Assembly: GCA_025057695.1 (NCBI GenBank) | Contig: JANWVB010000001.1 | Span: 1-43,517 of the forward strand | Origin: Patescibacteria group bacterium | GTDB lineage: Bacteria; Patescibacteriota; Microgenomatia; UBA8517 | Length of the DNA: 43,517 nt | Reading direction: 5' to 3' | Translations under genes and position numbers: made by a program | Notes under the pieces: generated by a model | Database searches by the model: none | What the model was told of the DNA's origin: nothing | What the model saw: only the letters and a program-made list of their open reading frames with translations | Part shown: positions 1 to 43,517 of the stretch, piece by piece | Position numbering within the stretch: the first letter of the stretch is position 1 | Layout of the letters: each line of letters starts with the position of its first letter

Positions 1-375
1 AAAAATATACCAATATGGATAGTTTACCTTTTCTTTAATTTAATTTTTTTTATTTTTCAGAAAATAAAACCTTCAGGAGCTGGAGCGTTTATAGTTGTCA
101 AAAGAAATCATTACCATAGAACGGGAGGTTTCGAAAGCAAACACACTTACGATGACATACACTTCATAAGAAAAGCCGCAAAAAAAGGAAAGTTTATAAT
201 AATGCCTTTTTGTGTTTTTGTTTCAGACAGAAGATTCAAAAAAGATGGAATAATAAAAACAACTTTCCTATATCTATTGTTATCATTCTTTTTCCTTTTT
301 GAAGCCTTCGATCAGGCAAATAAAATAAAATACAATTTTGGACATTATAAACAAAAAGGAGATAAAAAATTATAA
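1..375 (+). CDS. glycosyltransferase family 2-like protein, C-terminal part (5' end lies outside the window)
   Basis: Frame 1 is open from base 1 to TAA at 373-375. It is absent from the ORF track because no start lies in the window. The translation ...SGAGAFIVVKRNHYHRTGGFES..DDIHFIRKAAKKGKFIIMP... resembles the tail of a GT2 catalytic domain followed by a hydrophobic helix. Confidence 0.5.
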   Translation, partial: KNIPIWIVYLFFNLIFFIFQKIKPSGAGAFIVVKRNHYHRTGGFESKHTYDDIHFIRKAAKKGKFIIMPFCVFVSDRRFKKDGIIKTTFLYLLLSFFFLFEAFDQANKIKYNFGHYKQKGDKKL

Positions 376-891
376 ACCAAACTCCTCAAATACATTCATT
401 GCCATTTCATACTGGCCTTTAAAATTAAAATATCTTTTTATCTCATCTTTTTTTACCCACTTTATTTGTCTCAATTCTTTAGAATTAATCCTGATATCAA
501 ACTTTTCGCCTGTAAATTCCACCAAAAATTGGATTTGCTCCTGTCCGCGGTAATATCTTTTTCGTTTTCTATATTGTTTTTGCACCATTTCATTAGACCA
601 TTCATACCTATTTAGAATTGTTGATCTTTTCTTTATGATAAACTTGTCTGTTCCTAATTCCTCGCCAAGCTCTCTCAATAAAGCGTTCTCGGGAGACTCT
701 CCATCTTCAATACCGCCACCAGGAAACCTCCAATCATTTACGCCATAAGCAATCATTTGAACTATTAAAATCTCTCTTTCTTTATTTGTTATCACACCGA
801 TAACCCCTCGTCTGTAAGGCAAATTTTTTATATTCATAAATTTATAACAAAAAGATATTTTTTTGACTTCTAACAATGTACTACTTGGCAT
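370..891 (-). CDS. NUDIX hydrolase
   Basis: Intact Nudix box GGGIEDGESPENALLRELGEELG (Gx5Ex7REUxEExGU). The true start may be the internal MNIKNL... at 837. Confidence 0.85.
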   Translation of the reverse strand: MPSSTLLEVKKISFCYKFMNIKNLPYRRGVIGVITNKEREILIVQMIAYGVNDWRFPGGGIEDGESPENALLRELGEELGTDKFIIKKRSTILNRYEWSNEMVQKQYRKRKRYYRGQEQIQFLVEFTGEKFDIRINSKELRQIKWVKKDEIKRYFNFKGQYEMAMNVFEEFGL

Positions 892-915
892 AGTATTTGT
901 AAAATACCAATCACA

Positions 916-1623
916 ATGAGACTAACAAATGATTTAAGAGAAAAAATAATTGGTGAAATAGATAAAAATTACGAATATGAAGGGGAGATAGAAGGCATAA
1001 AACTTCATTTGAATGAACATACCTATGTACCTCATCCAACAACAGTTGAATTAATACAAATTGCCTCTGGGATAATAAAAAGAAACTCAGATATAAAAAC
1101 CGTCGCAGATCCGGGAACTGGATCTGGATTTATCGCAATCTCTTTGGCTAAAAAATTCCCAGATATAAAATTTCTTGCCAGTGACTATTCGACAAAAATA
1201 CTTAAAATTGCACAGCTTAACGCTGTGGAAAATAATTGTTTGAATATAAAATTTGTTAGAAACCATCACTCAAGTTGGCTACATGAATTCAGCGCCAGCA
1301 AAGTGGATTTTTTTGTCATAAATCCTCCTTACATAAGCCGAATTTTGTATAAAAAAGACAGTTTCATAAAAGAAAATCCACTCATACTAAAAGAGCCTAA
1401 ACAAGCAATTGTTACCTCAGACAATTATGGACTTAAACCAATAGAGGATATAATAAAACACATTCCAATAATTAAACCAAAGTTTGTTTTAATCCAATGT
1501 AACAACGATAACTTATACTTAATCAAAAAAATTACAGGAAAAGTTGGTAACTCGACAATATTAACAAATTCACAAGGAGTACCAAGATTTATTTTGATAG
1601 AAAGAAGAAGTAACGAGATTTAA
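916..1623 (+). CDS. HemK/PrmC-family SAM-dependent (N5-glutamine-type) methyltransferase
   Basis: SAM-binding motif VADPGTGSGFIAISLA and catalytic NPPY (FVINPPYIS). At 235 aa it is shorter than canonical PrmC, so the substrate is not asserted. Confidence 0.75.
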   Translation: MRLTNDLREKIIGEIDKNYEYEGEIEGIKLHLNEHTYVPHPTTVELIQIASGIIKRNSDIKTVADPGTGSGFIAISLAKKFPDIKFLASDYSTKILKIAQLNAVENNCLNIKFVRNHHSSWLHEFSASKVDFFVINPPYISRILYKKDSFIKENPLILKEPKQAIVTSDNYGLKPIEDIIKHIPIIKPKFVLIQCNNDNLYLIKKITGKVGNSTILTNSQGVPRFILIERRSNEI

Positions 1624-1713
1624 ATTTCTTCAAAAATTAGCCTACATTTTTCATAAAAGTCACAAAAACTAAAATTTTTTTCAGATCAAAACATTGTGAT
1701 ATATTGATTTTCG

Positions 1714-4326
1714 ATGAACAAAAAAGATCAATTAGATAAATTTACAACTCCAATGATGAAGCAATATGCTTCGATCAAAAAAAAATACAAAGATTGTTTA
1801 CTTTTCTTCAGACTAGGCGATTTTTACGAATTGTTTTTAGACGATGCCCAAATAGGCGCTCAAGTTCTTGACATAGCCCTTACCTCAAGGCCAAAAGGCA
1901 AAGACGGCCGAATTCCCATGTCTGGAGTGCCATATCATGCAGTTGATGTATATTTGGCAAAGTTAATAAAAGCTGGATATAAAGTTGCAATTTGCGAACA
2001 GGTAAGTGAACCCAATAAATACGGCATTGTTGAGAGAGATGTTGTAAGAATCGTAACACCAGGAACACTTTTTGACGAAAAGTCCTTAGATCGCAAACAA
2101 AATAATTATTTAATAAGCATTGATTACGACAACTTGTATTACTCTATATCAATAGCAGATATCTCTACTGGCTATCTGGCAACCTGTCAAAATACATACA
2201 CAGAAATTAATCAAGAATTAATTGACCAACTAATCAAAATTCAGCCTTCAGAATGTATTCTGCCAGAAAGGCTATATAATAATCCAAACCTACTAAAAAC
2301 TCTTAAAGCAATCAGAAATTTAGCAATATACCCCTATAATGATTGGGAAAGATACGCTAATAAAGAAACCTTGCTTGCGCAATTCGCGGTAAAAACATTA
2401 GACGGATTTGGCATAGAAAATCTTATTCTTTCTCAAAAAACCTGCGGCGCTTTAATTGGTTATTTGCAAAATACTCAAAAAGGAAAATTAAAACACATAA
2501 AAAAAATAAAAGTGCTCGAATCCGAAGAATACGTTTCACTTGATAAATCGACAATAATTAACTTAGAGCTTTTTTCAACAATACGAGAACGAGAAACATC
2601 CGGAACACTTTTATCAACTATCGATAAAACCAACACAGCAATGGGCGGACGAATGCTGAAAAATTGGTTGGCAAATCCACTAAGAAAAAGACAACAAATT
2701 TTAGAAAGACTTGATGGAGTGGAAGAGCTAATTAAAAACCATAAAGAAAGAGAGTCTATAAGAAATTTGTTAACAGAAATCCCAGACATTGAAAGAGTCT
2801 TTTCTCGTTTGTCAGTAGGCATTGGAAACGCCAGAGATTTAATAACATTAAAAAACGCGCTTGCAAAAATTATAAAAATTAAACATTTATTAGTTAAAAT
2901 TGACACCAAAATAATTCAAGACATCCAAAAAGAAATTTCAACCAAAATCACTTTTCTTGTCAGATATATAGATGATTACATACTCCCAGACCCTCCTTTC
3001 TCTGTGAAAGAAGGGGGAATAATACGAGAAAATGTCGATGAAAAAATTGACATGTTGCGCAAACTTATCAATGGGGTACAAGAATGGCTGGCTTCGCTAG
3101 AAAAAAAAGAGAAAGAGAGAACAAAAATTTCTTCGCTAAAAGTTAGATACAACAAAGTATTTGGTTACTATATAGAAGTTAGCAAATCAAACATAAAAAA
3201 CGTGCCCCAAAATTACATAAGAAAACAAACTTTGGTAAATGGCGAAAGATTTATCACACCTGAACTAAAAGAGTGGGAATCAAAAATTTTAGTAGCCGAA
3301 GAGGAACTGAAACAAAAAGAATATGAAATATACAATGAAGTTTTGCAAAATGTAATAAAACAATCTTTGCTTATACAAAAAGCGGCAAATGCAATAGCAA
3401 CACTTGACTGTTTAGTTGGATTTGCTGATTTGTCTGAAAGGCAAAACTACGTGAAACCTCAACTTCTATACTCAGGAGAGATAGTTATAAAAGAAGGCAG
3501 ACATCCAGTAGTTGAAAACTCGCTTCCTCAAAAAGCATTTATACCAAATTCCATAACTATGGATAACATCAAACAACCATTAATAATAATCACTGGACCA
3601 AACATGGCAGGAAAATCAGTTTTTATTCGCCAAATTGCTATTATTGTCCTTCTTGCCCATATAGGATGTTTTGTACCTGCATCAAAAGCAAGAGTAAGTA
3701 TTGTCGACAAAATATTTGTTAGATCCGGAGCGTCAGATATGATTGCTGATGGGCTATCAACTTTCATGGTTGAAATGGTAGAAACAGCTTTTATTCTAAA
3801 CAACGCTACCAGTCAAAGCTTAATTGTAATGGATGAGATAGGAAGAGGCACAAGCACATATGACGGAATAAGCATAGCTCAATCAATTGCCGAGTATTTA
3901 ATCAAAAATTTTACTCCAACTCCAAAAACTTTATTTGCAACTCATTATCATGAACTTCAGAAATTGGAAGAGATTTATCCTAACAAAGTAAGCAATTACC
4001 ACATGGAGGTTATTGAAAACGAAAATCTGCCAGTTTTTTTATATAAACTAAAACCGGGTGGCGCCTCTCACAGTTTTGGAATAGCGGTAGCCAAGCTTGC
4101 AGGAGTACCAGAAAGTGTCATAATAAATGCTCAAAAAAATTTGGGATCTCTCGAAAAAAATAAACAAGAAGATAAAAAAGCAAAAGATCAAATCAATCTT
4201 AAAAGTAAAAAATCAACAAATGAAGAAATTATCAATTTAATTAGAAACATTAATATCAATCAACTAACACCAATTGAAGCCTTAAATTTTCTTGCTCAAA
4301 TAAAAGAGAAGTATGCCAAAGATTAA
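1714..4326 (+). CDS. mutS: DNA mismatch repair protein MutS
   Basis: 870 aa. N-terminal mismatch-binding TPMMKQY..GDFYELF, Walker A GPNMAGKS, and DEIGRGTSTYDG and HYHEL motifs. Confidence 0.97.
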   Translation: MNKKDQLDKFTTPMMKQYASIKKKYKDCLLFFRLGDFYELFLDDAQIGAQVLDIALTSRPKGKDGRIPMSGVPYHAVDVYLAKLIKAGYKVAICEQVSEPNKYGIVERDVVRIVTPGTLFDEKSLDRKQNNYLISIDYDNLYYSISIADISTGYLATCQNTYTEINQELIDQLIKIQPSECILPERLYNNPNLLKTLKAIRNLAIYPYNDWERYANKETLLAQFAVKTLDGFGIENLILSQKTCGALIGYLQNTQKGKLKHIKKIKVLESEEYVSLDKSTIINLELFSTIRERETSGTLLSTIDKTNTAMGGRMLKNWLANPLRKRQQILERLDGVEELIKNHKERESIRNLLTEIPDIERVFSRLSVGIGNARDLITLKNALAKIIKIKHLLVKIDTKIIQDIQKEISTKITFLVRYIDDYILPDPPFSVKEGGIIRENVDEKIDMLRKLINGVQEWLASLEKKEKERTKISSLKVRYNKVFGYYIEVSKSNIKNVPQNYIRKQTLVNGERFITPELKEWESKILVAEEELKQKEYEIYNEVLQNVIKQSLLIQKAANAIATLDCLVGFADLSERQNYVKPQLLYSGEIVIKEGRHPVVENSLPQKAFIPNSITMDNIKQPLIIITGPNMAGKSVFIRQIAIIVLLAHIGCFVPASKARVSIVDKIFVRSGASDMIADGLSTFMVEMVETAFILNNATSQSLIVMDEIGRGTSTYDGISIAQSIAEYLIKNFTPTPKTLFATHYHELQKLEEIYPNKVSNYHMEVIENENLPVFLYKLKPGGASHSFGIAVAKLAGVPESVIINAQKNLGSLEKNKQEDKKAKDQINLKSKKSTNEEIINLIRNININQLTPIEALNFLAQIKEKYAKD

Positions 4327-5971
4327 AATATTGCCAGAATCAGTAGTGTCAAGAATTGCGGCCGGAGAAGTTATCGAAAGGCCTTCATATGTAATAAAAG
4401 AATTAATTGAGAATTCAATAGACGCTTTGTCCACACAAATAGATGTTGAAATTGAAGATAGCGGACTTGCTTTAATAAGAGTTGTCGATAATGGAATTGG
4501 CATGAGCAAAGAAGACTTGCTTTTATCTATCAAACCACATGCCACAAGCAAAATACACAAACTGGAAGATCTAACAAATATAAAAACACTTGGATTTAGG
4601 GGTGAAGCTTTAACAAGTATAGCTAATGTTTCTAATCTATCAATAGAATCAAAAAGAGAGAAAGACAAATTCGGACATAGACTAGTAAAAATTTGCGAAG
4701 ATATAAATATAGAACCAATAGCGTTGAAAGAAGGAACAAAAGTAGATGTGAGACAACTATTTGATAATGTGCCAACAAGAAAAAAATTTCTTAGTTCAAA
4801 AAAGACAGAACTAAAACATATAATCGACACTTTTATTGATTTTGTGCTAGGCACGCAAAACATTGGCTTTACTTTGAGAAGCGACAGCAAACTAATTTAT
4901 GAAATACTCAAAAAACAAACTATAGAAGAAAAAATTGAAAATGTATTTGGCCAAGAAATCTTACAAAACCTTTTGCATATAAATTACAAAGGCAGTTATT
5001 TATCCATAGAAGGCTTTTTGGCACATCCACAAATATCTTTCACAACAACAAACAAAATCTTCACCTATTTAAACAATCGAAGAATATACAATTCTCTTAT
5101 CAATTCCGCAATAAAAGAAGGTTATGAAAATTTACTCGAGCATACAATGTACCCAATGGCAATTCTGAAAATTAACATGCATACAGGGTTAGTCGATGTG
5201 AACATACACCCCAGAAAAGAAGATGTGCGATTTAGAATTCCCGAGCAAATATATTCTGAGACATTAAAAGCCATTTTAAATACCCTAAGCAAGAACAATT
5301 TAACATTCGGTAATATTAGCTGGAAAAAATCAGTAGTTAATAGCTATGCAGGCAACATACTCAAAAATGAACTTCATGAAGATAGCGCTTCAGAAAGCAA
5401 TGAAATATTACAAATAAAAAAGATATATTTAGTAAAAGAAACTCAATCGGGAGTAGCCTTTTTTGATCAACATGCAGTACATGAAGCAATACTTTTTAAG
5501 AAATTTAAAAAATCCTTTTTAGAAAAAATATCACCTAAAAATGCTTTAGAATTAGAATCGCCAATTTTGTTAAAACTACCCAAAGGAGAAATTGAAATTT
5601 TCTGGGACAACAAAGAAATTTTTAACAAGATTGGTTACAAAATTGAAGAATTTGGCAACAACTACCCAATCTTAACTCATGTCCCCAAGATACTGCATGA
5701 CCGTAACCATTTAGAAATAATAAGAGAAATAATAGAAAAACTGATTCAATCAAAAAAAGTAAGCAAAATAGATAGCAAAAGTTACAAAATGTTGTCATAC
5801 ATAGCTTGCAAAAGCGCTATAAAAGCTGGACAAACATTATCATCAGATGAAAGATTAAACTTGATTAATCAACTTGAAGAAGAAGACTTCTTATACACAT
5901 GCCCACACGGAAGACCAGTCAAAATTGAAATCACATTAAACCAGCTTAATAGATTTTTCAAAAGAAAGTAA
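4313..5971 (+). CDS. mutL: DNA mismatch repair endonuclease MutL
   Basis: GHKL ATPase N-terminus (RIAAGEVIERP, ELIENSIDA, DNGIGM, GFRGEAL). C-terminal endonuclease motifs DQHAVHE, ACKSAIKAG and CPHGRP. Overlaps the mutS stop by 14 nt. Confidence 0.95.
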   Translation: MPKIKILPESVVSRIAAGEVIERPSYVIKELIENSIDALSTQIDVEIEDSGLALIRVVDNGIGMSKEDLLLSIKPHATSKIHKLEDLTNIKTLGFRGEALTSIANVSNLSIESKREKDKFGHRLVKICEDINIEPIALKEGTKVDVRQLFDNVPTRKKFLSSKKTELKHIIDTFIDFVLGTQNIGFTLRSDSKLIYEILKKQTIEEKIENVFGQEILQNLLHINYKGSYLSIEGFLAHPQISFTTTNKIFTYLNNRRIYNSLINSAIKEGYENLLEHTMYPMAILKINMHTGLVDVNIHPRKEDVRFRIPEQIYSETLKAILNTLSKNNLTFGNISWKKSVVNSYAGNILKNELHEDSASESNEILQIKKIYLVKETQSGVAFFDQHAVHEAILFKKFKKSFLEKISPKNALELESPILLKLPKGEIEIFWDNKEIFNKIGYKIEEFGNNYPILTHVPKILHDRNHLEIIREIIEKLIQSKKVSKIDSKSYKMLSYIACKSAIKAGQTLSSDERLNLINQLEEEDFLYTCPHGRPVKIEITLNQLNRFFKRK

Positions 5972-5975
5972 ATCT

Positions 5976-6512
5976 TTATTTTTCTATTAAAATTTTAAGT
6001 TTTTCTAAATCTTTTTTAGTTTTTTTACGCAAATTATAAGTTGTCACCGGGGACCAAAACCTTTCATTTTGTCGAATAAATCTTATTGAAGTTTTCACTC
6101 TAAGTGTCGTGTTTTTATTCTGTTCAATTAGGGTAAATTGTGTGTTGCCAATATTTTGATTATCTTTGAACTCATAACTAAGTTCGATACTTTTATCTTT
6201 AGATAAACTTCTGACACTGAAAGACACATCTCCCTGATTAGTAACAAGAAAATATTTGGTATTTTTACCCGGTTCACCTTGAGTAAGTAAAATAACTTCT
6301 CTTGTTCCACTCCACCATTCTTGAACCTTTTGAGGATCCAAAATAAAATTATAAACATCTTTGGCTTGAGATTTAATTAGAATCTCCTCCTCAAATGTTT
6401 TGACATAAGAATAATTACTAGTTGCATGAATAATTAAAACAGCACCAATAACACAAATAAAAATACCAACTCCAAAGAGCAAAAACAAAAATACATTTTT
6501 AATCCATTGCAT
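5976..6512 (-). CDS. membrane-anchored SRPBCC (START/Bet v1-like) family protein, function unknown
   Basis: N-terminal TM helix, then a pattern typical of the polyketide-cyclase/SRPBCC fold (VYNFILDPQKVQEWWSG...). Confidence 0.5.
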   Translation of the reverse strand: MQWIKNVFLFLLFGVGIFICVIGAVLIIHATSNYSYVKTFEEEILIKSQAKDVYNFILDPQKVQEWWSGTREVILLTQGEPGKNTKYFLVTNQGDVSFSVRSLSKDKSIELSYEFKDNQNIGNTQFTLIEQNKNTTLRVKTSIRFIRQNERFWSPVTTYNLRKKTKKDLEKLKILIEK

Positions 6513-6804
6513 AACTTAGACAATGCGAACAAGCAGAATTAAAAAATTTCAAACAAATTTATTACTTACAGTTTAAGACAAACAAAAAGACAATTTAAGA
6601 ACTAAATCTTTCCAAATAAAACAATTTTGTCAAAACAGAATTAAATTTAACAAAGTTTATAAAAAACTGCTTTTAATTTATTAAAGTTTGTTTTTGTAAA
6701 TCAAAGATAAATCGCAATGGGTAATTAAAATAATCAAATCAACCTGAAAATACCAGCTTGGCAAAGAACTTAAATATAAAAGCCATTGTTTCAAAGAACC
6801 AGGT

Positions 6805-8625
6805 TTATTGTTCAATCTGCCTTTGCATTTTCCTTCTCTCAGCTTCTGTAAGATATTTTTTCCTCAATCTTAAAGATAATGGAGTAATTTCCAAAAGTTC
6901 ATCACTTTCTAGAAAATCCAAACATTGCTCCAAAGAAAACTTAGTCGCTGGTGTTAGTTGTATAATACCATCAGAAGATTTGGATCTCATATTAGTAAGC
7001 TTTTTGCCTTTTGTTACATTAATTAAAATATCCTCATCCTTGGCATTACTACCTATTATCATTCCTTCATAAACTTGCTCTCCTGGATTTATAAAGGTAA
7101 CACCTCTTTCCTGAGCGTTTTCAAGACCGTAAGCCAAAGCTTCTCCGGCGCGATCAGCAATCAGAACACCCTTTCTTAATCTGGGAAGTGTTTTGCCTAA
7201 AGGTTCATACCCCATTAACGTGGATGAATAAACCACTGTGCCTTTTGTCGCTGTCAAAAGCGCGCTTTTTAAACCAATCAAAACTCTTGTTGGCGCTTTA
7301 TAAACAAATTCTGTCTCATATTCATTTATAGTCTGCATATTGACAAGCGATGCGTATCTTCTTCCCAACTCTTCAGACACAACACCCACAAATTCGCTAG
7401 GAACAATTATCAGAACCTCCTCCACAGGCTCTTTTAAAACACCATCAATTTGTTTAACTATTACTTCAGGTTTACCCACTTCCATCTCATAACCTTCGCG
7501 TCTTAAAGTCTCAAGCAAAACAGATAAATGAAGCTCGCCACGCCCTGAAATCACAAATTTTCCATTCCCAAGTTTTTCAAGACGCAAACTTAAATTGCTT
7601 TCCAATTCTTTTTCCAGTCTTTCTTCAAGTTGTCTACTGGTTGTATATTTCCCTTCTTTACCTGAAAAAGGAGAAGTATTGGGACCAATAGTCATATGAA
7701 GCGTTGGCTCGCCAACACTGACACCGGGCAGAGAAACACAATCTGAAGGATCTGAAACAGTATCACCAATTGAAACTTGCCCCACGCCAGAGAAACAAAC
7801 TATTTCACCTGTTTGCGCTTCTTCAGCCTCCACTTTGTCTAATCCTTGATAAACAAAAAGGTTTTCAACTTTTGAAATTGAATTTGCAAACTTAGTATTA
7901 ATTATCTTCATTCCTTTTTGAATTTTCCCTTGATATACTCTTCCAATTACAAGCCTGCCCAAATAGGCATCATAATCCAAAGAGGTGACAACCATCTTAA
8001 AAACACCTGTTTTTTCAGAAACGTAAGGCACATTGTCCAAAATCGCATCCAACAAAGGATAAACATTGCCTTCCTGTTCTAGATTGGTTGGAATTTGATT
8101 AAAAACAACTCCCCGTTTCCCTATCGCATATAACACAGGAAAATCAAGATATGATTCATCATTGGCAAGTTCCAAGAAAAGAGATTCAACATTCCTAAGC
8201 GCCTCTTGCGGTTTCGCAAATTGTTTATCAATTTTGTTGATAACCACAATTATCTTTAATCCCGAAGATATGGCTTTTTTAAGCACGAATCTGGTTTGAG
8301 GCATTGGGCCTTCCTGAGCGTCAACTATCAAAATAGCGCCATCGGCCATTCCTAAAGTTCTTTCAACTTCTCCTGAAAAGTCTGCATGACCCGGAGTGTC
8401 AATAATATTGATTTTTACACCTTTGTACATAACTGCACAGTTTTTAGCAATAATTGTAATCCCCCGCTCTCTCTCAAGCTCGTTTCTATCTAAAATAGTG
8501 GTTTGTTGCATCTCGGCTTGATTGCTACGAAAAGTGTCAGTCTGTTTTAAGATAGCGTCAACAAGTGTCGTTTTGCCGTGATCAACATGGGCAATAACAG
8601 CAACATTTATAATTCGCATAAACAA
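6805..8625 (-). CDS. typA: translational GTPase TypA/BipA
   Basis: 606 aa. G-domain motifs AHVDHGKTT, DTPGH and NKID, with full-length BipA-like architecture. Confidence 0.95.
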   Translation of the reverse strand: MFMRIINVAVIAHVDHGKTTLVDAILKQTDTFRSNQAEMQQTTILDRNELERERGITIIAKNCAVMYKGVKINIIDTPGHADFSGEVERTLGMADGAILIVDAQEGPMPQTRFVLKKAISSGLKIIVVINKIDKQFAKPQEALRNVESLFLELANDESYLDFPVLYAIGKRGVVFNQIPTNLEQEGNVYPLLDAILDNVPYVSEKTGVFKMVVTSLDYDAYLGRLVIGRVYQGKIQKGMKIINTKFANSISKVENLFVYQGLDKVEAEEAQTGEIVCFSGVGQVSIGDTVSDPSDCVSLPGVSVGEPTLHMTIGPNTSPFSGKEGKYTTSRQLEERLEKELESNLSLRLEKLGNGKFVISGRGELHLSVLLETLRREGYEMEVGKPEVIVKQIDGVLKEPVEEVLIIVPSEFVGVVSEELGRRYASLVNMQTINEYETEFVYKAPTRVLIGLKSALLTATKGTVVYSSTLMGYEPLGKTLPRLRKGVLIADRAGEALAYGLENAQERGVTFINPGEQVYEGMIIGSNAKDEDILINVTKGKKLTNMRSKSSDGIIQLTPATKFSLEQCLDFLESDELLEITPLSLRLRKKYLTEAERRKMQRQIEQ

Positions 8626-8709
8626 ATCACAAGAAATTAAATATTGGGTTATTTACTTAATCAATAGCGGTTATTTTATCAAAAGTCTGTGAATTTGGAC
8701 AAACCAGCA

Positions 8710-9552
8710 TCAAACGACATAAATATCTTGATTATACTCACTTACACCAACTTTCTTACCTTCGCCTTTTAGGACCTTCTCAAGCGGCCGACAAGCAAAA
8801 CATCCTTCTTTTGGACATTTAAAATGATCCATTTGACGAGCGAGTTTTATTCTTCGCGCAACTTTCAAAACCTGTTCTTTTGCCAAAGATAATTCCGGCA
8901 AAACTTTCTCAATTATAGAATTATCTCTATCTAAATACCAATAGCTTGCCTTTGAAACCAACCTTCTTTGAGTATTAACCGCTAAAAGCAAATAAATCAG
9001 CAATTGCAAAGATTCAGCTTCTTCGTCATTTTTACCTGTTTTAAAATCAATTATATGCACACTATCATCAGGCAAATATTCAAGCCAATCAATTTTCCCA
9101 CACAAAATTATATTTTCTTCTTCAGACAACCAAAAATAAGGCAATCCGCCATCAGCTCTTATTTTAACAGCCTTTCTAAGAATTGGTCCGGGATTTTTTT
9201 GTATTCTATCTAGCATTACCAAACCACGATTTTTGTACTCGATTTCTTCTTTTTTATCTTTAAATCCACCCATCTCGCCAGAAACTTTTTGCCATGCTGT
9301 TTCAAACCTTTTTGACAATTTAATAAGCATTCTTTCTTGCGCGGGTAAATAAGATAATGATTCTATAACTTCATGAACAGCTTGCCCTAGTGCAAGAGGT
9401 GGAGACATAACTGTTATTTTATGATTAGTTTTTGGATCTTTATAAACATTTCGCAAATAATAAGTCCTCGGGCACCTTAAAAAATCCGCAATTGAGGAAT
9501 GCGAAACCCAAACAGCCCTAAATTTATCTGGTTTTTGATTAGTCATCTCCAT
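8710..9552 (-). CDS. PD-(D/E)XK nuclease, Cas4/AddB-like with Fe-S cysteines
   Basis: N-terminal Cys (FLRCPRTYYL), IIDFKTGK and QLLIYLL core motifs, and a C-terminal CPKEGCFAC cysteine triad. This is the RecB-family nuclease domain arrangement with a 4Fe-4S cluster. Confidence 0.75.
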   Translation of the reverse strand: MEMTNQKPDKFRAVWVSHSSIADFLRCPRTYYLRNVYKDPKTNHKITVMSPPLALGQAVHEVIESLSYLPAQERMLIKLSKRFETAWQKVSGEMGGFKDKKEEIEYKNRGLVMLDRIQKNPGPILRKAVKIRADGGLPYFWLSEEENIILCGKIDWLEYLPDDSVHIIDFKTGKNDEEAESLQLLIYLLLAVNTQRRLVSKASYWYLDRDNSIIEKVLPELSLAKEQVLKVARRIKLARQMDHFKCPKEGCFACRPLEKVLKGEGKKVGVSEYNQDIYVV

Positions 9553-9564
9553 ATAAAATCTTGC

Positions 9565-9870
9565 TCAAACAAAAATCACTTTGTCCCCCACTTTTAGTTT
9601 ATTGTCTTTTATAAAACAACTCTTACACTCAAGCGCTACAAATGATTTAAATCCCAAAAAAAGAATTTGATTAGGTTTAAGCGACTCAATCAATTTAACT
9701 ACAATTCCCTGCCTGTTTAGTATGATAACATCTATAGGATAAAAAACCCAAAATGTATGTATTCCGATTCTTGATTCAAAATAAACAGGCGGTTTCTGAA
9801 AACCAAACATCAATCCTGTCATTGACTCTAAAAATCTCAATTTTTTTGCGCGGACAATCAACATAGACAT
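9565..9870 (-). CDS. DUF192 domain protein
   Basis: Small 101 aa protein whose GIHTFWVFYPIDVIILN...VGDKVIF pattern resembles DUF192. Confidence 0.5.
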   Translation of the reverse strand: MSMLIVRAKKLRFLESMTGLMFGFQKPPVYFESRIGIHTFWVFYPIDVIILNRQGIVVKLIESLKPNQILFLGFKSFVALECKSCFIKDNKLKVGDKVIFV

Positions 9871-9923
9871 TTCTTTTAAATATCTGTTGATATTTAATGT
9901 TTTTTATGGCTTAATGTTAAACT

Positions 9924-10460
9924 ATGGATGACCAAACAAAAACAACAAACCAAGATCTTGCAGAAACTGCAAATACACAAGACCCTCAAATCAATTCTTA
10001 TTCAAGTGAAGATAATTCAACACAAATAAACCAAGTTGTAGACACAAAAAGTGCTTCTAGTCAATTTGATTACCTTCAAAACCTTCAATCTCAGATAAAT
10101 ATATATCTTTCAAGAATTGAAAATCTTAAGCAGGAAATCCAACCTGTAAAAGAGATGATTGATTCATATCTTTCAAACGATCCTTTATACGCTGAACTTT
10201 CTGTAAAAGCCAAAGAATCAACAAAAGAAAAAAGCAAAAGGAAAAAAGAGTTAATGTCCTCGCCAAACGGCAAAGCTCTAAATCAAAAGATGGAAAAAAT
10301 AAAAGAGGAACAAAATGAAGCAAACGAAATGCTTTCTCAACTGCTATCAGAATACCAAAAAGCTACAGGAGCAACTGTTTTTGAAGGAGCTGATGGAGAA
10401 ATAAGACAGATAGTAATGATAGCCAAACTAATACGCAAAACGAATCTAAATAGAGACTAA
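9924..10460 (+). CDS. hypothetical protein: low-complexity acidic N-terminus plus coiled coil
   Basis: Long ORF in a clean intergenic context. Q/N/S-rich N-terminus and K/E-rich heptad-like middle. No family recognised. Confidence 0.55.
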   Translation: MDDQTKTTNQDLAETANTQDPQINSYSSEDNSTQINQVVDTKSASSQFDYLQNLQSQINIYLSRIENLKQEIQPVKEMIDSYLSNDPLYAELSVKAKESTKEKSKRKKELMSSPNGKALNQKMEKIKEEQNEANEMLSQLLSEYQKATGATVFEGADGEIRQIVMIAKLIRKTNLNRD

Positions 10461-10503
10461 CTGCTTGACTAATTTAATTTCTACAATCACCATTTTTATC
10501 AAC

Positions 10504-10513
10504 AAGGAGGTGA
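10504..10513 (+). promoter_or_regulatory. Shine-Dalgarno sequence (AAGGAGGTGA) for the FMN-binding protein operon
   Basis: Near-perfect anti-SD complement ending about 8-10 nt upstream of ATG 10521. Confidence 0.6.
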
Positions 10514-10520
10514 AAGTTTT

Positions 10521-11024
10521 ATGGAAGAAAACCATAGTGAACCAGAATCAAAACCAGATCAAAAAAACAGCAATTTCTTGCCAATGGCGGTTGTTTTTGT
10601 AATTGCCGCAATTGCAATTGGAGTATATTTAAGTCAGCAAAAACCTGCCACTCACACGACAAATACATCACCTGCAATTGAAATAACAAACGAAAAATCA
10701 TCTGATACAGTTGATACAGTTGTCAACACATACAAAGATGGGGATTATGAGGCGTTAGGACAATACACAACTCCCGGCGGGCAAAGTGAAATAGGTCTAA
10801 GAATAAAATTAGAAAAAGGGATAATAATAGATTCATCAGTAGAAATCAGAGCCAACGATCCGCCATCAAGAAGATTTCAGCAGGAATTTGCCAAGAACTA
10901 CAAACAATTTGTTATCGGCAAGAAAATTGACGATCTTAATCTAACCAAAGTTGCCGGTTCATCGCTAACCCCAAAAGGCTTTAACGAAGCTATCGCAAAA
11001 ATAAAAGCGGAAGCTAAATCGTAA
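10521..11024 (+). CDS. membrane-anchored extracytoplasmic FMN-binding domain protein (NqrC/RnfG-like)
   Basis: One N-terminal TM helix. YKDGDYEALG...IGLRIKLEKGIIIDSSVE...LTKVAGSSLTPKGFNEAIAKI matches the FMN_bind domain layout. VAGSSLT (10950-10970) occupies the place of the flavinylated vSGATiT motif. Confidence 0.7.
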   Translation: MEENHSEPESKPDQKNSNFLPMAVVFVIAAIAIGVYLSQQKPATHTTNTSPAIEITNEKSSDTVDTVVNTYKDGDYEALGQYTTPGGQSEIGLRIKLEKGIIIDSSVEIRANDPPSRRFQQEFAKNYKQFVIGKKIDDLNLTKVAGSSLTPKGFNEAIAKIKAEAKS

Positions 11025-11030
11025 CTAAAG

Positions 11031-11915
11031 ATGGATATCAACAACTTTACATTTGAAGCAACGGGGACTGTTTGGCAAATTGATATTTACGATCCTGTAT
11101 CGAAAAAAATTAAAGCCAAAATTTCTGATTTGGTAAAAAGTGAAGCTGACAATTTTGAAAAAAAATACTCAAGATTTAGAGACGATTCTTGGTTGAGAAA
11201 AATATCCCGATTAAGACAAAAGTCAAAATTGCCTAAAGACGCAAAAACTATCTTTGACTTATATCAAAACTTATACAAAATTACAAACGGAATTTTCACT
11301 CCGTTAATAGGAAGTTTCATGGAAGAATCAGGATATGACTCCAACTACTCTCTTATTCCCAAAATCTCGCTTCACCATCCGCCAACATGGAAAAACGCGA
11401 TTGAATACAACTATCCATATATTCAAATAAAACAAAATGTTGTCATAGACTTCGGAGCGGCTGGCAAGGGGTACTTGATTGATATAATAAAAAATTTGCT
11501 GAAAGACAACCAAATCAACTCTTTTTGCATTGACGCGGGAGGGGATATATACGTAAACAACCACCCCACAGGGAAAATGCAAATAGGATTGGAAAATCCC
11601 AAAAATTTATCTGAAGTAATTGGAATTATTTATCTTAATAACGCAAGCATTTGCGCGTCGTCGGGCAACAGGCGACGATGGGACAAATTTCATCATATTA
11701 TCAATCCTCAAACATTAAGTTCCCCTACCGATATTATTGCCACATGGACAATAGCGCAAAGCGCTTTAATAGCCGACGCAATGTCAACTTGCCTATTTTT
11801 GGTAGATAAATCTATATTGCAAAATGCTTACAATTTTGATTATCTCATCTTAAAAAAAGATTTTAGCTTTGAAAAATCAAGCGGTTTTGAAGCTGAATTA
11901 TTTTTAAAAAATTAA
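11031..11915 (+). CDS. apbE: FAD:protein FMN transferase ApbE
   Basis: FGAAGKGYLID, DAGGDIY and ASSGNRRRW..HHIINPQT motifs typical of ApbE. Lies 6 nt after the preceding gene. Confidence 0.9.
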   Translation: MDINNFTFEATGTVWQIDIYDPVSKKIKAKISDLVKSEADNFEKKYSRFRDDSWLRKISRLRQKSKLPKDAKTIFDLYQNLYKITNGIFTPLIGSFMEESGYDSNYSLIPKISLHHPPTWKNAIEYNYPYIQIKQNVVIDFGAAGKGYLIDIIKNLLKDNQINSFCIDAGGDIYVNNHPTGKMQIGLENPKNLSEVIGIIYLNNASICASSGNRRRWDKFHHIINPQTLSSPTDIIATWTIAQSALIADAMSTCLFLVDKSILQNAYNFDYLILKKDFSFEKSSGFEAELFLKN

Positions 11916-11918
11916 AAC

Positions 11919-13442
11919 ATGATACAAAAAATCGACACATATCTAAATAGCATCACAATGTATAAAATCACTGTTTACGCGCTTTGTGCGATTGCCTTAT
12001 TATCAATAGCATACGGATTTTTAGGGATACTCCCTTTTAACGCAATTTCTCTTATTGTTTCTTTGTCAGTAATAATCATAACATGCTATATTTCAAACAA
12101 AATTTGTCAAAAAATTTCTAATCTTCCCACAAACAATGATTCATGGCTTATAAGCGCGTTAATACTTTTTTTGATTATTGCTCCGCCAGATAATTATCAA
12201 AGCGATATTTTAATAACAATCATCGCAAGCGCAATTGCTATCTTCTCAAAATATATTTTCAAACTAAAAAACAGTCATATATTCAATCCAGTAGCATTGG
12301 CTCTTTTGATAATTGGCATTTTTGGCTTCGGAAATTCTATATGGTGGGTAGGAAGTGCAAATCTTGCAATACCTGTTGCCATATTGGGATTTTTAGTGGT
12401 TAGAAAGATAAGACAATCCGGCATGGTCTTTGCTTTTTTTATAACAACGCTTGTGACAATCAGTGTATTTAGCCTGAAAAACAATATTGATATTGTGAAA
12501 TCAATTTATGAGGTAGTTATTTCATGGCCAACAATCTTTCTGGGAACAATAATGCTTACAGAACCTTCGACAATGCCTGCAACAAATTTACAAAGAAAAA
12601 TATATGGAGCGGTAGTTGGATTTTTGTTTAGCTTTCAATTTTCTTTTGGCCCAATTTTTTCATCTCCCGAGCTTGCAATAGTAATTGGCAATGTATTTTC
12701 GTGTTTGATAAGTCCAAAACAAAAAACTATTCTTGCTTTTAAAACAAAGCTAAAAATAGCCAGAAACACTTACGAATTTGTTTTTGAGCCAGACAAAAAA
12801 TTGACATTTTTGCCCGGACAATATCTGGAACTAACTCTTAATACGACCACAAACGACACAAGAGGAAATAGAAGGTACTTTACTATTGCATCATCGCCAA
12901 CCGACACAAAAGTAAGATTTGGAATAAAGTTTGCGGATGCGAAAGGAAGTAGCTTCAAAGATACAATTTTTAATTTAAGAGCCGACGACAAAGTATTGGC
13001 AGGAAATTTAGGCGGCGACTTTGTAATGCCAAAAGACACCAATAAACCTCTAGTTTTCATCGCGGGCGGGATAGGAATCACGCCTTTTATAAGCATGATC
13101 AGATATCTTACCGACACCAAAGAAAAAAGACCCATTACTCTTTTTTACGCAAACAATACAAAAAACGACATCGCATACAAAGATGTGCTAGACCAAGCAA
13201 ACAAAAAATTAGGATTGAAAACTATTTACTTGCTTACAAACAAAAATTTGGTTCCAAAAAACTGGAAAGGAGAAGTAGGATACTTAAACGAAGAAATAAT
13301 CAAAAAACATGTAAAAAACCATAAAGAGCAAATATATTACTTATCAGGTCCAAACGCGATGGTTGATTCTTATAAAAATCTGCTTGCCAAAATCGGCATA
13401 CCAGATAAACAAATAAAAACAGATTACTTCCCCGGATTTTAG
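11919..13442 (+). CDS. fusion protein: RnfD/NqrB-like polytopic membrane domain plus FNR-like FAD/NAD(P)H-binding oxidoreductase domain
   Basis: The N-terminal ~265 aa carry HIFNPVA and ISWPTIFLGTIMLTEPSTMPAT, which align with RnfD FNPA and LSGATMLGAFFILTDPVT. The C-terminal part carries RRYFTIASSP (RxYS FAD motif), LVFIAGGIGITPF (NAD(P)H motif) and YYLSGPNAM. The start is 3 nt after the apbE stop. Confidence 0.8.
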   Translation: MIQKIDTYLNSITMYKITVYALCAIALLSIAYGFLGILPFNAISLIVSLSVIIITCYISNKICQKISNLPTNNDSWLISALILFLIIAPPDNYQSDILITIIASAIAIFSKYIFKLKNSHIFNPVALALLIIGIFGFGNSIWWVGSANLAIPVAILGFLVVRKIRQSGMVFAFFITTLVTISVFSLKNNIDIVKSIYEVVISWPTIFLGTIMLTEPSTMPATNLQRKIYGAVVGFLFSFQFSFGPIFSSPELAIVIGNVFSCLISPKQKTILAFKTKLKIARNTYEFVFEPDKKLTFLPGQYLELTLNTTTNDTRGNRRYFTIASSPTDTKVRFGIKFADAKGSSFKDTIFNLRADDKVLAGNLGGDFVMPKDTNKPLVFIAGGIGITPFISMIRYLTDTKEKRPITLFYANNTKNDIAYKDVLDQANKKLGLKTIYLLTNKNLVPKNWKGEVGYLNEEIIKKHVKNHKEQIYYLSGPNAMVDSYKNLLAKIGIPDKQIKTDYFPGF

Positions 13443-13623
13443 TATAAAGCAAGAAAAAGTCTTGACAAATTAGACTTTAGACTTGGGCTTGAGTAAAATA
13501 AAAGGCAGTTAAATTCTTTATCAAATTAGATTTTAAAAATAAAAAACACACATTTTGTATTCCAAACGCTTTTGAGCAGGCAAAAAGTTGGAAATTGTCA
13601 ATAAATCTTAATCCGAAAAATAT

Positions 13624-13697
13624 TGCGGGATCGTCTAATGGTAGGACAACAGACTCTGGATCTGTTTATTGGGGTTCGAATCCCTATCCCGCAGCCA
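13624..13697 (+). tRNA. tRNA-Gln (anticodon CUG), CCA encoded
   Basis: Hand-folded cloverleaf: acceptor TGCGGGA/TCCCGCA (U1:A72), D stem GTCT/GGAC, anticodon stem ACAGA/TCTGT with loop CTCTGGA, T arm TGGGG-TTCGAAT-CCCTA, discriminator G, then CCA. Confidence 0.9.
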
Positions 13698-13930
13698 ATA
13701 TGAATTTGAAAGAGTTTGGGAGGTGGCGCTTGCCGCTCCTGTTGTCATGGCAAGGGCATCAAATCCAACTTTTTTGAAACTTGCTACCAACCACCTAAAA
13801 ATAAGGAAGAAAAAACGCAAAAATTTTAAAGACTAAACCTATTTCTTCGTCTGGAAGTCTGCCGTTGATTGTATACCTGATCAATTTTATCTTTCACACT
13901 ACTAAAAAACCTTATTAATTTTTCATATTT

Positions 13931-14836
13931 TTACGGCTCCACAGTTTCTCTTCTGCTTTCTAATATTGATAATAATACTTCACTGCTGGAGAGTGGAGTT
14001 TGGTATCTAAAGTGTTCATAAGCATCAGTTATTACTCTTTGTGGATTTAAGAACCTTTCTCTGAGAGCTTTTTTGTATTCCTCCATATTAACTCTCCAGC
14101 AATGTCCCGACGGGCTTAACCAATATTCAATCATATCTTTACCATAACCATCTTTGATAGTTACTCGGCTTATTTCATTTGTTTGCGGATCATACTCAAC
14201 TTTTGGAGATTTTCTTTGAGAGTCGGCAATTTTATACCTTTCCCTAATTTGTTGAGCTTGCGACGGACCTAAATTGCCACTCTGAACAAAATGTGCAATC
14301 ACATCTTCAATTTCTTGAGGAGAAGGGAAAAAAGTACCAAGCTTATCGTCGTATGCTCTGAAAGCAAATTCAGGGTTACCGCTACCTAAATTATATCGAT
14401 TGCCTCTATAATGCGCCCAAACACTATTTTCTGCGATCTCAAACATTTCTTGCTCATAAGGACCTTGAACTTGTATTTCAACAAGAGGCAAATTTAATCG
14501 TCTAGCATGTTGTTTCATTTTTTCTGTAATTACCTGATCGATTGGCTCACCACGCTTGTCCACTTTGACAAAGAAACCTCTTAATTGCAGCGTCTCTCCG
14601 CTTTCAGATTTTCCAAAAGCCACAACCTCGTTATAGGTTCCACTAGAAGTTAATTTAAGTAATTGATCGCCAGAAAGCAGTAATCAACCTTGTGCCTGTC
14701 GTCTCAAAAATTCTTTGCTTGAACTATGCGACCCCATGTCAGTTGGGGAAGTGATAACGATATTGCCCTCTGGAGCTTCAACGATAATTCCTCCTTGTCC
14801 CCAAGTTTTCGTATGTGCTTGATCTATAAGAGACAT
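13931..14836 (-). pseudogene. unknown-function gene interrupted by an in-frame TGA (14684-14686)
   Basis: ATG at 14836 opens MSLIDQAHTKTWGQGG...RRQAQG, then TGA. The same frame continues unbroken (LLLSGDQLLKLTSSGTYNEVV) into the tracked ORF 13931..14623, which only begins at a GTG. No family recognised. Confidence 0.55.
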
Positions 14837-14899
14837 CCTTAGATAAACCTTAATACTTAATCTTTCTGGCTGATCAAAAAGATTTATAGATTGATCACC

Positions 14900-15130
14900 T
14901 TATGATTTATCAACTTTATATGCGCCGGATGATTCTGCGGAAATTGCAAATAATGGTTGCGAAGCCGTTGCAAAAGGATTGAAGGCGTGAACCAAATACC
15001 GAAATTTTTTGGGGTCATGTTTTTCTGGGTCACTTACTTCACCCCAGATTTTTGGACGCGGTTTTTCTTCATGAGTGGGATTTACTTTTTCAAAATTGAT
15101 TGGCGGTCTTTTTTCAAATTGGTCTGACAT
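14900..15130 (-). CDS. hypothetical 76 aa protein, possibly the 5' piece of the same decayed gene as 13931..14836
   Basis: ORF with ATG but no SD. Its reading frame is identical to the downstream pseudogene, and the 21 codons between them are also open. Confidence 0.4.
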   Translation of the reverse strand: MSDQFEKRPPINFEKVNPTHEEKPRPKIWGEVSDPEKHDPKKFRYLVHAFNPFATASQPLFAISAESSGAYKVDKS

Positions 15131-15497
15131 AGTATAATGACGTTAATTATTGATTCTATGCTGAAATCTTATCAAATTGTAAAATTTTTGTAAACACCCT
15201 GCACTCTACGAAGCCGAGCAAAAATCACACGCGCAAAAAATAGTGGAGGAACAACGTCGGAGTAAACGAGGCTAAAGGCCGAGCTAGTACATTGAAATTC
15301 AACATTTTTTGTAAAGGATCAGCCACGATTTTAACAAGATGACCTTGGTGCACACAAAAACACATGTCTTCATTCAAAAGTAAATTTTATTACTCAGACA
15401 TTCGTACTTTACCCTCAGTGTTTGGAGAATTATCCTTGAAATTGGCACTTTGCATCTACAAAATCAGTTGATTTTTATTTCTTTATATGTTTAACAA

Positions 15498-15839
15498 TTA
15501 TTCTAAATATTGAACCTGTGGTTCTTTTTCTTCGGATTCGAACCAGAAGGGCATATAAGCGGAAAGATCTTCAACGGTACTCCTGAAAGCAAAACCAGCA
15601 TTGTTAATCAATACGTCAACCTTTTTCAGTCTTTTTCTTAATTTTACAAATGAACGTTTTATAGAGGCAATATCCAACAAATCTGTTTCTGTAAAGAAAT
15701 AATCCTTATGTTTAAAATCGGCAACATTTTTTCTTCCCATTCATAAAACAATATACTTATTACTATCTAAGGCCTTTTCAACAAACGCTTTACCTATCCC
15801 TGAGCTAACTCCTGTAATTACCACATATTTTTTATTCAT
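15498..15839 (-). pseudogene. short-chain dehydrogenase/reductase (SDR), truncated and carrying an in-frame TGA (15741-15743)
   Basis: AAGGAGG SD, then MNKKYVVITGVSSGIGKAFV (TGxxxGIG Rossmann motif), YIVL, TGA, then MGRKN...VDVLINNAG. The ORF ends about 30 aa after NNAG, so the catalytic YxxxK region is missing. Confidence 0.7.
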
Positions 15840-16747
15840 TTCTGACCTCCTTTGCTAACTCATACAAAATGCCGGAGGAAATGTTATTGTTACTTGGAAC
15901 TACTATATCTGTGCCAAGAAATTTGCTAATTTGAAAAATATCAATCAAAGCATTTTCAGCAGACCACATATAATAGGGTTCGGCTGGAAACATTGACATT
16001 CGCTCTTCATAGGGTAGGGCAATTATTCTTTCGTACACAGGGTATAGCCTTTTAATTTGAGTCCGAAATGGGTGATCAAAAGCACCATTATTTTCATCAA
16101 GTTTCACGTTCATTGCTTTTAAAAAGTCAATAATGTTAGTTGTTCCATAAACCAGCAGTTCTGGTTTTTGTTTAGTCTTAGCTAAGGATTTCATTTCACT
16201 TTTTACATATTTTTTCGCATTCGCCAACTCTTTTTTGGTTGGGTGATGAGTTTTGTACAAGGTCTCTTGCATAAAGTAGGTACTTATTTTGAAAAGATGA
16301 GTTTCATATATATTATTGTCCTTGCCAATAACTACCTGTACACTGCCGCCACCGATATCAGATACAGCAATTGTTTTCTTTGGAAAATCCTTCGAAACCG
16401 AGTTGAAATAGATTCGTGCTTAATCATCATGGCTTAACATCTCGAGCGATACTCCAGTCTTGTCTTTTATTTCTTTAAGTACCTCTTTTGCATTTTTGGC
16501 CTTTCTTATAGCTTCAGTCGTTACAGCCTTATAATTATGAACACCCAACTCATCAAGTAGTATCTATAGCTTTACGTATTATTAAGCCATCGGTTTTATC
16601 AAGATCTCTTCCTAGTACCGTTAGTTCCTTTTCTCTAGCAAGAGTTTTTGATGAATAATTTTTATCAAATTCCCAAACTTTAAATTTGCTCTTTAAAGTT
16701 CCCACATCAATAACAGCCGTTCGTATATAATTATTTGGTTTTGACAT
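15832..16747 (-). pseudogene. Ppx/GppA-family phosphatase, with a frameshift and an in-frame TAA
   Basis: Three collinear pieces. First, MSKPNNYIRTAVIDVGTLKSKF... Second, after a frameshift around 16553-16563, LDELGVHNYKAVTTEAIRKAKN...LSHDD, then TAA (16420-16422), then ARIYFNSV...VSDIGGGSVQVV. Third, ORF 15832..16272. The phosphate-1 (DxGT) and phosphate-2 (DIGGGS) motifs of the ASKHA fold are present. Confidence 0.8.
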
Positions 16748-16874
16748 TTAAATATTTTTTTAATAATTGATACCGTTCAGATATATTTTCCCTCAGATAT
16801 GATCCACATACAACATTGGTTAAATCTGACTCCTCCAACTCAAGAACAACTTTATTATCAACACTCCTGTCTAA

Positions 16875-17246
16875 AGTTATAATTGGCTGATGGCTGGTGC
16901 TGTAAGCCCGCGACAAATCAAAGAACCAAAATTTGTTGAATCTATAAGAAGAACTGGATTGGTCACTGTAGAAGTCTCTGCTGTAACACCCAAAATATGC
17001 GCATTAATTCGTGGGGAGTTTTAATCGGCTGTTTACTTTCCTCAAGACGGGCAATCCGCTGCTTTATGGGACTACGCCGCAGGGGTATTGCTTATCCAGG
17101 AGTTTGGCGGAAGAATAAGTTCATTATGTGGCGCTGAGCTTCCATTCAGAGGAGCAAATATTATTCACAAAAAAGGCTGGTTAGCTACTCGGAATATTGA
17201 TCATGCGTATTTATTAGCTTGTCTGAATAGTCTAGGTAAACTATAA
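16875..17246 (+). pseudogene. inositol monophosphatase/CysQ-family fragment: C-terminal ~120 aa only, with an in-frame TAA (17022-17024)
   Basis: ...IRRTGLVTVEVSAVTPKICALIRGEF, then TAA, then SAVYFPQDGQSAALWDYAAGVLLIQEFGGRISSL... matches the C-terminal WD-x-AAG / EAGG region of IMPase-fold enzymes. The N-terminal metal-binding half is absent. Confidence 0.65.
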
Positions 17247-17254
17247 TAACTCAA

Positions 17255-17788
17255 ATGACAAAAGTGCAAAAATGGCAATAGCTCTCAAGAGAAATAGCTT
17301 GTCAAAAATACAGTCGTCAGATTGAAAAAGTAACTTTTAAACTTCCTGATGGGAAAGAAACCGACTTTTATATCAAAAGAGAAGGTCCGGCAGCTGGGAT
17401 TTTGGCAATAACAAAAGACAGAAAAGTAATTCTTGTAAAGCAGTATCGACCTGGGCCAAAAGAAGTTCTCCTTGAACTACCTGGTGGCTATGTTGATCCC
17501 AACGAGGAACCTGAAAAGACAATGGAGCGTGAATTACTTTAAGGAACAGGATATAAAGGCAAAGTTAAACTTGTCACTACTTGTTTTGATGACGCTTACT
17601 CTACAATGAACAGGTACTGCTTTGTTGCAACTGATTGCGAGAAAGCCAGTGACCATCAAGCGGGCGAGCATGAATTTGTAGAAATTGAAATGCTATCTCT
17701 GAAAGATTTCAGAAAGCTTTTGCGTACCGGCAAGATGACCGATGTTGAAGTGGGATACCTCGGTCTTGATTTTCTAAACCTTCTCTAA
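17255..17788 (+). pseudogene. ADP-ribose pyrophosphatase-like NUDIX hydrolase with two in-frame stops
   Basis: Single frame: MTKVQKWQ, TAG (17279-17281), LSREIA...VKQYRPGPKEVLLELPGGYVDPNEEPEKTMERELL, TAA (17540-17542), GTGYKG..., joining tracked ORF 17606..17788. In the Nudix box REUxEE, the first Glu is a stop and the second is Gly. Confidence 0.8.
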
Positions 17789-17828
17789 CAGAGATAATAA
17801 ATAGCTCCAATATCCAATAATAAATAAT

Positions 17829-18516
17829 ATGAAAATATTTTTTCATTCCTCAATCTTTGCCAAAGAACATTATGAAGAGGCATACCTTTTAATTGTTAAG
17901 ATTTGCAAAGATAGTGGTCACACAGTATTTGCCGATCATATGCTTAAACGCGATTATCACGACACAGATAAGTATACCAGAAAAGAGCACCAGCAAGATT
18001 TTCAAAGATTGACTAAGCAAATTAAGGAATCCGATGTCGTTATTATTGAAGGAATTGCGCCTAGTATTGGAACTGGACATTACATGACTATTGCATTAGG
18101 GTATCTAAAACCAGTTTTAGTGCTTCACCAAAATAAGCCGCATGGAGTGTTGGTTGGCAAACCTAACAGGTTATTGTCCTCAAGACGGTATTCAATAAAT
18201 GACAAAAAAGTTGGAGAAGGCAATCAAAGATTTTCTGAGAGACGCCGAAAAGAAAACTTTGAAAAATAGATTTAACTTAATGCTAGACGATGAAATGATA
18301 GACTTTCTTGAAAAATACTCCAAACAAGAAAAGGCCAAAGCAGAAAAATTGCAGAAATACATCAAGAAACAAAATGACAATGGTCAAAAACTTTTCGGTG
18401 GGATTGTGATTGAGATTGAGAAAAGCGATGGTTGGAGGATAAATCAAAAACCAGTGTATGATTGGAACAAGTGTGAACAAAAAGATTGGAGCGACTGGAA
18501 AAAACTAGAATTTTGA
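17829..18516 (+). pseudogene. DNPH1/nucleoside 2-deoxyribosyltransferase-like domain followed by a ribbon-helix-helix-like tail, split by a +1 frameshift in an A6 run
   Basis: ORF 17829..18269 (ESDVVIIEGIAPSIGTGHYMTIALGYLKPVLVL, compare DNPH1 ADVVVAEVTQPSLGVGYELG) and ORF 18199..18516 (LEKAIKDFL...RFNLMLDDEMIDFLEKYS) overlap in different frames. Removing one A from A6 at 18204-18209 fuses them into about 229 aa. Confidence 0.55.
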
Positions 18517-18539
18517 CAAAGTATACATAAGCTTGCTCA

Positions 18540-18568
18540 TTGACAAACAATCACTGAATGTTTAGATT
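18540..18568 (+). promoter_or_regulatory. candidate sigma70-type promoter (TTGACA, 17 nt spacer, TAGATT)
   Basis: Perfect -35 hexamer at 18540-18545, a 17 nt spacer, and a 4/6 -10 at 18563-18568, about 50 nt upstream of ATG 18620. A second TTGACA lies at 18513-18518. Confidence 0.3.
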
Positions 18569-18584
18569 AAACCAGTTAATTATT

Positions 18585-18608
18585 TTACTTACTTACTTAG
18601 TCTTAGTC
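18585..18608 (+). repeat. compound microsatellite (TTAC)3(TTAGTC)2
   Basis: Read directly from the sequence. It lies between the candidate promoter and the start of ORF 18620. Confidence 0.6.
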
Positions 18609-18619
18609 TAAAAATAAAA

Positions 18620-19126
18620 ATGAATGATAAGCCAACTTTGTCGTATTATTTTACTCATCAATATCTACGGGACATTGTGCAAGATTATTTCGCTTTTTTT
18701 GATTCTGTTGTCAGGTTAGGAGATGCGATTTTAAAAAAAACATTAAGACAGACTTTTGAAACTTTAAAAAACTATAATCTATCTGAAACAGATGTATTAA
18801 TAGAAGAGGATGATTTTTCCTCTTTTATGGTCCCAATAGGAGCAAATAAAGCCCCTTTATTGGTTATCAAATTGCCAAAACCTAAAAATACAACTGAAGC
18901 AAGTCATGTGGCAATATTTCTTGGAGTCAGGCCAGTTCGTTTCTTTACCTTTGAACTTCACTTGCCAAATGAAATAGAAAAACAAATAAATCCAAACGCT
19001 CAAACTAAATATCTTTTAGCTGAATGGACCAAAAAAGAGCACAAGCTGTTAAATTTTAGTTGCAATGATCCCGATTCAACTAAATTTGCCCAAGCAATCG
19101 CAAACATACTAAATACAACCCATTAG
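18620..19126 (+). CDS. hypothetical protein (168 aa)
   Basis: Intact ORF with ATG. No recognisable motifs. One of the few uninterrupted ORFs in the tRNA-Gln-adjacent patch. Confidence 0.5.
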   Translation: MNDKPTLSYYFTHQYLRDIVQDYFAFFDSVVRLGDAILKKTLRQTFETLKNYNLSETDVLIEEDDFSSFMVPIGANKAPLLVIKLPKPKNTTEASHVAIFLGVRPVRFFTFELHLPNEIEKQINPNAQTKYLLAEWTKKEHKLLNFSCNDPDSTKFAQAIANILNTTH

Positions 19127-19160
19127 TAATCTGCCCAAAAAAAAGAGATATCTATGCAAA

Positions 19161-19462
19161 ATGTGTCACGGATTTTCTGATGAAGTAGATTTGCTCATGC
19201 AAAAACTTGAGAAAGCACGTTTTTTTGCCAAAGAAACGGAAACTATCACAATCTTGTTTGGCAAGCAAATATAGGTTTCAGACAGATTTCAGATCCACTC
19301 GCAAGCAAACTGCTTACAGAGTTGTTTATTGCAAATTTCGCTTCCTTTTATGAAAATAATTCTACACAAGGTCAATACTCACCCGATCTAAGAAAAAAGA
19401 TAAGAAGAATTTTAGCTCAATTTGTAACCAACACTCAAAAAAATTTTATTCAGACAATTTAG
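19161..19462 (+). pseudogene. decayed gene remnant of unknown function, with a -1 frameshift near 19266-19270
   Basis: MCHGFSDEVDLLMQKLEKARFFAKETETITILFGKQ ends at TAG. The -1 frame continues with protein-like ...NIGFRQISDPLASKLLTELFIANFASFYENNSTQGQYSPDLRKKIRRILAQFV... to TAG at 19460-19462. Confidence 0.3.
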
Positions 19463-19542
19463 CTCAACAAATTAACTTATTAACTTAGAAGATATTCTAA
19501 AAGCATTCTTGTTAGGAAAATTGTAAGTTAAATAACTAATTG

Positions 19543-21045
19543 TTAAGAACTATCTATCTTCCTCAACCTTTTTTGAATCTGGCGTCTTGCTGTTGTGGTA
19601 ACTACAAAACTTAACCAATCGTTATTGGGTTTGACTGGATTTTTGTGCTTTATTATTTCAACTACATCGCTATTTGAAAGTTTGTAATTAAGCGGAACTA
19701 TTTTGTTATTAACTTTTGCAACTTTTATGTAATCACCCAAGTCCGTATGCACAGCATATGCAAAATCAACAGGCGTTGCGCCAACAGGCAAATCATAGAC
19801 ATCTCCTTTTGGCGAAAAGACAAAGATCCTGTCACTTAAGGCATCAAACTTAACAGCCTTTAGAAATTCTTCAGAATCAGAAATTTCTTCCTGCCACTTT
19901 GCCAATTGTTTAACCCATCGCAATTTGTTCTCATCAACTTTTATCAAACCTTTCTCCAAACGTTCATCGCTTGCTCCTTTAGACTTTGCTTCAGAATACG
20001 CCCAGTGAGAAGCTGCACCGTACTCTGCCTGCTCATGCATTTCAAACGTTCTAATTTGTATCTCAACAAACCTGCCCTGAGGACCTAAAACTTTAGTGTG
20101 TATTGATCTATAACCATTGGGCTTTGGTTGGGCAATAAAATCAGATATACCAATATCAGGAATGGGCCTATAAGTATGATGCACAATACCCAAAGCGGCA
20201 TAGCAATCGGCAACCGTGTTTACCAAGATCCTAAGAGCCACAATATCATGAATTTTCTCAAAATCCCAATTTATATTTGGCCTATTTAGTTTTTTCCATA
20301 AAGAGTACAAATGTTTTTTGCGCGCATGCACTTCTGCTTGTATGCCATTTTCTACCAATCTTCTCAAAAGAGTATGCCTAATTTTCTTGATGTGCTGTTC
20401 GGCATTGGAATAATAAGGCTTGGATTCTTTAAGCACTCTTTCATATTCACTTTTGTATAAATAAGGAAACGCCATATCCTCTAATTTCCCTTTTATCTCA
20501 CCCATTCCAAGCCTCTCAGCAAGCGGAGCAAAAATTTCTATAGTTTCTTTTGCAAATCTTACTTGCCTGTCAACGGGAAGCGCGTACAAAGTGGCAAGAT
20601 TATCAAGTCTCTCAGCCATTCTTATGACAACAACGCGCAAATCTTTAGCCATTGCAAGGATCATTTTTCGTAAATTTTCGACAAAAATCTCATTGTCATT
20701 TCCCCTCACCTTAGCCTTTGACACACGAGAAACACTTTGCACTAAATTTGCTATTTCGTGTCCAAATTCTTGTACTAAATCCTCGCTTTTGGCCCCACCC
20801 CAATCAATAGTGTCGTGCAATATGCCAGAAACAATTGAAGTTATGTCCATTTTCCAATCAGCAAGATAAATAGCAGTATTAAGCGGATGCGCCAAAAACC
20901 ATTCCCCGGAATCTCTTTTTTGCCCGGTGTGAGCCAATTTTGCAAATTCCCAAGCTTTTTCTAACAACAAAATATCCTCTTTGCTAAAATTCCGATCAAA
21001 TAGTTTGTTCTTTAATTGATTAAACTTGTTTTCTAAATCAACCAT
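19543..21045 (-). CDS. relA: bifunctional (p)ppGpp synthetase/hydrolase, RelA/SpoT homolog (HD, synthetase and TGS domains; no ACT domain)
   Basis: HD hydrolase motifs (LAHPL..., GILHDTID), synthetase motifs (YRSIHTKV, EIQIRTFEMH) and a TGS domain (IFVFSPKGDVYDLPVGATPVDFAYAVH). Confidence 0.92.
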   Translation of the reverse strand: MVDLENKFNQLKNKLFDRNFSKEDILLLEKAWEFAKLAHTGQKRDSGEWFLAHPLNTAIYLADWKMDITSIVSGILHDTIDWGGAKSEDLVQEFGHEIANLVQSVSRVSKAKVRGNDNEIFVENLRKMILAMAKDLRVVVIRMAERLDNLATLYALPVDRQVRFAKETIEIFAPLAERLGMGEIKGKLEDMAFPYLYKSEYERVLKESKPYYSNAEQHIKKIRHTLLRRLVENGIQAEVHARKKHLYSLWKKLNRPNINWDFEKIHDIVALRILVNTVADCYAALGIVHHTYRPIPDIGISDFIAQPKPNGYRSIHTKVLGPQGRFVEIQIRTFEMHEQAEYGAASHWAYSEAKSKGASDERLEKGLIKVDENKLRWVKQLAKWQEEISDSEEFLKAVKFDALSDRIFVFSPKGDVYDLPVGATPVDFAYAVHTDLGDYIKVAKVNNKIVPLNYKLSNSDVVEIIKHKNPVKPNNDWLSFVVTTTARRQIQKRLRKIDSS

Positions 21046-22726
21046 GTTTTTTTAAATCCTTTAATTTTAATTCCAAAGTTTCTTGACCATTCCATGCATT
21101 TAACTCAATTGTATACGCAACGTCAACCACATCGCCAATTTTAATATTAAAATCAACCATGTTAAACCCAATCGCGCTAATCAACAAATTATTAGCATCT
21201 GATAAAACCAATTTGATATGCTTGCCATCGTTGCCAACAACTTTCAGATCTTTCACTGTTAAACTTCCTGTCATAAAAACCGGATTAGGATTGGCAACAC
21301 CTACTGGTTCAAAAAGTTGTAACTTCTCATAAAGGGAAGTGGTGATTTGATCAAGACCTAAACTTAAATCAATTTTAAGCTTTCTGGTTTTTACCTCATC
21401 AGTAATTGTAGTGGAAGAAGATTTTAATATTTGTTGGGTAAATTGTTCTATCTTGGCAGTTTCTATGGAAAAACCAGCCGCCATTGGATGACCGCCTCCA
21501 TTTAATATCAATTTTGAGTGTTGCCTTATTGACTCTATGATATTAAAGCCTGAGATTGATCTTGCCGATGCTTTTGATACCGATTCGCCTTTTGAAATCA
21601 CAATTGCGGGCAAATAATATTGTTCAACAATCTTGGAGGCAGCAAGCCCTATCACTCCTTCATGGAAAGTCTCGTGAGCGACAACTATCACTCCCTGCCA
21701 AACTTGCTTTTCTACCTCTTTTCTTGCCAATGACAAAACTTCATCCAATATCTTTTGTCTTTCTATATTAGTCTTGTTAAGAGATTCTGCCAATTCGCAA
21801 GCTCTTTTTTGATTTTTAACGCACAAAAGCCTCAAAGAATCAATTGCCGAATCAAGTCTGCCGGTTGCATTTATTCGAGGAGCTATCTGAAAATTAATTT
21901 CATAAACCCCAATTTTTCCCATTTGCAATCCAGCTGTTTCAACAAGAGCCTTAAGACCAATTCTTTTTGTCAAATTAATTTGTTTAATTCCATACTTTGC
22001 AAAAGATCTATTAGCGCTAAGCAAGGGCATTTGATCAGATATCGTCCCTATAGCGCATAAATCAAGTGTAGGAATAGCCAAATTTTGCACATCTTCCTTT
22101 GACAATTTCTTCAACAACTCCCGACAAAATATCCAAGAAATTCCAGCACCCGATATTTTATCTGTATGAACTATAGAGTAAGCATCAGGTAAATTTTCAC
22201 CTTTTTGGTGATGATCCGTAACAATTACATCAATCCCCAAATCTTTGGCTCTTTTTACCGCATCACAGGCAACAATTCCATTGTCAACAGTAATAATTAA
22301 AGATACTTTTGGGTTTTGGCTTTTTATTGAAACTATGCTGTCTGCATTTATTCCATAACCTTCAGAGAAACGATTTGGAATGTAAGGCATGACGTTTTTT
22401 GTGTATTTATACAAGCTTTCCCACATTATGGCTGTTGCGCACACGCCATCTGCGTCATAATCTCCATATATCAAAATATGTTCTTTGTTTTTTATGGCTT
22501 TTACTATTCTGGTTATTGATTTCCTAACCGCATCTTTGTCCATACCAACATCCAAAAGACTAACATCAAGCGGATGTTTTGGTTTTAAAAATTCATTTTT
22601 TTGTTTCTCAGTTTGACAACCTCTATTTTTTAACAAAATTTCAATAATTTCATTTTCGTCAAAAACTTTGCCGGAATACAAAAGCTCCCATTTTTTAGGT
22701 ACAGAATTTTTTATTTTCATAAACAA
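21038..22726 (-). CDS. recJ: single-stranded-DNA-specific exonuclease RecJ
   Basis: DHH family motifs (YGDYDADGV, VTDHH) and the DHHA1 motif GGGHPMAAG. 562 aa. Confidence 0.93.
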   Translation of the reverse strand: MFMKIKNSVPKKWELLYSGKVFDENEIIEILLKNRGCQTEKQKNEFLKPKHPLDVSLLDVGMDKDAVRKSITRIVKAIKNKEHILIYGDYDADGVCATAIMWESLYKYTKNVMPYIPNRFSEGYGINADSIVSIKSQNPKVSLIITVDNGIVACDAVKRAKDLGIDVIVTDHHQKGENLPDAYSIVHTDKISGAGISWIFCRELLKKLSKEDVQNLAIPTLDLCAIGTISDQMPLLSANRSFAKYGIKQINLTKRIGLKALVETAGLQMGKIGVYEINFQIAPRINATGRLDSAIDSLRLLCVKNQKRACELAESLNKTNIERQKILDEVLSLARKEVEKQVWQGVIVVAHETFHEGVIGLAASKIVEQYYLPAIVISKGESVSKASARSISGFNIIESIRQHSKLILNGGGHPMAAGFSIETAKIEQFTQQILKSSSTTITDEVKTRKLKIDLSLGLDQITTSLYEKLQLFEPVGVANPNPVFMTGSLTVKDLKVVGNDGKHIKLVLSDANNLLISAIGFNMVDFNIKIGDVVDVAYTIELNAWNGQETLELKLKDLKKHG

Positions 22727-22775
22727 AAATTTTAATCCAGTTTAAAACATATAACGCTAAAAGTATAATTAGCAT

Positions 22776-24167
22776 ATGTTGATTGCAATTCCAAAAGAAG
22801 TGGTAACAATTATCAAGGAATTCCAAAAACATAAATACCCCATATATATAGTAGGAGGCGCTGTAAGAGATATCTTAATGGGCAAAGAAGTCTCAGATTG
22901 GGATTTCACTACCTCCGCAACACCAGAAGAAATGCTAGCATTTCTACCTAATTCCTACTACACAAACTCCTTTGGAACCGTAGGTGTCCCAAGTGAAACA
23001 AAAGATCTAAAACCTTTTGAGATAACTACATTTCGAACAGAACATGGCGGTTATTCAGATCACAGAAGACCAAATGAAGTAAGATGGGGCAAAACGCTTA
23101 AAGAAGACTTGCAAAGGCGAGACTTTACAATCAACGCATTAGCACTAGAAGTAAATTTAGATAATCAAAAAAGAAAAGACCTTCTTGAAGTTAATTTGAT
23201 TGATTACTTTGACGGCAAAAAGGACTTAAATGAAAAAATCATAAAAGCAGTTGGTGAACCACACGATCGTTTTAGCGAAGACGCTTTGAGACTTGTGAGA
23301 GCGGTAAGAATAGCTTCAGAATTGGGATTTAATATCGAGAAAAACACATTTGAAGCAATCAAAAAACATAGTGATTTAATAAATAAAATCTCAAAAGAGA
23401 GAATTCGAGACGAGTTAATTAAAATATTTTCATCTCCTAAACCACATAAAGGTATCATACTTCTTAAAGAGACCCTTCTGCTAGAGCACATTTTGCCCGA
23501 GATGACAAAAACATATGGAGTTGAACAAAAATCCCCCGGAAGGCACCATATATCAGATGTGTGGACACATTCACTTGATTCTCTCAAATTCGTGTCGGAG
23601 TTAAACAATGACCCAATTGTACGGTTTGCAACTTTCATACATGACATCGGCAAACCCCAAACGTTCAAAGTTCTGCCAAGTGGAACAATAACTTTTTACA
23701 ACCATGAGGTAGTCGGAGCCATAATAGCAAGACGAATCGCGGAAAGATTAAGATTTTCTAATGAACAAAAAGACAAATTGGTAAGGCTAGTTAGATACCA
23801 TCAATTTACAGTAAATGAAAATCAGACAGACTCTGCATTAAGAAGATTTATAAGAAATGTAACTCCTCAATTAATCCCAGACATGATTGACTTGCGAATA
23901 GGCGATAGACTTGGAAGTGGAGCAAAACTAACTTCTTGGAGATTGGAAAACTTTAAAAAAAGATTAATTGAAGTGCAAAAACAACCCTTTAGTCTAAAGG
24001 ATATAAAAGTTACAGGACATGATGTAATGGAGATATTAAACATTCCTCCAGGCAAAAAAGTCGGCGAAGTGTTAAATGACATCTTTAAAAAAGTCGAAAA
24101 TAAAGAGCTGGAAAACGAAAGAGATGCTTTGGTTCAATACATTAAATCTTTAAAAACTGAGGCTTAA
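22776..24167 (+). CDS. cca: CCA-adding tRNA nucleotidyltransferase with HD domain
   Basis: GGAVRD, DFTT, RRDFTINAL and RFSEDALRLVRAVR head-domain motifs, plus the HD motif FIHDIGKP. Confidence 0.88.
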   Translation: MLIAIPKEVVTIIKEFQKHKYPIYIVGGAVRDILMGKEVSDWDFTTSATPEEMLAFLPNSYYTNSFGTVGVPSETKDLKPFEITTFRTEHGGYSDHRRPNEVRWGKTLKEDLQRRDFTINALALEVNLDNQKRKDLLEVNLIDYFDGKKDLNEKIIKAVGEPHDRFSEDALRLVRAVRIASELGFNIEKNTFEAIKKHSDLINKISKERIRDELIKIFSSPKPHKGIILLKETLLLEHILPEMTKTYGVEQKSPGRHHISDVWTHSLDSLKFVSELNNDPIVRFATFIHDIGKPQTFKVLPSGTITFYNHEVVGAIIARRIAERLRFSNEQKDKLVRLVRYHQFTVNENQTDSALRRFIRNVTPQLIPDMIDLRIGDRLGSGAKLTSWRLENFKKRLIEVQKQPFSLKDIKVTGHDVMEILNIPPGKKVGEVLNDIFKKVENKELENERDALVQYIKSLKTEA

Positions 24168-25042
24168 AACTTTTTCTCTTTTAGTTTAGTCAAATAAACC
24201 AAAACCGGAACAGCAACAAACGGCGAAGAATAAGTGCCTGCAATTGTCCCAACCAACAAAGCAATCGCAAACCAAAAAACAGATGATCCGCCAAATAAAA
24301 TAAGAGCAAAAAGCATAAATATTATTGTGAAAGAATTGTTAAGAGACCTAACCATGGTTTGATTAATTGCTAGATTAGCAACTTCAGATATATCCCCAAT
24401 TGCCTTTGCTTTAAGTTCTCTTATCCTATCAAAAACAACTATCGTATCATGCACTGAAAAAGACAATGTAGTTAGGACTGCAGTAACAAACAAAAAATCA
24501 ACAGTTGCGCCCCAAAAGCGACCAAAGAAAGCAAAACTAGAAACAAGTATAAATGTGTCATGCAACATAGCAATAATTGCCGATAGTCCATATCTAAAAT
24601 TTCTAAATTGATATGCAACCCATAATAAAATTGCAATTGAAGAAATCAAAACCGCGTAAAATGTTTTGCGAATCATTTCCGGTCCAATTGATGGACCAAC
24701 TGATTCAAACCTTAATTGTTCAAAATTTAAATCTGGATAGATTTCTTTTAAATATTTATCCAAAGAATCCTTAAGTTCGTTGTCAGAACTTGCAATTTTA
24801 AAGATGTAATTTCCATCATCTGCAGGTTGAATTGCCGAAACACTAACACCTTTATTGGACAGTTCAACAATCAGAAAATCAGTTTTTACTGAAGATTCAA
24901 ATTTATACTCTGCTATCACTCCACCTTTAAAATCAATACCTAAAGGCAAACCCCACAAGAAAACACCTACCAATCCGCTAATTATAAAAAAGAGCGAAAT
25001 AATCAAATAAAATTTACAGTAGCTTAACCAATTAATATTCAT
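24164..25042 (-). CDS. secF: protein translocase subunit SecF
   Basis: Polytopic membrane protein with GIDFKGG and RSLNNS-type SecF motifs, immediately downstream of secD. Confidence 0.93.
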   Translation of the reverse strand: MNINWLSYCKFYLIISLFFIISGLVGVFLWGLPLGIDFKGGVIAEYKFESSVKTDFLIVELSNKGVSVSAIQPADDGNYIFKIASSDNELKDSLDKYLKEIYPDLNFEQLRFESVGPSIGPEMIRKTFYAVLISSIAILLWVAYQFRNFRYGLSAIIAMLHDTFILVSSFAFFGRFWGATVDFLFVTAVLTTLSFSVHDTIVVFDRIRELKAKAIGDISEVANLAINQTMVRSLNNSFTIIFMLFALILFGGSSVFWFAIALLVGTIAGTYSSPFVAVPVLVYLTKLKEKKF

Positions 25043-26359
25043 TTAACGAATAAAAGCTCTCATAATAGTTCTGCTAATAAATAAACCAGTAAACAAACTA
25101 ACAAAAATCCCCAAAGCCAAGGTGATAGCAAATCCTCTAACAGGGCCTGAAGTATGCAAAAAAGAAAAATCAAAAGGATTGGCCAAAACAAAAGCCGTCA
25201 CTAAAGTCGCAATGTTTGCATCACGTATAGAATCCCAAGCTTTTCCAAAAGAAACTTCAAGAGCATCAGCCAACAATCTTCTCCTTTTCTCTTCTTTGAA
25301 CCTTTCAAAAATTAAGATATTTGAATCAACAGCCATGCCAACAGAAAGCAAAAATCCGGCAATCCCCGGAAGTGTCAGCACTATTGGCACAAGTTTATAC
25401 AAACAAATCGTAATTACACTAAAAGAAAATAAAGCAAAAAGCGCGACAAAGCCTAAATTTTTATAAATCAAAAGCATAAAAATAGCGACCATGCAAATAC
25501 CAATTATCCCAGCGTTGATGCTTTTTTGTATCGAATCAGAGCCAAGAGCGGCTCCCACAACTCTTTGCTCCACTAATGTCACAGGAACAGGAAGCGCTCC
25601 GGCATTAAGCTGTATTGACAAAGATTTTGCATCATTTAGGCTGAAGTCTCCACTTATAATCGCCTTTCCGCCAGTTATTTTCTCTTGAACCAAAGGAGCT
25701 GATATGGGCATTCCATCAATTAAAATAGGTAAAACCTTGCCAACATTTCTGGCAGTTATTTCAGCAAATTTTTCTTCGCCCTCCTTTGTGAAATTTATTG
25801 CAATCACCGGCTTGCCGGTTGTTTGATCATATATTACATCCGAACTTTCAAGGTCAGCTCCAGTTAAATCAGTAGGGATCAAGCCGGGATTATCTTCTGA
25901 ACCTAATTCTGCAAAAACTAGCTGAGCTGTAGAACCAATCAGGCTATTTGCTTCTTTTGTATCTTTTACACCTGGCAGTTCAACGATAATTCTATCTTTC
26001 CCCTCAAAAGTGGATAATCTCACTTCAGGTTCAGAAATACCAAAAAGATTAACTCTTTTTTCTATTATGCTTTTTAAGCCATCAAGTGCCAATTGTTTTC
26101 TAGACTGATCTATGCCTGATGTATCAGCCTCAAAAACCATATGGCTTCCACCTGCTAAATCAAGACCTAGTTTTAGATTCTGTCTTTCATTAAGATTAAA
26201 CCCAAAAAGATTTATATCCAATTGCGGTTTTTTAAATTGAAATTGATAAGAAAAGTAAGGCACATTGACATTGAAAAAATATTCTTGCGGCAAAGCAATA
26301 TATGTTGCGAAAACTAAAATCAAGAGAATGACAACTAATCTGGAGATCGTTTTTTTCAT
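25043..26359 (-). CDS. secD: protein translocase subunit SecD
   Basis: LGLDLAGGSHMV, a periplasmic P1 domain and a C-terminal 6-TM bundle (AVDSNILIFERFKEE). Abuts secF with no gap. Confidence 0.93.
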   Translation of the reverse strand: MKKTISRLVVILLILVFATYIALPQEYFFNVNVPYFSYQFQFKKPQLDINLFGFNLNERQNLKLGLDLAGGSHMVFEADTSGIDQSRKQLALDGLKSIIEKRVNLFGISEPEVRLSTFEGKDRIIVELPGVKDTKEANSLIGSTAQLVFAELGSEDNPGLIPTDLTGADLESSDVIYDQTTGKPVIAINFTKEGEEKFAEITARNVGKVLPILIDGMPISAPLVQEKITGGKAIISGDFSLNDAKSLSIQLNAGALPVPVTLVEQRVVGAALGSDSIQKSINAGIIGICMVAIFMLLIYKNLGFVALFALFSFSVITICLYKLVPIVLTLPGIAGFLLSVGMAVDSNILIFERFKEEKRRRLLADALEVSFGKAWDSIRDANIATLVTAFVLANPFDFSFLHTSGPVRGFAITLALGIFVSLFTGLFISRTIMRAFIR

Positions 26360-26368
26360 AAAAAAAAC

Positions 26369-26992
26369 TTAACCAACCAAATCTTCCTCATCGCCTATAA
26401 TCATCACCCTACTACCTAATAATATCCCTTGCAAAAAGGGATCGCGTCTTTTTTTTCTGAAATCAAATTCATCATGACCCATGACTGTATAATTTATCTC
26501 CTGATTGCGTTTTGATTCTTCTTTTCTTATTAGTTGAGCAAGTTCTGCTAAAACTACCTCTCCCACTACTAAAATATCCACTTCATCGTCACGCTTTCGA
26601 GGTTTTCTCCTAACAAACCTGCCTGAAAACATAACAAACAAAACTTTTCCCAACTTGCTTTTATTAACAACAATTTCTTTACCAAGACCGGTTGTTTTTG
26701 CAATTATTGCCAAAATTTCCCCAAAAAAGGGATATTCTGGTCTTGCCCAATAATAAAGCCTGTTTCCTCTTTGCTCTTTTTTAAGAAGCCCACCATCTTC
26801 TAAGTTTTTAAGCTCTCTTCTTACAGCATTTATTTCCTCACCAACACGTCTCACAATCTCACGAACATGATAAATTTCTGTGACATTGGACCAAAGAAGT
26901 TCAATTATTTTTACTCTTACTTTAGATGTGACAATATCCGAGAGTTCAGCCATGTAAGTAATCGAAGGCAGAAGAAAAAATTCTTTGTGCAA
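26369..26992 (-). CDS. winged-helix (ArsR-like) transcriptional regulator with an uncharacterised C-terminal domain
   Basis: SKVRVKIIELL...HVREIVRRVGEEINAVRRELKNLEDGGLL is a typical wHTH. The probable true start is MAELSD, 13 codons downstream of the tracked start. Confidence 0.6.
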   Translation of the reverse strand: MHKEFFLLPSITYMAELSDIVTSKVRVKIIELLWSNVTEIYHVREIVRRVGEEINAVRRELKNLEDGGLLKKEQRGNRLYYWARPEYPFFGEILAIIAKTTGLGKEIVVNKSKLGKVLFVMFSGRFVRRKPRKRDDEVDILVVGEVVLAELAQLIRKEESKRNQEINYTVMGHDEFDFRKKRRDPFLQGILLGSRVMIIGDEEDLVG

Positions 26993-28216
26993 TTAATATT
27001 CTATCTTGTTCCCGTCAGGCACAGCTTCTATCCATATTTTACCTCGAACAAAAAATACTTCTTTCCCCATCTTGTCATAATACCTAGTCCTACTAAATTG
27101 ATTAGCTTTCTCCCAAACTATATCTATCACATCGCCATTTTGAAACAAAAATCCTTTTCCTTTGCCAATATTTTGATAAAACATATGACCCTCATTATCT
27201 ACTGGGCCTCTTTCTTTAACAAATTGTATCAATAAATTTTGTGCGGATATCTGCTCACCTGTTTCATGGTCAACATGCTTAACACCACCATTAAATCTTT
27301 TGTAACTATTAGACGGCGCATCATACTCCCAAACAACATCATAATTAGGCTTATTTTGCCAAAAACTAAAAGATATCTTATCTGTCTTTGGCTGAAGAAT
27401 AGGATTGTTGTCTGAGAATTTCCACATCACAAAGTTAGCATCCCATGCTCTGCCATTTTCACCAACTGCACCAAAACCACGAGCTTTGGACTCTTCATAA
27501 ATTTTATCTGTGAAACCAACAAAAGTATGTTCCCATGCTACTTCGCGTCCAAGACGATTCACATCTCGAATCATTATTGGATAACCAACACTTGTCCCAC
27601 CGTCAAAAGCGTTTCTTTTTGATCCTCGCCACCCTAACTTGTCCAACATCTTAAACGCGTCAACTTCTTTGGTCACTTGACCAACCGGCTTAACACCACC
27701 TGGACAATTTCTGCAAATATTATTTGCTCCGCCCACATGAACAAATAAAGGATTCTCTCCATACTCAGCCGCCCAATTTATAAAATACACCCTTGCGCTT
27801 CTAATTGGACCAATTTTTACCCCAGAATAGGCAACATCACAATACATTACTGCTAGAAATCTAGTTATTCCTCCTTCAGCAACAGCTTCATAAACAATAT
27901 CTGCGCTACCAATACCTGACTGAGGCCTTGCATCTTCATGATTCTCAATTATTGCAACAATAGGACGCCTTTCCTCCCATATTTGTCTCTCTTGCGCTGT
28001 AAACATCTGTCCATTCATAGGGCACTGTTCAGTTTTGGGAAGTGAGGGATCAATTTTTGAATTTGACTCTGAAGTTTTAGCTACAGGAGAAACATTTGGC
28101 TCATTTTTCAAGAAACTAAAAACCAACCAAGAGATCCCAGCCGCTAAAAGATAAACACCCAAGAAAGTACTAATTATATAATACAGTTTGTTTTTGAAAA
28201 CGGATTGATTATTCAT
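26993..28216 (-). CDS. DUF3048 (YerB-like) secreted/lipoprotein-type protein
   Basis: N-terminal TM/signal anchor. IENHEDARPQSGIGSADIVYEAVAEGGITRFLAVMY is the DUF3048 signature. Confidence 0.75.
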   Translation of the reverse strand: MNNQSVFKNKLYYIISTFLGVYLLAAGISWLVFSFLKNEPNVSPVAKTSESNSKIDPSLPKTEQCPMNGQMFTAQERQIWEERRPIVAIIENHEDARPQSGIGSADIVYEAVAEGGITRFLAVMYCDVAYSGVKIGPIRSARVYFINWAAEYGENPLFVHVGGANNICRNCPGGVKPVGQVTKEVDAFKMLDKLGWRGSKRNAFDGGTSVGYPIMIRDVNRLGREVAWEHTFVGFTDKIYEESKARGFGAVGENGRAWDANFVMWKFSDNNPILQPKTDKISFSFWQNKPNYDVVWEYDAPSNSYKRFNGGVKHVDHETGEQISAQNLLIQFVKERGPVDNEGHMFYQNIGKGKGFLFQNGDVIDIVWEKANQFSRTRYYDKMGKEVFFVRGKIWIEAVPDGNKIEY

Positions 28217-28225
28217 AACGACATT

Positions 28226-28690
28226 TTATTTTTTAGATAACCAACTGGTAGCGCGTTCAAGCGACTTTCTTTCTTCTTCCGATAATGCAAGATCGCTTTT
28301 ACCATTTGTTATAGCTTTGAAATAAATCCTTGTCATATCCCTTGAATGCAAACTAGTAACAATTATCCCATCAAGCTCTCCATTAAGCAATGTTAAACAA
28401 AAACTTTGATCTCCACCCATGTCATTAAATGGATTAAATCGAATATAACCTAACCTTTGCAAACATTTTCTTTGATCTGATTTAACCAAAGACAACTGCT
28501 TGCTTAGCTCAGACAAACGCGACTCGCTTTTATCAATCCTTTTTATTGTTTGATCTAAAAGATCAATAAGATTTTGTCCCTTAACATCTTTTGACAAAAC
28601 TTTGAAAAAGGCATGCATTCTAAACAAAAAAAAGCTTAAGATCGCTATACATACAAAAAGAGCTATAATTAGGTAAGTTAATATACCCAT
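28226..28690 (-). CDS. DUF4446 family protein
   Basis: N-terminal TM helix plus IRFNPFNDMGGDQSFCLTLLNGELDGIIVTSLHSRD, characteristic of DUF4446. Confidence 0.7.
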   Translation of the reverse strand: MGILTYLIIALFVCIAILSFFLFRMHAFFKVLSKDVKGQNLIDLLDQTIKRIDKSESRLSELSKQLSLVKSDQRKCLQRLGYIRFNPFNDMGGDQSFCLTLLNGELDGIIVTSLHSRDMTRIYFKAITNGKSDLALSEEERKSLERATSWLSKK

Positions 28691-29009
28691 CAGCTAAGAA
28701 ACAAAAAGATCATAAAGCAGTTTCATCTAAAGTCTAAAAAGGGTACATAATTAACTCAGTAATTGTTGCATCCTAAATTTTTTATGTCAAGAAGCCGTGT
28801 TTTATAAAATACACACACAGAACACACTACATAAAAAAATAAATTACTAGACAAAAAACAACCCTATAAAAGGCAAGAACATGATCAATTAACTAACACC
28901 AGATTAAAGATTGAGTAATTTAAAATCAACGCTAAAACATTCAAAAATTTAAAACCAACGAGATAACACCAAAATCATTTTATTTTGCTATACTAAGTTA
29001 TCTAAAAAC

Positions 29010-29246
29010 ATGTATTCACAAAAAGCAAGGCGCACCAGAAAAGAGAAAATAAACGCTCATCGAACCATATCGTGGGTCCCAAATAACACAACTGATAAAC
29101 TTGCAAGCGCAAAAACCAAAAAAGCAAAATTAGGAAAAGAAAAAATTGAAAGCGCTACTACTAAAGATATATCAAAAAGTTTAATAGTTGCGGCAATCAT
29201 TATTTTTTCACAAATTTTTATCTATTTTTATCTTGAGCGTTTCTGA
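29010..29246 (+). CDS. small basic protein with a C-terminal TM helix (hypothetical)
   Basis: 78 aa ORF in an otherwise empty 320 bp gap, 5 nt upstream of the nth-like gene. No homolog recognised. Confidence 0.4.
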   Translation: MYSQKARRTRKEKINAHRTISWVPNNTTDKLASAKTKKAKLGKEKIESATTKDISKSLIVAAIIIFSQIFIYFYLERF

Positions 29247-29251
29247 GATCA

Positions 29252-29869
29252 ATGAAATGGACTAGAGAAAAAATAGATCGTGTTTATAGAATTTTCAGAA
29301 AAAACTACGCATTGGTGCCGCTTGAAGCGTATAAAAACGATCCATATAAAACTCTCATTTCCACACTTTTGTCGGCAAGAACAAAAGATGAAGTTACATA
29401 TCTAGCATCAGAAAAGCTTTTCGCAAAAGCAAATAACATCTTTGAATTAGCAAAACTTAATGTTTTTGAAATAGAAAAACTTATCTATCCTGTGGGATTT
29501 TATAAAACCAAAGCTAAAAATTTAAAAACTCTAGCTTCAAAAATAATCAACGAGCATAAAGGCAAAATTCCCTCTACCAAAGACAAGCTAGTAGAACTCC
29601 CAGGTGTTGGTAGCAAAACAGCAAATCTGGTTTTGAACAGAGCTTTTGCCAAACCCGCAATCGCAGTGGACACGCACGTTCACAAAATCGCCAATATGTT
29701 GGGCTGGGTAAACACAAAAACTCCCGCTCAAACAGAAAAAGCACTGCATGAATTTATCCCAAAACGCTATTGGAGCGAAACAAACAAACTTTTTGTATCA
29801 ATTGGAAGACAATATAAAACTAAAAACAAAATCCTATCTTTTTTGAAAGAAAATTCACTTATTAATTAG
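29252..29869 (+). CDS. nth: endonuclease III-like HhH-GPD DNA glycosylase lacking the Fe-S cluster cysteines
   Basis: HhH motif LPGVGSKTANLVL with the catalytic Lys, and VDTHVHKIANMLGW with the catalytic Asp. The C-terminus has no Cx6Cx2Cx5C. Confidence 0.8.
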   Translation: MKWTREKIDRVYRIFRKNYALVPLEAYKNDPYKTLISTLLSARTKDEVTYLASEKLFAKANNIFELAKLNVFEIEKLIYPVGFYKTKAKNLKTLASKIINEHKGKIPSTKDKLVELPGVGSKTANLVLNRAFAKPAIAVDTHVHKIANMLGWVNTKTPAQTEKALHEFIPKRYWSETNKLFVSIGRQYKTKNKILSFLKENSLIN

Positions 29870-30413
29870 CGGCAATTGCAACAGCATAAGGATATTTAAA
29901 AAGCGCACAACCATACTTTAGATTCTGATCTTTAAAAAGTTTTTTGTGATCATTTGAATTGTCCCACATAATAACAATTTCTTTTGGAACACGCCCTTTG
30001 TAAGCCAAAAATTCGGCAACCAATGAATAATTGTCTATAATTGCAGATAAATCAGGATGGTTTGTTTTAATTTTCTCAAAGCCGATATGCCCATCCAATT
30101 TTCCATTCTTTATTTGTTCATTTAAACGAACATCTGCTATTTTGCACAAATCATCTCTTAATTCAAGTTTATTGACAGAATTCGAAACTCGTTTTTCATT
30201 AATTTCTTCAAACAAAACATTTTTTTTATCATTTTGATTAACCGCATGTTCGGTTTGATTGGCATTTGTATCAGTAATTTCTCTATAATTAGCAAGGTAA
30301 GCATCGCTCCGATTTAGATTTGTAAAATTAAAAAAAATATAAAACACGGATAATATTGTCACAAAAATTTGTTTAATATTTGTTACGTCCATATTATAAC
30401 TTTTTTGAATCAA
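29862..30413 (-). CDS. CAP/SCP (YkwD-like) domain protein, membrane-anchored/secreted
   Basis: N-terminal hydrophobic anchor. INEKR...LELRDDLCKIADVR...DGHIGF...MWDNSNDHKKLF...YGCALF follows the CAP-domain pattern. Confidence 0.55.
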   Translation of the reverse strand: MIQKSYNMDVTNIKQIFVTILSVFYIFFNFTNLNRSDAYLANYREITDTNANQTEHAVNQNDKKNVLFEEINEKRVSNSVNKLELRDDLCKIADVRLNEQIKNGKLDGHIGFEKIKTNHPDLSAIIDNYSLVAEFLAYKGRVPKEIVIMWDNSNDHKKLFKDQNLKYGCALFKYPYAVAIAAN

Positions 30414-30849
30414 GAATAATTGTCACAGGACCAGCCAACTCTGTTTGTATTTTCATTTCCTGTCCAAAAGAACCAGTTGACACAAAAATGCCATAAGACT
30501 TAATCCTGCTTACAAAATATTTATAAAGTTTTCTTGCCATCTCAGACTTTGCGGCTTGTAAAAAAGATGGTCTATTGCCCTTTTTAACATCGGCATAAAG
30601 AGTAAACTGGGAAACTACTAACACGCCAAATTGCTTGTCTAAAACACTTTTGTTCATTTTCCCAAATTCATCAATAAAAATTCTCAAAGAAATTATTTTT
30701 TTCGAAAGAATTTCAGCGTCTTTGTAAGTATCATTTTTGCCTATGCCAAGTAAAACCAAAACCCCTTCAGAAGAAAGTCTGCCTGCAATTTGTTTTGTTT
30801 TAGCTTCAATCACAACCGCCTTTTTGACCACCTGCAAAACACATCTCAT
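30394..30849 (-). CDS. dtd: D-aminoacyl-tRNA deacylase
   Basis: MRCVLQVVKKA...VSQFTLYADVKKGNRPSF...GPVTIILD, full-length Dtd pattern at about 150 aa. Confidence 0.9.
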   Translation of the reverse strand: MRCVLQVVKKAVVIEAKTKQIAGRLSSEGVLVLLGIGKNDTYKDAEILSKKIISLRIFIDEFGKMNKSVLDKQFGVLVVSQFTLYADVKKGNRPSFLQAAKSEMARKLYKYFVSRIKSYGIFVSTGSFGQEMKIQTELAGPVTIILDSKKL

Positions 30850-30907
30850 ACCTTTTTGTTTGTAAAAATGCCAAACGCAAAAAAGCTACCAGATACAGCC
30901 TGAATGT

Positions 30908-31090
30908 TCAAGATTCAAAAAAGTCTAAAAGAGTTTTAATCAAAAAAACTAATAACAAAATTCCAACTAACAAAAACAATATATTAATTGCCAAATCGCG
31001 TCTGCCTATCACAGCATAAGCCCCGCCTAAAACAAACGAAACTGTTATGTTTGTTATAAATACAATCAATTTTGCGGTTTTCTTTGACAT
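30908..31090 (-). CDS. small two-TM membrane protein (hypothetical)
   Basis: 60 aa, two hydrophobic segments. The start is 2 nt after the comM/yifB stop, which suggests co-transcription. Confidence 0.4.
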   Translation of the reverse strand: MSKKTAKLIVFITNITVSFVLGGAYAVIGRRDLAINILFLLVGILLLVFLIKTLLDFFES

Positions 31091-31092
31091 TT

Positions 31093-32631
31093 TTATTTTT
31101 GTCCAAATTCTCTGTTTCTAAACTGAATGGCTTCCGCTATAGCGCTTGGGGTAATATCTTTTTGCCCCTCTAAATCACATATCGTCCGCGCCACTTTTAT
31201 AATCTTAAAAAAAGATCTTGTGGATAAATTCATTGCAGAAACTGCGGCATACATCAGCTTCTTGCACTCATCAGAAAGCGGGCAGTATTCTTTAACTTGT
31301 CTATTGTTCATGTCCGAATTAGCAAAAATGTTAGCGCCATCAAACCTTGCTTTCTGCAAATTGCGCGCATTTTGCACTCTATCTTGCACACTTTTGGAAG
31401 ATTCCCTTTTGGTTGTGTTGGAAAACAGCTTTTGGGTGTCAACAACAGGCACATTCACATGCAAATCAATTCTATCTAAAATTGGACCAGAAATTTTCTT
31501 TTGATATCTTACTATTTGTCCTTGCAAGCAAACGCATTTTCTTCTGCTATCGCCATAAAAACCGCAAGGGCAAGGATTAGCGGCCGCAACCAACAAAAAA
31601 TTAGCTGGAAAAGTGACACTTCCTTTGGCTCGCGATATATGAACATAACCATCTTCCATAGGTTGCCTAAGGCTTTCTATGACACTTCTTGGAAATTCAG
31701 GAAATTCATCCAGAAACAATACACCTCTATGAGCAAGAGAAACTTCGCCCGGCTGAAGATTCGAACCGCCACCAATTAGTCCTATTCTGCTCGTTGTATG
31801 GTGAGGACTTCTAAATGGCCTTGAAGTCACAATACCTTCTTCCATGCGCAAATTGCCTGTAATGGAGTATATTTTGCTTACCTCCAGAGCCTCTTCTTGC
31901 GTTAATTTAGGCAATATACCAGGAAGTGCGCGAGCCAACATAGTTTTCCCGGACCCGGGGGCGCCTTCCAAAAAAACATTGTGATTGCCTGCGGCGGCAA
32001 TTTCCATAGCTCTTTTTGCAAATTCCTGACCAATTATTTCCGAGAAATCAAAATCTGATTTTGTCTCTTTTAAGATTTTTGAGATTTCAATTGTGTGAGC
32101 CTTTGGTATAGGCAATGTTCCCAACAAATGCCTGATAAGGGACAATAAGGTATCAATCGCGTATAACTCTATTCCTTCAATAACTGCGGCTTCGCGAATG
32201 TTTTCAACAGGAACAAACATCTTCTTAAATCCCCTTTTCTTGGCAAGATGGGTAAGCGGCAAAATTCCGTTTGTTTTGCGCAAAGAACCATCCAAAGAAA
32301 GCTCCCCGACAAAAAAAGAGTCATTCGTGTCTTCATTAGATTTAATTTGAGCCGACGCCAAAAGTATTCCAATGGCAATTGGCAAATCATAAGCGGGTCC
32401 TACCTTAGGCAAATCGGCAGGAGCCAAATTAACAGTGATTCGCGTTTGAGGAAAATCCGCGCCTGTATTTTTTATAGCGGACCTGACTCTTTCCTTTGAT
32501 TCTTCAACTGCCTTGTCAGGTAAACCAACAATTGTGAAAGAAGGGAAACCGGATTGAGGTATATCAACTTCAACTTCAATCAAAACTCCTTCCAAGCCAA
32601 CTATTGTGCCAGAAAAAACACGAGCAAGCAT
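31093..32631 (-). CDS. comM: YifB/ComM family Mg-chelatase-like AAA+ ATPase
   Basis: Lon-like N-domain, Walker A GAPGSGKTM, Walker B VLFLDEFPEF and a C-terminal ChlI-type domain. 512 aa. Confidence 0.93.
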   Translation of the reverse strand: MLARVFSGTIVGLEGVLIEVEVDIPQSGFPSFTIVGLPDKAVEESKERVRSAIKNTGADFPQTRITVNLAPADLPKVGPAYDLPIAIGILLASAQIKSNEDTNDSFFVGELSLDGSLRKTNGILPLTHLAKKRGFKKMFVPVENIREAAVIEGIELYAIDTLLSLIRHLLGTLPIPKAHTIEISKILKETKSDFDFSEIIGQEFAKRAMEIAAAGNHNVFLEGAPGSGKTMLARALPGILPKLTQEEALEVSKIYSITGNLRMEEGIVTSRPFRSPHHTTSRIGLIGGGSNLQPGEVSLAHRGVLFLDEFPEFPRSVIESLRQPMEDGYVHISRAKGSVTFPANFLLVAAANPCPCGFYGDSRRKCVCLQGQIVRYQKKISGPILDRIDLHVNVPVVDTQKLFSNTTKRESSKSVQDRVQNARNLQKARFDGANIFANSDMNNRQVKEYCPLSDECKKLMYAAVSAMNLSTRSFFKIIKVARTICDLEGQKDITPSAIAEAIQFRNREFGQK

Positions 32632-32666
32632 TCTAAATTAAAGAGTACACTAAAAGGAAGAATAAT

Positions 32667-32942
32667 CTAAATAGTTAAACTTGCTTGCACACTTGAGGAC
32701 AATTTACCAAATATGATTGTAAACATGTATAAAATTACCAAAAAAGGAATGACACAAGCGATAACAAAAACCCACCAGTATTTTGTAGCTTTGTCTCTAA
32801 ACAAATACCTAAAACCTTTATGGTTAAGATTAATAAGTATTGTAACCGCGGCTATAAAACCGGCAATAGCGCCAATTCTAAAAAAATTATATACAGCGTT
32901 TTGTATATTTGCTAAAGAAGATTCCATTTTGACTGCAATCAT
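32667..32942 (-). CDS. small membrane protein (hypothetical)
   Basis: 91 aa with two clear TM helices. A mirror ORF on the + strand is less protein-like. Confidence 0.45.
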   Translation of the reverse strand: MIAVKMESSLANIQNAVYNFFRIGAIAGFIAAVTILINLNHKGFRYLFRDKATKYWWVFVIACVIPFLVILYMFTIIFGKLSSSVQASLTI

Positions 32943-33177
32943 TATGATACTTATTTGTTAGTTTTGCAATATATCAACAAATTAAACTAATAAATAAAAG
33001 TAAAAGAAATATTCTACACAAAACGATAAAAACTAATCAAATAGAAAGGCAAAAACAAACCCCGACAAATATCCTATGATAACAAGAAAATCATAACAAT
33101 TTAATCTTTCTAGGATATATTAAAATCACAAGAAGTTTCTCTCCTTAGCCATCAACTCAAAATGCTTCAAAGAAAAA

Positions 33178-34014
33178 TTAAGATAATTGCTCAATTAATG
33201 AAGATCCACCCAAAAAACTTTTAATATCTTCCCAATTAACATAAACCGGAACTTTAATTTCTTCTGGAAAATACTGTCGATATCCTCCCGGATCTGCTTC
33301 GTAAGAATATTCTACACGACAAAGAATCCCTGAATCCTCCACTCCACTTAATTGTTGTCCCTTAAGCAATTCTTGCCTGTTATAAAAACTCCTAGCAACA
33401 ACAGAGCGCGTATTGACATTAATACATTCGCCGTAAGCCGCACCTACACCCAAATTAGGATGGTATCTGGCATCTGAATAGGTTACTTCCAGAGCTATAA
33501 CTTCGCCTTGAGCATCTTGAGCAACTGGAATGTAATGATACCAGTGAAACAAGTGCAACGTTTTTGTTCTATCCGTAGAAAAAGAGTAGAGCACACGAGC
33601 TTTAATTCTACCATTATTATCATAATGGTATTCATTCCCAGCTGTTTCAACCATCTTACCTTCTTTGCCGGATAGGGAATAAACTACCCGACTTGGCCTT
33701 CCTTGTTGATCGTAAGAGATGGTAGTAAATTCGAGGTGTTCTTCATTATCAATCCATTTAATAGACTTTATCTGAATTGGAACTTTCTCATCAAATTCCG
33801 TAACTAAAGGTGAACATCTTTCACCACTTATCTTAATAAACCTTGTGCTACCAAAAATCTCTTGACCTAAAGTATCGTATGCAAAAAGCCCCTTAGCCTC
33901 TTCTAATCCTGATGTGAAACCTATCCGCAACAAAGCACTACCATTGGGATGCTTTCGGATGGTTTCTGGTCTGTAAACTGGATGTCGGCAAAACTCACGA
34001 TTACTTACTGCCAT
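33178..34014 (-). CDS. hypothetical protein with YD/RHS-repeat-like motifs
   Basis: Intact 278 aa ORF with no signal peptide. Repeated beta-hairpin-like motifs ISYDQQGRPSRVVY, YHYDNNGRIKARVLY, VTYSDARYH and VEYSYEADPGG. Looks more GC-rich than the flanks by eye. Confidence 0.6.
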   Translation of the reverse strand: MAVSNREFCRHPVYRPETIRKHPNGSALLRIGFTSGLEEAKGLFAYDTLGQEIFGSTRFIKISGERCSPLVTEFDEKVPIQIKSIKWIDNEEHLEFTTISYDQQGRPSRVVYSLSGKEGKMVETAGNEYHYDNNGRIKARVLYSFSTDRTKTLHLFHWYHYIPVAQDAQGEVIALEVTYSDARYHPNLGVGAAYGECINVNTRSVVARSFYNRQELLKGQQLSGVEDSGILCRVEYSYEADPGGYRQYFPEEIKVPVYVNWEDIKSFLGGSSLIEQLS

Positions 34015-34463
34015 ATAATGAGTCTAGTTTACCAAAATACACTAAAAATAACAATCAATCGCCAGATTGTGCACCATACCACACTGATATTTTTGAGTAA
34101 GCTTAAGAAAAATTGATTTTAGATAAGCTAAAAACTCATTCTCCCTAATACATGATAACCACTTTACACATTTTCAGCTTTTAATTAATAATTCTAAAAT
34201 AAAACTTGCCATCTTTTTTGATCTTTTAATTGTTAGCAAAATTTTTAAAGTGAGTAAATTGTAACTTTCGTCTCACTTCCAAGTTTTCAAGATTACTTCG
34301 TCTTTCTCCAATACCGATATATTCTAACATATAAGATAAGATAGGTATCAATACTTAATATGATCTCTATGTAAAATTTGTATAAAAGTTAATTACGATC
34401 TGACACAATCTGAATTACTGAATAAAACAAATTACATACACAAAATGTTCTCGTTCTAGTATC

Positions 34464-35756
34464 TTATATTACAGGAGTCACCAAAGCAGGAATTTTATCT
34501 ACACCCAATGCTTTCAAAGCAGCAATCCTATGCCTTCCATCATCTCCAATATAATATTTACCATCCAATTGAATAATCTTAATCGGTTCTCTGCCACCAG
34601 CCACTATAGTGCCATTTCCTCTTTTTAGCTCATTTACAATATTCCAGATGTTGGAAACACCTCTACCAGCTGATTCACTTACCGACCATGTTTTTAGGTC
34701 AGATCCGCCAACAACTTTATCTAACTCAACCATTTGTGCAAGTTCCTCGCCCATATGTCTACCACTTATATCAGGCATTTGTTCAACATGTAAATTACGA
34801 AGAATTTGCTTTAGTTCTTCTTCGGAACCAATATGGCGAGTTATTTTGTCTACAACAGGATATTCATTTGGATTTCCTCTTTTTAAAAGTTCGTAATTTC
34901 TTGGAGTATCTGGTCTTGATTCAAGAACCCAGTTCGTCATTTCAACAAAAAGTGAAGAATAACCCGAACCATACGGATCATTATAAAATCTTAAATTACC
35001 ATGCCATTGTTGCATGTGATTTATAAAAGTTTCCCTAGGCATTTTGCTAGCTACCAACTTAGAAAATTCAATCAACTGCATTATTTGTTTCTCCGTTGGT
35101 AATTTGCCATTTACTTCAGGCCATGATTGATCAGATTCACGTTGATCAGATTCATACTGAAAATTATCCGGATAATCTGGTAACAATTTCAATCCTTTTG
35201 TCGCCAGTTTCTCAAAAACAACATCCTCGTCAGTTAATTTTGGCGCTAATTGAATAACCTCCCGAATGAATTTGTGCCTTATATCATCCGTCAAACAAGG
35301 AGCAATTTTGTTTATTGCATCTACTACACCACCCCTTTGGTTTTTATCCAGAGTGGTGATATAAACCGAGCTTGCTTGGCCATCAACTGTTTTTTCAGCA
35401 ATTAAAAGACCATATCTTTTCTCTTCAGGAACATAAGTGGAACTGGAATAAGTTTCGCCAACAGCAATCGATCCATAACTATTTTCAGCCCAAAAATAGC
35501 CGCTACGCACAGCGTGCCAAGGATGTGAGATTTCAGGATCAATGGATTCAGCCGCTTTTTGAAATTTGCCAATTGCAAAATAATCTCTGGGGTCAATCGG
35601 CAAACTTATCTCATTTCGAAATTGCTCATTCGCTTGGAAGCTCAAGTCTGGAGCAGGTTTTGCAATACCTGCTGGCACTTCTTCAACCTCAGTCATATCT
35701 AGAATTTTATCAGAAAAACTTGATCGAATAACAAGAACTAAATCAACATAGTACAA
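34464..35756 (-). CDS. hypothetical protein with a C-terminal ParB/Srx-like (ParB N-terminal nuclease-type) domain
   Basis: C-terminus PIKIIQLDGKYYIGDDGRHRIAALKALGVDKIPALV matches the ParBc DGxHR...A..lG...ip motif. The N-terminal ~350 aa are unrecognised. The tracked start is TTG; the first ATG (MTEVEE) is at 35696. Confidence 0.6.
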   Translation of the reverse strand: MYYVDLVLVIRSSFSDKILDMTEVEEVPAGIAKPAPDLSFQANEQFRNEISLPIDPRDYFAIGKFQKAAESIDPEISHPWHAVRSGYFWAENSYGSIAVGETYSSSTYVPEEKRYGLLIAEKTVDGQASSVYITTLDKNQRGGVVDAINKIAPCLTDDIRHKFIREVIQLAPKLTDEDVVFEKLATKGLKLLPDYPDNFQYESDQRESDQSWPEVNGKLPTEKQIMQLIEFSKLVASKMPRETFINHMQQWHGNLRFYNDPYGSGYSSLFVEMTNWVLESRPDTPRNYELLKRGNPNEYPVVDKITRHIGSEEELKQILRNLHVEQMPDISGRHMGEELAQMVELDKVVGGSDLKTWSVSESAGRGVSNIWNIVNELKRGNGTIVAGGREPIKIIQLDGKYYIGDDGRHRIAALKALGVDKIPALVTPVI

Positions 35757-36116
35757 GGGTTTTAATCTTGAATCTTTCTAAAAGGATTGTGTGTAAAAAA
35801 TTAGCATTTAGAAACATCTGCTTGAAATGTTTTACGCTTTACTTTCACTTAAATTTCTAAATATTTAAATTTCTCATTTTCTTTTCTATTTCGTCATAAA
35901 GTTCCAAACCGACCTGCTCAAAAACTTCCAGTAAATCTTTGTAGGTGTTTTTTAACTTTATTCGAAAGAACTAACCAAAACACACAAAAAGCTTTCTAGA
36001 AGCTTGTCTTTCCTTCTTTATTTACATTCGGAAAATCTTGAAGGGAATATACCAAAAAAGCATTTGAGATAATAAATACCAGCAACAACAAAAAAGAGCC
36101 TTTACTTTTGCGTGGG

Positions 36117-36187
36117 TCGGGGTAGCAGGAATTGAACCTACGCCGGACGCACCCCATGCGCCCATTCTACCGTTAAACTATACCCCG
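36117..36187 (-). tRNA. tRNA-Pro (anticodon GGG)
   Basis: Hand-folded on the minus strand: acceptor CGGGGTA/TACCCCG, D stem GTTT/GAAT with a GG in the loop, anticodon stem GGCGC/GCGTC with loop ATGGGGT (U33, GGG, G37), T arm GTAGG-TTCAATT-CCTGC, discriminator A. CCA is not encoded. Confidence 0.88.
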
Positions 36188-36268
36188 TTTTTCAAAAAAG
36201 ACCTTTGACTCAACTCAAGTTGTATTCTAGCACATCAGGTATTTCTAAAAATTTTCTAAATTATTGGT

Positions 36269-38077
36269 ATGATAAAATCTTTCTGTATGAAAACTTCTTG
36301 GGATTTAACACTGCTATTCAAAGATAAGAAAGAAATATCAAAAACAAGAACCATTGTCGAAGAAAAAACAAAAGAATTTGTCCAGAAGTGGCAAGGCAAC
36401 AAAGACTACCTGAAAAAACCTGAAATCTTAAAACAAGCGCTTGACGAATATGCCAATTGGCTTACCAACTACGGCGCAAACACAAAAGAAATGTTTTACT
36501 ATCATCTATGGCAGTCTCTTGACCAAGAAAACCCACAAATAAAAGCGGAAGTAAACAAAGCGACTGAATTTGCAATCAAGATTGAAAATCAAATACAATT
36601 TTTTACACACAGAATCTCAAAAGTTGATAAAAAATCTCAAAGCAAATTTTTAAAAAGCAAATTTCTTACGCCATACAAACACTTCTTGGAAAAATTATTT
36701 GAAAGCGCAAATTATTTATTAACTGAACCTGAAGAAAAAATCCTAAACACCCTTTCTCCGCTTGCTTACAATAACTGGACGAGAATGCTATCTTCCTTTT
36801 TGGCAAAAGAGGAAAAGAATCTAAAAGATGAATCTGAAAAACTAAAACCAAGAAGCTTTGCTGAAATACTAAACCTAATGAACAGCTCGAAAAAATCAGT
36901 GCGAAATAGCGCGGCAAAAGCATTTAATGAAATTTTAGCCAAACATGCCGAAGTTGCCGAAAATGAACTAAACTCAGTTTTGCAATATAAAAAAATCACC
37001 GACGAATTAAGAGGATTCAAAAAACCAGACGAAGCACGATATTTGGCAGACGATATAGATTCAGATGTGGTTAAAACTCTGGTTGAAACAGTCTCGAAAA
37101 ATTTTGACATATCTCAAAAGTATTACTTACTAAAAGCCAAACTAATGGGCGTTGACAAACTTGCGTATCATGAAAGAAATGTCCCAATTTTGCTTGGCAA
37201 AGTAAACAAAAAGTATGATTATGAGAAGGCGTCAAGATTGGTAAAAAAAGTCTTAGAAAATCTTGACAAAGAATTCTTGGAAATTTTTGTTAACTTTGAA
37301 GAAAATGGTCAGATAGACGTATTCCCAAAAAAGGGCAAGGCAAACGGCGCTTTTGCAACAACACAAACACTCTCAACTCCAACATACATACTTCTTAACC
37401 ATACGGGAGAGTTTGATAATGTAACAACATTGGCACATGAGCTGGGTCATGGGATCAACAATGAACTTATACGCAAAAGGCAGAACGAGCTTAACTTTGG
37501 TACACCTACATCCACCGCAGAAGTGGCAAGCACATTCTTTGAAGATTTTGTTTTCCAAGAATTAATACAAGATGCCGATCAAAAAACCAGACTATCGCTA
37601 ATGATGGCAAAACTTAATGATTATGTCTCAACAATTTTCAGACAAATCGCATTTTATAATTTCGAACTTGAACTGCATAATATTTTCCGCCAAAAAGGAT
37701 ATTTGCCCAAAGAAGAAATTGGTCAAATTTTTCAAAAACACATGGTAAGTTACATGGGAAAAGCTGTGTCGCAAGATTCCGGATCTGAGAATTGGTGGGT
37801 TTATGTGCATCATTTCAGATATTTTTTCTATGTGTATTCATACGCCAGCGGTCTTTTGATAAGCAAATCTTTGCAAGCATTAGTAAAGCAAAATAGACAA
37901 TTTATAGAAAAAGTAAAAGGATTCTTAAGTGCGGGCAAAAGCGATTCGCCAAAGAATATATTTGCAAAACTTCAAATAGACATAACTAAAAAAGAATTTT
38001 GGGAAAAAGGAATAAAAGAAATTGCAGAACTACTAACTGAAACGGAAAAATTAGCCACAGATTTAAGTTTGATTTAA
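36269..38077 (+). CDS. pepF: oligoendopeptidase F (M3B family metallopeptidase)
   Basis: HELGHG zinc motif in a ~600 aa M3-type architecture. The likely true start is MKTSWDL at 36287. Confidence 0.9.
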   Translation: MIKSFCMKTSWDLTLLFKDKKEISKTRTIVEEKTKEFVQKWQGNKDYLKKPEILKQALDEYANWLTNYGANTKEMFYYHLWQSLDQENPQIKAEVNKATEFAIKIENQIQFFTHRISKVDKKSQSKFLKSKFLTPYKHFLEKLFESANYLLTEPEEKILNTLSPLAYNNWTRMLSSFLAKEEKNLKDESEKLKPRSFAEILNLMNSSKKSVRNSAAKAFNEILAKHAEVAENELNSVLQYKKITDELRGFKKPDEARYLADDIDSDVVKTLVETVSKNFDISQKYYLLKAKLMGVDKLAYHERNVPILLGKVNKKYDYEKASRLVKKVLENLDKEFLEIFVNFEENGQIDVFPKKGKANGAFATTQTLSTPTYILLNHTGEFDNVTTLAHELGHGINNELIRKRQNELNFGTPTSTAEVASTFFEDFVFQELIQDADQKTRLSLMMAKLNDYVSTIFRQIAFYNFELELHNIFRQKGYLPKEEIGQIFQKHMVSYMGKAVSQDSGSENWWVYVHHFRYFFYVYSYASGLLISKSLQALVKQNRQFIEKVKGFLSAGKSDSPKNIFAKLQIDITKKEFWEKGIKEIAELLTETEKLATDLSLI

Positions 38078-38128
38078 AAGCTGTTTTTAAAATATTTGCT
38101 TTACAATTCTCTAGAGATTAATCAATAA

Positions 38129-39409
38129 TTAAGCGACTCTTCGTTTTAACTCTGTATAAAATTTTGCCAAATAATCTTCAGCTTTAGCCCAATGATAATC
38201 TCCCATACCTTTTACTGCCAAATTCATTTCTATCGCCGCCAGAACTCTCAAACGGGCGAGTCTTGCAGCTTGCAGAATGGAAATCCTATAAACTTCGGCA
38301 TAAAGCTGACTGGCCGTATTTTCTATACTATGAATTTCGGGAGTTGATTCCTTCTCATTTGCTTCTTGCCAGAACTTAACTTCTAACGAAGCCGCAAGAG
38401 CTGGTTCAAACGCTAGCTTCAATTCATTTCTTAACAATTTGTAAAACGCAACAAGCTTGGTTTTTGCTTTTTGCCATTTGCTTTTTTTGCCTTCCAAAAC
38501 AGCTTCCGTCATCAAAACCGCGGCTTGCTTTGCCAAAGAACCAGAAAGCCCAAATTGTTCTTTAATATGTTCAATCGCATACTGTGTAAAACCTTTACCT
38601 TCAGGGATATTGGCAAGTCTCCACCACGCAAGTTCTAACTTAGCAGTGACTTCGGGTTTAAATGTAAAATGCACAACCTTATCTTTTGCGCCAAAACGTC
38701 TTCTGCGTCTGCTAAAGTCAAGAATTGCGGCTTTCAGCTTTTCAACAGTCATATCAGGCAAATGATCCTCCTCAAAATAAAATTCTGTATAAGTCATTTG
38801 CCAAGGTAAAAAACCACTCGTTCTCTGCTCCCCGGAAGTTCGAATAAACAAATCAGGATACGGATATGGCTGATCAGCTGTGTCCAAATACGAAGCAAAC
38901 TTTTCTTCTGTTACTTCTTGAGGTGGAACACCATCTTTGATCACTTTTTGAACCGCTCTAATTATCTCGTCTCTTCCTCCGTAATCAATTGCAAGATTAA
39001 GAATGTAATTAGTGTGATTTTTAGTTTCCTTTTCTATTCTGGCAATTGTGTTTCTAAGCTCAAAGGGAAGTCTTTCTTTTCTACCTAAATGCACAAGTCT
39101 CACGCCTTCTTTTTTAAACGTTTCTTTTTCTTTATTTAAATAATACAAAACAATAGACAAAATTTTGGCAACTTCTTTTGGAGGTCTTTTCCAATTTTCA
39201 GTTGAAAATCCCCACAAAGTAAGCGTGTGAACTCCAAAATCGCGAGAGGCTTTTATAACCTCGAAAATAGCTCTTGCGCCAGCTTCATGGCCTTTAGTTG
39301 GAGGCAATCCCTTAGAACGAGCCCAACGACCATTTCCATCCATTACGACAGCTATATGGTTTGGTACAATAGTGCCTTTTGGAAGATAAATCTTTTTACC
39401 CCCAAGCAT
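38129..39409 (-). CDS. uppS: isoprenyl transferase (undecaprenyl-diphosphate synthase-type cis-prenyltransferase) fused to an uncharacterised ~180 aa C-terminal helical domain
   Basis: HIAVVMDGNGRWA, TLWGFSTENWKRP and IRTSGEQRTSGFLPWQ...RRFG define a complete UppS in residues ~1-245. Residues ~246-426 are an extra alpha-helical region. Confidence 0.9.
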   Translation of the reverse strand: MLGGKKIYLPKGTIVPNHIAVVMDGNGRWARSKGLPPTKGHEAGARAIFEVIKASRDFGVHTLTLWGFSTENWKRPPKEVAKILSIVLYYLNKEKETFKKEGVRLVHLGRKERLPFELRNTIARIEKETKNHTNYILNLAIDYGGRDEIIRAVQKVIKDGVPPQEVTEEKFASYLDTADQPYPYPDLFIRTSGEQRTSGFLPWQMTYTEFYFEEDHLPDMTVEKLKAAILDFSRRRRRFGAKDKVVHFTFKPEVTAKLELAWWRLANIPEGKGFTQYAIEHIKEQFGLSGSLAKQAAVLMTEAVLEGKKSKWQKAKTKLVAFYKLLRNELKLAFEPALAASLEVKFWQEANEKESTPEIHSIENTASQLYAEVYRISILQAARLARLRVLAAIEMNLAVKGMGDYHWAKAEDYLAKFYTELKRRVA

Positions 39410-39480
39410 AAAAAAAATTATATCATAGTGGTTAATACAAATAATGTATAATCATAGCTTGCCACGCCAAACAAACAACA

Positions 39481-40623
39481 ATGAGTACAATAAGACAAAT
39501 TGTAACTATTACAAAAAGCCAAAAAGCAACTGATGCAAAAAATAATTTAGAAAACTTTGTGGACAAAATAAATAAGCATCTGCAAGAATATTTTGACAAA
39601 GAATTAAACAATACTTCTCAACAAAAAGCCAGCAAACAACAAATAAACATTAGAAAACACATTCTAAAACACATAAAAGAGCACAATTTGCGTCCTGCCA
39701 AAAGACTTAGAAGTTCCTTTATTTACTACGCTTACAAAATGCTCCATGGCAAAAACGATAATGCAATCATAAACGCCGCCATGTCCATAGAACTAATACA
39801 AACCGCACTTTTGATACATGACGACTTCATGGATCAAGACGAGATAAGGAGAGGGCGAGCAACAACCCATAAATTCTACGAAGAATATCATAAGGGAAAC
39901 AATTACAAAGGAGACCCTGCTCACTACGGAAATAGCATGGCAATAAATGCAGGCGATATCGCACTTTGTCTGGGATATGAAATACTTGGCAAAAGCCAAT
40001 TCTCTTCAGAAAAAAAATTAAAAGCTCTCAACAAGCTTTTCAGAGGAATAGCAAACACAGCCTTTGGACAAGCTTACGACATTACTCTGGAAAATAAAGC
40101 ACAAGCGTCAGAAAAAGAAATTTTAGACATGTACAAAGCCAAAACTGCGGTTTACACATATGAAAACCCTTTGCATATCGGAGCAATCTTGGCAGGAGCA
40201 AAAGAACAAGATCTGAAAATATTATCCGACTATGCAATCCCCGGCGGAATTGCCTTTCAATTGCAAGATGATATTTTGGGACTTTTTGGAAATCCTGAGA
40301 AAACAGGCAAACCTGCCCATTCAGACCTTAGACAGGGGAAAATGACACTTTTGATCACAAAGGCTTTGGAATTATCCAACACACACCAAAAACAAAAACT
40401 TTTACTTTTGTGGGGAAAAAGAAACTTAAATGATGCTGAAGCCCAAGAAGCAAGGAACATTGTAATTGACACAGGATCTTTGGAATACTGCAAAAGATTA
40501 TCCATTAAATGGGCCAAAAAAGCTCAAGAAGCAATTCCATCAATGCGCAATAAAAGGTGGGAAGAAGAAGGCATCAATTATCTAGATGGCATAGCACAGT
40601 ATATGATAGAGAGGGAAATGTGA
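39481..40623 (+). CDS. trans-polyprenyl diphosphate synthase (GGPP/FPP synthase family)
   Basis: First and second aspartate-rich motifs LIHDDFMDQD and FQLQDDILG. Divergent from uppS. Confidence 0.9.
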   Translation: MSTIRQIVTITKSQKATDAKNNLENFVDKINKHLQEYFDKELNNTSQQKASKQQINIRKHILKHIKEHNLRPAKRLRSSFIYYAYKMLHGKNDNAIINAAMSIELIQTALLIHDDFMDQDEIRRGRATTHKFYEEYHKGNNYKGDPAHYGNSMAINAGDIALCLGYEILGKSQFSSEKKLKALNKLFRGIANTAFGQAYDITLENKAQASEKEILDMYKAKTAVYTYENPLHIGAILAGAKEQDLKILSDYAIPGGIAFQLQDDILGLFGNPEKTGKPAHSDLRQGKMTLLITKALELSNTHQKQKLLLLWGKRNLNDAEAQEARNIVIDTGSLEYCKRLSIKWAKKAQEAIPSMRNKRWEEEGINYLDGIAQYMIEREM

Positions 40624-40629
40624 TAAAAA

Positions 40630-42537
40630 ATGGATAAGTTCCAAATTAAAAACAAATACGACCTAATTAAAAAAATATTCTTAAAATTCAGATTTTTAAT
40701 CATTTCCATATTCCTTATCCAAACAGCAATTTCAGTAATTGGCGCGGCTATTCCTTACCTTGTTAAACTTCAATTAGATTACCTACAAAACGCAACTGTT
40801 TTTTTTGAATCAGCAAATAAAAGCCCAACAATACTTTTTGTCCTTCTTATAATCCCATTTTTTCTTGAAACAATAAGACGTTTTGTGTTTGAAAAAACAA
40901 ACGAGAAATTATGGCATAAAGCATCTTATAAATTTGCCAACTACATAAGCGAAAACATATGGAATAAGTTAAACGAGTTAGATTGGGGATTTTTCGCCAA
41001 CAAAAAAAACGATAGAATTGTAACAAATGTAACACTTTCAGCAACAAATTTTGGACGCAACTGCGTTTATTTTTTCACCGATCGCGTATACGACATCGCA
41101 AGCATCGCAACAATTATCCCAATTATTGGTTTAATTGATTACAAAATACTTGTACTATGTCTGATTTTTGGATCTGCGCAAGCTTTAATAGCAAATGTCG
41201 CCAATAAACACGAAGCGCTTTTTGCGCTCAAACAAGAAATAATCAGAGACGAAAAATGGAAAGTGGAGTCTCTCCTAAGATATGACTTCCCTAAGTTAAA
41301 AATCCTTGGAGTAACCAAAAAATATTTAGATGAATATAAAGAAAAAAACAAGCAAGCTTATGAGTTAGATCAAAACCGAGCAATTTCCAGATTCATGTTT
41401 CAGTCCTACATTTTCTTGATCAAAAATGCTTTGACAGTAATTGTAGGCATAATAATTGGAATTGAAGTCTTGCAAGGAACAATCAGCATCGGCACATACA
41501 CCTTAATGACAGCCTACGCTATGCAAATCGCAAGTATCTTTTTAAATGTAATACAAAGCTTGCGCGAGTGGCATGATATAGACATTCAGTTTGACAGAAT
41601 TAATTTTGTGCTTATGCTTAATTCTCGCATTATAGTTAATAAAGACCCAAAAAGAACCCTGCCTCAAGTAAATAAAATAGAATTAAAAAAAGTTAGTTTC
41701 ACTTATCCCAATTTAGGGGAAGAAGAACAACTATACATCGCAAAAATGATTCAAAAAACAAAAGATGTTTTAAATAAATTCTCAATTAACGAATATAAAT
41801 GGGAACTAAGAGACTGGGAAGAAATTCTAAAAAAGCAAGAGGAAAAAAGGCAAGTATTGTCAAACGTATCTTTAAAAATTGAAAAAGGGAAAATAGTGGC
41901 TTTGCTTGGAAGAAATGGATCAGGAAAAACTACAATAACGCATCTTTTATTACACGGACTAGAAGCAGATTCAGGAGAAATTTGTATTGATGACATAAAT
42001 ATACGAGATATTTCAATTGAAACGCTTCTAAGTCTTTTTTCAATTATTCAACAAGAACCATTTTTCTTGTGGCGGCACTCAATTCGCGAAAATCTTACAG
42101 TTGGATCAAATGAAAAAAACATATCTGATAAAAAGCAATGGCAAGCGCTCGAAGCAGTGGGAATTGCGGACACAATTCGCAAACTCCCCGATAAACTCGA
42201 TACGATTATTGGAGAAAACTATTCTCTTTCCGGCGGAGAGCAACAACTAATAGTTTTAGCACGAATTTTTTTACAACAAAGACCATTTATAATATTTGAC
42301 GAGGGAACAAACCAGCTGGATGTTGAACATGAAGCAAAGATATTTGATCAACTAAGAAAACTTAAAGAAAAATCAGGCATCTTGTTCATAACTCATAGAA
42401 TCACAAATGCCAGGAAGGCTGACTATATCTATATGCTTGACAATGGACGGATTGTAGAAGAAGGAAAGCACGAAGAATTGTTAAAAATAAAAAACGGTTT
42501 GTATCGTAAATTCTGGGACTTGCAAGTTATAGGGTGA
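40630..42537 (+). CDS. ABC transporter, fused permease and ATP-binding protein (exporter type)
   Basis: N-terminal 6-TM domain, Walker A GRNGSGKTT, signature LSGGEQQ, Walker B IIFDEGT and H-loop ITHR. Confidence 0.9.
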   Translation: MDKFQIKNKYDLIKKIFLKFRFLIISIFLIQTAISVIGAAIPYLVKLQLDYLQNATVFFESANKSPTILFVLLIIPFFLETIRRFVFEKTNEKLWHKASYKFANYISENIWNKLNELDWGFFANKKNDRIVTNVTLSATNFGRNCVYFFTDRVYDIASIATIIPIIGLIDYKILVLCLIFGSAQALIANVANKHEALFALKQEIIRDEKWKVESLLRYDFPKLKILGVTKKYLDEYKEKNKQAYELDQNRAISRFMFQSYIFLIKNALTVIVGIIIGIEVLQGTISIGTYTLMTAYAMQIASIFLNVIQSLREWHDIDIQFDRINFVLMLNSRIIVNKDPKRTLPQVNKIELKKVSFTYPNLGEEEQLYIAKMIQKTKDVLNKFSINEYKWELRDWEEILKKQEEKRQVLSNVSLKIEKGKIVALLGRNGSGKTTITHLLLHGLEADSGEICIDDINIRDISIETLLSLFSIIQQEPFFLWRHSIRENLTVGSNEKNISDKKQWQALEAVGIADTIRKLPDKLDTIIGENYSLSGGEQQLIVLARIFLQQRPFIIFDEGTNQLDVEHEAKIFDQLRKLKEKSGILFITHRITNARKADYIYMLDNGRIVEEGKHEELLKIKNGLYRKFWDLQVIG

Positions 42538-42589
42538 TCAAAAGTCAATGCAACAGCAACATAAATTTTTAGAAAAAACAACAAAAAAC

Positions 42590-43517
42590 AATGAATGACG
42601 CAAAAAATATAAAACAAAGAAAGAAAGATCATTTGAAAATTGCTCTAAATGAAAGTTCGCAAATAGGTTCGACTGGATTTGATAAATACCAATTTATTCA
42701 CAATGCTCTCCCTGAAATTAATTTTGATGAAATTGACCTTTCTACCACATTCTTGGGCAAGAAAGTGAATTATCCTTTTTTTGTTTCATGCATGACAGGA
42801 GGCATGGCTGAAGGCAAACGAATAAACCGCAACTTGGCTCGCGCCGCTCAAAAATATGGTATTGCAATGGGAGTAGGCAGTCAAAGAATAGCAATTGAAA
42901 ACCCCAAACTAAAAGACCTGTTCATGGCAAGAGATGACGCGCCTGATATACCACTTATAGCAAATGTGGGGCTTGTACAACTAAACTATGGTTTTTCTGA
43001 AAAAGAATTCCAAGAAATCATAAATATGATTCACGCGGACGCGCTTGCAGTTCATATAAACCCAATCCAAGAAGTAATTCAACCTGAAGGTGATAGAAAT
43101 TTCAAAGACTTGCTACCAAAACTCAAAAAATTAATACCAAAACTATCAACACCTGTAATAGCCAAAGAAGTGGGTTTTGGCCTCTCGAAAAATGTAATAA
43201 AAAAACTTTATAAGGTAGGGGTTAGAATCTTTGACACCGCAGGATGGGGAGGAACAAACTGGGCAGTGATAGAAGGAATGCGCAGGGAAGGTTTTGAAAA
43301 TCTGGGAAAACTCTTTGGTGAATGGGGAATACCAACGACAGATTCAATCACAATAGCCAATAAATTGCGCAAAGAATTTACAGATAAAATCACAATTTTA
43401 GGCAGTGGGGGCATTAGAAACGGCATTCAAATCGCAAAAGCAATAGCATTGGGAAGCGATCTGGTAGGAATCGCGCAACCTTTTGCAAAAGCGGCATTGG
43501 TATCACAAGAAGAGGTA
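42590..43517 (+). CDS. fni: type 2 isopentenyl-diphosphate delta-isomerase (FMN-dependent), 3' end outside the window
   Basis: ATG at 42590; open to the window edge, so absent from the ORF track. The translation MNDAKNIKQRKKDHLKIAL...YPFFVSCMTGG...GIAMGVGSQR...VIAKEVGFG...GGIRNG matches IDI-2. Confidence 0.88.

Follow-up and report, generated by a model that had tools for sequence, protein, structure and literature searches.

In a Patescibacteria genome, three closely packed genes on the + strand of a 43.5 kb stretch of DNA (hereafter the window) raise the question of whether they encode a collapsed Nqr/Rnf system, in which electrons would pass from cytoplasmic NAD(P)H through FAD and an RnfD-like membrane domain to an extracytoplasmic FMN attached by ApbE. 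This architecture, put forward in the original prediction, is supported by our analysis, and the model has already been published (see below). We consider it probable that the operon specifies an NQR/RNF-like conduit of two subunits, which would carry electrons across the membrane, and the enzyme that matures it.

The first gene, ORF1 (10521..11024, +; 167 aa), encodes an NqrC/RnfG-type single-anchor FMN-binding subunit that is a predicted ApbE substrate; ORF2 (11031..11915, +; 294 aa) encodes an ApbE FAD:protein FMN transferase, and ORF3 (11919..13442, +; 507 aa) a fusion of an NqrB/RnfD-like membrane domain with an FNR-type FAD/NAD(P)H reductase. The packing described in the original prediction agrees with these coordinates, with 6 nt between ORF1 and ORF2 and 3 nt between ORF2 and ORF3, all behind one strong Shine-Dalgarno-like element, AAGGAGGTG (AAGGAGG; 10504..10512, +), read from the sequence with the ORF1 ATG 8 nt downstream. 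A strong ribosome-binding site precedes only ORF1 among the three genes, and the short distances from the preceding stop codons to the starts of ORF2 (6 nt) and ORF3 (3 nt) suggest that both are translationally coupled. The motif strings on which the prediction was built (VAGSSLT at 10950-10970, SWPT, FNPV, LTEPSTMP, RRYFTIASSP and GGIGITPF) were all located where it had placed them. Furthermore, it had stated that no other Nqr or Rnf subunits lie nearby; a tblastn search of the whole window with RsxA, B, C, E and G of E. coli indeed gave no match below E = 0.1, the RnfA/E (NqrD/E-type) subunits included.

The membrane domain and reductase of ORF3

The N-terminal part of ORF3 (residues 1-266; 11919..12716, +) is a ten-helix NqrB/RnfD-like membrane domain. 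ORF3 scored 39.4 bits against NQR2_RnfD_RnfE (PF03116; gathering score 27.7), and hhalign aligned it with E. coli RsxD over 228 columns (E 2.8e-5; RsxD residues 23-335) spanning all ten helices. When the membrane domain alone was used in a PDB profile search, only RnfD (8ahx_D, 1.6e-6) and NqrB (3.6e-3) were returned, and its AF2 model reached a pLDDT of 89.9 and a pTM of 0.85. The N and C termini of RnfD are both cytoplasmic (PMC9588780), and homology to RnfD supports a predicted topology of ORF3 with cytoplasmic termini; the loops, with at least 12 K+R on the predicted inside versus 2 on the outside, fit the positive-inside rule. In both the ten-helix fold and the placement of the termini, ORF3 resembles the Rnf complex of C. 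tetanomorphum (8ahx, 8rb8; PMC9588780).

In RnfD, FMN lies beneath a five-helix linker in the extracellular leaflet, and the cytoplasmic leaflet contains riboflavin, beside Asn124 and Asp248, the latter being strictly conserved and part of the riboflavin site and a putative Na+ site (PMC9588780). Both residues have predicted counterparts in ORF3. Within FNPV (residues 122-125; 12282..12293, +), N123 probably corresponds to Asn124, which flanks riboflavin (PMC9588780), as judged from the RsxD alignment and the helix positions in the model; N123 and P124 are invariant in 31/31 fusion proteins. Within LTEPSTMP (residues 213-220; 12555..12578, +), which aligned with fiaTDPVTSP of A. vinelandii RnfD and atDPV of NqrB, E215 is the putative equivalent of Asp248. 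E215, P216 and T218 are invariant across the fusion family (31 sequences), as is E251. At its riboflavin pocket, Rnf likewise has the FNP(A/V) and LT(D/E)P motifs.

The extracellular side of the domain is where ORF3 departs from RnfD. From N123 to R162, the fusion proteins contain 39-44 residues (31 sequences) versus 115 in RsxD, and the extracellular five-helix linker of ~75 residues is deleted in all 31 of them, leaving in ORF3 a short remnant, GFGNSIWWVGSA (residues 136-147; 12324..12359, +), in which W142 and W143 are invariant. The flavinylated T187 of RsxD falls inside the corresponding segment, so that the covalent-FMN acceptor threonine is absent from the membrane domain of ORF3. The original prediction had sought this site in SWPT (residues 202-205; 12522..12533, +), a candidate that we rejected. 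E. coli RsxD contains two similar strings, SQAT at 184-187 and SGAT at 276-279, with T187 as the flavinylation site; hhalign pairs SWPT with the second string, inside a helix, and puts the true site in the deleted linker. Leu occupies position 205 in 17 of the 31 fusion family members.

The pocket residues and the missing linker also bear on a different function, in which the module would be a stripped-down Na+/H+ pump, with electron passage through the RnfD-like domain driving cations and giving a membrane potential. RnfD/NqrB is the proposed Na+-conducting subunit, and the putative Na+ site at Asp248/Asn124 has invariant counterparts in E215/N123, E251 being invariant too; however, flavin binding accounts equally well for these conserved residues. 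Moreover, the proposed gate of the extracellular half-channel of Rnf, made up of five-helix linker and occlusion loop (PMC9588780), is deleted, the RnfA/E and NqrD/E subunits needed for a gated two-path mechanism are absent from the window, and the driving force of such a pump would hinge on the acceptor. We thus regard ion pumping as unlikely.

The remainder of ORF3 (residues 270-507; 12726..13442, +) is an FNR-type FAD/NAD(P)H domain without a 2Fe-2S domain. It contains R319-x-F321-T322 in RRYFTIASSP (12870-12899), GGIGITPF (13065-13088) and a C-terminal aromatic residue, F507, and both sequence criteria for FNR, G-x-G-x-x-P and R-x-[YF]-[ST], were found. NAD_binding_1 (PF00175) matched with 74.8 bits (cut-off 22), FAD_binding_6 (PF00970) with just 18 bits, under its cut-off of 21.1, and Fer2 was not found by the Pfam search. 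The predicted fusion of an RnfD/NqrB domain to an FNR domain was thus confirmed by PF03116 and PF00175. As for the full set of profiles named in the prediction, PF02424 was also matched (see ORF2), while FAD_binding_6 fell below threshold and FMN_bind (PF04205) gave no match. The NCBIfam models for flavohaemoprotein (1e-29) and nqrF (3.6e-20) matched ORF3, the nqrF model covering residues 340-504 only, with 72 bits versus a cut-off of 295. NqrF and T4moF were both returned at ~1e-19 by a PDB profile search, and Foldseek superposed the FNR module on 4eh1 (TMt 0.85). Among respiratory enzymes, the domain is closest to the FAD/NADH module of NqrF in Na+-NQR (7xk3, 8a1t). NOX-type enzymes also appeared among the Foldseek matches, via the dehydrogenase domain. 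In NOX/ferric-reductase enzymes such as Streptococcus pneumoniae NOX (8qt6), a cytoplasmic FNR-type dehydrogenase is likewise fused to an outward-carrying polytopic membrane domain, but the membrane domain of ORF3 is RnfD-like and presumably flavin-based, not di-haem, and the likeness is an analogy only.

The flavin subunit and its transferase

ORF1 begins with a predicted N-terminal transmembrane signal-anchor (residues 19-37; 10575..10631, +; Kyte-Doolittle peak 2.59), followed by a T/S/A/P-rich linker of ~35 residues (family median, 37 aa). Its 232 homologues are for the most part from Patescibacteria. Across this family no twin-arginine (RR) motif was found, and the mean K+R count is 2.7 in the N-tail versus 1.2 in the C-side flank; the N-tail of the window ORF1 itself is net acidic (2 K vs 5 D+E).

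The claim that ORF1 is an FMN_bind protein held for the family, but not for the window protein taken singly. The latter had no match to PF04205 at E<=1, whereas 40/52 close homologues matched it at this threshold (best 1e-6), and the canonical FMN_bind partners that occupy the equivalent syntenic position were matched by the family HMM at 1e-4 to 1e-7. By this family-level evidence ORF1 is an extracytosolic NqrC/RnfG-homologous subunit, with the window protein alone below threshold. Residues 68-167 were modelled by AF2 with pLDDT >90. Foldseek ranked IscU/SufU first (5e-3), followed by 8p2a (1.9e-2), RnfG (2.4e-2) and NqrC (0.27); no match reached 1e-3, a result with which FMN binding is just compatible. 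The hhalign comparison of the ORF1 family with RsxG was not significant, and neither NqrC nor RnfG was returned by a PDB-sequence profile search. We counted these PF04205, hhalign, PDB-profile and Foldseek results against the conduit, along with the departures of the ORF1 motif from consensus described below.

Conservation and alignment point to T142-K-V-A-G-S-S148 (10944..10964, +) as a variant ApbE flavinylation motif, in which Ser148 (10962-10964, +) is the predicted covalent FMN acceptor. G146 and S147 do not vary among 52 homologues, in which S148 is conserved to at least 90%, the family motif at the acceptor being [TD]KV[SA]GSS. MAFFT aligned AGSS with V[ST]GA[TS] of the canonical partners and also with TGAT(174) of E. 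coli RsxG. VAGSSLT would then lie at the flavinylation site, as proposed, but as a variant: relative to the consensus D-x-x-[ST]-G-A-[ST] (PMC12052999), it retains no more than the Gly and a hydroxyl acceptor, and three or four positions differ (D to T, S to A, A to S, acceptor T to S). There are reports of Ser acceptors and of tolerated D-to-A and A-to-V changes. [quoted passage not shown] Another likeness to Rnf would be that the FMN domain is tethered to the membrane on its outer side, with an acceptor residue where the terminal helix begins.

Orthologous partners from Actinobacteria and Peribacteria have lipobox signal peptides (LAGC or VTGC), which places the FMN domain outside, and canonical partners start with MKK followed by a hydrophobic stretch, like signal-anchors. 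Together, RnfD homology, the K+R counts and the partner lipoboxes support the topology originally proposed, with the FNR domain inside and FMN outside.

ORF2 was correctly predicted to be ApbE, matching PF02424 with 140.7 bits (E 8e-41) as well as solved ApbE/FmnB structures (1vrm, 6e-16; 7esa, 8e-13), and containing the ApbE motifs GAAGKGY, GGD, HHIINP and ADAMST. Periplasmic ApbE proteins typically begin with a lipoprotein or secretion signal, although such a signal is not a defining trait of the ApbE family. ORF2 has neither a signal peptide, a lipobox nor a hydrophobic N-terminus, a point that the original prediction had missed, with no in-frame room upstream, and an ApbE signal peptide was found in 0/67 related clusters from five phyla. 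The lack of an export signal on the ApbE, although its substrate is exported, was likewise counted against the conduit.

A signal-less ApbE could mean that the whole module acts in the cytoplasm. [quoted passage not shown] This would agree with the missing signal peptide here and in 67/67 related clusters, with the net acidic N-tail of the window ORF1, and with Klebsiella pneumoniae, in which cytosolic ApbEs act on cytosolic substrates (PMC12052999). It is at odds with the LAGC/VTGC signal peptides of the Actinobacteria and Peribacteria partners, the signal-anchor-like MKK openings of the canonical ones, and the charge bias of the ORF1 family, which favours N-in. In addition, long S/T/P-rich linkers are typical of extracytoplasmic tethers, the linker deletion in ORF3 opens the FMN cavity on the outer face, and the published multimer model has the partner on the outer side (PMC11334425). 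Overall, an all-cytoplasmic module seems very unlikely.

For an ORF1 that is exported, as the conduit requires, we tentatively suggest that the dedicated ApbE might nevertheless work in the cytoplasm, joining FMN to a short linear motif before export, after which the flavinylated chain would cross the membrane. This possibility, which we hold to be less probable than its opposite, is raised by an ApbE without export signal (67/67) combined with substrates that have a Sec signal-anchor or lipoprotein signal and no twin-arginine motif. If true, the cell would need no FAD export, and flavinylation before export would be an undescribed maturation route for extracytosolic flavoproteins, one that would suit minimal-genome organisms.

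Spread and published counterparts

The fusion protein was found in at least 480 species genomes, and its membrane domain forms 276 clusters (50% identity, E<=1e-30). Of 80 loci, covering five phyla, 67 have apbE as the gene immediately before the fusion gene, and ~55 encode an FMN-binding partner. No conserved terminal-acceptor gene was found beside the module in the neighbourhoods of fusion loci, which we also counted against the conduit.

Whether this fusion had been characterised before was left open in the original prediction. It is already described as the "NQR/RNF-like system" (Meheust 2021 eLife, PMC8238504; Huang 2024 mSystems, PMC11334425), reported mainly in Actinobacteria and CPR, for which a one-way path was proposed, with NAD(P)H as the electron source and a flavinylated subunit outside the cytosol as the destination (PMC8238504, PMC11334425). 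In the published AlphaFold-multimer complex, the partner is docked on the outer side, with its flavinylation site beside the non-covalent flavin site of the membrane domain (PMC11334425). The operon is such an NQR/RNF-like module: PF03116 is N-terminal and PF00175 C-terminal in one protein, and, where ApbE or FMN_bind is expected within five genes (Meheust 2021), ApbE is immediately upstream of ORF3; the small NqrC/RnfG-like partner and the membrane domain without the flavinylated Thr agree with Huang 2024. Because the same model has been published, the conduit idea is not new, and the system is widespread. In the literature, we found no experiment on the NQR/RNF-like module, and no flavin, activity or topology measurement for any member. 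Relative to the published system, the window has a "type A" flavour, with a partner that reads KV[SA]GSSLTPKGF instead of V[ST]GA[TS], the window copy being invisible to PF04205, and with a long ApbE (~290 aa), whereas the Ktedonobacteria of the published model (Ktedonobacter racemifer) have a canonical partner and a short ApbE (~247 aa).

Compared to Rnf, RnfA, B, C and E are missing from the window, the five-helix linker with its covalent-FMN Thr is deleted in ORF3, a fused FNR domain takes the place, on the cytoplasmic side, of RnfC with its FMN and 4Fe-4S clusters, and a single electron path would replace the semicircle of Rnf. With Na+-NQR, the module shares a membrane domain related to NqrB and, as predicted for ORF1, ApbE-dependent FMN on a periplasmic subunit, but it has no 2Fe-2S domain, no NqrA, NqrD or NqrE and no evident quinone site, and its membrane domain lacks a site for covalent FMN.

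Proposed electron path

With the domain identities, operon structure, conserved synteny, linker deletion, motif and pocket residues and the topology by homology in place, we infer each step that electrons take and in which direction, which flavins are bound and what receives the electrons, as follows. NAD(P)H and FAD would be bound in the cytoplasm by the C-terminal FNR domain of ORF3, from which electrons would pass to a non-covalent flavin in a cytoplasm-side pocket of the RnfD-like domain; this pocket would be the riboflavin site of RnfD/NqrB, flanked by the invariant N123 and E215. From there, electrons would move to the FMN that ORF2 is predicted to attach through a phosphoester bond to Ser148 of ORF1, which would be held outside the membrane by its N-terminal anchor and flexible linker. 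In RnfD/NqrB, the five-helix linker that is lost here carries the covalent FMN and caps the FMN cavity. The FMN of ORF1 would probably occupy the opened cavity in trans, and then swing out to reduce an external acceptor.

The direction of this path could in principle be reversed, with an external reduced donor (host-derived or environmental reduced flavins or quinols) supplying electrons for NAD(P)+ reduction in the cytoplasm, perhaps powered by the membrane potential, as when Rnf runs backwards. Sequence does not fix the direction, FNR-type domains catalyse both ways, and Rnf is reversible (PMC9588780); yet we found no evidence of an external donor of sufficiently low potential, and we judge reverse operation to be highly improbable. 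Outward flow from NAD(P)H is favoured both by the published reading and by thermodynamics with Fe(III), O2 or oxidised flavins, and some clusters elsewhere adjoin VIT1 iron transporters (PMC8238504).

A three-gene flavin module of an already described kind

Three genes on the forward strand, ORF1 (10521-11024, 167 aa), ORF2 (11031-11915, 294 aa) and ORF3 (11919-13442, 507 aa), are separated by gaps of 6 nt and 3 nt, respectively, and the sequence AAGGAGGTG (10504-10512) lies 8 nt ahead of the ORF1 ATG. All peptide strings quoted for these genes in the original prediction were found in place. Furthermore, tblastn with E. coli RsxA, RsxB, RsxC, RsxE and RsxG detected no further Rnf-like sequence across the 43.5 kb window, in agreement with the predicted lack of further Rnf subunits nearby. 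Promoter and terminator scans gave no signal clearly exceeding shuffled sequence.

Systems named "NQR/RNF-like" have been defined by a PF03116-PF00175 fusion within a flavinylation cluster (Meheust et al. 2021, PMC8238504), and the window module holds exactly the same fusion in such a cluster. For the Ktedonobacter system, an AlphaFold-multimer model was added, the membrane domain was noted to be without the flavinylated Thr, and the covalent flavin of the partner, the FMN-binding protein encoded beside the fusion gene, was suggested to sample the non-covalent flavin site of the membrane domain (Huang et al. 2024, PMC11334425). Thus, the module is a further member of an already described kind: the feature exists and was read correctly, but the predicted collapsed Nqr/Rnf conduit is not new and independently re-derives the putative model of these two papers. 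As the idea had been published before, what the window brings is one more example with some added detail, not a discovery. Our literature search found the system in no other paper, no laboratory study of any member, and no paper connecting ApbE with Patescibacteria. Added here are a corrected site homology, a linker deletion with the riboflavin pocket kept, a variant Ser148 motif, two flavours of the system and a puzzle of ApbE localisation.

The neighbours of the module are housekeeping genes, encoding MutS, MutL, BipA, a PD-(D/E)XK nuclease, a DUF192 protein, tRNA-Gln, RelA/SpoT, RecJ and SecD. The remainder of the window is also ordinary chromosomal sequence, with a CCA-adding enzyme, a ComM-like protein and PepF. 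Taken as the longest possible ORF in each case, mutS (1714-4326) and mutL (4313-5971) share 14 nt. Directly 3' of ORF3 lies tRNA-Gln(CTG) (13624-13697, +), and tRNA-Pro(GGG) (36115-36187, -) is located farther downstream. Five ORFs of 146-430 aa had no Pfam match (9924-10460, 13931-14623, 15832-16272, 18620-19126 and 34464-35756). The first of these, 178 aa long with many K, E and Q residues, directly precedes the module and shares its strand.

The membrane-reductase fusion ORF3

ORF3, predicted to be an RnfD/NqrB-FNR fusion, scored 39.4 bits against Pfam NQR2_RnfD_RnfE, for which the gathering score is 27.7, and 74.8 bits against NAD_binding_1 but, with only 18 bits, stayed under the cut-off for FAD_binding_6. 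In the confident AF2 model (pLDDT 89.9, pTM 0.85), the helices appear as expected, and after them comes a two-domain FNR fold, which was superposed by Foldseek on flavohaemoglobin and NqrF reductase modules; sequence profile and NCBIfam searches agreed. A 2Fe-2S domain is absent. Because the top 50 Foldseek matches of the whole model were all to the FNR domain, leaving the membrane domain untouched, a domain-only profile search was substituted. When residues 1-270 of 31 family members were combined in a profile, its only matches in the whole set of PDB sequences were RnfD (8ahx_D, E 1.6e-6) and NqrB (3.6e-3); the profile was required, as phmmer with the single membrane domain found no match in the PDB. 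Similarly, hhalign aligned residues 25-261 of the ORF3 family with residues 23-335 of E. coli RsxD (RnfD) at E 2.8e-5. The closest relative of ORF3, sharing 95% identity, is annotated as originating from a Patescibacteria MAG.

In RnfD, both termini are cytoplasmic, and two inverted five-helix halves are connected by an extracellular "five-helix linker", which bears the flavinylated Thr and roofs the outer-leaflet FMN cavity, while riboflavin is bound in the inner leaflet between Asn124 and the strictly conserved Asp248 (PMC9588780). The topology by homology and the K+R counts of the predicted ORF3 loops (at least 12 inside versus 2 outside) agree with the cytoplasmic FNR domain of the original prediction. 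In ORF3, Asn124 corresponds to N123 of the FNPV motif and Asp248 to E215 of the LTEP motif, both invariant in 31 of 31 sequences. Between N123 and the RKxR loop, each of the 31 fusion proteins has 39-44 residues versus 115 in RsxD, and the missing segment includes T187 of RsxD (GISQAT187PLD). A Thr of V. cholerae RnfD is reportedly flavinylated, and on that basis we take T187 to be the flavinylated residue of E. coli RsxD. This assignment is supported by Thr153 of C. tetanomorphum RnfD, which lies in the five-helix linker (PMC9588780), and by the SQAT string at residues 184-187 of RsxD.

SWPT of ORF3 had been likened to the canonical flavinylation site SGAT, which proved wrong: it aligns with a second such string that RsxD has within the membrane (SGAT, 276-279), and most family members have Leu where SWPT has Thr. 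The membrane domain nevertheless lacks a flavinylation site, as proposed, since the segment holding RsxD T187 is absent. A cryptic motif in a cytoplasmic part of ORF3, a possible target of a cytosolic ApbE, was also considered and rejected; no conserved [ST]-G-[AS]-[ST] was seen among the invariant residues inspected by eye.

The FMN-binding partner, ApbE and the putative electron path

ORF1 itself did not match Pfam FMN_bind (PF04205) even at E ≤ 1, but 40 of 52 homologues did (best 1e-6), out of 232 that are mostly from Patescibacteria. Conversely, the ORF1 family HMM matched canonical FMN_bind proteins occupying the same slot beside the fusion gene in other phyla (1e-4 to 1e-7). Within the motif KV[SA]GSSLTPKGFN, an alignment of 52 members shows G146 and S147 without exception and S148 with at least 90% conservation. 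In a joint alignment, AGSS of ORF1 falls under V[ST]GA[TS] of the canonical partners and TGAT174 of RsxG (RnfG), in line with the proposal that VAGSSLT occupies the NqrC/RnfG flavinylation position. A WWE3 partner (L065, 6523-7152) carries VSGASLTTDGF, intermediate between the GSS type of the window and the canonical GAT type. [quoted passage not shown]

The direct structural and profile links of ORF1 to FMN_bind proteins are weak. [quoted passage not shown] The family profile found neither NqrC nor RnfG among PDB sequences, only chance matches near E 0.4, and hhalign against E. coli RsxG gave a probability of 2%, the single-sequence template being too weak. Despite these negative direct searches, the homologue matches, the alignment and the modelled position lead us to accept, at the family level, that ORF1 is an FMN_bind protein of divergent sequence, its predicted acceptor being Ser148.

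A single hydrophobic segment (residues 19-37) with a weak N-in charge bias precedes a T/S/A/P-rich linker of ~37 residues in ORF1, and there is no twin-arginine motif; lipoprotein signal peptides are present in the orthologues from Actinobacteria and Peribacteria. These features support the outward-facing orientation proposed for ORF1, with a predicted FMN domain outside the membrane. The lipoboxes of these orthologues, which are type A partners (see below), read LAGC, VTGC or VGC (L062, L074, L076-L078, L080, L081 and L012), and the L076 partner has an RR pair before its hydrophobic core besides.

ORF2 was confirmed as ApbE by Pfam (140.7 bits), by its FAD-binding and catalytic motifs, and by matches to solved ApbE/FmnB structures (1vrm, 6e-16; 7esa, 8e-13). 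It has no N-terminal hydrophobic segment and no upstream space for one. Likewise, neither signal peptide nor lipobox was found in any cluster-linked ApbE of 67 related clusters from five phyla (among the compared loci L002-L081), and the FMN-binding partners of these enzymes have a signal-anchor or lipoprotein signal peptide. Judged by these sequences, a signal-less ApbE would face an exported substrate in every cluster examined, a puzzle that the searched text of Meheust et al. 2021 (PMC8238504) and Huang et al. 2024 (PMC11334425) does not discuss. Flavinylation may precede export, a second, secreted ApbE may be encoded elsewhere in the genome, or ApbE itself may be exported unconventionally. 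An arrangement with all parts in the cytoplasm is quite unlikely.

The comparisons above show the domain identities, synteny, linker deletion, conserved residues and, by homology, the topology; from these we infer the cofactors, electron steps, direction and acceptor as follows. Most likely, NAD(P)H would reduce FAD in the FNR domain, and a riboflavin-type flavin held in the N123/E215 pocket would take up the electrons. Next in line would be FMN on Ser148 of ORF1, which would enter the cavity opened by the linker deletion, and last an external acceptor. We regard an ion pump as improbable; operation of the module in reverse seems very improbable. The usual description of Patescibacteria (CPR) is of fermenters that lack respiratory chains. 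With a self-contained conduit leading from NAD(P)H to the exterior, they would be able to re-oxidise NAD(P)H by passing electrons to iron, oxygen, flavins, a host surface or some other external acceptor. The linker deletion with its kept riboflavin-pocket residues, the variant motif ending in Ser148 and the uniformly signal-less ApbE offer concrete, cheap first biochemical targets.

Distribution and two flavours of the system

The system is common: with one genome per species scanned, the fusion was found in at least 480 species, including many Patescibacteria lineages, Ktedonobacteria and other Chloroflexota, Mesorhizobium, Kaistia, Microbacteriaceae, Arthrobacter and Spirochaetota. The membrane domain alone gave 276 clusters at 50% identity (E ≤ 1e-30), nearly all members among the matches listed being ~500 aa long. 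ApbE is directly 5' of the fusion gene in 67 of the best 80 loci, and an FMN-binding partner is present in ~55 of them; this conserved synteny rules out chance adjacency of the three genes.

Two flavours were distinguished. Type A, including the window, combines an ORF1-like partner (GSS motif) with an ApbE of ~290 aa in CPR and Actinobacteria; type B combines a canonical partner (GAT or GAS motif) with an ApbE of ~247 aa in CPR, Chloroflexota, Alphaproteobacteria and Spirochaetota. In a Kaistia genome (L075, 6340-8004), the longest ORF over ApbE has 554 aa and may represent either a fusion of partner and ApbE or an ORF artefact due to high GC. Records titled "uncultured Gammaproteobacteria" MAG (L004-L006, L023, L031, L039 and L070) hold CPR-like clusters with 39-47% identity to ORF3, and the taxonomy in these titles looks unreliable.

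The neighbours in the 80 loci yielded a two-component pair and generic ABC ATPases but no conserved terminal acceptor gene. The histidine kinase and response regulator of this pair, absent from the window, are beside the fusion gene in 21 and 16 of the 80 loci, respectively (e.g., L059, 1512-3778), which hints at regulated expression in some lineages.

Follow-up and report, generated by a model that had tools for sequence, protein, structure and literature searches.

A patch of broken genes between tRNA-Gln and relA in a Patescibacteria genome, probably a native accessory segment in reductive decay

The window analysed here, a stretch of 43,517 nucleotides from a Patescibacteria genome, contains a 5.8 kb patch (13698-19542) bounded on the left by a tRNA-Gln gene with the anticodon CUG (13624-13697, forward strand; ARAGORN, and Rfam RF00005 at 62 bits) and on the right by an intact relA/spoT homologue (19543-21045, reverse strand; Pfam HD_4, RelA_SpoT and TGS). 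An earlier note on this DNA had described nearly every recognisable gene between these landmarks as broken, the DNA as dead and decaying, and the flanking genes as intact, and all of this holds. Seven genes carry eight nonsense substitutions and two deletions, of 32 bp and 2 bp, that shift the reading frame; these lesions are recognised by comparison with intact orthologues. In addition, three or more large deletions have cut genes short and fused what remained, with junctions at 15558/15559, at 16898 and at about 18337-18395. A single supported intact open reading frame (ORF) remains, which amounts to 8.7% coding sequence, while none of the 31 genes in the 36 kb of flanks bears a lesion and coding density reaches 95% in the left flank and 90% in the right one. 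The gene graveyard is thus real.

The tRNA-proximal member, gene A (13826-15130, reverse strand), is a pseudogene whose family is conserved in Patescibacteria, has members of about 430 aa and is without an assigned function. Its lesions were called from a three-way alignment of the window, the intact 433-aa gene of the metagenome-assembled sister strain SKW259 (GCA_026416845.1) and the relative L021. The in-frame TGA reported before lies at 14684-14686 (from CGA); two further stops, absent from the earlier note, are GAA>TAA changes at 14900-14902 and 13931-13933, the latter removing about 35 codons from the end of the gene. Against SKW259, gene A has a dN/dS of 1.14 at a dS of 0.059, compared with 0.13 at a dS of 0.071 for 19 flanking genes pooled. 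Derived replacements number 29 in the window lineage and 19 in that of SKW259, and even family-invariant residues have been replaced in the former (ERVSLSMSL to IKVYLRMSL). Selection on gene A is relaxed, and by its dN/dS the gene has drifted neutrally since the split from SKW259. Of the window-lineage changes in gene A, 27% are G:C>T:A, in keeping with the stop-creating changes being mostly G>T. The family adjoins tRNA-Gln in four lineages, and the same tRNA lies alongside in SKW259, L021 and L036. Upstream follows a non-coding stretch common with SKW259 (15131-15558, about 86% identity in alignments), which contains the conserved upstream region of gene A and a terminator hairpin (about 15232-15272) that has lost 15 bp in the window lineage. 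At 15558/15559, a deletion junction, homology to both SKW259 and the relative L022 stops.

Directly at this junction begins the 5' fragment of a short-chain dehydrogenase (SDR; 15559-15839, reverse strand), which retains 93 of 270 codons and matches Pfam adh_short (E = 9e-13) over profile positions 1-97 only. Aligned with its intact 270-aa counterpart in L022, the fragment shows GGA>TGA at 15741-15743 and a deleted 3' part, the cut falling after codon 93 at 15558/15559, so that the truncated SDR with a TGA had been correctly recognised. The adjoining Ppx/GppA pseudogene (15832-16747, reverse strand; Pfam Ppx-GppA, E = 5e-23) was said to contain a frameshift and a TAA; base-level alignment to L022 resolves the frameshift to a 32-bp deletion (16556/16557) and the stop to a GAA>TAA change at 16420-16422. 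The nearest intact orthologue shares 89% identity with it over 315 aa, and identities fall off gradually (89, 86, 79, 74, 73% and lower) across orthologues from Patescibacteria sources that include WWE3 and Shapirobacteria. The dN/dS of this remnant is 0.09 at a dS of 0.5, with no excess of derived replacements in the window (10, against 11 in the orthologue). Of a PRAI-domain gene, which has 434 aa in relatives and is complete in L023-L026, only about 55 last codons are left (16734-16898, reverse strand; homology to L022 593-760, ending at window 16898), the remainder being deleted. L022 has the Ppx-SDR block intact, and in L023-L026 the block lies within a conserved cluster, which comprises about ten genes and is situated near ligA.

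At 16898 the PRAI fragment meets, head-to-head, an IMPase-like fragment of about 115 C-terminal codons from a 221-aa gene (16898-17246, forward strand; Pfam Inositol_P, E = 2e-6; alignment to L027 5789-6137). Its 5' part is deleted and a CAA>TAA change stands at 17022-17024. The TAA had been noted before, but the description as an IMPase C-terminus needs amendment, since the full orthologue is a phosphopantetheinyl-transferase (PPTase) N domain fused to an IMPase motif. The Nudix hydrolase pseudogene that follows (17255-17788, forward strand; Pfam NUDIX, E = 5e-14) has, compared with its intact 177-aa counterpart in L027, both of the stops previously attributed to it, GAG>TAG at 17279-17281 and GAA>TAA at 17540-17542. 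The latter removes a glutamate of the Nudix box, with an extra E>G replacement alongside (RELLEETG to RELL*GTG), and the dN/dS of the remnant is 0.10. Gene G (17829-18516, forward strand) is nucleoside 2-deoxyribosyltransferase-like with an RHH-like tail; Pfam Nuc_deoxyrib_tr is weak in the window and scores 30 bits in the orthologue. The earlier note saw here a DNPH1-like/RHH ORF split in an A6 run, and indeed a 2-bp deletion at 18207/18208, just past that run, shifts the frame, while a single-frame homologue spans the break. G can be aligned with L027 as far as about 18337, and alignment with SKW259 is possible again from 18395. In L027 the IMPase-like, Nudix and G block is intact beside thrS.

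The only intact gene in the patch is H (18620-19126, forward strand), a 168-aa ORF of unassigned function with no match in Pfam, PHROGs, NCBIfam or PADLOC and with an intact orthologue of 87% identity in SKW259. Its dN/dS of 0.12 against this orthologue indicates that H is constrained, and its dS of 0.45, six times the 0.07 found genome-wide, indicates that the allele is divergent. For this reason recombination with a related lineage has probably led to an exchange of part of the segment. The following 416 bp up to relA (19127-19542) could not be assigned: homology searches and the SKW259 alignment yielded neither a recognisable homologue nor an SKW259 counterpart, and the sole match is of low complexity (E = 1e-3), so that the further frameshifted remnant formerly placed here is not borne out. 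Homology to SKW259 breaks about 20 nt inside the 3' end of relA, which alters the C-terminus of the protein (RLRKIDSS versus RLREK), and the aspS-dac-gltX block expected beside relA is absent from the window.

Comparison with SKW259 confirms that the locus is variable between strains. The two genomes are about 96-97% identical on both flanks, yet SKW259 is without the central 2.85 kb, and 570 bp stand in place of window 15559-18394. These 570 bp hold the remnant of an ASCH gene (73% identity over 284 bp), a member of the same cluster in L023, and about 1.2 kb of SKW259 at the locus are without a called gene. The sister strain has therefore already deleted the centre and keeps a different gene remnant, i.e. 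the segment decays differentially between strains. Inactivation is also recent, one of the options raised before: the remnants show dN/dS values of 0.06-0.18 against intact orthologues at a dS of about 0.5 and hence were constrained until recently. For every remnant that could be identified, related uncultured Patescibacteria possess an intact orthologue (86-94% aa identity over the retained segments) in an ordinary chromosomal setting, which argues for native genes that have recently decayed. We consider it probable, at roughly three in four, that the patch represents accessory DNA native to a Microgenomates-type Patescibacteria chromosome, variable between strains and currently undergoing reductive decay.

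The earlier note had instead favoured horizontally acquired DNA 3' of a tRNA. In its classical form, foreign DNA inserted by a site-specific recombinase at the tRNA-Gln 3' end and now decaying, this idea is close to refuted, even though the patch does lie 3' of the tRNA and varies between strains. Its G+C, thought to be higher than that of the surroundings, is 35.4% against 34.5% elsewhere in the window, and 27% of windows of this length reach or exceed the value of the patch. In tetranucleotide composition the patch stands slightly apart, at a distance about 2 SD above the average for such windows, but one other part of the window equals it. As the note had remarked, integrases and transposases are missing; domain searches of the patch ORFs found none of these and no phage domains, and neither a direct repeat of the tRNA 3' end (three mismatches allowed) nor flanking repeats were found. 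The tRNA-adjacent gene is moreover conserved there in four lineages, and the orthologues are Patescibacteria chromosomal genes. Intact orthologues of host-like composition at the same locus had been named as evidence against acquisition: the orthologues are intact and the composition is host-like, but synteny holds for gene A only, the other intact blocks lying at other loci in relatives. Possible, though clearly less probable than native decay, is an import by homologous or illegitimate recombination, in which the DNA between about 15.3 kb and the relA end would be a haplotype from a Patescibacteria relative at about 13% divergence, a sister-lineage source with no mobile element, decayed before or after the transfer. 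The divergence of H at low dN/dS (core dS 0.071) is in its favour, as are the identities of 82-92% at 15300-15558 and 87% at 18395-19103 between flanks of 97-100%, and a similar second divergent patch against SKW259 at 27300-28500 (dS 0.55). The accessory genes also have closer database relatives (Ppx 89%, gene A 82%) than the core genes (RnfD-FNR 64%, RelA 61%), which could reflect gene flow and not merely uneven sampling. SKW259 could, however, be the recipient; on the right, homology breaks off abruptly within relA at a non-homologous junction, and no relA tail of the 87% type is seen; and gene A, the most decayed, would lie outside any import because its dS is at background. An import would not by itself account for the dead genes. 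We note separately that the dS of H speaks against simple vertical inheritance of part of the segment since the strains split.

That consensus errors or chimeric metagenome joins created the lesions or junctions is unlikely. Sequencing run SRR15826902 contains a contig with 100% identity to the window. The source is evidently metagenome-derived, the locus is strain-variable, both SKW259 contigs end nearby, the L002 scaffold has a gap at the corresponding place, and the relA-side join drops essential genes that relatives keep there; for this junction an artefact is conceivable, but it cannot account for the lesions themselves. Errors would hardly cluster in 5.8 kb with 36 kb of clean flanks, and eight substitution stops, a 32-bp deletion and truncations are atypical of read errors. 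Similarly, the 29 derived replacements of gene A fall at conserved sites, an additional E>G accompanies the Nudix-box stop, and the independently assembled SKW259 is decayed at the locus as well. Non-standard decoding, the remaining option raised, would leave the genes functional by readthrough or reassignment of the stops (as in genetic codes 4 or 25) and by programmed frameshifts. UGA is reassigned in some Patescibacteria-related lineages (Gracilibacteria, Absconditabacteria), and single in-frame stops occur in the gene A relatives of L021 and L037, though at different codons. All three stop types found in-frame nevertheless terminate intact genes of the window (TAA 23, TGA 5, TAG 3), and they replace four different amino acids of the orthologues (Glu, Gln, Arg and Gly). 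The orthologues are single-frame, no slippery site is present, three genes are physically truncated, and catalytic and invariant residues are destroyed. With normal termination at all three stops, recoding is refuted for practical purposes.

Native decay has parallels in known systems. Build-up of pseudogenes followed by deletional decay is familiar from reduced or host-associated genomes such as those of Mycobacterium leprae, Rickettsia prowazekii and Sodalis. The patch shares with these the inactivation by nonsense and frameshift mutations with subsequent deletional erosion, the recent date implied by low dN/dS against intact orthologues, and the retention of different remains in close strains; it differs in that the lesions are packed into one 5.8 kb patch of a stretch otherwise 90-95% coding instead of being scattered, and in that it coincides with a recombination and rearrangement boundary. 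Integrative islands linked to tRNA genes resemble it in position and in variable gene content, but they do not share its lack of integrase, att repeat and compositional shift, its conserved tRNA-proximal gene or its cargo of native chromosomal genes. Flexible or hypervariable islands kept by homologous recombination likewise combine nearly identical flanks (here 97-100%) with differing interior gene content, a far more divergent common interior gene (here H) and, in this window, a second divergent patch; the present interior, however, consists mostly of dead genes and not of alternative functional cassettes, and one of its boundaries is a non-homologous break inside relA. In Parcubacteria, pseudogenes reportedly make up about 5-10% of the genes of metagenome-assembled genomes and have been interpreted as ongoing streamlining (PMC11188291).

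The genes of the segment represent dispensable housekeeping types of nucleotide and sugar-phosphate metabolism (Ppx/GppA, SDR, PRAI, PPTase-N/IMPase-like, Nudix and nucleoside-deoxyribosyltransferase-like), and the conserved gene A would belong to the same decaying set. As for the cause and the order of events, we infer that these genes lost their selective value and would then have been knocked out by point mutations, among which G>T changes making stops from GAA, GAG or GGA predominate, and by small deletions. Larger deletions would now be clearing them and fusing the truncated fragments, with H as the only working content left. Judged from lesions and junctions in the assembled sequence, the patch thus appears to represent ordinary genome shrinkage, neither a foreign island nor an oddity of decoding.

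Coding sequence covers 95% of the window to the left of positions 13698-19542 and 90% to the right, in long, uninterrupted ORFs. By comparison, the gap between the RnfD-FNR gene and relA spans 6.1 kb, and no other gap in the window reaches a tenth of that length. This gap holds a tRNA-Gln(CUG) gene (13624-13697, found by ARAGORN and Rfam). Besides the two tRNAs of the window, no RNA family was detected by Rfam, either at the gathering threshold over the whole window or at E <= 1 over 13.4-19.7 kb. Lesions were mapped by six-frame translation, Pfam scans of stop-masked conceptual proteins and alignment to intact orthologues. Six-frame translation and Pfam bore out almost every lesion listed in the earlier note, which had described a row of broken genes between tRNA-Gln and relA. 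In total, the region carries eight nonsense substitutions (six G>T and two C>T on the coding strand), two frameshifting deletions (32 bp and 2 bp) and at least three junctions that join truncated genes, three genes being physically cut.

The closest genome available for comparison, the sister-strain MAG SKW259 (Patescibacteria group bacterium, GCA_026416845.1), was retrieved by a RelA scan of species-representative genomes; RelA of the next relatives, one of them labelled Shapirobacteria, shows only 56-61% identity. Window positions 31040-19531 align to SKW259 contig 4 at 96.0% and positions 1919-15558 to contig 7 at 96.8% identity, and 19 pooled flanking genes yield dS 0.071, dN 0.009 and dN/dS 0.13. 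Judged from these alignments, the window strain is distinct from SKW259. A 1,019-bp contig independently assembled from run SRR15826902 (Logan, L019) equals window positions 10083-11101 at 100% and matches SKW259 at 97.35%, so that the window strain's own reads are publicly available; a look-up for independent contigs covering the ORFs of the region found none. This contig was the only Logan match, and RelA, RnfD-FNR, a 101-aa protein of the flank, H and the G ORF, each looked up as an exact protein, returned no entry. The left flanking gene (11919-13442), which is preceded by ApbE, fuses an RnfD/NqrB-like membrane domain to an FNR-type NAD/FAD-binding domain. More than 5,000 homologues pass E <= 1e-20; among the 120 best, which are mostly ~505 aa long, many match both domains. 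The closest non-conspecific ones are ~50-64% identical, their named sources being Levybacteria, Daviesbacteria or Patescibacteria group. Together with the RelA matches, these labels mark the organism as a Microgenomates-type Patescibacterium.

The remnant next to tRNA-Gln, gene A (13826-15130, minus strand), is intact in SKW259 (433 aa). A three-way alignment with this copy and the more distant relative L021 places three nonsense substitutions in the window copy (GAA>TAA at 14900-14902, CGA>TGA at 14684-14686 and GAA>TAA at 13931-13933) and a 15-bp deletion in its conserved upstream terminator hairpin. Positions 15559-16898 (minus strand) are 87.4% identical to the Logan contig L022, which holds an intact Ppx/GppA gene (315 aa), an intact SDR gene (270 aa) and the tail of a PRAI-domain gene. 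Aligned base by base to this contig, the Ppx remnant shows GAA>TAA and a 32-bp deletion, and the SDR remnant shows GGA>TGA. The homology stops sharply at 15558/9, past SDR codon 93, and again at 16898, where ~55 last PRAI codons are left. Positions 16898-18337 (plus strand) are 87.0% identical to the JGI contig L027, in which thrS is followed by intact genes for a 221-aa PPTase-N/IMPase-motif protein, a 177-aa Nudix protein and a 186-aa nucleoside-deoxyribosyltransferase-like protein. In the window, the first of these lacks ~106 initial codons and contains CAA>TAA, the Nudix gene contains GAG>TAG and GAA>TAA (its Nudix box RELLEETG now reading RELL*GTG), and the third, gene G, has suffered the 2-bp deletion. 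The 221-aa protein of L027 (5472-6137) is itself an unusual fusion, in which a 4'-phosphopantetheinyl-transferase N-terminal domain is joined to no more of IMPase than its C-terminal motif (WDxAAG...GG). Purifying selection acts on this protein (dN/dS 0.16).

Further towards relA, a 168-aa ORF, H (18620-19126), is intact in the window as well as in SKW259. The last stretch, 19127-19542 (416 bp), had been taken for a further frameshifted remnant, which the searches did not sustain: it matches nothing, and its longest ORF, compared with 1.84 billion representative proteins, returned a single low-complexity hit (E = 1e-3), judged spurious.

Intact full-length orthologues thus exist for the identifiable remnants: for gene A in SKW259, for Ppx, SDR and PRAI in L022 and the uncultured relatives L023-L026, and for the IMPase-like gene, Nudix and G in L027. 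Against these orthologues the remnants display dS of ~0.35-0.64 (longer segments) and dN/dS of 0.06-0.18, and the derived replacements in Ppx are evenly distributed (10 in the window, 11 in the orthologue), without any excess on the broken side. The low dN/dS and the balanced replacements indicate that purifying selection acted through nearly all of the divergence and that the genes died recently, one of the possibilities raised in the earlier note; given the lesions, the values for remnants other than gene A reflect very recent inactivation and not continuing constraint. Gene A carries older damage. Compared with SKW259 its dS is at the background value (0.059), while dN/dS reaches 1.14 against 0.13 in the flanks, and 29 replacements are derived in the window lineage, family-invariant residues among them. 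A further 19 are derived in SKW259, which suggests that constraint was probably relaxed already around the time of the strain split. Among the window-lineage changes in gene A, G:C>T:A is frequent (27%), and this bias, together with GAA being a common codon, explains why most stops arose by G>T.

The family of gene A comprises ~110 clusters of ~430-aa proteins with 25 invariant residues, exclusively from uncultured Patescibacteria-type sources. Copies were located at 13826-15130 in the window and, among relatives, at 11915-13216 in L020, 11700-13180 in L021, 199-1402 in L036 and 2256-3497 in L037. Four of them (window, L021, L036 and L037) are independently broken. In four lineages, tRNA-Gln(CUG) is either the direct neighbour of the gene or close by. 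No match was obtained in Pfam, PHROGs, NCBIfam, PADLOC or a PDB sequence search; AlphaFold predicts the structure with confidence (pLDDT 84, pTM 0.75), and in neither PDB nor BFVD did Foldseek match this predicted fold at E < 0.03. We considered gene A as a mobile element, as many homologues reside on ~1.5 kb contigs and the gene is more conserved than its flanks. This candidate was rejected because contigs of that collection are generally short, no repeats mark the ends of the gene in the window, and its place beside tRNA-Gln is fixed. Similarly, the stops of the window and L021 copies lie two codons apart and could have marked a conserved recoding site, a candidate dismissed since the breaks in L036 and L037 fall at other places and two more stops occur in the window copy.

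The position of the region 3' of a tRNA had led to the proposal of a horizontally acquired island. Islands of this kind are associated with an integrase, an att repeat, a distinct composition and an empty site in relatives, and none of these features, as far as tested, was found here. Across 13.7-19.5 kb, Pfam searches with every ORF and with the stop-masked conceptual translations revealed no integrase, transposase or phage domain. Gene A and the functionally unassigned ORFs gave no integrase or recombinase hit in PHROGs, NCBIfam or PADLOC; gene A likewise shows no structural match to any recombinase. The 3'-terminal 25 nt of the tRNA occur only once in the window, even with three mismatches allowed, and no significant flanking repeats are present in 13400-19800. 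The absence of integrase, att repeat and transposase, which the earlier note had itself remarked on, is therefore upheld by the domain and repeat searches. Nor does the supposedly higher G+C content survive measurement: the region has 35.4% against 34.5% elsewhere in the window, which is within 1 SD of equal-length windows, 27% of which reach or exceed this value. The tetranucleotide distance exceeds the mean for stretches of this length by only ~2 SD, a score that a different part of the window attains as well. An empty site, with tRNA-Gln directly followed by relA, was not found; tRNA-Gln is instead followed by a gene A family member in SKW259, L021 and L036. The two genes adjoin in the window, SKW259 and L021 and are ~1.1 kb apart in L036, and this association across lineages means that the DNA directly 3' of the tRNA is not an insertion. 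The other genes, too, have their homes in Patescibacteria: Ppx homologues form a graded identity series across sources of this group, the IMPase-like/Nudix/G block adjoins thrS in L027, and Ppx and SDR belong to a conserved cluster near ligA in L023-L026 (ASCH, APH-like, GT2, a 431-aa protein, HAD, PRAI, Ppx, SDR, a 191-aa protein and PfkB). On this evidence the genes of the region are not foreign, and the proposed island is not supported. In L022, the closest relative with an intact Ppx-SDR block, the PfkB gene downstream of that block (3220-3462) is called at only 80 aa, as opposed to 184 aa in L023, and the cluster may be starting to decay in that lineage as well.

Non-standard decoding, also put forward for the in-frame stops, would leave the genes functional. 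The in-frame stops, found only in the region, comprise TAA, TGA and TAG and stand in place of Glu, Gln, Arg and Gly residues. The 31 intact genes of the window end in TAA (23), TGA (5) and TAG (3), the orthologues are single-frame and free of stops at the lesion positions, and broken relatives of gene A are hit at other codons. Recoding is excluded because all three stops terminate genes, the replaced residues are mixed and three genes have been physically cut short. The lesions are very unlikely to stem from sequencing or consensus error, since they occur only within 5.8 kb, include a 32-bp deletion and are accompanied by amino-acid drift of a neutral type, and the independently assembled SKW259 is decayed at this locus as well. 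With its intact orthologues, disabling lesions and relaxed selection, the region has the defining traits of a pseudogene cluster, and the view of it as decaying DNA stands on the stops, frameshifts and truncations relative to those orthologues.

In SKW259, 570 bp replace window positions 15559-18394. Within them, a 284-bp segment without any remaining ORF matches the ASCH gene of the L023 cluster at 73% identity, and the locus is gene-free over ~1.2 kb. The differing remnants make it look as if both strains retain parts of one ancestral accessory region from which different pieces were deleted. H itself is unusually divergent between the strains (dS 0.45, six times the genomic value; dN/dS 0.12), and the non-coding pieces around it that both share are 82-92% identical, compared with 97-100% in the flanks. 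These values indicate that one of the two strains exchanged part of the interval with a divergent relative. A second divergent patch at 27300-28500 (genes 26993-28216 and 28226-28690, minus strand) is 70-86% identical to SKW259 against 97-100% around it; its DUF3048 (dS 0.55, dN/dS 0.18) and DUF4446 (dS 0.30) genes look like a recombination import under purifying selection.

At the relA side, the gene order recJ-relA-aspS-dac is kept in SKW259 and the relatives L002 and L003 and is broken in the window, where tblastn found no aspS, dac or gltX in all 43.5 kb. Contig 7 of SKW259 ends with H followed by gltX, mirroring the order dac-X-gap-gltX of L002, so that SKW259 most likely holds aspS, dac and gltX between relA and H. 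In the window, homology breaks at a sharp non-homologous junction ~20 nt inside the 3' end of relA (19543-19566), altering the RelA C-terminus. Either the essential aspS-dac-gltX genes were relocated in the source genome, or the join at the relA side is an assembly artefact. One might go further and regard the tRNA-Gln/relA interval as a recombination hot spot between Patescibacteria lineages ~13% divergent, in which strains of ~97% identity carry independently eroding remnants of one cluster and the same events displaced aspS-dac-gltX from relA, an extension that we consider rather improbable. If true, and if the junction is not an assembly join, the locus would serve as a natural yardstick for the lifetime of pseudogenes and the deletion bias of CPR bacteria and as an example of essential-gene relocation during streamlining.

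Bacterial genome reduction usually proceeds by pseudogene formation followed by deletional erosion, and the pseudogene cluster described here is a new, well-resolved instance of this known process. Point knock-outs would have come first and stepwise deletions afterwards, with SKW259 representing a later stage. For annotators the region is a caution that its 6 kb gap is neither an island nor the sign of an alternative code. The gene A family deserves notice as conserved, linked to tRNA-Gln, ~430 aa long, apparently unmatched in its predicted fold and repeatedly lost. Although the practical value is modest, Ppx/GppA, the Nudix hydrolase, SDR and their neighbours are marked as dispensable in this lineage. 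In Parcubacteria MAGs, pseudogenes are reported to make up 5-10% of genes, which has been read as ongoing streamlining (PMC11188291). Earlier evidence consisted mainly of such genome-wide pseudogene counts; the region between tRNA-Gln and relA confirms ongoing gene loss in Patescibacteria and offers a base-resolved snapshot of gene shedding by an ultra-small genome.
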